Below are positions 1-55,564 of a stretch of DNA of 55,564 nt, in pieces. The stretch covers positions 41,233 through 96,796 of the forward strand of contig PS015277.1 in the NCBI GenBank assembly GCA_048213135.1. The letters run 5' to 3'. This DNA is from Reclinomonas americana ATCC 50394 (lineage: Eukaryota). A program made the translations under genes and the position numbers. Positions within the stretch are counted from its first letter, which is position 1. Every line of letters begins with the position of its first letter. The notes below the pieces were generated by a model. That model did no database searches, was not told the origin of the DNA, and was given only the letters and a program-made list of their open reading frames with translations.

Positions 1-1135
1 AAGGGGAACGTGTGAGCCAGCCAGTCACAACACGCAAAACACTTCACCCCCCACGCAACACTGTGGTTCCACGACCCTCCAGGCAGTCCTTGAGCAGCAA
101 GCCGAGCATGCTGTCCTCGTAGTGAATCTCGCTGGTGGGCCGGCGCTCGGAGATGTCGCGCAGCAGGGCGCGGAGCGTGCCGAGAGACGGGTTCGGGTTC
201 ATGTCGCGCTGTGCGCCCTTGTTCGGCTGTCGATCAATCAGCGAGTGCGCGAGGTCGACGAGCACAAGCTTGCCAGTGACCGACGTCTTGGTCAGCGGCC
301 TGAACGAGTCCACGAACAGCGTGTACACAATGTGTGAGCGGTAGCTCTCGCGACGCAGCACCACCCGGTCAAAGAGATCCTGCACGTGTCGGATTCGTCA
401 GACTCGCGTAACAAACACACACATAAAATGTTACACAAAACGAACCACCAGCGAGTCCTCGCTCTCCACTGTCAGCAGCTTGACATTGCGCAGGAACACA
501 TGCTGGCCGTCTTGCTCGTAAACAATCGATTCTGTCGAGGCGACGACATGCGCGTGAGATTTTCCATCAGAGACGCCGCTCTTGTCATAAAGATGCATGC
601 ACTCACCGTTGGTGAACTCGTCGTCCGAGAGAATGTCGCGGACACGGTTCTCCAGCACCTCGATCACGCTGACGCGCAGGCGCACCTGGCCGCGGTAGCT
701 CAACTCCTGCCGCTTGGCCTCAATCTGTCGATATGCGCGACTGACAATGCCAGGCTCAGGGGCCAGGCCCTTGGCTGTCGGCTCGCGACCATGCAGGGAG
801 AACTCCTTGCAGGCGCTGCCGAGGCCGTAGAACAGCAGGCCAACGGCGTTGCCCTCGAACAGCGAATCCACCATGGGTTCCAGAGGCGCGTACACCTCCT
901 GCAGCAAAAGGTGAGCGACGCGAGGAAAAAAATGTCGAGTAAAGCGAGTGAGACGGCACTCACCGGCTGCGTGTTGAGGTGATCAAACACGTGGTCAAAG
1001 TCGTAGCTGCGCGCGGCGTGCTCCACAAAGGTAATGGAGCGCGCATTGTCCACATCCATGGCGGCGGTCGGGTTCGAGAACCACTCCGAACCGGTAAATG
1101 GTCGCACACGGCAGTACACCTTGACCGTACCCGGA
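1..1135 (-). other. Kinesin-like domain 6 (degenerate, truncated by window edge)
   Basis: VKVYCRVRPF; YDFDHVFD; FYGLGSACKEFSLHG; YRSH; GKLVLVDLAHS; YEDSMLGLLLKDCLEG. Confidence 0.85.
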
Positions 1136-4100
1136 CCGCGCGAGGCCGCTGCACGAGAAACGGGGAAAAGGGAGCGTGAGATATTGACCAGCCAGACTCC
1201 TTTTGATGATGACTGAGACGCAACGAGTATCCGACGCCTGCGAGCACATCCACATGGTGGCGGGGGCCATTGGGCGCGTCGACGATGCCGGTGGTGATAC
1301 CGACTTGTTCGCACGCGCGGACGATCGACCAGCGCTTGATGCGCTGCGCGGACCGGGGCTCACTGTGGAGCGCGACGATGCCGTGGGCTGGCTCGACGCT
1401 GACGGCGGTGCACTGGCTGCCGCAGTCACTGCCGGTGCCTGTGTGTATGTGTGTGATTATTACGTCAGCAGGAGTGCAACAACTCGGCTCTGCACGCACC
1501 CGCCGTGGACTTCTGGTGTGCTTCACGCCCGCAAACTTGAGCGTGTTCAGCGTTTCGTCCACATCGAGTGCCGACGGTGACACGTGCAGGAACAGACTGC
1601 ACCGACAAATGTCAGACTCAACGATGACGACGACATGCAGAACACTTCCGGCGCGTCACACACGCAACATGGTGCGGAACGTCCGGCTAAACACATGCTG
1701 CAACAGCATGGTCAGCTTGTTCTCGCGCCAGCGCGGCACACGGTGGGTCGACGGATCCATCATGTTGCGCAGCAGGTTGCGCAGCGAGTTCAGCGACTGG
1801 TTGACGGCCACAGAATCTGCCTTGACCTGCAGGAGGAGAACGGAATCGACAATTGAGGTGTCGAACAATCGCTGCCACCACCGCACTCGAACAGACACGA
1901 AACCTCGATTTCGGTGCGCGTCTTGAACGCACGCTCGGAGCCAGCCAGATCCGCAAAGAACAGCGAGCCCTGAGCCGGCGGTGAAGACGGATCCGACAGC
2001 GAACGGAGCGTCACCACCACGCGGAAGAGCAGGTGTGAACGATCGGGAGTGCGGCGAGACATGGCCTCCTCCAGGCACATCTGCATCACCGAGATCAGTG
2101 AAACTTTGGGAAACCGAGACACACAACTGCCAGCGCCACTACTCACCATCGCATCCTCAAAGCAATCGACACGCATGTGAACTGCACCACGCACAAAAGC
2201 GCGATTGCGGCTCTTTGACATGTGCACCGTCAACTTGGGTACCAACTCGTCCTCGTTCTCCGGCTCGTACAGCAGATCGGTAATGTCCTCGCCGCACACT
2301 TGCAGAATGCTCCACACCACGTCGGTCACCTCGAGATCGTAATCTGCTCACAAACAGTGAGACGAGAGGAACACAACACCACTTCCATCCAGCAGCACAC
2401 CCACCTTCCAGTTGGCTCGGATCTTCGCTGGCAATCGCCTCACGCTGCGCACGGGTGCGCATGAAAATGCGGTTCAACGACCGTGCCAACAGACCTGTGT
2501 GCATTAGGCATTCAGCAAAAGGCATGCCCACCGAAACCAAGATGCTTGCCACACGTACCAGGATCACGCGGCTCGCCCAACATGGTGTGCGTCTTGCCGG
2601 CGCTCAACTGGCCGTACGAAATGATGCAGCTCTCGTGACCCGACAGGCACCACTCGAGCACATCGTCCACTGAAGCAGCCGCCTCCTGCTCAGCAGCAAC
2701 CATCGGTCAGTCATCGCCGAGAGGTAGCACGTGGAGGTCGACGCAACATCCTGAGTGACATTGTAGTCCAGGGCTCGGTCCACCGAGTAGTACTTGTACT
2801 CTTGCGACTTGACCTCGACACGCACAGTCTTCTCGTCCGGCATGTCGACAGCCGGCGAGTACTCGCCATGCTCCATCTCCAGGCGGTTGAGTGGGCGCAC
2901 ACGGCAGAACACACGCAACGCGCCAGAGCCGAGCAAGCCTGCCATGGATTCCAACCGTGAGAAACAGCGAGAGGCAAAAGCACATTCGACGGATACGCAA
3001 CTGGCTCCTGACACGGCCGAATCGGGGCGCGGAATCGGAGACTCGCGCGGCGTTTGTGTGGCCAGCGTCGGGCGCGCCTTGATGCGGTGGCCGAGAATCG
3101 AGCGGCCAAAGATCATGGTCTGTCGGCTTCCCTCCACGTCACCCTCCGTCGGTGCCACATGCAGGAACACGCTAATGGAACAAATCGCGGTGAGATGCAC
3201 GCCGACAGCAACTGTATCAAAAAAGGCACGCACATGGACTTGGCCGGGGGCTGCAGGCAATCGCGGCACACCATGGCGATCTTGCTCTCGCGCCACGGGG
3301 CACGTCCCTGAATGAGCTTGTGCAGCACATTCTGCAGAGCGGCGAGCGAGGCGTTCGGGTTGACCTCCTCCACGGCGGCCTGCGTCGGCACCAATCCAGT
3401 GGCCAGCTCCACAAAGCACAGCTTGCCCACGGTCTTGGTCTTGGTGCGCGGGTCAAACACCTCCACCCACAACGTCACCAAAATGTGCGCCTTGTACGTG
3501 CTGCGATGTGCCAGCGAGTCCGTCACCACCTCCATCACGTCGTGGTACGTGTCCACCGGCACGACTTCGACATGCTCCAAGTACACCTCGCCCGACGCCA
3601 TCATGCGCACCGACGGCTGACGAGCGGCAGCCAAGCTACGGCGCTTGGCATCGGCGCTCTTCTCGGCCGACGAGCTCGTCACAAAGTCGGGTCTTCGTGG
3701 CCGCGACTTGCGCGGAGCATCGTCCGTTGTCAACACGGCAGAAGTCTTGCGCAGGTGATCCTTGGTCTCCTTGGCCATCAAATCGACCATGGTGTCACCC
3801 TGCTCGCACATCGACAGAATGAGCGCCTCTAATCTTGCAATGGTACAAAAAACACAGTGTCATGTGGCGCGCCACGCACCCGCAGCTCCAAGACAGACGC
3901 TCGAATGGTGATTGTCTCCGTCTCCTCGTCGACCTTGCGCTGGAAGAAGCGATGGCACACCAACCCCAGCATCTCTGGTGGTCACATGCAAACACTGGGC
4001 GTCAGCCAAACGAAAAGCAAACGACTATTAGAATAACAAGTACACACCACTGGAGAAGCTGCTCTCTTCCAACGCCTTGCCACTGTCCATGGAACCGGCG

Positions 4101-7100
4101 CAGAAAATGGCAGCGCCGTAGCCGTTCATGGCATGCGTCGCAAGTTCGTCGACGTGCTTCTCCGCCGACTGTTACGCGCACACAACAACAGTGGTGAGAT
4201 CGAGCACCGTCGCTGCATGCGTTACCCGTGCGTGCAACTTNNNNNNNNNNNNNNNNNNNNNNNNNNNNNNNNNNNNNNNNNNNNNNNNNNNNNNNNNNNN
4301 NNNNNNNNNNNNNNNNNNNNNNNNNNNNNNNNNNNNNNNNNNNNNNNNNNNNNNNNNNNNNNNNNNNNNNNNNNNNNNNNNNNNNNNNNNNNNNNNNNNN
4401 NNNNNNNNNNNNNNNNNNNNNNNNNNNNNNNNNNNNNNNNNNNNNNNNNNNNNNNNNNNNNNNNNNNNNNNNNNNNNNNNNNNNNNNNNNNNNNNNNNNN
4501 NNNNNNNNNNNNNNNNNNNNNNNNNNNNNNNNNNNNNNNNNNNNNNNNNNNNNNNNNNNNNNNNNNNNNNNNNNNNNNNNNNNNNNNNNNNNNNNNNNNN
4601 NNNNNNNNNNNNNNNNNNNNNNNNNNNNNNNNNNNNNNNNNNNNNNNNNNNNNNNNNNNNNNNNNNNNNNNNNNNNNNNNNNNNNNNNNNNNNNNNNNNN
4701 NNNNNNNNNNNNNNNNNNNNNNNNNNNNNNNNNNNNNNNNNNNNNNNNNNNNNNNNNNNNNNNNNNNNNNNNNNNNNNNNNNNNNNNNNNNNNNNNNNNN
4801 NNNNNNNNNNNNNNNNNNNNNNNNNNNNNNNNNNNNNNNNNNNNNNNNNNNNNNNNNNNNNNNNNNNNNNNNNNNNNNNNNNNNNNNNNNNNNNNNNNNN
4901 NNNNNNNNNNNNNNNNNNNNNNNNNNNNNNNNNNNNNNNNNNNNNNNNNNNNNNNNNNNNNNNNNNNNNNNNNNNNNNNNNNNNNNNNNNNNNNNNNNNN
5001 NNNNNNNNNNNNNNNNNNNNNNNNNNNNNNNNNNNNNNNNNNNNNNNNNNNNNNNNNNNNACCGCCATGGAAGACTCAAAATCGTAGGCGCGGTGGAAGC
5101 GGTACTCGTTGCCGTCGGTCAAACGCACAGTGTCCTCGGTTGGGCACGACACCGCCTGCTGCTCCTCCCAGTAGTCTTCGTCGTCGTAGAACGGGCGCAC
5201 CAACACGGCCACAGTGACGTCGCCAGGCTGGCCGGCAGCTGCGCGGCCGTGATTGGTGGGCGCAGAAGAAAACTGTGACTCGGAGGCACCATCGGCTGCG
5301 CGCACAACAACAACAACAATGAGCATTCGACGTTGGTGACACCACGACGACGACGACGAGGGACGCACAATCTGGAGGCGCAGGGCGGGCACCGGCGACA
5401 ATACCAGACGCGCGACGCGACGAGTCCGGCGGTGCCGACTCGGCATTGGCGTCGCGCTGAGGCACCTCCACGACCTGCGTGTGCGCACCAGACGGACGGC
5501 TGCGCTTGCGGCGCTGCTGCAAGATGGAGGCGCGGAAGAAGCCATAACGCAGCGCCTGCGTCGTGGCCGGCAACGCGCCAGCAAACGGACTGATGCACAC
5601 AAACAGCACCGACTTGTAGCGCTTCTGGAACGCCATGTGCAACAGCATGGTCAGCTTGCTCTCGCGCCATTGCACGTGCGGGTGGGTGAGATCTGCCAAA
5701 CACAAAGGCAATGGAGTCGTCAGCAACAGCAGGCGGGGAGTCAGTCTGTCTGCTGGAGAGACAGTGCGCAACTCTGCTGATTGGGAACGCTCTGCACCAG
5801 CTTGCGCTTGTTGTACACACGTCCGACCTCCATCACTTGATCGGGCGACAACGAGAGGCTAGTGAGCACATCCTGCAGCGCCTTGAACGAGTGCGACACC
5901 GGCAGGGCGTCGCGCAGATACTGCGGCTTGTCCGCATGGCCCGTCAGGTCGTCCTCGGTGACTTGCGCGGCCAGGTCGGCGAAAATGAGCTTGCCACGAG
6001 TCGGCACGCGCTGGTCCGGCGCCTGGATGTCGACGTAGAAGATGTAGACCGTGTGGCAGCGGTTGGATGCCGAGACCGAGTTGGCCTCCACCGACTCGAA
6101 CAGGATCTGCACGACNNNNNNNNNNNNNNNNNNNNNNNNNNNNNNNNNNNNNNNNNNNNNNNNNNNNNNNNNNNNNNNNNNNNNNNNNNNNNNNNNNNNN
6201 NNNNNNNNNNNNNNNNNNNNNNNNNNNNNNNNNNNNNNNNNNNNNNNNNNNNNNNNNNNNNNNNNNNNNNNNNNNNNNNNNNNNNNNNNNNNNNNNNNNN
6301 NNNNNNNNNNNNNNNNNNNNNNNNNNNNNNNNNNNNNNNNNNNNNNNNNNNNNNNNNNNNNNNNNNNNNNNNNNNNNNNNNNNNNNNNNNNNNNNNNNNN
6401 NNNNNNNNNNNNNNNNNNNNNNNNNNNNNNNNNNNNNNNNNNNNNNNNNNNNNNNNNNNNNNNNNNNNNNNNNNNNNNNNNNNNNNNNNNNNNNNNNNNN
6501 NNNNNNNNNNNNNNNNNNNNNNNNNNNNNNNNNNNNNNNNNNNNNNNNNNNNNNNNNNNNNNNNNNNNNNNNNNNNNNNNNNNNNNNNNNNNNNNNNNNN
6601 NNNNNNNNNNNNNNNNNNNNNNNNNNNNNNNNNNNNNNNNNNNNNNNNNNNNNNNNNNNNNNNNNNNNNNNNNNNNNNNNNNNNNNNNNNNNNNNNNNNN
6701 NNNNNNNNNNNNNNNNNNNNNNNNNNNNNNNNNNNNNNNNNNNNNNNNNNNNNNNNNNNNNNNNNNNNNNNNNNNNNNNNNNNNNNNNNNNNNNNNNNNN
6801 NNNNNNNNNNNNNNNAACAGTGAGCACGCAGCGAACAGAGCAACATGAAACAGTCGGCAACCCGTCGCAACTCCAGTGGCTTCCATGTTCTCCAGTGGCA
6901 GCACCAACGCATGCTCCACGTACACCTCACCGGCGCGAGTGACGCGCAGTGCGAGGCGCTCCGACGGCGGCACGTCCGTGTCACTGTTCTCAAACGCCGT
7001 GCGCAGCAGGTCCTCAATCTCGTCCGACGGCGTCAAGCGCACCACCGAGGCGCGCACCGACACCACAGTGCCCGACGACTGACGCATCGATTCGGCCTGT

Positions 7101-10100
7101 TCGAACAGCTTGCTCAGCGACAGCGGCAGCACACCTGCCACCAGAACATGTGAGAAACGCAATCCAGCAATGGATGGGAAACGCACTTCATCACTCACCC
7201 CACTCGCTCTCGCCCAGCAACGTGAATGTCTTGCCAGAGCCGGCATCGCCGTAGAACAGCATCGAAGAGTCGTTGCCCTGCAGCGCCCAGTCCACCAGCT
7301 CGACGGCGCTACCAAACACCTCCGACTGCGTGGCCTCAGGGCCATAGGCGTGATCCATCAGGAACGACTTGCCGTTGTTGAGGTAGACAGTGTCCTCGTC
7401 GGCGATGCGCGAGATGCCAACGCGATCGACCACAGTCGGATCATTGTCCTCTTCCTCGTTCAGCGGGCGCACACGAGAAATCACACGAATATCTCCTGGC
7501 GACTCGGCAGCCTCCGACTTGCCAGCCGCAATAAACTGGTACGTCGGCTTGACCGACTCGTACTTCTGTCGCATTGACCACCGACAAAAGTTAGTTCACC
7601 ACAGGGGAAGAGCAGGGTCGAGTGCAAGGGCACGAAACTCGGCCAGCAAGCTCGCGACGAATGTCTGCAAACTGCATCGTCAGCAGGTTGTCCTCCAAGT
7701 CGTGCTCCATTGGTGAAATGTGCGTGTAGAGCAGAATGCGCGAGTTGAACTCCATGCAATCGCGGACGAGGTGCGTCAGCTTGTTCTCGCGGAAGCGCGG
7801 GTACGACTGCGACTTGCCGGCGTCCATGATGCAGCGCATCGTCGATCGCAGGTGCATGAGGGTCTGGTTGGCCACGGTGCTGCCAGAGGTGATGTCGTCG
7901 CGGTAGTGTGCCTGCTCAGGCGTCGGCAAATCCACCAGGGCGACCTTGCCCACCAGCTCGTCACCCGTGCGTCGGTTGGTCGTCTGCACGTAAATAATGA
8001 TCACCAAGCTCGTCAGCAGGCGTGCGACACCGTGCTCCAGCGCGCGGAGGCGACGGGCGACTCCTGGCACGCGCTGCGCGTGGAGAACAAAGAAGAAAAT
8101 AAAGATGTGAGACCATCCATCAGGTGAACCACAAAAATAGTCATGTCGACGCACCCACAGCTCCTCGGCATCCATGCGCTCGGTGACCACATTCTCCAAA
8201 ATCGTCTCGCCATTCGCGGCAGTGCGGATGACCACCTTTTCCTGCACGAGGCATTACTGTGTCAAAGCAGAATAGGAAACACGACGGCCACCGGTGAACC
8301 ACACCTTGGCAGAGCGACGGCCCACCAGATCGGAAATCACATCGCCGTCCACATCGAGTACCGCACACGTCCAGCGAATGTTCTCAATGTCGGGATGATC
8401 GGGGGCGCTGTCGCGAATCTGGCGCGTGAGCTCGCTGATCAAATGACCAAAGAGTCCCTGGTTCGGCTCGTCCGGCGTGCCAAACATCGACGCCAGCTTG
8501 TCGCCAGACTTGGCGCCATACGCAAACACCGACGAGGAACGGCCGTCCAGAGCACCGTCAATCAGGCTCTTGAAGCGCGCACGAATCACGTCGTCGTCGA
8601 CGGTCGGCGGGAAACCCGTGTCCACCTTGAACGTGGATCCGTCAATGAGGTCGACCTGGTGGCCATTGAAGCCCGAGACCACCACCGACTGCACGGCAGA
8701 GGCGAAAGTGAGTGGCGGCGAGAGTAGCACAAAATCTTCTTCTCCCCTACAACTCACCGTCGGTGGCTCCTCGTTCGCCTGACCGCGCTCCTCCTCGGCG
8801 TACTGGCGCACACGGGTAACGACCTTGACGTCACCGAAAACGCGCTCGCCGTCGGCCCCGAAACCGAGCTGGTTCTGCGAGCCCTCACCAGCACCGGCCG
8901 GACCCATTTGCTCGGCCACGCGCGACTTGATCGAGCGCGAGCTCACCGGTCCACTGGCGCCATCGCCACGCTGCTGCTGCTGGCCCTCGTCTCCGTACCA
9001 GCCAAAGTGCAGCGTCTGACGCGTCTTCTCCAGCTCGCTGGCGGTGGGTGCAACCGTCAAAATGACGGCCAACGACGCCGGCTCCGTGAAAAAGTCCTTC
9101 AGGAACATGGTCAGCTTGCTTTCGCGGTAGCGCACCACCGGCTGATCGCCCGCATGCGCCGGCGGCTCAGCCAGTGCGCGGAGCACGTTGCGCGTTGCCG
9201 TCACCGACTGGTTGGTGCGAATGCCCTCGGGACTCAGCTGTGTGGCAATAAAGTGAATATGTGGCGAGCGCTACAGCAACGCGGGGGAAAAGAGGCGACG
9301 CACCACCATGCGTCCGGCGCGATTCGTGCGCACAGCCGGCACCAAATCCACGCACACAATGCGGGTCTCGAACACTGTGGCCTCTGCGATGAAGAGAAAG
9401 CGAATCAGGCGACGAGCGAGAAATCGATTTTCGTGCGACGCATACTCAACTGTCTTCCTCGCCCGGCATCCATGTGGACACGAACACGTTGAACGTCACG
9501 ACCACGTGGGCGACAGATCGCAGTGCCGCCTCGCCGTCGGCGTTGATGAATGACACAAACGTGCGCGCGCCAAACGACTGCTGCAGTGTCTCCTGTTGTC
9601 GACAGATTGAGAACGACAAGGAAGGACAAAAGGAGGGGAGTCAAAGAGAACCAACCTTCAGCACATCGGCATCCTCGCCCGGACGCTCATCGAGGCCCTT
9701 GAAGATCACCGAGTGACCAATGACGCGGACGCTGATTTTGCTGTCCTCGCCGCGCGAAGCCTTGATGAGGTCATTCGCTTCGTCGCCGCACATTTGCGCC
9801 ACCGAGTAGTTGAAGGCCAGTGAGCCGTTCTCTCCCGGCTCACCAAACTCGAACGATGCCGGATCACGCTCCAGCCGGTCACGTTGTGAGCACAGCTTCT
9901 GGCACACCGTCAACAGGAACTCTGCACGTCAAGTAAGCAGACTGCCCGTTATCAAACAGACTGTGCGCGCGCACAGAAACGTACCCTCAAAGACGCGACC
10001 ACGGCCAGACTCCACGTGGCCGTGGAAAATCAGGCATCGGTTGTGTCCGCGCAGAGCATCCACGACGGCTGCACTGGTGATCTCCTCGACCACCTCACGC

Positions 10101-13100
10101 TTGGTGTCCGACGACACAACGCGATCGTAGTCGTAGCGGTGTCCGTCGGGGAGCACCACAGTGTTGCCGTCGACCACCTCGTAGACCTGCATGGGGGGTG
10201 AGTGAGAGTGAGTGTGGAGAATATGTGCTTTTGCGACAGTGAGGGGGAAAGCGCACCGGACGAGCGTTGCCATTGTCTGACTCCTTTTGCGTGAAATTGC
10301 GAGAAATGGTCTGCACCGAGAACGGGCGACGCCACTCCGAGCCATCCTCGAGCTGCACGGGCGTGCGACCACAGAACACATTGATCTCTGGCTCGACAAC
10401 CTCCACTGCTGCTCACGAAAAACTGCGCAGTGAGCGTTTTTCAGCAGCCAGTGAGCGTGTGAAGAGCGCACGCAACGAGCAGAGGGTGCAGGCGGCGGGC
10501 GCTGGACCACAGGCGCTGGAGCCTCGCGCTGCTGCTGCTGCTGCTGTGGAGGCGCAGCTTGTGGAGCCTTCGGCGGTGACGGAGGCTTCTGCTTCGGGCT
10601 CTCAGGCTGCACGTTCCACCAACAGCGTCAGTGTCCACACGGACAACAGTACACACACGCGCACACACGCAAGATCAAACACACCTTTTCAGGGCTGGAC
10701 TCGGGCGTCGGGTACTCTGGCGGTGGGGGCGCTTGCTTCTTCGGCTCCGGCAGCGGAGGCGTGTAACGCAGCTCCTCTTCCGACTCGGCGCCGCCCTCGC
10801 CCTCCTCACCGTACTCGTACACGTAGTAGTCCTCGTCAACGAGCTCTTCCTCCACAGCCGCCGCGCTCTTTTGTACCTTGGGCGATTGGCTGTCACTGTG
10901 GTGCGATCACACCCATCGGTGAGCGCCAACTGGCGAATAGACGAAAAAATCAAGACCAACAAAACCACGCACCGTGGCTGCTCGCGCATCGTAATTGACT
11001 GCGGCTGCGACGACTGCTGCGCGGATCCAGAAGCGGCACTGACCACACCGCTCTTCACCTCGGATGCTGCCGGCTGCGCGCCCTTGTTGTCGGCATTCTT
11101 CACCGACGGCAATCCGGTGCTCCACACCTCATTGGAGTCCACGTCGGTGGTGTCACCATCGGTTTCCTCCTCCTCCTCACCGCCACCCTCCTCGTAGTAC
11201 TCGTAAAAGACCTCCTCGCCACCGACCTCGGTCTGCTGTACCTCTTGTGTCTGGCGTGAAGCGTCCTCCGCAGCACGACGGGNNNNNNNNNNNNNNNNNN
11301 NNCTGCCTGCTCGCGCAAGTCTTGCACACGGCGCGCCTCCTGCGCCTGCCGCTGCTCCTCCTCGCGCTGCTGGCGCTGCTGCTGCTGCAGCTGTTGTTGT
11401 TGCTGCTGTTGCTGCTGTTGGCGCTGCAACTCTTCGCGCTCTGCCGCCTCCTCGTCCTCACTGAACTCTTCCTCCTCCTCGGCACCGCCTTCGCCCTCGT
11501 AGTACACCTCCTCAAAGTACTCTTCCTCCTCCCTACAAGTGCGTGTCAGCACCATCGTTACCTCCACAATGTCCCTGCACTGGCGACGGAAAAAGAACGC
11601 AACATGGCTGGTGCTGCGGCGGCGGCCGCGGCGACGGCGGCGGCTCGTGGCTGAGTGGAAGCGGCAGGGGCGGCGCGTGGTGGCGCCGGCGCATCCTCCT
11701 CTTCATCATCAGTCACCTCCATCACCTCCTCCTCCATCTCCGCCTCGCCATCCTGACCCGCCTCATCCTCATCGTCCGACACCTCCNNNNNNNNNNNNNN
11801 NNNNNNNNNNNNNNNNNNNNNNNNNNNNNNNNNNNNNNNNNNNNNNNNNNNNNNNNNNNNNNNNNNNNNNNNNNNNNNNNNNNNNNNNNNNNNNNNNNNN
11901 NNNNNNNNNNNNNNNNNNNNNNNNNNNNNNNNNNNNNNNNNNNNNNNNNNNNNNNNNNNNNNNNNNNNNNNNNNNNNNNNNNNNNNNNNNNNNNNNNNNN
12001 NNNNNNNNNNNNNNNNNNNNNNNNNNNNNNNNNNNNNNNNNNNNNNNNNNNNNNNNNNNNNNNNNNNNNNNNNNNNNNNNNNNNNNNNNNNNNNNNNNNN
12101 NNNNNNNNNNNNNNNNNNNNNNNNNNNNNNNNNNNNNNNNNNNNNNNNNNNNNNNNNNNNNNNNNNNNNNNNNNNNNNNNNNNNNNNNNNNNNNNNNNNN
12201 NNNNNNNNNNNNNNNNNNNNNNNNNNNNNNNNNNNNNNNNNNNNNNNNNNNNNNNNNNNNNNNNNNNNNNNNNNNNNNNNNNNNNNNNNNNNNNNNNNNN
12301 NNNNNNNNNNNNNNNNNNNNNNNNNNNNNNNNNNNNNNNNNNNNNNNNNNNNNNNNNNNNNNNNNNNNNNNNNNNNNNNNNNNNNNNNNNNNNNNNNNNN
12401 NNNNNNNNNNNNNNNNNNNNNNNNNNNNNNNNNNNNNNNNNNNNNNNNNNNNNNNNNNNNNNNNNNNNNNNNNNNNNNNNNNNNNNNNNNNNNNNNNNNN
12501 NNNNNNNNNNNNNNNNNNNNNNNNNNNNNNNNNNNNNNNNNNNNNNNNNNNNNNNNNNNNNNNNNNNNNNNNNNNNNNNNNNNNNNNNNNNNNNNNNNNN
12601 NNNNNNNNNNNNNNNNNNNNNNNNNNNNNNNNNNNNNNNNNNNNNNNNNNNNNNNNNNNNNNNNNNNNACGTCCACATACTTGGTCGTGGTAATGTACCG
12701 CGTGGTGACTGTGTGGGCGTTTCCCTGCGCATCACGCTCGGTGTGCTCCTGAATATCCTCCGACACCTGCGTCTTGTCGTCCAGGTTGTATTGCTGCGCG
12801 TGCGCACACGGGTGAGCGCAAGAGAGAGGGAGGGGAGGGAGGAGAGATAAGGGGAGGGGGAGGGGGAGAGGGAGAGGGAGAGAGAAAGGGAGAGGGACAG
12901 AGAAGGGTGGGAGGAAGGGTGGGAGGAGTTGCAGAGTGTGTGCAGGAGAGAGAGACACAGAGTGTGTGAGAGTGTGTGCAAGCGTGTATGTATGCAGAAG
13001 AGAGTGTGTGCCCAAGGAGAGAGAAGGAGAATCGCTGTTCCAACGGCACCCACCCTGTGCATTTCGCGATCGCCTGCTGGCGGCAGCTCCTCCTGCACAT

Positions 13101-13370
13101 CGATCGATCACCACAGTTAACAACGCGAACGTTCCACCAGACACACAAGCGATGAGAATACACAACTGCATTCGCCACGACGCGCACTTCCTGCTCGACC
13201 TCCTCAGGCTACACAGAACAGACACACACGAGTGAGGAACTCAACGAGCATGACAAGCAAGAGACCAGCGATCGCTCACTTCCTCAACGACCTCCTCCAC
13301 CAGCGGCTTGGGCTGGCCTGCGCATCATGATCACGGATAAGGATTCGCCTTTGGTGCATGACGACACATG
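1..13370 (-). CDS. Multi-exon giant protein: acidic/Gln/Pro-rich N-terminus plus at least 6 tandem kinesin motor(-like) domains; 3' end lies outside the window, start uncertain
   Basis: Six repeats of the kinesin motif order beta1 / P-loop / switch / L12-alpha5 / alpha6. Beta1 copies of domains 2-6: GDVKVVTRVR, GDIRVISRVRP, GDVTVAVLVRP, GALRVFCRVRP, GTVKVYCRVRP. L12 copies: YRESKLT, FRENKLT, WRESKLT, WRESKIA, WRENKLT, YEDSMLG. All five inter-domain joins can be read in frame, directly or across GT-AG introns. Confidence 0.85.
1530..2930 (-). other. Kinesin domain 5 (best conserved)
   Basis: LRVFCRVRPLN; SYGQLSAGKTHTMLG; DRSH; FADLAGSER; VNQSLNSL; WRENKLTMLLQ; VSPS...ETLNTLKFA. Confidence 0.92.
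3105..5225 (-). other. Kinesin-like domain 4 (degenerate)
   Basis: VTVAVLVRPF; YRFHRAY; MNGYGAAIFCAGSMDSGKA (exon about 4050-4170); GKLCFVELATG; APWRESKIAMVCRDCL; VAP...SRQTMIFG. Spans N-gap 4241-5060. Confidence 0.8.
5540..7495 (-). other. Kinesin-like domain 3 (intact P-loop, degenerate switch II)
   Basis: IRVISRVRPLN; FYGDAGSGKTFTLLG; SNRCH; GKLIFADLAAQ; WRESKLTMLL; CISP...TTQALRYG. Spans N-gap 6116-6815. Confidence 0.85.
7655..8840 (-). other. Kinesin-like domain 2 (degenerate)
   Basis: DVKVVTRVR; LDGRSSSVFAYGAKSGDK; GKVALVDLPTPE; FRENKLTHLVRDCM; ISP...EDNLLTMQFA. Confidence 0.85.
8995..10385 (-). other. Kinesin-like domain 1 (degenerate)
   Basis: YDYDRV; GHNRCLIFHGHVESGRG at the P-loop position (no GKT); CVDLVP at switch II; VRYRESKLTMFLKDFF; VAPT...EKTRQTLHFG. 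Confidence 0.75.
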
Positions 13371-13870
13371 CATGATTCGCGCGCACACACGAACCGCGAG
13401 CAAGTTGGCGTGACATCGCAGCTTAAACAAGAGTCGCAGAAAAACGAACTTTGCTCTTGCTCTGCTCTCTCGCTCCCTTTGCTGCAACACAAACAAACGA
13501 GTTGAGTGAGTGGGCGAGAATCGTGACAGAAAGATCAGTGCGAATCGCAACATGCAATGCACATCGCGCAAGACACAGAGACATGCTTATATAACGAGAT
13601 GGAGATAGAGAAGAAGAAGAAGAGCAGCACTGCATGTGCGTCAGTGTGCAAGAAGAGTGTGACAGTGACCGACATGGCGGAGAGGCACTGTGTGACACAC
13701 GCACATGCACACAAAGAGATGCAACGCGCGCTGAGTGAGCTGCACGCGGGGGACGACATGCACAGTGTCTGCGGGCGCGAACATGCACAGAGGCAAGAGA
13801 ACTGCGCGGNNNNNNNNNNNNNNNNNNNNTAATCCGTGTGCGAAACTGAAACCTTGGTGGTGTGTGGTAG

Positions 13871-16800
13871 GCTATGCGGGCTCGACTACTTGCACAAGCA
13901 GCATGTGTGCGTTATCAGTCGCTTTCCGTGACTTGGTGGTGTGCCTCGCTTGCTGACACAGACGACCACGTGCAGGGTGCATCGCGATCTGAAGGGCAAG
14001 AACGTGCTGATGGTGAATGGCGCCGATGGGACGGTGATCAAGCTGGCCGACTTTGGCTGCAGCACGCTGCTGTCGACTGGTCGACAGGCTCTGACTGCTG
14101 GTGTCGGCACGCCCGGTTGGACGGCTCCCGAGGTGTTCAAGGGCGTCGGCTACGACACCAAGGTCTGTATGTGTGTGTCTGGCGCATGTAGTGAATGTCG
14201 CGCGCCTCACTCACGCTATCGTGATCAGGTGGACATTTGGAGTCTGGGTGCCACCGTGCTCGAGTTGTTCACCGGGCAGGTGCCGTACTCGGAGCTCACC
14301 AATGTGGTTTGTGGTAATGGTGGATCGCGCTGCACCGTCCATCAACTGTGACACTTACGGCGACGACATTCACAGCCGGCCGTGATTTACAAAATGATGA
14401 CAACGGCAGAGCCGCCACTGATTCCGGCCGACTTGTCGGCGCTGGCCAAGGACTTTCTCTTGCAATGCTTCAGAGCGTTGCGTGCTTGCGCTGTTGTTCC
14501 TCGTCGTCCTTGCTTTGATTTCTCACAACGACGACAACAGAAATCCCGCCGATCGACCCACCGCCGAGGACCTCATGTTGCATCCGTTCATCACCAGTCA
14601 TCCACGCCACGCTGACGCCGGGCCACTGCCACACGCACCGGTTAGGATGCAGAGTGCACGTTTTGTCTGTTGCCCACGATGCACTCATCCCCGTCTCACA
14701 CATCACACAGCCGTCACTAGGCGGATCGGGATCCAGCTCGGGTGAGTCGCCGCCATCGCTCTTGTTTTCCCGCCTATCGCTGACACTCATCTACTTTGTG
14801 TGCTGGTCGGTGCAGGATCAGGCAGCATGCACAGTCTCATGTCGAACAGGAGAGGTGGGTCGCTCCAGTCTCTGCGTCCTCCGTCCCTTCACTCCAATCA
14901 CACCTCTCCGTGCAGTTGAGAGCTCCGACTTGATACACCAGATGCACCGAGTGGCCGCCATTCCCATCAACGTGAGCATCAGCCCCGTGGGTCGATCGCC
15001 CACTGCCTCGTCGTCATCCGCCGGCGATTTTCGAGTTGAGTGTGCTTCTACCGCATCGTCCTCTCCTCCATTCGACTCACGTGCTTCACTGCCCTCTTCT
15101 TGGCGCAGCTGTACACCTTGGTGCGCAAGGCACCGCATGCACCACGCTGGATTTTCCCGTCACACGCTGCCATGGCCGAGTCACTGATCGACAAGTTGGT
15201 GCACGACGGATGCATGCGAGGTGCGTGATCTCCGTCTCCTTCCCACTCTCCCTCTCTGTGTGCTCTGACACTGCAGGTGCACCAGGCGCGACTGGCATTA
15301 TTGTGATTGAGGGACTTGCCGGCTTTGGCAAGAGCACTCTTGCATCATTAATCATCGATCGCATGTGGGAGCGCAAGCTGGTGCGCGGACACGTGCTCTA
15401 CGTGGATCTGTGCGGTCATTTGGAGAGTCAGCAACATCGCACCAGTGCCAGCGCCGTGGAGCAGCTCTTTTTGCAGCTGAGTGCACCACGTGCCGAGTGG
15501 CTGCTGAAGCAGAACACGGAGCCGGCGGTGTTCATGCAGTCGTTTTACGCGGCACTGGCTGTGGAGGCGCCGGAGGAGCGCGCCGTGGTGTTTCTCGACA
15601 ATGTCGGGTCCGCCGAGCAGCTCAAGAGAATCATGCCGCGTGATATTACGCACGCATGTTGCGTGGGCAGAGACATCACTGCTGCCGTCGCTTTGTATGG
15701 CGAATTCTCACTGTGTTCGTGCAGATGGCGGCGCGTGCGGACCACTGTTTCTGGCCACCAGCCGACACTCCATCTCGCCGTCGCTGGCCGCCGACCTGCC
15801 GCGCGACGTGTCGCTGGCCACTGCGCGCACGGAGCAGCTCACCGAGGGAGACTTGACGGCGTTTGTCGAGTTCCACCACCCCGATGCCGACGAGCACGTG
15901 CGCCGCCTCCTCCTCTCCATGAAGTATCCGTTTGCACTCGGCACTGTGTCGAGGTGCTCCCTGTTATGCGTTGTCCTCATTGGCCTGTGTCTCTTTTCAC
16001 TCACGCAAGTATTTCCAGCGCACTGAAACGCGAAGGAGCCTTCTTGTCGTCGTCGGAACTGGAGGCTCTGTGTGCACAATTGAACCGCGAAGCCTTTGAG
16101 GATGTGCTGGACTCGACAGTGCGCCAGCTGACTCAACCACAGCGACGCGCATTGCTGTCGTTGGCTGCGGTGGAGCGACTGCCGGCCGTCAGCATGAGGC
16201 TAATTGTGGTGCTGGCGGCGGAGGTGGTGGATCCGCTGCCCTCAAGTGACGGTGCGGCAATAGCGACCTCACCGCGTTCTCGCGACACCATGGTGGTGAC
16301 GTACCTGCGTGGCTTGCTGGCCGATCACTCGCTTCATGTGGTCGAGCGAAACGGGCATTGCATCGTGGCGTGGTCGTCGAGTTCACCGGAAGACCGTGAT
16401 ACCGACCTGCCGACGTGTGTCACCTTCAACACGCACAACCTGTATCCGGACTACTTCCGCCTGCGGTGGCCTCGAGCGTTGGCACAGGCGCAGGGCACAC
16501 TCATGCGCCTCTTGTCGGCCCTCATCCGCAAGGCGACGTTGCAGGAGAAGGCCCAGGCGCAGTTGATGAGCATGTTTGGCGAGCACGTCAAGGCGCTGTG
16601 GGACTACTTGGCCGACGGCCGCTTCGACAGCGACTTGCCGTTCTGGCTAAAGACAATCGACGCGGTGTGCGAAGCAGCGCGAGTCACGCCAGCGAGATTC
16701 CGCGAGCGAGTTGGCGACGTGCTGCGCGCCATCTCCACGCCTGCAGTCACCAGCGCGATGGAGGCCGACGACAATGTGGCCGCCGCGGTGCACAAGTCGC

Positions 16801-18432
16801 GCAGTCTGCTGTACCATTTGGGCTTGGATGAACGGCAGTCGATGGAGGAGATGGAGGAGAGCTTGCGGCTGCGCATGCGCGCGCATCCCGGTGATTCTGC
16901 ACCGGAGGTGATTCAGGCGCAGCACGACCTCGCCACTGCGTGCCGCCGTTGTCCTGCGCATGTGGAGAAAGCAGTGGCCCTGTTCCGCGCTGTGCACGCT
17001 GCGCGCAGGGCGCAGTTGGGCGAGGTGCGAAAGTTTTCGAGGGTGCCAGGGAGTTTTAGATTAGCTGCACGAGTCACTGACTTTTGTACCAGGATCACTG
17101 CGACACACTCGGCGTGGCTGGTGACCTGGCCGAGGCCCTTCATTTGTCCGGCAACTTCCAGGAGGCCTCCAAGATACTCGTGTCGGTGGTGCAAAAGTGG
17201 CAGGCGTTGCACGGGGCAGCTGATCCACTGACGCTCACGGCACTCAGCCATTTGGCTTCCGTGTTGCGCTCTCAGGGCTTTTTGTCCGAGGCCGCAAAGC
17301 TGTACGAGAGGGTGCGTACTCTGTTCTGAGGAGGGTCCATCTCCTCATTCGCCAGCGTACTGAAAACAAGTGGCAATAGGTTCGTGTGGGACTGGAGACC
17401 GCACTCGGTCCGAATCACAGCGATGTGCTGGCCGCAATCAACAACCTGGCCACGGTGAGTTTGCACCCTGCACGAATGGTGCCGACTTTTGATCGTCCTC
17501 TCACTGTTCTGTGCGTGTGCAGACGTGGCGTGAATTGGGGCGAGTCGCCGAGGCCGTCACACTCCTCACGGACTTGGCCGACACGAAGCGTCGTTTGCTC
17601 GGCGCCGAACACCCGGACACGCTCACTACTTGTTTCGTGTTTGACGCCACGTCCATGATTACTGTATCGTTTCGTCGCTCACCCTGTCCACGCAGTGAAC
17701 AACCTGGCACTGGCCATGGAGGCACAGGAGCCACCGGACTTGGCTGGGGCGGCACGACTGCACGCCATGGTCCTCGAAACCCGCACACGCACACTCAGCA
17801 GCGCCCATCCAGACACGTTGCGTGACGATTGTTGGCGTCGCTGGTGAATGTGTGCCGCTCACGTGTATATATGATCGTCGGCAGTATCGTGTCGGCCAAT
17901 AATCTGGCGGTTCTCTTGCGACGGCAGCATCACCACAGTGAGGCCATTTCGTTGCTTCGGGAGAGTGCCGAACGCGCGCAACACATTCTGGGTCCCGACC
18001 ACCACTTGGCGCTTACGGTGCGCGCCAATCTGGCCTCTGTACTCGACGAGGCTGGATTTGTGGAAGAAGCCGTGGGGATGAACGAGGATGTGTTGGAGCG
18101 TCGGCGACGTGTTCTCGGTCCCCTGCATCCCAATGTTGCGTGCTGCAGGCTGGTGTTGTTTGTCAATGGTACGTGCCAGCAGCACTGACTGTGGTCAGCG
18201 GGTACAGACACTGGTATCCATGGTGAACTTGGCGTTGCTGTATCACGAGCGGCAGCAACGCACGGCCGACGCCATACCGCTCTTGTCGACCGTGCTCGAG
18301 GAGCGCAAGCGCACGCTCGGCGACGACCATCCGCTGACACGGGCCGTGCGCGTGGATCTCGAAAACGTGCGCAGCTCACTACCTGCCGCACCAGCAGCAG
18401 CACCGCCACCACCACCACCACCACCACCATAG
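13871..18432 (+). CDS. Multi-exon Ser/Thr protein kinase - NB-ARC/STAND NTPase - TPR protein (NLR-like); kinase N-lobe not visible, probably in gap 13810-13829
   Basis: Kinase: GLDYLH, HRDLKGKN, IKLADFG, GTPGWTAPE, DIWSLGATVLEL, RPTAEDLMLHPF. NTPase: IIVIEGLAGFGKSTLA (Walker A, about 15312-15335), VVFLDNV (Walker B), FLATSR. About 9 repeats of the LGxxHPDTLxxxNNLA type at 16880-18370, then poly-Pro and TAG at 18430-18432. Confidence 0.85.
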
Positions 18433-18551
18433 AAAGGGGACGAGCAAAGTAGGAGGCAAGGGGGGAAAAACAATAAGGCATTATAATCACGATTGTTTCC
18501 TCGCGCATGTTCCATTCGCATTGTGCCTTCTCCTCCACGAAGCAGCACATC

Positions 18552-19686
18552 TTAGCGGCGATAGCGGTGCTTCTTGAAGTTGAAGTACAGCTGCAGCACA
18601 CCGCGATCGAACGTGCATCGGTAGCCGCGGCGCGAGCTGTGCTCCCACTCCTTGTTGGCGATCTTGAACGCAATATCCTCGTACGGCGGGCCGGCTGAGA
18701 AGCGAATGGTGCACTCGTCGGGGTGATCGCCCGGCAGCAGCTGGAACACCGGCGTCTTGGTCTTGTCGATCAGATCCGGGTAGAAGATGTTGAACTGCGC
18801 AGCACAACGCGTGTCAGCACACATTACACGCTCCTTCCACACACAGTGGGTGAATCGACGCACCTTGTAGCCTGACACGGTCTTTGGCGGTGGGTTGTCG
18901 TGATCGTAATGCGTCTGGTTGTACTTGTTCCAGTCGAAGGCCGTGTGAATGCGGTTGAAGTAGCGCGGCTTGCGTGGTCGGAACTTGTCGAACATTGAGT
19001 ACCGCTGTTGATCGAGAGGGACTTCCTCCGAGAAAATCGCCTCGTCGTCCTCCATTGGACGCTGCGCCTCCACCGCATACAGCTCGTCGTCGGTCTGTGT
19101 GGAGAAGAGGCGGTGAGACATGGGGGCAATCNNNNNNNNNNNNNNNNNNNNGGGAGAGGGAGGGGGAGGGGAGGGGGAGGGGAGAGGGGGGAGAGAACAA
19201 ACATCAGGGAGTGACGACAAAGAAAGCAACGGCGAGACGAAGCGCATCGAACAGAAGAGAGAGGCACAACGTGCAGAGTGAATGTGTGTGCAAAAGCCGT
19301 GAGAATGGAAGAAAAGGGGAAAGAAACAAAGTAAGAAGTGACAAGAAAGCAACAGCAGAGGTGCGAAAGTGACATAAGAGAGAGAGAGAGAGAGAGAGCA
19401 ACGACGTGGGAGACACAATGTATGCGTGTGCATGAGAGAGAACGAGAGATCAACCACTCACCTGCTCCTCCGAGACAGAATCCGGGTCGAGTCCCTTGTC
19501 GCGCAACACCTCCTCGCGCTTCTTCCACTTGAACTGCGTGCGCAGGGAGCTGTCGGCCCACGGGTTGGAGTCGTCGGTGAAGCCGCCAAAGAGCGCGAGC
19601 TCATCGACGCGCTCCTTCTCCTTGCGTCGCAGCTTGCCGTCCTTGCGCTTCTGTCGCTCTTCGGGGGTCTCGCGAATGCGCTGCAG
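18552..19686 (-). CDS. CACTIN: Cactin (spliceosome-associated protein); partial, middle and 5' end lost in gaps
   Basis: C-terminal domain RPRKPRYFNRIHTAFDWNKYNQTHYDHDNPPPKTVSGYK|FNIFYPDLID...FSAGPPYEDIAFKI...LYFNFKKHRYRR*. Upstream exon 19461-19686 reads ETPEERQKRK...GFTDDSNPWADSSL...FKWKK. Confidence 0.95.
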
Positions 19687-20136
19687 TCTGTGAGTGGAGG
19701 GGGTGAGAAGCAGGAAAAGAGAGGAGAGGGTGGAAATGGGGAAGAGGTGAGCAAGGAAGGTGGGTGGGGATGGACACAGGAAGCGTGCAGTGCATCAAGA
19801 GCAGGAGAGGGTGACGACAAAAGAGAAAGTTGAAGCAAAAGGAGAAGCGAGACAGAAAGAGAGAGGAACGCGGACAAGGGCACAACGAAGGAGATCGACA
19901 GGGAGAGGCGACTGAGTAAGAGAAATCAGGAAGGGCAGAGACGTGACGAAGAGTGTGTGAGACGCAAAAGAACGAAGAAGAAAGAGAACAGGAGAGAGGA
20001 GAGAGGGAGATGGAGGGGAGACAGCGGGAGGGAGAGGAAGAGAACTGAGGGAAGAGAAGAGAGAAAAAGAACAGCAGACAGACAGAGAGAGAGAGATGGG
20101 AAAGAGAGCGGGAAAGACGAAGGAGAGACAGAGAAC

Positions 20137-20138
<2 letters not shown>

Positions 20139-20232
<94 letters not shown>
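20139..20232. repeat. (GA)n microsatellite at the end of a purine-rich low-complexity tract (19690-20244)
   Basis: Perfect GA dinucleotide run just before an assembly gap. Confidence 0.97.
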
Positions 20233-20233
<1 letters not shown>

Positions 20234-20489
20234 GACGACGACGANNNNNNNNNNNNNNNNNNNNNNNNNNNNNNNNNNNNNNNNNNNNNNNNNNNNNNNN
20301 NNNNNNNNNNNNNNNNNNNNNNNNNNNNNNNNNNNNNNNNNNNNNNNNNNNNNNNNNNNNNNNNNNNNNNNNNNNNNNNNNNNNNNNNNNNNNNNNNNNN
20401 NNNNNNNNNNNNNNNNNNNNNNNNNNNNNNNNNNNNNNNNNNNNNNNNNNNNNNNNTTTGCCCATGTGTACAACTCGAAAGTGACGCAA

Positions 20490-21005
20490 TCGTGTAGGAC
20501 AACTCGGTGTGTTGCGTCCAGACACGCAGTTGACCACTTTCGACAGGTGTAATCAACAACACAGAGGTAGTACCCTTCTTGTGTGATCGCTAGAACGCAA
20601 AGAGAGAGCGGAATTCGAAGTGCAGGACAACCTTTTGCAATTGTGTTTTCGTGCAAGCAGCAACTCGTCACCCTCGACAACAGCAGCAGCGACACCCTCT
20701 ACTAGTGAAAAAGGCAACACAGCGGCTGCGTCTTGAGTGGACACCAACATGCTGCAAGGAGAGAGCCACAGCGAATTCGAATTCGAAGTTCAGGACAACT
20801 CTTTGCAACTGTGTTTTCGTGCAAGCAGCAACACGGCTGCATGTTCAGTGGCCGAGAACAACGCCTCTGTATAGTGCACTCAGCGGCACAGCGGTACCGT
20901 CTTGTGTGATCGCCAGAATGCAAAGATAAAGCCGAATTCGATCGCGATATCGCGAAGTGCAGCTGCAGGACAACTCTTTGTGCTTGCGTGCAAGCAGCAG
21001 CTCGG
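20490..21005. repeat. Degenerate non-coding tandem repeat, unit about 170 bp
   Basis: Core caggacaac...cgtgcaagcagca at 20623, 20791 and 20966; cttgtgtgatcgc.agaa.gcaaaga at about 20577 and 20901. Confidence 0.75.
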
Positions 21006-21473
21006 CTGCATGCTGAATGACCGCCTTTGCTGATTCAAACAGCAACACTACTACACCGTCTTCGGTGAGCACCAAAAACTCGCGCGAAGTCGAAATCGAA
21101 GTGCGCGTTCACGGCCAATGCTGGCGTTTTCGCAGGCAAGATCTAAAGAAACCACAACTTGTTTCAAGCATGCAAATGGATATGAAGCCTTATCGACAAC
21201 GTTCTGAAAGAATCGCAGCGACGTTGCGCATGCGGTCGACGTCGATGGCGAATTCGCGATCGAAGCCGAAGTCACGCAGCGCTGCGCATGCACGCGCAGC
21301 GATTTCGATACATTTTGCTGCCTCTCGCTACAGCACAGATGCTCATCGCTCGCACCTGTCTACCTCGGCTGCCATAATTCGACAAACGCGTCATGCCTGG
21401 TTTCATGCAAAGCCTGTCATGTCCATTTCCGCCAACTCTTGTTGTCCGTCCCTTTTTTGATCACTTAGGAGCC

Positions 21474-23225
21474 ATGATCTTCACGCTCTGCTTTCTGTAC
21501 TCCTCTTCCTGGTTCTACGCGGCGGTACTGGGTGGCTCAGTGGCGGCCGGGGCGCTGGTGGGGGCGTTGCCCAATGGGACGCAGCGGGTGGAGTGGTCGT
21601 GGAAACGCTTCGCGAAATCGACGGGGCGCTTCCTCCTCGGTGGTCTCTGGTTCCCCTGGGGATTTACTGTGCAAGTATACTTTGCCCCACTTGGGATTCT
21701 TGGCGAAATGGCCGGGGAGGCGGTCATGGAAGTGCACGGGGAGATGGAAACCCAACGTGCTCATGTTGAAGAGCACAAGAAGAAACTTGCAGCCGCCGCC
21801 TCAGTCACACACCAGGCGCGTGAGATGGCACAACTGGTGACTGAACTGCAAGCCGAGGACGAGGCTCACTTTGGCCTCCACAGTGTTCCATCTCGGTGGC
21901 GCTGCTCTCTGACAGGAGTGGTGAGTGGCAGAGACTGATTTGTCTCTCCTGTCTGGTGCAAATTATGAGTGGCCTCACGTTCGTTGTGCACACACAGGTC
22001 ATGCGCACTCCAGTCTCTGTAAATGGCCAGGAGGCACGGTGCGAGCGGCTGTGCTTGGAGCTGGTATTCGCAGAGTTCCTGGCGCTCGGAGTGGTGCTGC
22101 GCGATCCGGCTACTGGTGAGCCGATGCGTCTCGACCAGCTTGCGCAGACAGTCAAGCACGATGAAGTATTGTGCGAGGAGATTCGGCGCGGACGCGAAAG
22201 GGCCCGCGAGGCCGATGGGTGGGACGTGCTGTTGGACGCTGACGAATTCGCCGTGGTCGACGATGACGACGATGCCGGCGCACGTGTCGAGGCGCTGCGC
22301 CAAGCACACACGCGTCACTGGCTGCGCGAGATTGCCTCCGCGCACGTTGAAGTGCCACCTGCGGATGCTGACGAAGACGGTGAGGGAGAAGGCGCAGGCG
22401 CAGGCGAGTGGGTGTTGTTGCGCTCGGACGCCTTCACCAGACCGGCGGTGACCTGCGCCACCCAGGCACGAGAGCTGGCCAACAAACTGATGCTCGGCGC
22501 CGAGGCCTACATCATCCACAACGCAGAGATCAGACCCAAAGAGCGCTGCCGAGACTGCGGTGACTCTGACTGGTGTCTCGGCTATCGACTGCCGTGCGGT
22601 CACGTGATGTGCCGTCAGTGGTGCGTCAAACGCTGCCGCCTGCGCAATCGCTGTCTCCTCGCACTCACTCACATACACTCTTTCCTACCACAGCATCGCA
22701 GACATGGTACCAGCTAACGAAGCAGTAATGGTGGTCGACCTCGATCGTGACCTCGATCACGAGGCGGGCGACCTGACATGCGCTGCAGTGGGGTGCAATC
22801 GAGGTACGTCTGAAGCAGGCACTCTCCGCTTGTACTCGCCTCCCTGCTCACTCCTACCTCTGTGCAGGCATTCCGTGGATCGTCATGTACCATGCAAGCG
22901 ACCTCGGCTGCGCACATCGCGAATACATGGACGCCGAGAAAGCTGTGCAAGTCACACACGAAATGATGGATCGATTGCACGATGGAGGAGAAGAAGAGGA
23001 GGAAGAAGAAGAACGGGAACAGAAGGAGGAGGAGGATGAACAAGAAGATGAGGAGCCCATGGTGCGACCACTATGCCTGGTAGATGTCGTCCTGCGCTGC
23101 TTCGTTGCCGAAGAAGCGCGACTGATTTTGCTGCGCGAGTCTGTCGCCGATTGAGAGTGAAGCTGTTTGCATGCTGTAAGAGTTGTTGAGTCGCATGTTT
23201 GCAGGAGAAGACCTTGTCGGCACTG
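21474..23225 (+). CDS. Putative membrane-anchored E3 ubiquitin ligase with U-box-like and RING-like domains (start and last exon uncertain)
   Basis: Hydrophobic Gly-rich N-terminus. U-box-like VPSRWRCSLTGV|VMRTPV...CERLCLE...DPATGEPM...L across intron 21921-21997. RING-like CRDC...LPCGHVMCRQC|I...LTCAAVGC across intron 22621-22693. Acidic tract near the C-terminus. Confidence 0.65.
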
Positions 23226-23458
23226 AACTACAGTGCCGGAAACGCCAGCGTTACCGACACTTCCTCTCTTCCCCGCACGTGGCGCGTCTCCATCAGCAGC
23301 AGTCGCACGCACAGACCACCACACAACGCAAACAGCATCGCGCACACACCCTCCCTGCACTCCTCTCTCACTTCCTCTCGCCGAATGACGCAAAAAATCA
23401 CCCGCGAAAATTCGAGCCCGTTTAAAATCACGATTGTGGCTGGCGTTGAGAGCGCAAC

Positions 23459-26270
23459 ATGGTTTGTTGCAAATGAAAGACTCATGACACTCAGCACACA
23501 GAGAGCACTCACTCGCGCTCACAGGCGGACACTCTTCGTCTTGTGCGACGCGCGTCGTCCTCAGGTCTGCTCTCTCTCAGTCCAGTCTCTCTCTCTGTCT
23601 CTGACNNNNNNNNNNNNNNNNNNNNNNNNNNNNNNNNNNNNNNNNNNNNNNNNNNNNNNNNNNNNNNNNNNNNNNNNNNNNNNNNNNNNNNNNNNNNNNN
23701 NNNNNNNNNNNNNNNNNNNNNNNNNNNNNNNNNNNNNNNNNNNNNNNNNNNNNNNNNNNNNNNNNNNNNNNNNNNNNNNNNNNNNNNNNNNNNNNNNNNN
23801 NNNNNNNNNNNNNNNNNNNNNNNNNNNNNNNNNNNNNNNNNNNNNNNNNNNNNNNNNNNNNNNNNNNNNNNNNNNNNNNNNNNNNNNNNNNNNNNNNNNN
23901 NNNNNNNNNNNNNNNNNNNNNNNNNNNNNNNNNNNNNNNNNNNNNNNNNNNNNNNNNNNNNNNNNNNNNNNNNNNNNNNNNNNNNNNNNNNNNNNNNNNN
24001 NNNNNNNNNNNNNNNNNNNNNNNNNNNNNNNNNNNNNNNNNNNNNNNNNNNNNNNNNNNNNNNNNNNNNNNNNNNNNNNNNNNNNNNNNNNNNNNNNNNN
24101 NNNNNNNNNNNNNNNNNNNNNNNNNNNNNNNNNNNNNNNNNNNNNNNNNNNNNNNNNNNNNNNNNNNNNNNNNNNNNNNNNNNNNNNNNNNNNNNNNNNN
24201 NNNNNNNNNNNNNNNNNNNNNNNNNNNNNNNNNNNNNNNNNNNNNNNNNNNNNNNNNNNNNNNNNNNNNNNNNNNNNNNNNNNNNNNNNNNNNNNNNNNN
24301 NNNNNNNNNNNNNNNNNNNNNNNNNNNNNNNNNNNNNNNNNNNNNNNNNNNNNNNNNNNNNNNNNNNNNNNNNNNNNNNNNNNNNNNNNNNNNNNNNNNN
24401 NNNNNNNNNNNNNNNNNNNNNNNNNNNNNNNNNNNNNNNNNNNNNNNNNNNNNNNNNNNNNNNNNNNNNNNNNNNNNNNNNNNNNNNNNNNNNNNNNNNN
24501 NNNNNNNNNNNNNNNNNNNNNNNNNNNNNNNNNNNNNNNNNNNNNNNNNNNNNNNNNNNNNNNNNNNNNNNACACGCACACATACACACACACGCACACA
24601 CACAGCGAGAGAGAGAGAGAGAGGGCGACTACTTACTCAACGACGCACCAGCAGCAAGACTGCTCTCATGGCACCTCGATCCTTCCTTCTTTGCCACTCT
24701 TCCTGTCATCCTCCCTTCTCCTCATTCTTCCTCTCTTCTGTTCACTTCTCCACATCAATTCTCTGTCCTCGTTTCTCCTCGCTTATCGCTTTTCCTCACT
24801 TCTCTTCTCCTCACCCGTCTTCTCTTCTTCCTCCATTCTCCTCGTTTCCTTGCTTTTCCTCTATTCTGGTCTCTCCCCATCACTTCTCCTCTCTTCTCCT
24901 CGCTCGTCACTCCTCTCTTCTCTTCTCCACACTTCTTCTCCCTTCTCCTCTCTTCTGTTCACTCCTCCTCTCTTCTGTTCTTGTCCTCGTTTCTCCTCAC
25001 ATCTCCTTGCTTCTCCTTACTTCTCTTCTTCCTCCCTTTTCCTCATTTCCTTGCTTCTCCTCTCCTTACTCCTCCTCTCTTCTGTTCACCTCCACAGCTC
25101 GTCTCTTCTCCTCGTTTCTCCTCGTCTCCCCACGTCTCCTTGCTTCTCGTTACCTATCTTCTTCCTCCCTTCCTCATTTCCTTGCTTATCCTCTATTCTC
25201 CTCTCTCAGCACTCCTCCTCTCTTCTCCTTGTTTCGTTGCATCTCCTCTGTTCACATCACTTCCCATCACTTATTCTTCGCTTTCCTCTCCTCTCCTCCC
25301 TTATTCACCTCTTCTCCTCTCTTCTCATTTCCTTCTCCTCCCTCCTCTTTTCCCCTCCTCTCCCCTCCTCTCTCTCTCTCTCCCACTTCTCACTTCCCCT
25401 CTATTCCACAGGAACTCTGCGAATTCCTCTACCAAGATCGACAACGCGTGCAGCGCGACCTCGCCGAGGTGCGACAGTCGAGCGCGGAGCTGGAGCAGCA
25501 GTGGCGCGAGGCCAGTTCCACTGCCCGCGTGGCCGAGCAAGCAGCTTCGTTCTTCTCCTCCTCTGGCCCACTTCTCACCGCGTTTTTTCGCTGACTGCTG
25601 TAATCTTGCATGCAGGTCAAGGAGCAGGTGGCGGCGCTGGGCTTTGCCGGTGGCGGCCAACTGCAGGAGGACACCACTCTCAACGACTTGCGTGGCAGCA
25701 TTCGTGAGATCGAGCGCGAGATTCAGGCCTTTGATCCAGCCTACGCGCGCGAGGTAGGCAACAATCCAGAATTCCGGGCGTTCGCGTTCGCGGTGGAGGG
25801 GACGCTCATCGTGGTGGGCACATGCAGGTTCTCGTGGAGGCCATGCCGGCAAGTGCACGGCATGCGGCCGGTGGCAGCAGCAACAGTGAGTACAGCCAGT
25901 TGGTGGCACGCAAGTTCCGCCGCCTGGAGCAATTCGTGTTGTGCTTGAAGAAGCGCATTCAGCGACTCGAATCGATGGAGGCTGGACTGGGTGAGCATGC
26001 TCTTCCACATCTCCGGCATTGCGTGTGTGTCTCTGCTTGGCTCAAAATGCGACGGTGGTGGTGGTGGTGCTGCAGGCGAGGTGGCTGCCAAGTTCGGCTC
26101 CGTGTCCAAGCTGGTGGACGAGAACAAGCGTCTCAGCAAGGAGAATGTGAAACTGCGCGAGCGTGAAGTCCGCTACGCACCGTCGCCACTCCTCCGCCGA
26201 CGCGATCTCAGCAACGTGTCGCACTCGTTCTTGTGTTCCCTGGTCAAGGCGCTGCAGAATGAGCTCAGGT
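23459..26270 (+). CDS. Coiled-coil protein, 5' fragment (unknown function)
   Basis: ATG|gtttgt at 23459, then exons ADTLRLVRRASSS, ELCEFLYQDRQRVQRDLAEVRQ, LNDLRGSIREIEREIQ, KLVDENKRLSKENVKLRERE with heptad character; runs into a gap. Confidence 0.55.
24680..25410. repeat. Pyrimidine-rich (CT/CTT) low-complexity intronic tract
   Basis: About 730 nt strongly dominated by C/T on the + strand, ending at the acceptor ccacag|GAA. Confidence 0.9.
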
Positions 26271-26695
26271 TTGAGTGCAGCGTTGTTTTTTCTCTGCCAA
26301 TCTATCCCTCATTTCTTATTGTCTCCTCTCTCTTTTATCAGTGCCGCTNNNNNNNNNNNNNNNNNNNNNNNNNNNNNNNNNNNNNNNNNNNNNNNNNNNN
26401 NNNNNNNNNNNNNNNNNNNNNNNNNNNNNNNNNNNNNNNNNNNNNNNNNNNNNNNNNNNNNNNNNNNNNNNNNNNNNNNNNNNNNNNNNNNNNNNNNNNN
26501 NNNNNNNNNNNNNNNNNNNNNNNNNNNNNNNNNNNNNNNNNNNNNNNNNNNNNNNNNNNNNNNNNNNNNNNNNNNNNNNNNNNNNNNNNNNNNNNNNNNN
26601 NNNNNNNNNNNNNNNNNNNNNNNNNNNNNNNNNNNNNNNNNNNNNNNNNNNNNNNNNNNNNNNNNNNNNNNNNNNNNNNNNNNNNNNNNNNNNNN

Positions 26696-27877
26696 NTGCT
26701 TCTCGCTCACCGCCACAGCATCGGCAACCGCGGCCGAGGCGACAGCAGTGGCGGCACGGCCACTCTGCGACACAATTCGCTTGGTCGCCTCCTGATAAAG
26801 TGTCGGATGTGCCGGTGGCTTTGGTGGTGCCTTGGTGGGAATGCCGCGTGAGCTCAGTCGCACTCGCACCAACGCTCCACGAATCATCGATTGAATGCGT
26901 GTCTGTGGAGAGAGAGGGAGGGAGGAGGGGCAGCGCAACAAATGAGTTGAGTGGAGGAGAAAATGAAACACTGTGGCATCGGGGGCGCAACTGCTGCCGA
27001 CGACGTCTGCAGATACATGCGGACCACGTCGCGGTACATGAGCTTGACGCGCTCTCGTGCTGCGCCGGGTGCTACCGACGGATCGGCGTATCGCTGCGCA
27101 GTTTACACAAGTTAGAAACATTGTGCTCACAGGATGTGGAGTGAGGCATGAGGAGTCACCTCCAAAAACACGTGCAGAAGCGACAGCGAGATATTGTACA
27201 GTGCACGGGCGCCCTCGGTGCGCTTCTGCAGCTTGCAGCGCAGCTGTCGAATCTGGAATCGTGAAGAAAAGAATGAGTCATACAGACACGGGGGGCAAAC
27301 GCACACACGCACACACGAAACCCACCTCACTGGTGACGCGCAGTGCTCGCTCCGACATGGTCACATTCTCCTCGGTGGTCTTGCGCACACGCTCGTTCCA
27401 CTCCCACTGGAACTCCTCCAGTGTCCGAATCTGCTCCTCCTTGCCACTCAACATGTCGTCCAAGTCCTCAATTCGGTTCAGCAGCGAAGCGTTGAGCTTT
27501 GTGAGCTCGCGAATCTTCTTGGCCTTCACCTCTGGTGTGGCGTCCGACACGTGGCCACCCTCCTCCTTGATGACCTCACGCGTGGCGCGCTCCGACATCA
27601 GTCGTTGCACCTGCTGCTGCAGGGCCAAGTTGGCGTGCTCCACCGTCGCCACCTCGTGCGCCAGTCTTTCGTTCTCGCGCTTCAGCTTCTCGATCTTCAT
27701 GGCTGGCCCGTTGGCATCCGTGTCGTACAGTGGATCCGAGTCGCCCGAGAACTCGGTGTCGTCCGACGGGGCCAACAGTTGCTCCACCGTCGACGGAATG
27801 AGGTCGGCGGCCGGCGGTCGCACCAAGATCTTCAATGTGGGGTTGCGTTCGTAATTGTACTTGTCGATCAGCTCGCG
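26696..27877 (-). CDS. Coiled-coil protein fragment, open at both contig ends (likely a mis-oriented internal part of the flanking + strand gene)
   Basis: KIEKLKRENERLAHEV...LQQQVQRL...LLNRIEDLDDMLSGKEEQIRTLEE; no start or stop seen before either flanking gap. Confidence 0.6.
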
Positions 27878-27989
27878 NNNNNNNNNNNNNNNNNNNNNNN
27901 NNNNNNNNNNNNNNNNNNNNNNNNNNNNNNNNNNNNNNTTTGCAAGTCTGTGTTCAACAATGCCATCTCACACTGTGACGTGAACGCAG

Positions 27990-28448
27990 CATCGACCGCC
28001 AAAGGGATCGCTCTTCACTCTCCTCCACGTGCTGCACGAGGCGCTGCTGTGTGTGGATGAGGACGCGGGGCACTTTTTGCAGACGCGCCAACTGTTGCGC
28101 TGCCTGAAGGACGAAGTGCTGTTCAACGTGAAGAGGGAAGTGCAGCAGGTCATTGCTGGATTCCAGGAAGGCTTCGAGAAGACCGTACAGGAGCTGCTCG
28201 GTACGTCGACCGTCACTCGACGTGTTTTTCCGCCACACGTTGTCTCACACCTGTCACTCGCCACGCAGCCATTCTCGTCGAGCGCCTCGGCCTGGACAAG
28301 AAGACACGCATGACGCAGACAGAGTCCGCTGAGACCTCCGAGGTTGAATGCGAGGCCGATCTGCCGCCACCAGTGGACGACTCGGCACAAGAGCACGAAC
28401 CAGAGCCACCAGCACCATCCGCCAAGCCCAGCGCACGGAAGAAGTAAT
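27990..28448 (+). CDS. 3' exons of a helical protein (probably the end of the coiled-coil gene)
   Basis: HRPPKGSLFTLLHVLHEALL...FEKTVQELL|AILVERLGLDKK...KPSARKK* with one GT-AG intron. Confidence 0.55.
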
Positions 28449-28598
28449 CGAATCCACCTCTCGCCGCTGTCTTTTGTATACTCTACGCAAGCGCATGCCT
28501 CGTGCACTCTCTTGTCTTTCTCTCTCTCATTCTCTCTTTCCCACCTCCTGTTGAACAAATAACAACGACAACACACGAAACCTAAACAACATGAGGCT

Positions 28599-29265
28599 TC
28601 ATGCATCCTCTTCTACCATTTGCTCCTCCTCTTCCTCCTCCTCCGCCACCTGCAACACCAGCGGACCGACCTTGCCCTGAAACACGCGTTGCAGCGTGTC
28701 CACACCTGGAGAAGCCTCGCGCACCGCCGACGTGGCCAGTTGCCACAGCACAAGCTCATCATCATCGGCCACAAACATCAAACTCGCCTGCTCCGCCACA
28801 CCAGACTCGCGCATGCGCACCAACACTGGCGCCTCCACGCCCACTGCATCACCACCATGCACACGCACAGTTGCCACTTGCAAGCGATGCTCATCGCCAT
28901 CCACAGAGTGCACGCCCTCCAGTGTGCACGCGATCGAGGCTCCTCCCACAGACGGCGACGAGGACGACGAGGAGGAGAATGCACCGCCGACGGAGAAATC
29001 TAGCGCTGTGCGCACAGGCAGCGAGTGAGCGAGTGCCTTGCCCAGCAGCGCACGCATGCACGTACGTCGGTCTTCAATGGCCGCAAACGAGAGACAGAAG
29101 TGTTCGTCGGCGCTGCTTATGAGCAGAGAACTGGGAATGCATGGTCAGCATGTGTGTGTGACACACACACGCGCGCGCAAGCATCGACGCGCACCAGTCC
29201 ATGAGGAAGGAGCCGGTGGCCGAGAATGAGGCACGACTGGAGGCAAACACACGCGGAGTCGCCAT
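28599..29265 (-). CDS. Hypothetical protein (3 exons)
   Basis: MATPRVF...LMD|CSLLISSADEHF...EDR|PLDFSV...EEEEEQMVEEDA*; two GT-AG introns keep the frame; no recognised domain. Confidence 0.55.
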
Positions 29266-29324
29266 TCTTTCAAGGATCAACAAGGACGGGGACACGCTTC
29301 TCTCAGTTGTCGTAGTTTCATTCA

Positions 29325-32300
29325 TCACGTGTAGACGGTCGCAGAGCGAGTAAGCATTCGTTCCTGGCGAGCTCTGGCAGCCGCATCGACTCCCCGTGCA
29401 AGCAACACAACAAACCCCCAGATAACCAGCTGGCTGACGACGAGACGAAGTGGCTCCAACAACGTCGCGTGCATCACGTCCGACAGCACCGATGAGGTGG
29501 CCTGTGCGTCAATGTCAGTACATGTCCACAGTCAAGAGAGGAAGGTCCCAGCAGCGACTCACCACACCCCAGTCTTCCTGGTTGTCGCGGAATTTGCCAA
29601 TGGTCACCAACACCATGTACGACAGGAAGAGACCGAGAAGCAGGCAGAGGAGGCGAGCGGCCAACTTGAAACCGTACGGCAGATCGTGTTTTCGTGCGCG
29701 GTGCCACAGTTCCTCCAACGAACTGGCGCCGCGCCGCATCGCCTTCCCGCCAGCATCCACGGCGGCGGCTGTCGGGCGCAACAGTGTCGCCTCACGCGTA
29801 CCGCGTCGTTGTTCGACCAGCACGGCGGAGGCTCGACAGAGAGTCGGATCGCACACGACGCTGGTGGCGCAATTGACAAAGAGCACGCTGTCGAGGACCA
29901 CCAACGACGGATCCACCATGTTGCCGTCCTGGTCCACCTGAATTTCCCCCACCCACATTGTTGCGTGTCAGCGAAACAAGAACCGAGTGCTGTGGGAGAA
30001 TAACAAGAACAACAACAACAACAAGACGAAACATCGCTGGACGATGCAGAGGACGACAGCAACTCCTCCACGCCGGCATCGCATTCCACGCGGATACCGG
30101 TGCCAAAGCCAACAGTCGTATCGTGCGACACAACCAGCTGCCGCAGGTGCAACTCCGTAATCGGCCGATACAAGTCGCTCTGTGTCAACGCAACAGCGTC
30201 GTCGTCAGTGAACAGGGGAAAAATAACCAACCCTTGCAGACAGCACACACCTGCGACTCCACGTCGCTGTCAGAAGAGGCTGTTGGGCCGGCCCATGCAC
30301 TGTCTGACGGCGGCGGCATCAGCGGGAACACGCTCATGCGCCGCGTGCTGCCCACTTGGCTTCCCATTCGAAAACTGACATCGCTGATGCGGGTCGATCG
30401 CTTGCGCGACATGGTGGACGAGGCGGTGGACTGCGCGACCCACGGCGCACCGGGCGAGTGTGGCGAATACTGCTGCAACAGCTGCTCGTCTACGGCCGTA
30501 CACACACGCAACGCCACCCGATTGCTTGGCGACATCAATTCGGATCCACACACTTGGATGACGGCCTGCCACTCGTCGCACGAGATCAGCATCAGAACGC
30601 CGGTCTTGGTGCGACACTTGGCCGGAATAGTCAGAGGCGGATAGACTCCCGGACGCAGGAACACCACACTCGGCAGCTGCTCATGCTGCTCATCGAATAG
30701 TCGTTGAAGCTCAAAGGGATCTGTGGTGGCGTCGACAAAGACGTAGTCCTGCGAGTCGCGAATCCGCTGCAGCTCGGCCTCCGTGGCCCGCTGCGGCGAG
30801 AAGAGACCCTGGATACGCGCCGACAGGCCTGCACAGCCGTAAGTGTCAGCTCGCACTTTAACAATAAGAGACAGAAGACCTGTTGCTTCTGCGCCGGCTG
30901 TACCTCGTGACTTTTGCGCAGCCGAGTTCCACCACTCATCCTGCTCGCCGCGGTAGAACTCGTGTTGTAGGAAGGCAGCCACCAAGTCAAAGTAGCTGTC
31001 GCGCATCACTCCGTACGGAGCCAGACGCTCCTGCTTGTCTTGACATTGCATCTGGCAACGAGATACTAAAATCAACAAAAAACAACAAGCAAACTCAAAC
31101 AACAACAAGAAGCGACGCACAATCCAGGCACGAGCGAACAGCAGGAAGCCACCCAGCGGATTATCCAACGATGCCTCACACAGCGCCAGCTGCAACAAGC
31201 TGTTGACTCGAGGCGCGCAGGTCTGCACTCGAGTTGACGCAGCATCGGTGTCCTGCGGTGTCGGGAGAAAAAGGGATGATTTCACAGCATCCAACAGCTC
31301 CAGTCCACCACGAGACGCGGAACGCAACTTGCGAATCAAGAGTCGGTGCACGCCAGGTGAAGCGCAATGTGGCGAGCTTGTAGTCGCCGGTGGCGGAAAG
31401 ATCGCTGAGAATACTGAATCCGTGAATGCGGCGCTCCGCAAGCCACCCTCTGCGGGTCAATTGCTGCCACAACACCAATGTAAGCTGGGACTGCATGTGA
31501 CTCGCGAATTTTGGACGGCGGAGAAGGGCACTCACCCCACGGTTACGCGACGACCGGAGCGCCGGCAACGCACTGTTGCCAGACGCCTCCGCATCAAGAA
31601 GCATTTCTTGCTCATTGCGCAGTGCAGCAGCCTTCAGCTGACTCAGAAGAACAGTTTCTGTGTGCGACAAACATTTTCAGATTATACACCCCAGCGCAAG
31701 ATGTGAAAAACAAGCTGGGTCGCAACTCAGTTGATCCCCTTCGGTACCCTGCTTTCGAGGCGGCCGCCGAGGTGTCACATGGAACACCCAACCAAACACA
31801 ATCATTACTGGGAGCGCAACCAGAGCGCCTACGCAAAACAACAAGGTAGAATAATGAGCGACGACCGGACTCCACAAAAGGCAACCGAAAAACACTCGTA
31901 CCGAGGACCGCAGCGCCAAGAGCGTGCGAAATCGTCAGCACCACACTTTGACTGCTGGTACTCATGGCCGCATTGACGTAGCAACTGATCACCAGGCCCA
32001 CCCACAGCAACTGTGCAGCAGAGAGTGAGAATCACCCCCTTTTTCCGCGTCGCTCGACAACAACATCAAACAACAACAACACCAACGCTGTACAGCACTA
32101 CTCACCAGCACTTTGTCCACTCGTCGTACGGTTGTGTCACGGCGTGGCTCAATCACTGCCGATACCCACAGATGCTGCCACGCCAGAGTCCGAGCATGCT
32201 CCTTCAGTCGCTCGGCTGTGGACCGCTGGCGTCTAAGGGCAATGACCCGGCGCACAACGGCCTGGAAGCGACGCAGTGGGCGACTGGGGCGGACTAGATC

Positions 32301-35300
32301 CTCGCGCTCCGCCACCAGAACCACCGCACTGTTCGCTGGCAGGTCGGCACCGACCCGGGGCGATGCGCCTGCTGGCGAAGCAGTGTCCGAGGTGGCGTCG
32401 TCACTGATGCGCCGGCCAATAAATTGTGCCTGACTGTCTGCAGAGCACGTCGATGTCGCGTCCTCCTGATCGTGATTTTCGGAGAATGGTGAGTCGCCGG
32501 CTCGCTGCACCACCGAGGACATTTTCTGCGCCACCAGGTAATTAGCACATCGGCACATATCACACCCAGAGACAGTAAGCACAAACCCGCCGGGCAATGT
32601 CGACCTCCAATGACACCGCTCGCCGATGACCGACAGACGGACGACGTGACTGCGCCAGCAGCATATGCGTGCTCTCGCGTCGATTACGGGCACGACTGAT
32701 ACTGGTCGACGATGGAGTCGAAGAGTCTGACGAATCCACTTCCGCAAACTGCGTCTGGCGACGACGCGGCCGACACCGATACCATGGCTTACTCGGGGCC
32801 TCATCGCTCGACTGCGGCGTCTCGACTCTAATCGGCGTCACAGGCGGCGGTGTAGCGGAGAGGCGGCGTTCGCCACCACCGTCAGCATCGCTTACTGATC
32901 CACGAAGGCCATCCCACACCAAATCGGCGCGCGACACGCGACGTGCCTGCGCTACCGGCAGCTCCTCCTCAAACGTCATCACTGCATTGGTGTCCACAGC
33001 ATCGACACTGCCAGGCAGTTTGACGTCGCCGCTCGCAGAGTCTTCCACGCTGACGGAAGGCGATGCACGGGTGAGAGCACTGAAGGCAGGAGACTCGATG
33101 CCCCGTGGAGATGACGCCACAAAATCGAACAATGGAATCTCAGACAACGACACGGCCGGCATTTGCGACTGGGCACAGAGCTTGAGCGTGAGCACAGCGG
33201 AGAATAAGATTACATAATTCAAAGAGTCGTGCAAACCTGGTGTCGGATCATGGATCCAATCGGCCGCAAGTCTCCACGCCGACTCGCCGAGCGCACCGGC
33301 GACTCTTCTTCTTCTTCAACTGGCTCCTCGACGAACCGCGACATGCGGCGACGGGCGGAAGCGACACGCTCTGATCCGTCGTCTGCTACTGCCGGAGGTG
33401 GCGCGGGCAGGATGAACGAGGACTCCATGGGTACATGCAGCCATGACGCCACGCCCAGTAGATGACCACGTCGTCGAGACTGCACCCTCTCTCGCAGATG
33501 ATCGCCGTCATCAACAGAAATCGTGGGTGCCGTCGCAGGTAGCGTCGCATCCTTCCCCACTTTCGCCTCCACAGCCTGCATTTCGCGATCACGAACAGCC
33601 GCCAGCTCGGCGAGCCGCGCCAGATACTTGTGGCGCTGCTGTACCGCACTTTCATCCTGTTGAGGGGGCGAATGATGATTTAGAACAAGCCGCAGGGAAT
33701 GTCTGTGTGTGAATAATGGCCAGCGACATACCTCCACGTCCAGAGCGCGATCGCGACGCCACATGACCACAACAGTCACCACAAACAGCACAAAATATGT
33801 GCACAGGAGGAAGAACGTTGGGCTGAGGAACACGTTGTGCTTCGCAATCAGATTGGCATCCGCCGGACTGGCAAACGTGAAGGAGATCTTTGGCAGGATC
33901 GACAGATCCAGCGTCTGCATGGACGATGAAGATTATTCAACACAGCTGGATCACACCACGCAAACACCAACAGGAAACGCAACAAAGTCGGTCATGTGAC
34001 TGGTGGCACAAAAAACGCCAGTGACCTGTTTCCACTCTCCGTCAGTGACACAGCAACAGCGTGAGAGAGGCATGCACAAACACACAACATTCGGTAGCTG
34101 GCCCATCAGGATTGGTTCCACCACGATGTATGTGCTTAATCCGGTGGCACTCAACCGATTGCCGGTCTTGCATACGTCGCGAGAGACACACAGTGGAATC
34201 CACGTATTCGGCAACTCAATCATCATCGGTGCCGCGGTGGTCACGTTGAATCGATACTCCGATTCCGCTGCGCACCGAAGCAGCGGCAATGTAAGTCACA
34301 AACATGAGCGCTGTCTGCGGCAGTGACATTAGCGCAACTTGCATTGGTGCAGTTTTGCAACATGCACATGGCAATCCGTGAAAACGTTTGGTTGTACTGG
34401 CCAATCACACTCTGCCACTCGGGAATCACAAGAACCAGTGGCTCCTGCTCGTCCTTTACCGATACAGTGTCTTCGGGACTCTGCGCACCAAGAGTCAGAT
34501 ACACTCGCATGTATGGCAGTAGATGTCTCAGTCGTCAAGCACACCTGCACCGAGTACGCGTACACCTTGGACGGTTGCGCCTTCTTGTTGTAGTCGTTGG
34601 TCGCATTGACAATCGGCACGCCAGTAAAGCCCACCTGTGAGGGCACGGACAGTCAGCATATCACTGTGCATGCATTGTACATACCCAAAGAAGGACGCAC
34701 CTCGACCAGCGCGTTAAAGTGATCAGCGTCACCGGCGAGTCGCTGGCCTATCGTGTGCGGCAAGACTACAAGTGGAGTTCGAAGCGCGTCAGATCCTTGC
34801 GCAGACGTCAGCGTCTCAAATGCCACTGAGAAAAAATATGGTGAGAACTCTACGAGGACACTTGTCGATTTGAAGGGCTTGTGGCTCACCCGAGTACGCT
34901 CCCTTGGAAGCCGATGTCACAGTTGGGTCCACTTTTTGGGCGCGGAACGTAAAGTTTGGCGTTGAAACTGTTGTCGCACCCTCTTTCCCGGTCTGCTCAC
35001 AAGGTGAGCATGCACGGCAATGTCCAACACACAAAAAGAGACTCACCAGTCCAGCCACTGTGCGATGTGCGATCTGATTCAACACCGGCTCCAAGGCGCA
35101 CTGAGTGGCAATCGCATCCGCTTCGTCTGTCGTCGGCAGCGAAAGCATGGTCGACACGGCCTCGGCCAGTGACTGCAACAACAAGAGCAAAACATCGGTC
35201 AGCTGCTAACCACACCTCGCACGCAATGGGAACAACACGCGCTGACACGAACGCACACTCAGCGCAGCAGTCGACGGGTATGCCGACAGATTCTGCGCCA

Positions 35301-38300
35301 CTGCGCGTGCCGCGGACACCAAGTTCTGCCGCACCACCTGCATGTCGGCGGCAGGTAAGCTGCTAGTCACCTGTGTTGCGTGGTACGAACGTCAGTTCCT
35401 GACTGTAGCAGATAGTAATATCGAGGCACCACCATGCACTCACATTCGCCACATTGTTCACCACAGAGGCGAACGACGCCAATTCCAGTCCGTCGCCCGT
35501 GGACACATGACTGCTGGCGGCAAGCACGACCTCCGACATGCGCGTCAACGCGGAGGGGGAAACGACTGTCATGCGCACTGCGGTGTCAATGGCATGACAT
35601 CAATGTGACGAGAATGCTGGCCAGCCAACTTAACTTGGAGAAGTGTCACTATTGCCAAACAGCATGCTGCTACCGCTCAGCAGAGACAAACTTGCTGTCA
35701 CGGTGCTCAACACAATTGAAGCGGCGCCAGGACTCTGTGCCAGCACCGATGAGAGTGAGTCACGGACGGCGACGCCAATCAACAATGACTGTTCAGCGCG
35801 CACCGTGATATTTACGGCACTGGCCGACGACAGCACTGTATCGACTGCGGCTAGCACAGAAGTGGAGTCGGCATACATCTTGCGATGCAATGTAATGACA
35901 GCGATGACCGATGTTCTACGAAGAGAGTCAGCAAGTCGGCAAGAGATTGGTGCGAACAGCCGAGAGCGCAGGTGCGTGAACGACTCACCGGCCACCATCA
36001 ACATCAGTCGCTGTGACGCCGACAGTCGCTTGATCCTGAGCGCGGCACAAGTGCTGCAGTTTGACCCCGCTGACCTTGCCCGATGGACCCGATCCCAGAG
36101 TCAACTGTGGCGCACAGAAATGAGACCAAAGTTAGACAGCGACACACAGCGCGAAACTGGCAGACAGGGGATGACGGCACCTGCTGATTGGATTCGGGAT
36201 CGAGTACAAAGAAAGTGTACGTCAGCGGCATTGGCGAATCAGGATCTTGGAAACCAGTGGCCACCAGGTCGAACTCCGTCTCCAGCTCCATTCCCTCACT
36301 CGGCGAACAGGCAAGCATGCCACGAGTCGGCGGCACATTGACAGTGATTAAACGACGAATGAGGACTGCGGAAACGAGATTACGACACGTCAGCTCCATC
36401 GCAAATGGTCGCGGGCAAATGGAAAGTAATGCTGCAACACACCTCGTCCAGTCAGCGGGTGCGTTACCCAGGCTTCGGCTTCGTACGCGACTCCAGGAAC
36501 GAACGAATTGGCTGGAATAATCGCGAAACCATCGCTCGGTGTCCATCCGAACGAGGCGACTTTGACCGAGGGCGAGCCGGTCCTGGATTTCAAATCGCAC
36601 GATCAGAAACGGCAGCATACCAACTCGTGCAACAGACACAACGCAACGCTTGCGAATAGATTCCCCACTCGAACGTCATCTTTGCGACGTCAGCAGGCGC
36701 CACTCCGTCCATGATCAAGTCCAGCGTCAGCGGCAGCGAGGCATCAAAGCTGCGAGACAAGCTCCCCTGCGCACAGCATGATGAGACGGAGGAAGGGAGC
36801 ACACCAGGATCTCGATCAGAGCATTTCTCCACGCACTCGAATAAAGGCATTTCCTGAGCCGATGCGCGCTGTCTGGGTACCAAAATCTGCGGCACATTCA
36901 TACAAAAAAGTTGGAATACAACAGAAAACACTGCTCACAACAACGGGCACAAACGCACCTTGGAAGACGTACACGTTCTGCGCGTACACTCCACCGTTGC
37001 CGTCATTGGTCTGCACTTGCACTTCGTGGTTGCTGCCAGCCAGGTCGTCCGTGTCCACCACGAGGTTCGAGCCGGTGACGTTGAATTTCGACCCAGATCG
37101 CCCGCCGATAATCGTCAGTGTCTGCGTCTGGCAACAATTGTTGTCGCTGACGTCTAGCGGTCCAATGACGGTTCCGCGTCGTGCAAACGGCGTCATGCCC
37201 ACCGCCGCGGGTTCCACAGCAAATGTGTTGTGCACCAGCGCAATGGATGTCGGTGGCACATTGGCTGTTGTAACAACAATCCCCAAGTGAGTCAGTCGCC
37301 AACGGAGTACCACAATGACAGACAAAGCGAAAAAACAGAACCTTCAGTGATGGTGAACGACTGCGACTGAGACAGCCCACGCGAGTCGGTTACTTGCAGT
37401 GTCACTTGCAAGTTCAGGCCCTGCTGCGTCGGCGACCGGACAACCAGATTTGTTCCCTGGACATCAAAGAGGCTGGCGGCCGGACCACCAGCTACTGAAT
37501 ATGTCAATACCTCGTTCGAGTTCAGGTCCGTGGCCGACAGCTGTCCCACTGCAGAATTGGCGGTCCCCGACATGGGAATGTACAGCCGATTCGACAAGGC
37601 GAGACCGGTCGGCGCCACATTCACTAACGAATCGCAAGACGTGATCATCAGTCAACGCTTGTGCACAGACAGCTGCCGCTCGCTCTTGCCTCACCTTCAT
37701 CAATGATGACACCGACTTTGACGTAGAAGAGACCTGCTGCGTCGGTTACACGCAGATCCACACGGAGACCCATTCCACGAGTTCCGGCGGCACTGATTCG
37801 CAGCTGATTGGCAGNNNNNNNNNNNNNNNNNNNNNNNNCGCTTGCTCGCAGCACCGGTGCCACCAACGAGCATTACTTTGTCCGCCACCACGTACACACC
37901 ACCGACACCTGGAGCCAACATATTGGTTGGCACTCTGACTGCCACCGATCCGAATGTGGGCGATTCGCACACGTTTTCGATTTTCGGCGGGGCCGATGCG
38001 ATGCTGTTCAACGTCAGTACGAATCGACTGCGATTGACGAATGCGGGTCAAGTGGGCACGAATTTCGTGGTCATCGTACGCGCCACCGACTCTGCCGGCC
38101 TGACCCTGGACGTCAGTTTCACGATTACACAGAGTTACACGTCGTGCACTGCTCTGTGGATCTATTGATTTCTTGCCTCTGTGCTCACACGACTGTGTTT
38201 TCGGGTGCAGTCAATGTGGCGCCGACTAATATTCTGCTCTCCACCAATGTGTACGTCTTCCCTACAATGGCAGCCAACCAGGTTGTCTGCAACCTGACGG

Positions 38301-41300
38301 CAGTGGACGCCAATGTCGGTGATTCGCACACGTTTTCGATTGTTGGCGGTGCGAATGCTGCACTCTTCAACATCGNNNNNNNNNNNNNNNNNNNNNNNNN
38401 NNNNNNNNNNNNNNNNNNNNNNNNNNNNNNNNNNNNGTGAAATGTCCGTCGGTGCAACGTTCACTGCGAAACGCGCAGTGAGCAGAGATGGCGACCGCAA
38501 GTTATCACGAGGCAGGGAACGTACCTTCGCTGAACAGGAACGTCTTGTTGAAAGTTCCACCGTGCAAGTCGTCGGTCTTCACAGTGACTTGCAAATTGTT
38601 GCCGGTGAGATTGGCAACGGCGCTGCGCAGCTGGTTGCCGTTCACCTCGAACTTGGCCTGATCCGCGCCACCGATTATCGTGTACACTGGCGACTGGCAA
38701 CAGTTGACATCCGCAGTAGTCAGCGTGGCCAACACGCCGTGCAACCCGGTGTGCGGTGTATACAGCAGCGTCGACAGAGTGATGTCAGTCGGTGCCACAT
38801 TGGCTGTCAACCGACAAGCGAAACTTTAGCGCACGTGTCCAAGCGATCAATCTCAAGAACGTGCTCAACAAACCTTCGTCAATGGTGAACAATTTGGTGA
38901 AAACAAGACCGCCACTGTCAGTGACGCGAATCTGCACTTGCAATCCGTTGCCCGTCTGACCAGCAGATGTGAGCTGCAGTTGTGCACCCGAAATGTTGAA
39001 TAGGGCCGCACTGGCGCCGCCCACGATCGCAAATGTCGCAGTGTCACCAGTATTATTGTCAACCATCGCCAGTGTGCCCACAACGCTGTTGGCAGCCGCT
39101 GTGGGTGGCGTGTATGTGCTCGAGGATAGAGTGATGTCGGTCGGTGCAACGTTTCCTGCAAGTAGCGAGTGAGAAAGAGACAATAGTAACTAAAAGCAGC
39201 GCAGCTGCCACACGAACCTTCGCTAATTGAGAATGTCTGGCTATACACCCCGCCATGGCTGTCGTCCGTCTGCACTCGCACCAGCAAATTGTTGCCCGTC
39301 AAGCCCGCGCCTCCTTGCACGGCCACGAGCTGGTTGCCCGTGATAGAGAAGCTGCTTGCATTTGCTCCACCGGTGATGCTGTAGGTGAAGCTCTGGCAGC
39401 AATTGGCATCCGTGGTCGTCAATGTTCCAACAACAGTCCCCGAGGGTGCGGGCACAGGTGTGTAAAGAAGTGACGACAGAGCGATGGCCGTGGGGACAAC
39501 ATTGGCTGCGGCAATGCGAGAGCGGAAGTGAGAATGAGAAAGGAACACAACGTGCAGTGCAAGTTGATGAGCAGCGCCAAACCTTCGTCAAGAACAAACG
39601 CCTTGCTGAATGTTCCACCACCTCCATCGTTGGTGCGAATGGTCACATGCAAGCTGTTGCCGGTGAGGCCATTCACGCTCGACACAAGCTGCGAGCCGAC
39701 GATGGCGAACTTGGCCGCATCAGCACCGCCAGTGATCGAGTACGTGAACGACTGACAGCAGTTGCCGTCGGTAGTCGTCAGCGAGCCGATGACTCCGTTC
39801 AGCGCCAGCGGTGGCGTGTACGTCAGTGTCGACAAGGTAATGTCGGATGGAACGAGATTGACTGCGCGCACAATGTGAGCAACCAGAGCAGTCAGACGCA
39901 CCCGACACATCCACAACGCAACTTTCGTTGATGTAGAATGTCTTGTCCAACGAGCCACCGAAACCATCGGTGAGCCGCACAGTCACCTCGAGATTCATGC
40001 CGGTCAGACCGCCCATTACATTTGTCCGCAGTTGAGCACCGGCGATCAAGAACTTGGCCATGTCAGCACCGCCCACCAAGCTGAAAACAAATGTTTGACA
40101 ACAGTTTGCGTCCACGGCTGAAAAGTTGCCGACTGCCGTATTAGCAAAGGCCGGTGGTGTGTACGTCGTCGAGTCCAGCAGAATATCCGTGGGCGGCATG
40201 TTGGCTGCACGTGTGAACAGCGAGTGATACCACCATCAGCACCACATTTATCTCACAAGCCCGCACACCAACAAACAAACACACACGCTGCTCGCTGTCC
40301 CTCTCTCCCTCTCTCTCTCTCTGTACGCACACGAACACGCACCTTCAGNNNNNNNNNNNNNNNNNNNNAAACGTCCCACCCGCACCATCATTCGTCCGCA
40401 CAATGACCACCAGATTGTTGCCCGTCAGTCCCGCAACATTCACCCGCAGCTGATTGCCACTGATGTTGAACGACGCCGCATTCGCACCACCCACAATGCT
40501 GTACGTGAACGTCTGACAGCAGTTCGCGTCCACAGTCGACAGCGTGCCCACAACCGTGTTCAGTGGCGCAGGTACCGGCGTGTACAGTGTCGAGCTGACG
40601 CTCACATCCGTTGGCGCAACGTTGGCTGCACTCACCACACCACATCAATCGTGTCAGCAGACATCACTCTCCCTTCTTTTACCATATTTCCCCTCCCACG
40701 CACCTTCGTCCACTGTAAACGTCTTCGAGAACGTGAGCGCCGCTGAGTCTGTCACACGAATCGTCACCGCGAGCCCAGTGCCAGTCTGTCCCACGTTCGA
40801 CAGCCGCAGTTGATTGCCCGCAATGTTGAACGCAGCCGCATTCGCCCCACCAGTAATGGCAAATGTGAACACATCACCAAGATTGCCATCGACGGCAACC
40901 AGCGTTCCCACAACCACATTCGTTGACAGCGTCGGCGGCACATACGTTGACGACGACAACACAATGTTCGTCGGTGCCACAGGACCTGCATCACTCGACA
41001 CAGTCGGCACAAAGAATCAACGTACCACAGCACAACACATGCACACGCAACTGTCGGTGATCACAAACGTCTTCTCCACAAATGCTCCACTATTGTCAGT
41101 CGCTCGCACAATCACCGTGAATCCACTTCCCGTCTGTCCGCTGACACTCAGTCGCAGCTGATTTCCCGAAATGTTGAACAGACCGCTGTCCGCTCCACCA
41201 CTGATCGTGAGCACGTGCGTGTCGCTGCCATTCGCATCCACCACTGTCATCGTTCCCACGACAACATTCGTACTCGCCGTCGGCGGCGCATACGTGTTGT

Positions 41301-44300
41301 TCGACAACACAATGTCCGTCGGTGCCAGGTTCGCTGCATCTCCATCATTTAGTCTACGCGCCTCCCTCTCTCCCTCTCCCCCCCCCTCCTCTCTCTCTCA
41401 CTCTCACACACACACACACACACACACAGAATTGAAAACCATACCTTCGTTGATGGTGAACAGCTTGCTCAGGGTGCCACCATTTTGATCGTCCGTCTGA
41501 ATCTGCACCTTCAGGTTGTTGCCCGTCAGTCCCGCCACATTCGACCGCAACTGGCTGCCCACAATCGCAAACTTGGCCTGATCCGCCCCGCCGACAATCG
41601 TGTACACAAATGTCTGGCAGCAGTTGCTGTCTGACGTGCTCAGCGTCGCCACCACACTGCTCATTCCAAGCGGCGGCGGATACAGCAGCGTCGACAGTGC
41701 CACGTCGCTCGGCGGCACATTCGCTGTGTGTACGCACGTCCACAATGTGTGAGCTCACCACTCCCCACTGCTCATTGCAAGTTCTTCTGAAAAGAATACT
41801 CACTCTCATTCACAACAAACGCCTTCGCAAACGCAAATCCGCTGCTGTCCGTCACTCGCACCGTCACTTGCAGTCCAGTGCCGCCTTGTCCGCTGTTGCG
41901 CAACACCAGGCTCGACCCGACAACATCGAACAGAGCTCCATTCGTGCCGCCTTGAATCGTGAACGTGAACGTGTCCAACACATTGCCATCTGTCGCAGAC
42001 AGCGCGCCCACCGCAGTATTCGTTGACACGGTCGGCGGCGTGTACACGCTGCTCGACAGCGAAATGTCCGTCGGTCCAACAGGCACTGCACACGGTGTGA
42101 GTATCATCTCTCTCACGATCACCACATGTCATCATCATAATCATCATCCGCCGCACTCACCATCGTTGATTGTAAACTGCTTCGCAAACGTCGCACCGCC
42201 ACTGTCTGTCGTTTGCACAACCACCACAAGGCCAGTGCCACGCTGTCCAGCAGCAACAATCCGCAGCTGCGATCCGGCAATCTCAAACACACTGCTGTCC
42301 GCTCCACCCACAATCTGGTATGTGAACGTCTCTCCTGTGTTCGCGTCCGTTGTCGACAGACTTCCCACAACACTGTGTGCCGCCGCAGTCGGTGGCGTGT
42401 ACGTGTTCGACGACAGTGCAATGTTGGTCGGCGCCACATTGTCTGCATACACACGCACACACAAGCATGAATATCGACAGGATCTCCATCTCACTTCCCT
42501 CGCGCATCACGCAACTCTCAGAGATCGTAAACGTCTTGTCAAATGTGCCGCCTGCCTGATCGTCCGTACGCACTGTCACCTGCAGTCCGGTTCCACTCTG
42601 GCCCGCCGCCCGAAGCACGAGATTCGTTCCCGCAATGTCGAAAAGCGCACTGTCGCTGCCGCCGACAATCGTGTACACGTGGATCTGGTCCGTGTTGGCG
42701 TCCATCGTCGTCATGCCGCCAATGACTACATTCGTCGTCGCCGTCGGCGGCGTGTACCGCGTCCCAGACAGCAGAATATCAGTCGGGATCACATTGGCTG
42801 CAGACGGCAGCGAGGGGTGAGTTCACAAGACAGCACTCAAGTACTAACGCATTCGGCCACTCACACTCCGACACCAGGAACGTCTGCCGATACGTTCCAC
42901 CGTTGCCATCGTTCGTCTCCACTTCCACCTCCAGGTTGTTCCCCGTCTGGCCCGCCGCACTCAGTCGCAGGTTCGACCCACTGATGTTGAACAGCGCCTG
43001 ATTGCTGCCACCAGTGATGCTGTATGTGAACGTCTGACAGCAGTTCGCATCCACTGTGCTCAGTGCTCCAACAACAACATTCGTCGTTGCAGTCGGCGGC
43101 AAGTACACTGTGCTGCTGATGTTGATGTGCGACGGCACCACGTTCGCTGCACGAGTTCGAGCACACCCGTTCAGCACAACCAACCTGTTATGCATACACA
43201 CATAACAGACACCACAATACTCACCCTCGTTGATCGTGAACGTCTTGTTGAACGTCAGCCCGCCCGAGTCCGTCGTCCTCACTTGCACCTGCAATCCGGT
43301 TCCACCGAATCCATTCGACCGAATCACCAGATTGCTGCCCACAATGTCGAACGACCCGGCATCCGTTCCACCCACAATGCTGTACGTGAACGTGTCTGTC
43401 ACATTCGCATCCGTAGTCGTCATCGCACCCACAACACTGTTTGTGCTCGTCGTCGGCGGCGTGTACACCGTCGACGACAGTGCAATGTTGGTCGGCGCCA
43501 CAGGAACTGCGCAGCCGCCATGAACTGTTGAGCAACAACTGGCGACACATACACACACACACAGACTCCCACAACTCACCATCATTCACAGTGAACGACT
43601 TGTCAAACGTCGCACCACCGCTGTCCGTCGTGCGGATAACCACCACGAGTGCAGTTCCCGTCTGTCCATTCGCACTCAAGCGCAACTGCGTCCCGCTCAC
43701 ATTGAACAGCGCCTGCGCAGCACCGCCGACCACCGAGTACACAAACGTCTCGCCCGTGTTGGCGTCCGTCGAGCTCAGTGTGCCAATCACCGTGTTGGCC
43801 ATGCTCGTCGGCGGTGTGTACGTGTTCGCCGACAGTCCGATATTCGTCGGCGCCACATTGCCTACAACACACGGCAGAGTCAGCTGACTGCATCGTGATT
43901 CACAAACACAAGCTGCGGCACGCACTCTCGTTGAATGTCAGTGTCTTGCTCACACTGCCGCCGTGTCCGTCGTCCGACGTGATCGTCACTTGCAGACCAT
44001 TGCCAGACAGGCCGCCACCACCCACATTCGCCACCAGTTGAGAGCCACTCAAACTGAACTTTCCGCTGTCGGCACCGCCGCTGATCGTGTACGTCGGCGT
44101 CTGGCAGCAGTTGGCATCCACCGTCGACAGCGTGCAAATCACACTTCCCAGTGTGGCTGGCGGCACATACGTAGTCGAGCTGCAGTTGATGTTGGTCGGC
44201 GCAACGTTGGCTGTGTGCATGCCACAGCGAGTCAGTTGGTTGTGTGTGGNNNNNNNNNNNNNNNNNNNNNNNNNNNNNNNNNNNNNNNNNNNNNNNNNNN

Positions 44301-47300
44301 NNNNNNNNNNNNNNNNNNNNNNNNNNNNNNNNNNNNNNNNNNNNNNNNNNNNNNNNNNNNNNNNNNNNNNNNNNNNNNNNNNNNNNNNNNNNNNNNNNNN
44401 NNNNNNNNNNNNNNNNNNNNNNNNNNNNNNNNNNNNNNNNNNNNNNNNNNNNNNNNNNNNNNNNNNNNNNNNNNNNNNNNNNNNNNNNNNNNNNNNNNNN
44501 NNNNNNNNNNNNNNNNNNNNNNNNNNNNNNNNNNNNNNNNNNNNNNNNNNNNNNNNNNNNNNNNNNNNNNNNNNNNNNNNNNNNNNNNNNNNNNNNNNNN
44601 NNNNNNNNNNNNNNNNNNNNNNNNNNNNNNNNNNNNNNNNNNNNNNNNNNNNNNNNNNNNNNNNNNNNNNNNNNNNNNNNNNNNNNNNNNNNNNNNNNNN
44701 NNNNNNNNNNNNNNNNNNNNNNNNNNNNNNNNNNNNNNNNNNNNNNNNNNNNNNNNNNNNNNNNNNNNNNNNNNNNNNNNNNNNNNNNNNNNNNNNNNNN
44801 NNNNNNNNNNNNNNNNNNNNNNNNNNNNNNNNNNNNNNNNNNNNNNNNNNNNNNNNNNNNNNNNNNNNNNNNNNNNNNNNNNNNNNNNNNNNNNNNNNNN
44901 NNNNNNNNNNNNNNNNNNNNNNNNNNNNNNNNNNNNNNNNNNNNNNNNNNNNNNNNNNNNNNNNNNNNNNNNNNNNNNNNNNNNNNNNNNNNNNNNNNNN
45001 NNNNNNNNNNNNNNNNNNNNNNNNNNNNNNNNNNNNNNNNNNNNNNNNNNNNNNNNNNNNNNNNNNNNNNNNNNNNNNNNNNNNNNNNNNNNNNNNNNNN
45101 NNNGCGACAAGTTGCTCGGAGCCACATTCGCTGCATCACGGCGGATAACGTGAGTCTACCATCCACAGCATGTTGACCCCAGTCGTGTGCATGGCACTCA
45201 CCTTCGCTAATGGTGAATGATTTGGAGAACTGTCCGCCATTCAGGTCGTCGGTTTGAATCGTCACCGAGTACGAGTTGCCGGTAAGGCCGCTGACATTGC
45301 TCAGCAACTGATTGCCGGAGATGGCAAACTTGGCTTGATCCGCGCCACCGACAATCGTGTACACTGGCGACTGGCAGCAATTGGCATCCGTCGTCGAGAG
45401 CGTGCCAATCACTCCGATAAGTGCAAGTGGTGGGGTGTACAGAGTGCTCGACAGCGAGATGTCAGTGGGGACGACGTTGACTGCGTGCGTTGCGAAGCCA
45501 TGTGAGCGAAAGCGACTGGTTCGATGAGAGGAAGTGCAGCACACTCACCTTCGTTGATGGTCACCGTCTTGTTCATGAACAGCGACCCGGTGCCGTTGTC
45601 TGTCGAACGTATGATGACAACGAGTCCAGTCCCCGTCTGCCCGGCGGCGGTGATGCGCAGCTGATTGCCAGAGATGTTGAACAAGGCTGCCGATGCTCCA
45701 CCTTGAATACTGTACGTGAACGACTGGCAGCAATTCGCGTCCACTGTGCTCAGCGTTGCCACAACAATGTTGGCCCCCGCAGTCGGTGGCACGTATGTCG
45801 AGCTCGACAGCACAACGTCCGTCGGCGCCACATTTGCTGTGTCGCACACACACAAAGTCAGCGAGATCATACAAGCCCCGCTGCACACACCATCAAGACG
45901 CACCTTCGTCGATCGTGAACGACTTGTCCACAAAGAGTCCGCCGGCTCCACTGTCGGTCGACCGCACCGTGACGACCAGCCCGTTGCCGGACTGACCTAC
46001 GTTGGTGATGCGCAGACTGCTCCCTGAGATGTTGAACAGAGCAGCGTTCGCGCCCCCCACGATGGAGTACGTGAACGTCTGACAGCAGTTGCCGTCGGTG
46101 GTAGACAGAGTTCCTACGACGCTGTTGGCGGCGGCCGGCACCGAGTACAATGTGCTCGACAGTGCAATGTTGGTCGGCGCAAGATTGACTGCGGTGTTGA
46201 GACGGGGATGAACATAGCTGCAGAGCACAAGAACAACACACGCTGGCGAAAATACCTTCGCTGATCGTCAACGTCTTGCTGAAAGTGCCACCGTTCTGAT
46301 CGTCGGTGGTGATCTGCACTTGCAAGCCGTCACCTGTCAGCCCCGCAATGTTCGAACGCAGCTGCGCGCCAGACAAGTTGAACTTGGCAGCGTCAGCGCC
46401 GCCACTGATCGTGTACACAAATGTCTGGCAGCAGTTGCCGTCGGTGGTGGTCAGCGAGCCAATTACTCCATTGAGAGCAAGTGGTGGCGTGTACACGGCC
46501 GACGACAGCACAATGTCGGTCGGCGCGAGATTCGCTGTTTTTTTCAGTGAGGAATGAGCGCAAGGCAGAGTGTACAAGGTGACAGCCATGCGTGTCTCAC
46601 CTTCGTTAATTGTAAACGTCACGCTGACAAACAGAGAACCGCTGCCGCTGTCCGTCGAACGGATCGTCACCTGCAGTCCAGTTCCAGTCTGGCCGCTGCT
46701 TGTAAACCGCAGCTGCGAGCCCGAAATGTTGAACAGGGCTGCATTTGCTCCGCCGACAATGGTGTAGGTGTACGTCTGACAGCAGTTGGCATCGGCAGTC
46801 GACAGTGTGCCAATCACTGCATTGGCGCCAACCGACGGCGGTGAGTACGAGGTGCTTGACAGCGAGATGTTAGTCGGCGCCACGTTGGCTGCAGTCGGAT
46901 GTGGGCGTGAGAAAAGGAATACTGGAGTTATGAGGGATTGCACGCTCTATAAGCTGCCACACAACTCTCGCTGACTGTAAACGTCACGTCGACAAACAGT
47001 GAGCCGGTGCCACTGTCGGTCGACCGCACAATCACCACGTATCCGTTGCCAGTGAGGCCCGCGCTGGTGATGCGCAGTTGCGCGCCCGAGATGTTGAACA
47101 GGGCAGCATTGGCGCCACCCACAATCGTGTACGTGAATGTCTGAGCAGAATTCGCATCGGTGGTCGACAGCGTGCCGACCACCACGTTCGCGGTCGATGG
47201 TGGGGTGTACGTGGTGGCCGACAACGCAATGTTGGTCGGCGCCACGTTGACTGCAACCGAAGCCGCAGCTGGTCAGACACAGACGAGTATGTGCGACACA

Positions 47301-50300
47301 GAAGCACACGACAGACGTAACTCTCGTTGATGGTGAACGATTTGTCAAAGAACAGCGAGCCTGTGCCGCTGTCGGTCGACCGCACGGTCACCACCAAGCC
47401 ATTGCCATTCTGTCCTGCTGTGGTGATGCGCAGTTGCGCGCCCGAGATGTTAAACATGGCTGCATTGGCGCCACCCACAATCGTGTATGTGAAGGTCTGC
47501 GCAGAATTCGCATCGGTGGTCGACAGTGTGCCAACGACCATGTTCGCGGTGGTCGGTGGAGCGTACGTGGTGGCTGATAGCGCGATATCGGTCGGCGCCA
47601 CGTTATCTACGACATTGCGCAATCAGCCAAGCATGGCACAGAAGCACCATCGCTCACAGCCACGCGGCCCGCAACTCTCATTGATGGTGAACGACTTGTC
47701 GAAGAAGAGCGAGCCTGTGCCGCTGTCGGTGGACCGCACGGTCACCACCAAGCCAGTGCCATTTTGTCCTGCTGTTGTGATGCGCAATTGGGCGCCCGAG
47801 ATGTTGAACATGGCTGCATTGGCACCACCCACAATTGTGTATGTGAATGTCTGCGCAGAGTTCGCATCGGTGGTCGACAGCGTGCCGATCACCAGATTTG
47901 CTGTCGACGGTGGAGTGTAGGTGGTGGCCGACAGCGCAATGTCGGTCGGCGCCACATTACCTGTGCGTTACGAGCAGTCAGAATGGATGAGAAAAACTTG
48001 GCACAATTCCACAATACGCAACTCTCGTTGATGGTGAACGACTTGCTGAAGTTAAGTGCACCCGTGCCGCTGTCTGTGGACCGAATTGTCACCACCAAGC
48101 CATTGCCATTCTGGCCGGCGCTGGTGATGCGCAGCTGACTGCCGGAGATGTTGAACATGGCCGCGTTGGCACCGCCGGTGATGGTGTACGTGTACGTCTG
48201 GCAGCAATTGGCGTCGGTGGTCGACAGCGTGCCGACGACCATGTTCGCGGTGGTCGGTGGCGAGTACGTGGTGGCAGACAGCGAAATGTCAGTCGGTGTC
48301 ACATTGTCTATCACAAACAGCGCGAAGAGTGAGGTCCACAATAGCGCACATCACGAACATGCGCAGCGTCGTCGCCAGACGCAACTTTCGTTGATGGTGA
48401 ACGTCTTGTCATAGAAGAGCGAGCCAGCGCCGCTGTCTGTCGATCGAATTGTGACTTGAAGTCCAGTGCCGTTCTGGCCGGCGTTGGTGATGCGCAGCTG
48501 ACTGCCGGAGACGTTGAACATGGCAAAATCGGCGCCGCCGACGATCGAGTACGTAAACGTCTGGCCAGTATTCGCGTCGGTGGTCGACAGCGTACCGATG
48601 ATCAAATTTGCAGTTGAGGGCGGCGTGTACGTGGATGCGGTAATGGAAATGTTTGTCGGAGCCACGTTGACTGTGCCGAGGGCAGTTGTGCAAAGTCAGC
48701 TCACACACACAATATGAAAACAACGCTCTTCACGTAACTCTCATCAATGGTGAACGTCTGTTGGAACCACAGCGAACCGACACCATTATCGGTTGTGCGG
48801 ATGATGACTTGCAGGCCGCTACCGGTCTGGCCCATATTCGTCAGGCGAAGTTGAGACCCGGATATGTTGAACAGTGCAGAGTTTGTGCCTCCCGTGATGG
48901 TGTAGGTGAACGACTGACCCGTGTTGCCATCTGTGGTTGATAGCGTGCCCACTACTGTGTTCGAGGCCGCTGTGGGAGCAGAATAGGTGGTGGACGACAG
49001 CGCGATCGCAGTTGGAGCCACGTTGACTGCATAAGGGGTTGTGGGGAGAATGAGCGAAGAAACGACAACGAATCGTCACTCCGATCCTCCGCACCTTCGT
49101 TGATCGTAAACGCTTGATCAAACGTTCCACCCCACCCGTCTGAGGCACGAACTGTAACCGCCAGGCCGCTGCCGTTGAGACCGCTGACGTTGGACGTTAA
49201 CTGGTTGCCCTTGATGCTGAACTTGCCGGCGTCAGCACCACCGACGATGCGATAGGTGATGATGGCCGGTGTCAACGAAGCCGACGGAATGAGGGTGACC
49301 GATCCCATGGTGGTGGCCCAACCGACGCTAACGTGGTCCGTGCTGGCACTCTGCTTGTGTCGCACTTGCATGTAGATGACCTGGCCAGCCGTTAGACTGT
49401 AGCTACCGGCTTGCTGCGAGGCGGCCTTATTCCACTGCTGGTACGTTGTGGGACTTGGTGTCGTGCTGGATACGCTCGCCACGGCTGTAGCAGTTGAAGC
49501 ATCTCCGCTCGTACTCAACCACAAATCGCACTCGTCGTCGCACGAAATGTAGAACCAGTAGTTCGCCGTGCTGGGGATGGTGACAAAGGCGGTGAGGCGT
49601 TGGCCGTAGTTGGTGGAGCTGAGGACGCTCTCGAAGCCGCCGCTGCTCACAATGCTGCACTGGTTAGGAATCGAGGTCCACGTGACGGATGCCACCGTGG
49701 TGCCGGCAATACCCTGTGATGTGTTGGCGTTAAGCGGCGGAGAGTGCAGACGGAGCGATGCGTTGGCCGACCGAACCGTAAAGTACTCCCAGTAGAAGCC
49801 AGTGGCTCCCGTCAGGCTGTGACACGTGTTGGCATCCGTGGTGCTCAGCGTGCCAATCGCACTGCCAAGCGCCAGCGGATTGGAGTACGTAGTAGACGAC
49901 AAGGCGACGGCAGTGGGTGCCACATTGCCTGGCAAGCAACGCATCATGAGACACAGTCAATCACAGCAACACGCGCCACACGCCACACGCACTCTCACGC
50001 AAGTAGAACGTCGTCGAGAGATAGCCACCCCACCCGTCATTGGCTTTCACGGTAACCTGCGCCACGAAACCGTGAGTCGGCGCGGGAGAGAGAGGGAAGA
50101 GAGAGAAGAGAGAGAGAGAGAGAGAGTGCTGATGACCGAACCTGCAGATTCATGCCGTACAGACCACCGGCCGAGTTTGCGCGCAGCTGATTCCCGAGAT
50201 ACACACTAAAGAGCGCGGCATTGGTACCACCAGTGATGGTGAAGGCGGTGGACGCCGGGTAGATGTTGGCCAGCGGAATGACGGAGATGGCTCCGGCTCC

Positions 50301-51460
50301 CAGCTTCCACCCAACGCTGGTGCTGTCCAATCCGTTGCCATCCTGCCGGCAGCGAGGCGTGCGTGAGCGTGCACATAATCAGTGGATCGAACGCTCTGCG
50401 TCCACAGTCACGCCACAGACCTTGTTCCGCGCTCGCAACCACACCACCTGACCGGCGGTAAGTGCATAGCTCGACGATGCTTGTGTCGCATACGCAGTCC
50501 ACCCTTGGTACGCGGTCCACACGGTACTGTAGGCGATCTTCGTGGCCGAGTCCGGGTCACCTGCCATGTGTGTGTCAACAGCAGACTCGAGACTTTAGGA
50601 GGAACATGATGCACGCACCATTGCTCGTCATCCACAGATCGGTCTCATCGTCACCCGCCATGTAGAACTTGTCTGCGCAGACGTCTCAGATCTCCACACA
50701 CTCACACACACACACACTCCGGCAACATCGGCACGCAACAGCTGCCTGTGGTCGGGATGACAACCCATGCAGTGATGCGCGACCCAAATGCATCATCATA
50801 GTTTGACGGCCTCTCAAAGCCTGGACTCATCGAGTACACCGAGCACGCACTGGGCACCGTCGTCCACGGCACCGACGTGAGGTTATTGGAGGAGTCGAGG
50901 CCCGTCCACGTCTCAAACAGAATGCCATTGGAGGTGGTGATCTGATTGCACGTGTCGGCATCGGTGGCAGTCAGTGTGGCCAGTGTGGTGCCAACAGCGG
51001 CGCCAGGAGTGAAGAACACAGTGGATATGCTGTTGGCAGTGGGCACATTGTTGGCCACTGCACACGAGCACAGTCAGCATGCGCAGACAACAGAACACAC
51101 ACACACAGAGACAGACAACACGACGCACCGCGCACATGCACTGCATGCGACTGTGACGCGCCCTGTCAACAACAGCAGCGGCAGAGGAGAGTGAGTGTGA
51201 GTCGCACTCGCCACGCATGAGAGAGTGCAAGAGTGAGTGCATCACACCGAGTCATCAGTGGGCACATTGTTTCCCGCGCCCTCTCTTGTCGTCGACACGT
51301 CATGCTCTTGAGTGGCGGAGGCGACGACGACAAGGACACCGGGAGTGGCGGAAGAAGGCGCACTGACATGCAGCAGTGGGAGGAGAAGCACAAGTGCGAT
51401 GACAAACAATGCACATTGTGTGCGTCGACGCGATGATGATGATGATCGCAATTCGAACAT
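29325..51460 (-). CDS. Giant polycystin-1-like surface protein: signal peptide, about 35 cadherin-like repeats (2 with PA14 inserts), REJ, GPS, 5 TM
   Basis: N-terminal hydrophobic ALFVIALVLLLPLL. Repeat exons NVAPTDIxLS...VGTLSTTDAN...FNISGxQL...TDSG...FTINE. REJ motif NVPPTRGMLACSPSEGMELETEF...DPDSPMPLTYTF (36181-36345). GPS CATSHMTDF (about 33980-34010). TM1 at 33760-33830; HLWVSAVIEPRR...RVDKVL before TM2; TM3 ALVALPVMIVFGWVF; TM4 and TM5 with W...LLEPLR; TGA at 29325-29327. Confidence 0.85.
37851..38375 (+). CDS. Two cadherin-like exons on the opposite strand (mis-oriented contig of the giant gene)
   Basis: PVPPTSITLSATTYTPP...FTITQ and VNVAPTNILLS...NAALFNI on the + strand, between two N-gaps. 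Confidence 0.85.
49270..49805 (-). other. PA14 domain 2
   Basis: GFYWEYF...YGQRLTAFVTIPSTANYWFYISCDDECDLWLS...LTAGQVIYMQVRHKQ...DHVSVGW...LIPS. Confidence 0.88.
50240..50935 (-). other. PA14 domain 1 (several exons)
   Basis: GILFETWTG...FGSRITAWVVIPTTG...FYMAGDDETDLWM...YALTAGQVVWL...SVGW. Confidence 0.8.
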
Positions 51461-51687
51461 GCCGCCCGTGTGCGCGTGTTGCTCTCTCCTCCCTTACAAG
51501 AACACTGCTTACAGAAGCAGCACGCTCACGAGATGCGCGTGTGTGCGTGTGTGTGAGAGGAAGAGCGCGCAGCCGGCAGGCGAACAAGAAGAGCGCGAAA
51601 AAAGAGCAAACTCCCGTTGGCGCCAAATTTGTGATAAAATTAAAAAGCCGTTACTTTACAATGCGTTACTCTGCGACGCAGTGTGAA

Positions 51688-53750
51688 TCAGAGTAACCGG
51701 TTGAGCTGTCTGTCGTCGTGTGACTCGCTATTTCCGGTGCCACGTGCGGCCAGCTGCACGCCGGCAGGCGCCGCCACTTGGATGGTGGCCGAGTGCTCGA
51801 CGTCGAGCAGCTTGCTCTTGACCGACGCCGTGTCGAAGTCTTGGTACTGGCTGCTGGCCACGCTCTCCGTTGTGTTGGCCGAGTCAATGGTGCCGATCGA
51901 CAGGCGACGCTTCACACGCCTCCGCAACGGAATCACGCCGGAGACGGGGAAGGCCGCAAAGGTGGCGTACTGTTGACGGATGCGCTGCTTCGGTGTGTAG
52001 ATCCACAGCACGGCCCAGGCGGGTATGATCTGCAGGAAAATGTACTGTGTGCGCGTAGCGGTGAGTGATGCACCTCCGTCTCCAAATCTTCTCCTCTCCG
52101 CGCACTTCAACTCACCGCGTACTGCGTGGACGGCTGATTGACGTAGCCAGTCTGGTGCACGGTGCGAGATCGTGAGTGAGCGAGGTGCATTTGTCGTACG
52201 AGGGATGCCGATTGCCAGACGCAACAATATAGTAGAACTGGAAGCCGCCGGTTGAGAGGAGATACGCGCCCTGCCACGTGAGGAGAGCACACAGAGCTGC
52301 AAAAGCCAGGCCGGTGATGATGTTGACCAGCAAAATCTGTGTCATACAAGCATACGTATGTGGCTGAGCGAGATGGAACGAGAGAGATAGAGGGGGAGAG
52401 GAGAGGAGAGGGGGGAGAACGTGCCTTGCGCCACACTCGTTTCCTCTTCACGTCGAAAAACGACTTGACGGCACTGAGGACCATCCAGATGCGATACGCC
52501 GCCACAGTCGTGACGATGATCAGCAGCCACGCGATCGTCGAGATGAGACTGTCGCAGAGGAGGACGCAGCGTGTCAGACACACGCAACAGTAAAAACGCC
52601 GCAGAGTGCGTGAACTTGCGTACATGTTGGTGGCGCCGACGAGTCGATTGCGGGCCAGATCCCCGCCGGGCAGATAATTGTACAGCAGCAAGTCAGCTGC
52701 GGCGAGATGAGCGCTGTGTAAAAGCAGAGAAGGGAGAGGGAGAGGGAGAGCGCATGCGTTGTGTCACGAAACTGGCCATCAACACATACATCAGCGCGTT
52801 CGCGATGATCAGTGGCCACCGAGCCGGCGCGGCCAGTGACAAGCTTTTGGTGGCCCGAGCCACGCGGAACCACTGATATGGCACCTGCGACACACATACT
52901 GTGAGTCGCGTGTTGCTGCAGACCAACGCGAGCGACTCGAGCCACACACCAGCGTGAACACAGAAAAGAGAATGGCCACGGGGAGAATCCAGATGGCGTG
53001 CTTGGCCAGGTTCGGGATGTTGACGTACCACGCACCGACCTGAGCAACGTATGTGAGCGACACAGAGAGAGAGAGAGGCACATGTACGAAGCAACGCAAC
53101 ATAGAGCGTCTCCTCGGAGACACGACCTGCGCGACACAATGTGAGACACACACACACTCACTCGAGAGACAGAGAGTGAACTCACCAATGGCGAACAGCG
53201 CCACAAGCACGTAGGCCACTGGCGCGCTGCGGAACGTTCGCGAGAACACGCACACAAACACACACAAACACACATTAGTATGTCGAAGGCAGTCGTTCGC
53301 GCATGTGTGCATCACGCACGCACTGTGACAAGGCGCACAGTCAGCATCAACAACTTGCACACACTCGCAGTGCACGCACACACACACACGCACCCTGGTG
53401 GACTTGGCCGCATGTCGCGCGCTCGTCAATCGCGGACCATTGCTCACCCACGATGATGAACTGGTGTTCTCCACCCACGAAGCTCCTCCATACGGTATCC
53501 CTTGCCCAACCACTGTGCTGTTCTCAGTAGGTGCTGCTAGGCGGTCGTCCACAGCAGCCTGCTGTTGTTGCTGCTGTTGTTGTTGCTTGGTGAAGGAGGA
53601 TGCGGTGGAGGAGTGTGTGGGTCGCCGCAGTGTCCAGCTGGCCACCGCAAAGGCGACGCAGGTGGCCAGTGTGAGCGCGTAGAGTGTGAGCCCGACGCAG
53701 GAACACACATAGAGCTGGTGGAGAATCACGGGATCTGCGGGGTTCTCCAT
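51688..53750 (-). CDS. Multi-pass (about 7 TM) membrane protein, possibly GPR137/TOM1-THH1-like
   Basis: Spliced hydrophobic segments VGLTLYALTLATCVAFAVASW, VAYVLVALFAI, WILPVAILFSVFTLV, WPLIIANALMYVL, IAWLLIIVTTVAAY, ILLVNIITGLAFAALCALL, YIFLQIIPAWAVLWIY, then a polar tail. The family guess rests on topology only. Confidence 0.7.
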
Positions 53751-53819
53751 GCGTGTGTGTTTGGCGAGGAGGAGAAGTGGATCTTGATTATTTAGACAAA
53801 GATCATTACATTGAGAGCC

Positions 53820-55564
53820 TCATGGCAGCGTATCGCCGTACATGTTGAACACTTCGAGCCAGTTGGTTCCGTCGTAGTAGTACACGGCAAACAAGTTGCG
53901 TGAGCTTTGCACGCAGTTTCGGGCTACGGTGGTCTCAAACTGCACAGTTGAGCCGACATCGGCATCGCTGCAGTGCAGGATGAAGAGCTGGCCCGACGTT
54001 GGACCTGTAGAGCCAGACCAGGTGGTGGTAACGGTCTGTGCCGTGGAGTACAAGCAGTCAGCGTGTCGACGACCAATGCACGAGGTAGAGTGAAATGACA
54101 GTAGATCAAACCTGGACGTACGGACCACCACCACCGCCGTCAATAAGTTCCAGCATGCTTACGTCGGTAAGCGTGAGCAGGCTGGAAGTAATAACGCTCC
54201 GCTGTACGCCCATTGCAATGCCGGCTGCAGCAAACAAAAGGAATGAGTGCATAAGAAGCAGCACTATGGATGGCACTGATGCACACACACACACACACAC
54301 CGGCACTGACAATGCCGGTGAAGTAGGCATCCCTGAATCGCTTCGGAGTGCCGCCATTGGTGCCCAAGTCGGACACTCCAAAAGGTGCTGAACCGTCGTT
54401 CTGCGGCACAATATTATCGCTGACCTTGGTCAAGCCGCCGATGGTGGTGTTGCCACCAATCGTCGCATTGCCGCCGATAACTGCATTGCCGCCGGCAGTG
54501 ATATCGGCGCTGAGGGTGGCGGAGGTGCAGCCAACAATGGCGCCACCAGTGATGCTGCAAGTGCCATCCGAAATCGTGCCCATGGTGACTTGACCGGCAA
54601 AGTAGGCATCCTTGAAGCGCACGGCGTTGGTGCCAATGTCGGCCGTGTTATCGGTCGTGGCCTTCAGCAGTGTGCCCACTTGAACGAAGGTAGATACGGC
54701 AGCCGACGTGCAGCCAGAAATTGCGCCACCCGTAANNNNNNNNNNNNNNNNNNNNNNNNNNNNNNNNNNNNNNNNNNNNNNNNNNNNNNNNNNNNNNNNN
54801 NNNNNNNNNNNNNNNNNNNNNNNNNNNNNNNNNNNNNNNNNNNNNNNNNNNNNNNNNNNNNNNNNNNNNNNNNNNNNNNNNNNNNNNNNNNNNNNNNNNN
54901 NNNNNNNNNNNNNNNNNNNNNNNNNNNNNNNNNNNNNNNNNNNNNNNNNNNNNNNNNNNNNNNNNNNNNNNNNNNNNNNNNNNNNNNNNNNNNNNNNNNN
55001 NNNNNNNNNNNNNNNNNNNNNNNNNNNNNNNNNNNNNNNNNNNNNNNNNNNNNNNNNNNNNNNNNNNNNNNNNNNNNNNNNNNNNNNNNNNNNNNNNNNN
55101 NNNNNNNNNNNNNNNNNNNNNNNNNNNNNNNNNNNNNNNNNNNNTCGTGCAGGTGCCGTCAGTCAGCGTTCCTCCCTTGACCTGGCCAGCAAAGTAGGCG
55201 TCCTTGAACTTCACGGCGTTGGTGCCAATGTCGGCCGTGTTGTCCGCCGCGGCCTTCAGTAGCGTGCCGAGCTGCACAAATGTCGAGACGGTGGCCGACG
55301 TGCAGCCAGTGATTGCGCCACCCGTAATGGTACAGGTGCCGTCAGAAAGCGTTGCAGCATTGATCTGGCCGGCAAAGTAGGCGTCCTTGAACTTCACGGC
55401 GTTGGTGCCAATGTCGACCGAGTTATCCGCCGCGGCCTTTAGCAGCGTGCCCACCTGCACAAATGTCGAGACGGTGGCCGACGTACAGCCGGAGATCACG
55501 CCGCCCGAAATCGTGCACGTGCCGTCCGACAGCGTTCCCACATTGACCTGGCCGGCAAAGTAGG
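53820..55564 (-). CDS. 3' part of an intron-containing Gly/Thr-rich protein with 61-aa (183 bp) tandem repeats, fibre-like
   Basis: Unit GTLSDGTCTISGGVISGCTSATVSTFVQVGTLLKAAADNSVDIGTNAVKFKDAYFAGQINA; ggtgccaatg recurs at 55221 and 55404 (183 bp apart); last exon ends YYYDGTNWLEVFNMYGDTLP*. Confidence 0.8.

Follow-up and report, generated by a model that had tools for sequence, protein, structure and literature searches.

A gene encoding at least six kinesin motor folds in tandem appears to lie at the left end of the window, a 55,564-nucleotide (55.6 kb) stretch of contig PS015277.1 of Reclinomonas americana ATCC 50394. The kinesin matches of the window are confined to the minus strand and to positions 56-10321, where they make six ordered passes through the motor profile. 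These six motor-like domains are termed D1 to D6, in the order of the chain. The sequence gives good support to their being parts of one predicted polypeptide of at least six heads, with no stalk in between. Our preferred reading, which we consider probable, is a single intron-rich gene that reaches upstream on the minus strand to 12793 or further and, at the other end, past position 1, and that would encode a multivalent microtubule binder of at least about 2,750 residues. In this chain, at least six kinesin motor-fold domains would come after an acidic, Gln-rich N-terminal region, with short flexible linkers connecting them and, again, no stalk. To our knowledge, characterised kinesins without exception carry a single motor domain on each chain, and multi-headed assemblies are formed by oligomerisation. 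The conventional architecture, in which a single motor acquires a second head through a coiled-coil stalk, is not found here, where six motor-like domains share one frame.

The earlier note on this DNA placed six successive kinesin motor folds on one strand, within 1-10385, and proposed a search with Pfam PF00225 in which at least six matches were expected. A six-frame scan of the entire window with our own motor HMM of 331 positions gives 18 matches, all of them in this region of the minus strand (56-10321), with none elsewhere in the window and none on the plus strand. The gathering score of PF00225 (29.3 bits) is passed by at least one ORF piece in each of the six units (33.7-79.5 bits). 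D1 together with the start of D2 reaches 79.5 bits in two stretches of ORF 8254-9270, and the remaining pieces score 52.7 bits for D2, 50.7 and 34.0 bits for D3, 33.7 bits for D4, 38.3 and 36.5 bits for D5, and 43.2 and 47.0 bits for D6. When the spliced model is compared with the motor HMM, all six units are found near full length (59.4-167.2 bits), D2 in two pieces. The claim of six folds on one strand is borne out by both profiles, and the gene does continue past the window edge, as D6 is cut by the left edge at about HMM position 303. The gene does not, however, begin at 10385, the upstream limit of the span in the note, as coding exons reach at least 12793. No single exon contains an entire motor domain.

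The six heads differ in how much of the nucleotide-binding machinery they retain. D1 (8992-10385, minus strand as for all features below) contains five introns and scores 91.8 bits over HMM positions 6-324; its P-loop (GHVESGRG) is degenerate, as is its switch II (DLVPAV). Both motifs are also degenerate in D2 (7645-8823; GAKSGDKL and DLPTPE), which scores 63.1 and 47.2 bits and contains one intron (8304-8242) whose removal takes out an in-frame stop at 8256-8254. D3 (5523-7484) scores 125.1 bits over HMM positions 2-324 after removal of intron 6871-6107, which contains an N run (6116-6815), and combines an intact P-loop, GDAGSGKT, with a degenerate switch II, DLAAQV. In D4 (3090-5212; 59.4 bits, HMM positions 5-325), which likewise has an intron (5062-4169) containing an N run (4241-5060), the P-loop GSMDSGKA retains the Lys and has lost the Thr/Ser, and switch II (ELATG) is degenerate. 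D5 (1512-2912; 167.2 bits, HMM positions 2-324) is the best-conserved head, with the P-loop GQLSAGKT, a complete switch II (DLAGSE), and a switch I (PDRSH) that has lost two serines and kept R-S-H. Finally, the edge-cut D6 (1-1119; 110.7 bits, HMM positions 3-303) has GLGSACKE at the P-loop, a degenerate switch II (DLAHSL), and a switch I (SYRSH) that retains R-S-H. A stop at 46-44 in D6 lies past the point at which D4 and D5 have a phase-2 intron.

Across the array, the Walker A P-loop consensus GxxxxGK[S/T] is thus present in two of six units (D3 and D5), the switch II consensus DxxGxE in D5 alone, and the full switch I SSRSH in none, R-S-H being kept in D5 and D6. D5 is the sole candidate ATPase of the six. 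In D1, D2, and D6, whose sequences lack both P-loop and switch II, and in D4, which has neither the P-loop Thr/Ser nor switch II, the kinesin fold is inferred from the HMM matches. Selective conservation of the microtubule-binding face was considered and rejected: the L11-alpha4 and L12-alpha5 regions, which are 0.41-0.68 positive to the consensus compared to 0.81-0.95 in reference motors, are no better conserved than other regions.

Splicing was modelled with a parse that takes only codon log-odds and GT/AG sites as input and makes no use of the motor HMM. The parse yields a single stop-free frame of 2,572 codons from 11238 to 47 with 28 introns, the two N-containing introns having been added after the parse. 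The codon model was trained on the motor blocks of this same gene, linkers excluded, and the scores of the real sequence (+350.9 and +281.0 for the two segments) are therefore inflated; the opposite strand scores -103 and -106, and 10 dinucleotide shuffles per segment score -104 to -138. The absence of a forced stop between heads, which the earlier note had claimed, is seen in the spliced model. However, shuffled sequences are also crossed stop-free, with 0-2 restarts, so this property is by itself weak evidence, and the argument that no restart is needed was rejected as a sign of one gene.

The introns themselves have a consistent character. Lengths of 55-80 nt are found for 10 of 11 and 11 of 12 introns in the two real segments compared to 0-6 of 13-23 in the shuffles, and 24 of the 26 N-free introns measure 61-80 nt. 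Introns have a GC content of 0.537 and a T content of 0.307, compared to 0.621 and 0.197 in exons, and they share recurrent donors (GTTGCG, GTGCGT, GTTTCG) and recurrent motifs (CTCAC, CTGAC or CTAAC). Among the 20 intra-domain introns, position and phase coincide across domains in 14 pairs compared to 1.47 expected, a number reached in none of 20,000 randomisations. All five linkers have coding log-odds above zero in the model frame and below zero in either of the others, and GC3-over-GC2 coding periodicity is unbroken across the locus.

The linkers between heads are 29-85 residues long and contain no Pro/Gly-free run of more than 18 residues, which, as a reading of the sequence, agrees with the claim that no coiled-coil stalk separates the heads. 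The D1-D2 linker (8824-8991) is Gly-rich, has 56 residues, and lies inside a single 933-nt exon (9237-8305), with coding log-odds of +0.200 compared to -0.25 and -0.87 in the other frames. This junction requires no splicing, as the frame 8257-9270 is open throughout. In a phmmer search of the PDB, residues 14-90 of this ORF align to about 270-345 of kinesin chains and residues 214-316 to about 66-162, that is, the end of one motor and the start of another, and the joining of D1 and D2 in a single ORF is thereby confirmed. The D4-D5 linker (2913-3089) is Pro-rich, has 38 residues, and carries a 63-nt intron (3001-2939) that the parse recovered independently of the earlier note, which had an intron starting at 3001; the frame 2607-3452 is open whether this intron is spliced or retained.

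The D2-D3 junction contains the 73-nt GT-AG intron described in the earlier note (7638-7566), with a GTTTCG donor, an AACTAAC branch-like motif, and an ACAG acceptor. At the D3-D4 junction, the 73-nt GT-AG intron 5368-5296 is likewise present with a GTGCGT donor; an alternative donor, GTGCCC at 5392, would give a 97-nt intron of the same phase with the same acceptor. The D5-D6 linker (1120-1511; 85 residues in the model, introns 1510-1439 and 1213-1149) has the weakest coding log-odds of the linkers, +0.084 per codon. Its Ser/Ala/Pro exon, which the earlier note put at about 1225-1438, was recovered as 1438-1214, and the proposed frame did not stand as given: the parse prefers another frame, both are open, and the frame of this exon is ambiguous.

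These junctions bear on a rather unlikely alternative, in which the locus is divided into at least two transcription units arranged head to tail (D1-D2 and D3-D6, say, or smaller ones), as in polycistronic or trans-spliced genomes, and the linker introns are short intergenic spacers. If intron 7638-7566 were retained, the D2 frame would stop at 7593-7591 and an ATG in frame for D3 would follow 17 nt further on (about 7574), although independent genes need more than 17 nt between them. The acceptor at 12794 is also preceded by about 120 nt of polypyrimidine tract, which resembles a trans-splice site. Against separate units, the D1-D2 and D4-D5 junctions are stop-free between heads in every splicing state, and the unspliced frames of D3 and D5 continue into the coding region of the next head for more than 100 codons, in a different frame. 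Moreover, the linker introns match the intra-domain introns in length, donors, and branch-like motifs, and the linkers score as coding.

The array contains two N runs (4241-5060 and 6116-6815), both within introns whose splice sites are seen in the sequence, and these could in principle mark places where contigs of different kinesin loci were joined in scaffolding, inflating the count of heads. Such an artefact is very improbable. Two or three heads are represented, in part, in every N-free block; the two sides of each gap agree in motor-profile coordinates, strand, and intron phase; and splicing over the gaps turns half-domains into a full-length D3 and D4, at the scores given above. The gap-containing introns also lie at positions common to other heads. 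Treating the N runs of the gene as pure insertions into normal-sized introns was tried and rejected, as the introns would have 65 and 74 non-N nt in two cases, which fits, but 6 in the third, which does not.

Upstream of D1, the single-gene model continues into a non-motor region (10386-11238) of 192 residues, whose three predicted introns are less certain than any others of the model. This region is acidic and has a Pro/Gln-rich stretch and two E/Y-rich motifs, with coding log-odds of +0.257 per codon in the model frame compared to -0.39 and -0.69 otherwise. Further upstream, three stop-free exons (12793-12671, 11782-11604, and 11532-11303; 177 codons) probably belong to the array gene. Their product is acidic and Gln-rich; it includes a Q/E/R-rich stretch about 50 residues long and another E/Y-rich motif. 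The exons are separated by an intron containing an N run (12670-11783; N run 11787-12668) and by a 71-nt intron with a GTTGCG donor (11603-11533), and a 20-N gap within a coding exon (11283-11302) breaks the frame link between them and the parsed model. No start codon was identified in these upstream exons (11303-12793). The acidic E/Y-rich repeats of the N-terminal region resemble the C-terminal tails of tubulin.

In a tree of 152 tips, the six domains form a clade of six with a support of 0.951. The shared intron positions and phases, together with this clustering, suggest that all six arose by old duplications of a single motor unit that already had introns. Pairwise identity among them is only 16.7-27.3%, so the clade could also result from long-branch attraction. 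The nearest named reference motors are of the kinesin-8 and kinesin-7 (CENP-E) types, at about 30% identity, and not kinesin-14. PDB matches are scattered over many kinesin families, and the D5 exon 1904-2344 gave no match in a phmmer search of the PDB.

Word-indexed protein searches returned nothing for the junction ORF, run with longer lengths, or for the 751-residue neighbouring ORF, and a Protein Atlas search returned generic kinesin clusters only. The top HMMER match, P0001 (4,813 aa, 21 stretches), was examined as a possible giant multi-kinesin and rejected because it is a bacterial protein of PKD/laminin-G repeats whose match is confined to residues 183-235. The window contains no Rfam match, and Pfam searches of 40 other ORFs or exons yield two matches, a cactin exon and a weak NACHT-like one. 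Cactin identities are 52-59% whether the sequence compared is from a plant, red alga, sturgeon, mosquito, or fungus or is unnamed.

Another explanation is that the locus is a non-functional relic, a tandem series of duplicated kinesin pseudogenes that are no longer translated. The ATPase motifs are lost in five of six heads, divergence is very high, and the D1-D2 junction ORF, run by HMMER against 1.84 billion representatives, matched no orthologue among them. Yet the spliced frame runs for 2,572 codons without a stop, the GC3-over-GC2 periodicity is continuous, the GT-AG sites are intact with tightly distributed intron lengths, and all three large N runs of the gene fall within introns. Functional pseudo-kinesins, Vik1 among them, have likewise lost motifs and kept the fold; Vik1 lacks a nucleotide site and still binds microtubules. 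We regard a relic as decidedly unlikely.

If the single-gene reading is correct, D5, with its P-loop, switch I R-S-H, and switch II, may act as one ATP-gated head of the chain; D3 retains the P-loop only, and the ATPase motifs are lost in D1, D2, D4, and D6. Several nucleotide-insensitive pseudo-heads would then, most likely, hold the microtubule lattice, with D5 modulating attachment or giving limited movement, in an array protein that would not walk hand over hand. A role as a lattice binder, crosslinker, or ruler and not a walker, which the earlier note proposed and which is an inference, would fit the degenerate ATPase motifs in five of the six heads.

Several known systems resemble parts of this arrangement. 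In Kar3-Vik1 and Kar3-Cik1, a kinesin-14 is joined by a coiled coil to a non-catalytic partner with motor homology, giving two heads in total. The likeness lies in a catalytic head alongside a kinesin-fold head without a nucleotide site, but these are two chains paired through a coiled coil, whereas the array gene would join at least six heads covalently in one chain by short flexible linkers. Dynein heavy chains are built from concatenated duplicated modules of which only some are catalytic, and the TOG arrays of XMAP215/CLASP are tandem, multivalent tubulin binders; these are analogies of concatenated modules only, as their folds are unrelated to kinesin and no homology is implied. Costal2/KIF7, VAB-8, Smy1, and KIF26 are immotile or degenerate and serve in ATP-independent microtubule binding or scaffolding. 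They too have degenerate ATPase motifs in a kinesin fold, but each has a single motor-like domain compared to five such domains and one apparently competent head in the array. A passage of PMC2867816 names Cos2, VAB-8, and Smy1 as atypical. Single-chain constructs termed "tandem kinesin" have been engineered with two heads per polypeptide; according to the preprint (bioRxiv 10.1101/2025.06.11.659012), they are artificial, with two identical active heads for stepping studies, unlike the natural array.

The earlier note knew of no characterised protein with this architecture. The literature searched agrees, as it contains no description of a natural multi-head kinesin, but uncharacterised database proteins with two PF00225 motors do exist, namely P0003 from Achlya hypogyna (1,235 aa), P0107 from Paulinella micropora (2,283 aa), a Polykrikos kofoidii transcript, P0110 (1,562 aa), P0041, and P0130. 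Like the array gene, they have more than one kinesin motor per predicted chain, but these are two well-conserved motors (whole-protein E 1e-145 to 1e-204) compared to six here, and in P0110, P0041, and P0130 the motors lie at opposite ends of the chain, unlike those of the array. They are not close relatives of the array gene (E-values of 4e-12 or weaker), and some may be gene-prediction fusions.

A more specific and highly speculative version of the preferred reading is that of a natural "poly-kinesin", a staple or ruler of fixed length on the lattice with D5 as a nucleotide-gated latch. At the 8-nm tubulin repeat, the length of six heads would come to about 48 nm, and further heads may lie beyond the window edge. 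The E/Y-rich repeats could then serve as an intramolecular decoy, so that the heads stay away from the lattice before the protein is activated.

If the array gene is as modelled, a natural chain of at least six heads, five of them ATPase-degenerate, would represent a new use of the kinesin fold, as a covalent module that binds the lattice multivalently and has 8-nm modularity built in. Such a chain would likewise provide a natural experiment in how dead and live heads cooperate, how linker length relates to spacing, and how motors decay into microtubule-associated modules. Loci of this kind can be broken up or overlooked by gene finders and domain surveys that assume a single motor for each gene.

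The scaffold is a draft eukaryotic one, with a GC content of about 60% and 15 runs of N. Many minus-strand open reading frames (ORFs) between 44 and 10627 contain pieces that match the Pfam kinesin family PF00225 (gathering score 29.3 bits). A separate motor HMM of 331 positions, built from 146 kinesin motors out of the database search, was scanned in six frames across the entire window and gave 18 matches, all on the minus strand within 56–10321 and none elsewhere. These form six ordered passes along the motor profile, so the six tandem kinesin-like units are real, and the earlier note's observation of six successive folds on one strand is confirmed. In the spliced model, the minus-strand units D1 to D6, numbered from high to low coordinates, score 91.8 bits (D1, HMM positions 6–324), 63.1 and 47.2 bits (D2, 3–176 and 206–328), 125.1 bits (D3, 2–324), 59.4 bits (D4, 5–325), 167.2 bits (D5, 2–324), and 110.7 bits (D6, 3–303, cut by the window edge).

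The splice model was obtained by dynamic programming from codon log-odds, the GT...AG rule for introns, and a length prior; the log-odds were trained on HMM-aligned blocks, and the motor profile itself was withheld. Each N-free segment was parsed without a restart, yielding 11, 2, and 12 introns, and adding splice-site matrices changed little. Real segments scored +350.9 and +281.0, compared to −103 and −106 on the opposite strand and −104 to −138 for dinucleotide shuffles (10 per segment), a comparison biased towards the real sequence by a codon model trained on the same gene. Introns of 55–80 nt make up 10 of 11 and 11 of 12 in the real segments, compared to 0–6 of 13–23 in the shuffles. Once N-containing introns are joined in, the model comprises 2,572 codons (11238 to 47), 28 introns, and zero stops. 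The claim that no forced stop separates the heads holds, but a stop-free crossing alone is little evidence, since shuffled segments also need just 0–2 restarts. The weight of the parse rests on score and intron lengths.

Nearly all N-free introns (24 of 26) are 61–80 nt long. Introns are lower in GC than exons (0.537 vs. 0.621) and higher in T (0.307 vs. 0.197), with recurrent donors GTTGCG, GTGCGT, and GTTTCG, acceptors that are mainly GCAG or ACAG, and CTCAC, CTGAC, or CTAAC motifs upstream of the acceptors. GTTGCG, an unusual 5′ splice-site consensus that may give a clue to the lineage, is the donor of at least 7 of 30 predicted introns (e.g., 10476, 5772, 3001, 2747, 1668, 6871, and 11603, minus strand). 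The parse recovered the proposed D2–D3 intron (7638–7566), D3–D4 intron (5368–5296), D4–D5 intron (starting at 3001), and D5–D6 linker exon (about 1438–1214). In addition, a 63-nt intron (8304–8242) takes out the sole in-frame stop within D2.

At the N run 6116–6815, the exon before ends at a GTTGCG donor (6871) and a GTCGTGCAG acceptor follows, ending at 6107. At 4241–5060, the exon before ends at a GT (5062), and an AACAG acceptor with CTCAC ahead of it follows, ending at 4169. A scaffold misjoin across these runs would be an alternative source of the array, and it is disfavored because taking both runs as introns joins the three segments in frame and turns D3 and D4 from half-domains into near-full profile alignments. 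All three large N runs in the kinesin gene, including 11787–12668, lie inside introns, two of them starting immediately after the donor GT. Further runs of 854–966 nt occur at 23606–24571 and 44250–45103; the 700–966-N runs recurring across the window may be an unresolved repeat family or sized scaffold gaps.

Twenty intradomain introns were mapped onto the motor profile. Positions are shared near 63 (phase 0; D4, D5, D6), at 103–106 (phase 1; D1, D3, D4, D5), 182 (phase 0; D1, D3, D6), 250 (phase 0; D1, D5), and 303 (phase 2; D4, D5). Coincidences of position and phase between domains number 14 pairs compared to 1.47 expected, a count reached in 0 of 20,000 randomisations. Because the profile played no part in the parse, these shared positions validate the predicted introns, and they indicate that the six heads derive from a single intron-bearing unit. 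In a FastTree analysis of 152 motors, D1–D6 form their own clade (support 0.951). This grouping may also reflect long-branch attraction, as identity between heads is only 16.7–27.3%.

D1 and D2 lie in one ORF (8257–9270), as had been claimed, with their junction inside a single 933-nt exon (9237–8305). By phmmer against PDB chains (153 matched at E up to 0.01), residues 14–90 of this ORF correspond to kinesin chain positions of about 270–345 and residues 214–316 to about 66–162. The ORF is thus predicted to encode one motor's end, then the next motor's start. The frame across the D4–D5 junction (ORF 2607–3452) stays open whether or not its 63-nt intron is spliced out. The D2–D3, D3–D4, and D5–D6 joins require splicing of introns of the usual type; without it, D2 meets a stop at 7593–7591, and the D3 and D5 frames run out of frame through the following head. 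The linkers, which were left out of codon-model training, have per-codon scores of +0.08 to +0.32 in the model frame and negative ones in both others; for introns, the best frame gives a median of −0.075. From D1–D2 to D5–D6, they measure 56, 29, 79, 38, and 85 residues and are broken by Pro or Gly, with no run free of both exceeding 18 residues, in line with the proposed absence of a coiled-coil stalk. Given the open D1–D2 and D4–D5 junctions, usual-type introns, and coding-like linkers, a predicted single polypeptide very probably carries all six heads, and on internal evidence this architecture is strongly supported.

The gene continues past the window, as the earlier note held: D6 is truncated at the left edge, and the stop at 46–44 comes after the point of the phase-2 intron in D4 and D5. 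Coding periodicity also carries on upstream of the model, where there are three further predicted exons at 12793–12671, 11782–11604, and 11532–11303 (minus strand; 177 stop-free codons together). No start codon was found in the exons followed to 12793, and a 20-N gap (11283–11302) interrupts one frame link to the model. The predicted N-terminal region is acidic and Gln-rich. It holds three E/Y-rich motifs in total (10690–11560, minus strand), of the type E-E-x-F/Y-Y-E-Y-Y-E-E-G-G-G-E-E-E, which resemble tubulin C-terminal tails, and about 50 residues rich in Q/E/R (about 11310–11450, minus strand) that are probably helical. About 120 nt of CT-rich polypyrimidine sequence (12795–12920, minus strand) sit immediately upstream of the acceptor of the first of these exons and may represent either a long acceptor tract of the usual kind or a site of trans-splicing.

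With the D1–D2 junction ORF as query, HMMER over 1.84 billion representatives gave 1,131 matches at E up to 1e-3 (only 3 at 1e-10 or below) and no orthologue, since the top match is false and the remainder are ordinary kinesins. That top match, P0001, is a 4,813-residue bacterial PKD/laminin-G repeat protein, rejected as a multi-kinesin; it matched in 21 stretches yet only at ORF residues 183–235, so a high stretch count alone is no sign of a multi-kinesin. A few uncharacterised proteins have two well-conserved motors (Achlya P0003, Paulinella P0107, the Polykrikos transcript P0110, and two others). P0110, P0041, and P0130 (about 1,400–1,560 residues; one from a dinoflagellate transcriptome) carry one full motor N-terminally and a second C-terminally, which suggests a "double-ended" kinesin architecture not yet characterised. 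Literature searches turned up no natural chain with tandem, multiple, or multi-headed kinesin motor domains, only work on dimers and an artificial, engineered "tandem kinesin"; the passages of PMC2867816 that were covered make no mention of multi-motor chains.

Among the neighbours, only an exon for a cactin C-terminal domain (18555–19130, minus strand; PF09732, 179.2 bits) is conserved. Its best identities are just 52–59%, spread over plants, a red alga, a sturgeon, a mosquito, a fungus, and other sequences; the source organism therefore lacks a close relative in the protein collection. An uninterrupted 751-codon ORF (14976–17231, plus strand) has weak P-loop matches to NPHP3_N/NACHT (24.6 and 21.5 bits, neither reaching its cut-off) and no homologue in a word-indexed protein search.

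In D1 to D4, switch I is degenerate, the P-loops read GHVESGRG, GAKSGDKL, GDAGSGKT, and GSMDSGKA, and switch II reads DLVPAV, DLPTPE, DLAAQV, and ELATG, respectively. D5 (GQLSAGKT, DLAGSE) and D6 (GLGSACKE, DLAHSL) keep R-S-H in switch I. Judged by these motifs, D5 is the sole candidate ATPase, although both switch I serines are gone, and D3 may bind nucleotide without hydrolysis. Every head has a recognisable helix α4 and (W/Y)RESKLT motif, yet such microtubule-facing regions are not selectively conserved above the rest of the domain. In the proposed lattice-binding mechanism, short flexible tethers would carry one ATP-gated head and several kinesin-fold heads insensitive to nucleotide. The pseudo-heads might instead be non-microtubule scaffolds. 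Hand-over-hand walking would be unsuited to such a chain, which has no stalk and no canonical neck linker recognisable by eye. We infer that it would attach multivalently to the microtubule lattice, its heads lying along one protofilament or bridging neighbouring ones, and a single polypeptide acting in this way is reasonably probable.

Follow-up and report, generated by a model that had tools for sequence, protein, structure and literature searches.

Kinesins carry one head per chain and work as dimers or tetramers. Several kinesin-like proteins, namely the motor-homology domains of Vik1/Cik1, Costal2/Kif7, KIF26A/B and NOD, have a broken nucleotide site and, while not normally motile, still function on microtubules or next to them. 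To our knowledge, the known 'dead' kinesins are all single heads. In the dynein heavy chain, six nucleotide-binding-fold modules are held in one polypeptide and only some of them are catalytic.

Cos2 and VAB-8 are named as atypical kinesins (PMC2867816), and Kar3Vik1 appears in another report (PMC3544905). Our full-text search found no description of a natural kinesin with tandem motor domains within the literature searched, and phrases for multiple motors were not found in PMC1434745 or PMC2867816. Here we describe an intron-rich gene of the GC-rich protist Reclinomonas americana ATCC 50394 that lies at one end of the window, which is a 55,564-nucleotide stretch of contig PS015277.1.

Six kinesin-like heads in one minus-strand gene

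In the spliced model, one minus-strand gene spans positions 11786 to 1 and holds six kinesin-like heads, D1 to D6, in tandem (Table 1). Its upstream extent is at least 11786, and its 3′ end leaves the window at position 1, so that the C-terminus lies beyond the window. The preliminary description had placed a real feature here, at 1 to 10060; the minus strand, the extent to at least 11786 and the run-off at position 1 are corrections to it. Each of its 18 motif strings was found once; they are all encoded on the minus strand and occupy the kinesin columns expected by homology, and PDRSH and CRVRP are also present. The strings are spread over all three minus frames because short introns split the gene.

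Table 1. Features of the tandem kinesin-like gene. Motif coordinates are the plus-strand position of the first codon base; profile scores and columns refer to our own kinesin profile.
Feature	Position	Strand	P-loop	Switch II	L12/alpha5	Properties
N-terminal region	10477..11786	-				acidic, Gln- and Pro-rich; frames join via GT-AG introns without a stop
N-terminal exons	11786-11604, 11532-11303, 11282-10973, 10895-10685, 10606-10477	-
Head D1	8968..10403	-	10021 GHVESGRG	9348 DLVPAV	9129 YRESKLT	beta1 INVFCGRTP; degenerate catalytic motifs; profile 95.0 bits, columns 10-326
D1-D2 linker	8836..8967	-				~55 residues, 60% P, G, S, A or Q; inside exon 9237-8758
Head D2	7639..8835	-	8517 GAKSGDKL	7932 DLPTPE	7794 FRENKLT	RVRQ; degenerate catalytic motifs; profile 117.5 bits, columns 2-332; Pfam 52.7 bits
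Head D3	5493..7496	-	7250 GDAGSGKT	5977 DLAAQV	5669 WRESKLT	RVRP; Walker A GDAGSGKT; switch I SNRCH; profile 85.4 + 40.0 bits
Head D4	3054..5224	-	4096 GSMDSGKA	3409 ELATGL	3295 WRESKIA	LVRP; profile 2.2 + 20.6 + 42.8 bits; Pfam 33.7 bits
Head D5	1511..2924	-	2613 GQLSAGKT	1951 DLAGSE	1730 WRENKLT	GALRVFCRVRP (2906); profile 195.1 bits, columns 3-327
D5 switch I	2047	-				PDRSH
Head D6	59..1131	-	826 GLGSACKE	256 DLAHSL	121 YEDSMLG	GTVKVYCRVRP (1113); switch I SYRSH; profile 124.6 bits, columns 2-303; Pfam 43.2 and 47.0 bits

The profile was built from 29 reference motor domains, and the spliced heads were aligned to it. In this alignment the P-loop (columns 88-95), switch II (236-241) and L12/alpha5 (284-290) stand where they are expected in a kinesin, and the rounded scores from D1 to D6 are 95, 117.5, 125 (summed), 66 (summed), 195 and 125 bits. 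The Pfam PF00225 cut-off of 29.3 bits was passed by 9 of 20 minus-strand fragments (33.7-79.5 bits), which jointly cover all six heads; four others gave weaker Kinesin or Microtub_bd matches, and seven gave none. The C-terminal part of D1 matches Pfam Kinesin, D2 has kinesin matches in PDB and 30 kinesins among the 30 listed ESM Atlas matches, and the best match of the N-terminal exon of D3 is KIFC3 (51.4 bits), with GDAGSGKT aligned opposite GQTGAGKT. D5 is the least diverged head, while D4 is the most degenerate and carries an insert of ~50 residues. The window start truncates D6 after about profile column 303. The N-terminal region gave no Pfam match and holds three Glu-rich aromatic repeats; no start codon was found in it, and we place the start behind the N gap at 11787-12668.

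We compared the heads with reference motor domains in a tree of 52 rows and 336 columns (LG+C20 PMSF). The six heads, which are mutually 18-28% identical, form one clade (UFBoot/SH-aLRT 99/98). They also share intron positions at column 63 in phase 0 (D5 and D6), columns 104-107 in phase 1 (D1, D3, D4 and D5), column 183 in phase 0 (D1, D2, D5 and D6), column 252 in phase 0 (D1 and D5) and column 304 in phase 2 (D4 and D5). The single clade and the common intron positions therefore indicate internal duplication as their origin.

The strongest deep split in the tree (100/99) separates the heads and nine references from the 37 others. Eight of the nine have the motor at or near the C-terminus, and the remaining one, P0060, has it in mid-chain. 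The reference motor domains (n=128) are an unlabelled sample drawn from matches to D1/D2, and the kinesin-14 label of this side rests on KCBP, KIFC3 and Ncd as the best solved (PDB) matches of only two references. When placed alone, D5 falls on the kinesin-14 side (SH-aLRT 97), and D3 does not join it and takes no resolved position. Support for the position within that side is only 43/76 and 40/84, and the exact placement is unsure given the long branches of the heads (1.2-3.0 substitutions per site). The kinesin-14-like ancestor suggested by the preliminary description is favoured by the split and by D5, but not by D3 alone. Its G-x..CRVRP start was drawn too widely, as the literal CRVRP occurs only in D5 and D6, and D3 has SRVRP, D4 LVRP, D2 RVRQ and D1 CGRTP. 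We take the G-x-[IVL]-[RKT]-V...R-V-R-P start of the heads to resemble the kinesin-14 neck-motor junction.

The alpha4-alpha5 face and the nucleotide pocket

We propose, with about even confidence and with the function predicted from sequence, that this is one gene under selection in which at least six tandem kinesin-fold domains derived from a kinesin-14-like unit would together bind microtubules multivalently and largely without ATP. A single motor unit that contained introns and was allied to kinesin-14 would have been duplicated internally, after which the copies diverged and the nucleotide pocket decayed to differing degrees among the heads. If expressed as a single chain, the product would consist of the acidic N-terminal region followed by the at least six kinesin-fold domains. 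Heads unable to hold or hydrolyse ATP may act like nucleotide-free ('rigor-like') kinesin heads, and flexible linkers of 26-71 residues could let several of them bind neighbouring tubulin dimers or microtubules simultaneously. The product would then bind or cross-link the lattice through several heads at once and with little dependence on ATP, and any nucleotide binding would be confined to D5 and possibly D3 as the only nucleotide-sensitive element. According to PMC4358365, alpha4, loop 12 and alpha5 contact the microtubule independently of nucleotide, and the no-nucleotide state of kinesin binds the microtubule more strongly.

Among 12-column windows, conservation across the six heads is highest in L12/alpha5 (columns 281-296). 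The Arg (column 285) and Lys (column 288) of R-E-S-K are each retained in five of the six heads, and the alpha4 N-x-S-L..L pattern is retained in four to five. This much agrees with the earlier claim that the microtubule-binding motif was kept, and it argues against a rather unlikely alternative, in which the kinesin fold was re-used without microtubule binding, the heads serve as a scaffold or bind another partner, and the RESKLT stretch is fold core only. The wider face points the other way. By identity to the consensus, alpha4-alpha5 (36/60) is not better kept than the pocket (49/100, p=0.19) or the rest of the fold (48/82, p=0.18 to 1.0), and loop 11 is essentially lost (4/30). Profile columns 261 and 291, which correspond to K in INKSL and R in LTRLL and contact tubulin in kinesin-1, hold a basic residue in none of the six heads. 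The heads are also acidic, with a net charge of -4 to -17 compared with a reference median of +3. Against re-use of the fold, however, D5 (+5) and D1 (+3), and only these, have an L11-alpha5 charge within the canonical range, the others (D2, D3, D4 and D6) having -1 to +1 and the reference median being +5. The retained L12/alpha5 heptapeptide may simply be fold core. With a face no better conserved than the core, no loop 11 to speak of and a negative net charge in the heads, the selection for lattice binding that the preliminary description had inferred is still putative.

The nucleotide pocket differs among the heads. Walker A GxxxxGK[ST] is present only in D3 and D5, and D1, D2, D4 and D6 fail this pattern. 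Canonical switch I SSRSH is found in none of the heads, the nearest being SYRSH in D6, SNRCH in D3 and PDRSH in D5, and the switch I region is shortened in D3-D6. DLAGSE is complete only in D5 (7/7 columns), whereas the other heads retain only D/E-L (2-4/7 columns); D3 keeps Walker A but is without the switch II Gly and Glu. D5 is therefore the sole head that combines GxxxxGKT, DLAGSE and RxRP, and five heads have no complete catalytic set. Loss of the ATPase motifs outside head 5, as described earlier, holds in this sense, except that the D3 motif is also a canonical GxxxxGKT. To judge from the motifs, D1, D2, D4 and D6 are unable to build a normal P-loop/switch pocket. When conservative replacements were counted, 53/100 positions were kept in the pocket compared with 48/60 in alpha4-alpha5 (p=0.0007) and 57/82 in the rest of the fold (p=0.03).

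These motif states also bear on the possibility, which we regard as unlikely, that D5 is a working, if slow, motor and the dead heads are cis tethers on the track, in a single-chain Kar3-Vik1 arrangement. D5 alone has Walker A, RxRP, DLAGSE and the switch I Arg, which pairs with the switch II Glu; it is also the least diverged head at 195 bits, and the heads lie on the kinesin-14 side of the tree. In the profile and PDB alignments, however, the D5 switch I region lacks 9 residues relative to the consensus and SS is replaced by PD, both serines being gone, and normal ATP turnover is therefore doubtful. Moreover, its loop 11 shows the consensus at just one of six columns, and the Pro/Gly-rich linkers show no obvious coiled-coil neck, as judged from composition. 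The potential activity that the preliminary description had ascribed to head 5 fits its P-loop and switch II, which no other head has in full, but not its switch I.

Introns, joints and coding integrity

The gene model contains 29 short GT-AG introns of 61-81 nt. Their 3′ ends read CAG in 28 cases, and a CTNAY motif lies 10-45 nt upstream of the 3′ end in 23. A profile-guided scan proposed four boundary changes, one of which was kept (+11 bits); the other three, with gains of 2-3 bits and poorer acceptors, were dropped. P, G, S, A and Q together make up 46-62% of the residues in the linkers between the heads.

Predicted introns carry three of the five inter-head joints (D2-D3, D4-D5 and D5-D6), and false introns in the model could have joined several adjacent kinesin-like genes or alternative isoforms, which we consider improbable. 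If the D2-D3 intron were retained, a stop would follow at 7594, with an in-frame ATG ~20 nt on, and the D5-D6 linker exons (1438-1305 and 1237-1225) are uncertain and weakly supported, the splicing here being predicted. Yet D1 and D2 stand in one reading frame without any splice because their linker is within a single exon, and the stop-free segment 9270-8257 reaches from YRESKLT of D1 to the P-loop of D2. The D3-D4 linker is likewise mostly inside a single exon. All joints use introns of 61-81 nt with the same donor types, an intergenic spacer of 20 nt would be odd, and the predicted D2-D3 intron has an ACTAAC branch-like site.

The spliced model has no stop in 2,292 codons, whereas the other two frames have 54 and 43. 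The GC contents at codon positions 1, 2 and 3 of the spliced gene are 0.644, 0.439 and 0.792, and GC3 is 0.77-0.86 in each of the six heads. The N gaps of the scaffold interrupt D3 (6116-6815) and D4 (4241-5060) at conserved intron positions, columns 183 and 63, respectively, and almost no coding sequence is removed. By its lack of stops, its GC3 and its intact splice sites the gene is not decaying, and it is probably under selection, in line with the preliminary description, which a decaying pseudogene would have refuted. A tandem pseudogene array in decay or an artefact of the assembly, to which the degenerate catalytic motifs, the N gaps inside D3 and D4 and the failure of protein searches to find an orthologue might point, is extremely unlikely given a stop-free frame in heads as dissimilar as these, their GC3, the splice sites and the position of both gaps, and the heads differ too much among themselves for a collapsed or duplicated assembly.

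The neighbouring cactin ORF has a GC3 of 0.79. As a separate observation, the best 120 of its 5,642 matches are only 52-59% identical.

Relatives and comparison with known systems

Word-indexed protein searches for longer relatives gave no match at E<=0.001 among 7,999 candidates for D1C-D2N and 572 for a D5 segment, which is weak evidence. We also ran an exhaustive HMMER search with a 338-residue D1C-D2N query against 1.84 billion representatives. It gave 1,131 matches at E<=0.001 and only 3 at <=1e-10. The best true kinesin match reached just 71.9 bits, and thus no orthologue was found among these representatives. P0001, the top match (103 bits, 21 stretches), was rejected as a many-headed relative, since it is a bacterial PKD/laminin-G protein in which a short Val/Gly/Asp-rich stretch was aligned. 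A full-length motor was present in 121 proteins among the 149 kinesin matches, and 7 of these 121 have two full motor domains (P0003, P0005, P0007, P0041, P0107, P0110 and P0130); P0110 is encoded by one ORF of a dinoflagellate transcript, and P0107 comes from a Paulinella gene model.

The heads form a gradient, known from one scaffold, from the near-complete D5 through D3 with Walker A only to fully degenerate heads. If our proposal of a multivalent microtubule binder is true, this locus would be a natural experiment on the kinesin fold after ATP burning stops and would represent a new way to build multivalent microtubule binding. The array gives testable material in the nucleotide binding of D3 and D5 and in the microtubule affinity of each head. 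A more speculative version, in which we place little confidence, is a single-chain 'rigor chain' whose at least six kinesin-14-derived heads would sit on successive dimers of a protofilament; at a spacing of 8 nm, six heads would cover ~48 nm and therefore could serve a stable microtubule array as a staple on its lattice or as a ruler of its length. In such a chain D5 might be nucleotide-gated, and the N-terminal repeats, which resemble tubulin tails, might be a decoy masking the heads until recruitment.

Compared with the predicted two-motor kinesins, the present gene shares the presence of more than one motor domain per chain. However, those seven proteins have two canonical heads (Pfam 484-676 bits for two domains) and not six, none of them groups with the present heads, and some may be gene-model fusions. 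The resemblance to kinesin-14 proteins (Ncd, Kar3, KIFC1/KIFC3 and KCBP) lies in the common side of the 100/99 split and in the KIFC3 match of the D3 N-terminal exon. In contrast to these, which have one C-terminal motor preceded by a coiled coil, the present chain has six motor-like domains, the catalytic motifs are mostly broken, and the Asn of the 'GN' junction is absent. With the non-catalytic kinesin-like proteins (Vik1/Cik1, Costal2/Kif7, KIF26A/B, VAB-8 and NOD), the heads have in common a kinesin fold with a broken nucleotide site; those proteins have one head per chain and act as a dimer or with a partner, whereas the present chain joins in cis five such heads and one that is nearly complete. 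The dynein heavy chain offers an analogy only, as its modules form a ring of the AAA+ fold with no homology to kinesin, whereas the heads described here are arranged like beads on a string.

Predicted gene and its surroundings

The scaffold in the window is eukaryotic and GC-rich (about 0.6), with 15 runs of N. The 18 motif strings listed in the preliminary description were each found once by string search, as was PDRSH, and all lie on the minus strand, where CRVRP occurs twice. The motifs run in order from head D1 to head D6 and use all three minus-strand frames. As numerous short introns interrupt the gene, no long ORF was found in the six-head region; reading of the minus strand revealed GT...CAG introns of ~63 nt with CTSAC-like branch sites. 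An exon/intron model was built by dynamic programming. Its scoring combined weight matrices for the splice sites with codon log-odds, for which the Pfam-positive fragments served as the training set, and included a prior on intron length and a bonus for branch sites. Two manual changes gave a higher score against the kinesin profile: D2 received an 81-nt intron, and in D5 the intron that follows DLAGSE was moved. We also adopted one of the four changes proposed by a profile-guided scan. The predicted gene comprises 2,292 codons, spread over three blocks free of N (992, 296 and 1,004 codons), and 29 introns of 61-81 nt. CAG stands at the 3′ end of 28 introns, CTNAY lies 10-45 nt before the 3′ end in 23, and retention would break the frame or bring in a stop in 23. 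D6 is truncated by the window start, and the rest of the window past 10.7 kb yielded no kinesin-like fragment. The start codon of the gene lies behind an N gap and was not seen in readable sequence.

Positions of the features discussed
Feature	Positions	Strand	Details
Motifs of D1 to D6	~10021 down to 121	-	
Stop-free stretch	9270-8257	-	D1 YRESKLT to D2 P-loop
N-terminal region of the six-head gene	11786-10685	-	predicted gene model; four further exons; acidic, Gln- and Pro-rich
N gap	4241-5060		stated size 820
N gap	6116-6815		stated size 700
N gap	11787-12668		start codon behind it
Protein kinase	13932-14348	+	ORF fragment
TPR_10/TPR_12	17826-18429	+	ORF fragment
Cactin C-terminal domain	18555-19130	-	ORF fragment, 179 bits
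REJ	36007-36675	-	ORF fragment
Tandem repeat	19992-20232		(GA)n tract, ~240 bp
Tandem repeat	24801-25381		CT-rich 10-mer array
Tandem repeat	46958-48598		354-bp unit, 4.6 copies, 77% matches
Tandem repeat	55145-55564		183-bp unit, 2.3 copies, at window end

The gene neighbours include a protein kinase, TPR_10/12 repeats, cactin and a REJ-domain protein. As the cactin ORF shares at most 59% identity with any of its best 120 database matches, the lineage appears to have no close annotated relative in the collections searched. Of the four tandem-repeat regions in the window, the CT-rich array lies within strong negative GC and AT skew, and all three plus frames around it are open for 340-394 codons.

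The N-terminal region of the six-head gene contains three Glu-rich aromatic repeats, EEEEYFEEVYYEGEGGAEEEEEF, GGEEVFYEYYEEGGGEEEEE and VDEDYYVYEYGEEGEGGAESEEE, as well as a poly-Gln tract and Pro-rich stretches. We take these repeats to resemble the acidic C-terminal tubulin tails (EGEGEEEGEEY-like), a likeness by which they might cover the heads or act as tubulin-tail mimics.

Motif states and origin of the heads

Of 20 fragments, 9 exceeded the Pfam PF00225 cut-off, and between them these nine span all six heads. Our own kinesin profile, based on 29 reference motor domains, detected six ordered, near full-length domains: D1 (95 bits), D2 (117.5), D3 (85.4 + 40.0), D4 (2.2 + 20.6 + 42.8), D5 (195.1) and the truncated D6 (124.6). 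In the alignment, the RxRP motif reads RVRP in D3, D5 and D6, LVRP in D4, RVRQ in D2 and, outside the aligned part, CGRTP in D1. Walker A GxxxxGKT is canonical in D3 and D5 only, and switch II DLAGSE is found in D5 only. Switch I SSRSH is present in no head, the nearest forms being SYRSH in D6, SNRCH in D3 and PDRSH in D5. The first P-loop Gly and the switch II Leu are retained in all six heads, and the P-loop Lys, the switch II Asp and the switch I His in five of six each. The alpha3-switch I region of D5 is 9 residues below consensus length. When a solved KIF19 chain was used, its TAANQTSSRSH aligned with AMSRRTPDRSH of D5; the identity of the missing residues therefore depends on the alignment, but the previously noted change of SS to PD holds whichever alignment is used.

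The six heads were placed in a tree of 336 columns (IQ-TREE, LG+C20+F+G4 by PMSF) with 46 references, obtained by thinning 128 motor domains at 47% identity. The heads formed one clade (UFBoot/SH-aLRT 99/98). Together with nine references, namely P0118, P0042 and P0060 from the database matches and six others whose motor lies at or close to the C-terminus, they made up a set of 15 rows that separated from the remaining 37 motors with support of 100/99, in a tree with long branches and a biased reference sample whose family labels rest on two references. The best solved match of one, P0148, was KCBP (308 bits vs 216 for kinesin-1), and those of the other, P0042, were KIFC3, Ncd and KCBP (167-138 bits vs 119 for KIF22). 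Without the other heads, D5 remained in this set (SH-aLRT 97), whereas D3 found no placement. The N-terminal exon of D3 matched KIFC3 best (51.4 bits vs 46.4 for Klp61F), and the C-terminal exon of D2 does not discriminate (KIF2C 35.5 vs KIFC3 34.6). The joint grouping leans toward the kinesin-14-like ancestor suggested earlier, which D3 alone does not support.

Intron positions and phases are common to several heads, which raises the credibility of the predicted introns and independently supports the view that a unit already containing introns was duplicated to give the heads. Within the gene, both large N gaps sit exactly at intron positions of other heads (columns 63 and 183) and cost almost no coding sequence. 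As their stated sizes approximate the extra spacing between the flanking motifs, the real gaps are probably short, or unusually long or repetitive introns are hidden in them.

Nucleotide pocket, microtubule face and possible function

According to passages of PMC4358365, the kinesin nucleotide site consists of the P-loop, loop 9 (switch I) and loop 11 (switch II), the last of which senses microtubule attachment, and nucleotide-independent microtubule contacts are made by alpha4, loop 12, alpha5 and loop 8. The preliminary description held that the heads had lost the ATPase motifs and kept the microtubule-binding motif, with only D5 potentially active. The best-conserved 12-column window among the six heads indeed fell in columns 281-296 (L12/alpha5, 0.64-0.68), followed by alpha4 (0.60-0.62) and beta7/switch II (0.60). 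At columns with conservation of 90% or more across the 128 references, the five degenerate heads were identical to consensus in 49/100 cells of the nucleotide pocket, 36/60 of alpha4 + L12 + alpha5 and 48/82 of the rest of the fold, and identical or conservative in 53/100, 48/60 and 57/82, respectively, these cells not being independent because the heads are paralogues. By identity only, the contrast between pocket and alpha4-alpha5 was weak (p=0.19). When conservative changes were counted, the pocket differed from alpha4-alpha5 (p=0.0007) and from the rest of the fold (p=0.03), with p=0.18 between the latter two. The pocket is therefore relaxed, as had been claimed, but the microtubule face is no better conserved than the fold core, the two being at about the same level.

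Columns 285 and 288, presumably R278 and K281 of kinesin-1, are each retained in five of six heads. Loop 11 has been lost, with 4/30 retained when the 60% threshold is applied. The net charge of the heads ranges from -4 to -17 (reference median +3), and that of L11-alpha5 is +5 in D5, +3 in D1 and -1 to +1 in the other heads (reference median +5). No head has a basic residue at column 261 or 291, which presumably correspond to K252 and R284, reported as tubulin contacts of kinesin-1 (Woehlke et al. 1997). The loss of loop 11, these non-basic columns and the acidity of the heads weigh against retained lattice binding.

Since nucleotide-free kinesin heads bind microtubules strongly, as described in part of PMC4358365, we infer that heads unable to bind or turn over ATP would be static microtubule binders if the tubulin face still works. 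Six static heads joined by flexible tethers would bind with high avidity or act as cross-linkers, and D5, perhaps also D3, could contribute nucleotide sensitivity. One main rival is that the heads form a non-microtubule scaffold, which would suit their acidity and less so the conservation of L12/alpha5. Another is that D5 is a motor and the other heads tether in cis; D5 has intact Walker A and switch II motifs and an altered switch I. A third would divide the array into separate genes; one exon is common to D1 and D2. The inter-head linkers are 26-71 residues long and consist of 46-62% P, G, S, A or Q.

That the array is a decaying pseudogene, as the preliminary description had considered, is very improbable, with no in-frame stop in 2,292 codons (vs 54 and 43 in other frames), GC of 0.644/0.439/0.792 by codon position in the spliced gene, and the same codon pattern in every head, GC3 being 0.77-0.86 regardless of motif state and 0.79 in the conserved cactin ORF. 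As pairwise identity among the heads is only 18.5-28.2%, the duplications are old. Open frames, splice sites and codon bias are nevertheless intact in all copies, which suggests that the coding capacity of every head has been under purifying selection.

Relatives and precedents

An exhaustive HMMER search with a 338-residue query from the C-terminal part of D1 into the N-terminal part of D2, together with word-indexed protein searches, found no orthologue of the six-head gene, and the HMMER search found no protein closer than generic kinesins (best kinesin 71.9 bits). The top HMMER match, P0001 (4813 aa, 103 bits, 21 stretches), was rejected as a many-headed relative: it is a bacterial PKD/laminin-G repeat protein, matched only at a short Val/Gly/Asp-rich stretch (query residues 183-235). 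Matches with many matched stretches can thus be compositional.

Of the 121 reference proteins whose motor is full-length, 7 have a second full motor domain (P0003, P0005, P0007, P0041, P0107, P0110 and P0130). P0041, P0130 and P0110, a dinoflagellate transcript ORF, represent a consistent family with an N-terminal motor and a divergent C-terminal motor. Kinesins that naturally have two motors may thus far have been described too rarely as a class. Dead single kinesin heads include KIF26 and NOD. Further precedents are Cos2 and VAB-8, in the relevant part of PMC2867816, and Vik1 (PMC3544905). Each ingredient, dead single heads and predicted two-motor kinesins, has separate precedent, and no account of a natural kinesin with several heads in one chain turned up in full-text searches of the literature. 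Whereas Cos2, VAB-8, Vik1, KIF26 and NOD have one dead head each, the gene here is predicted to encode six heads in one chain.
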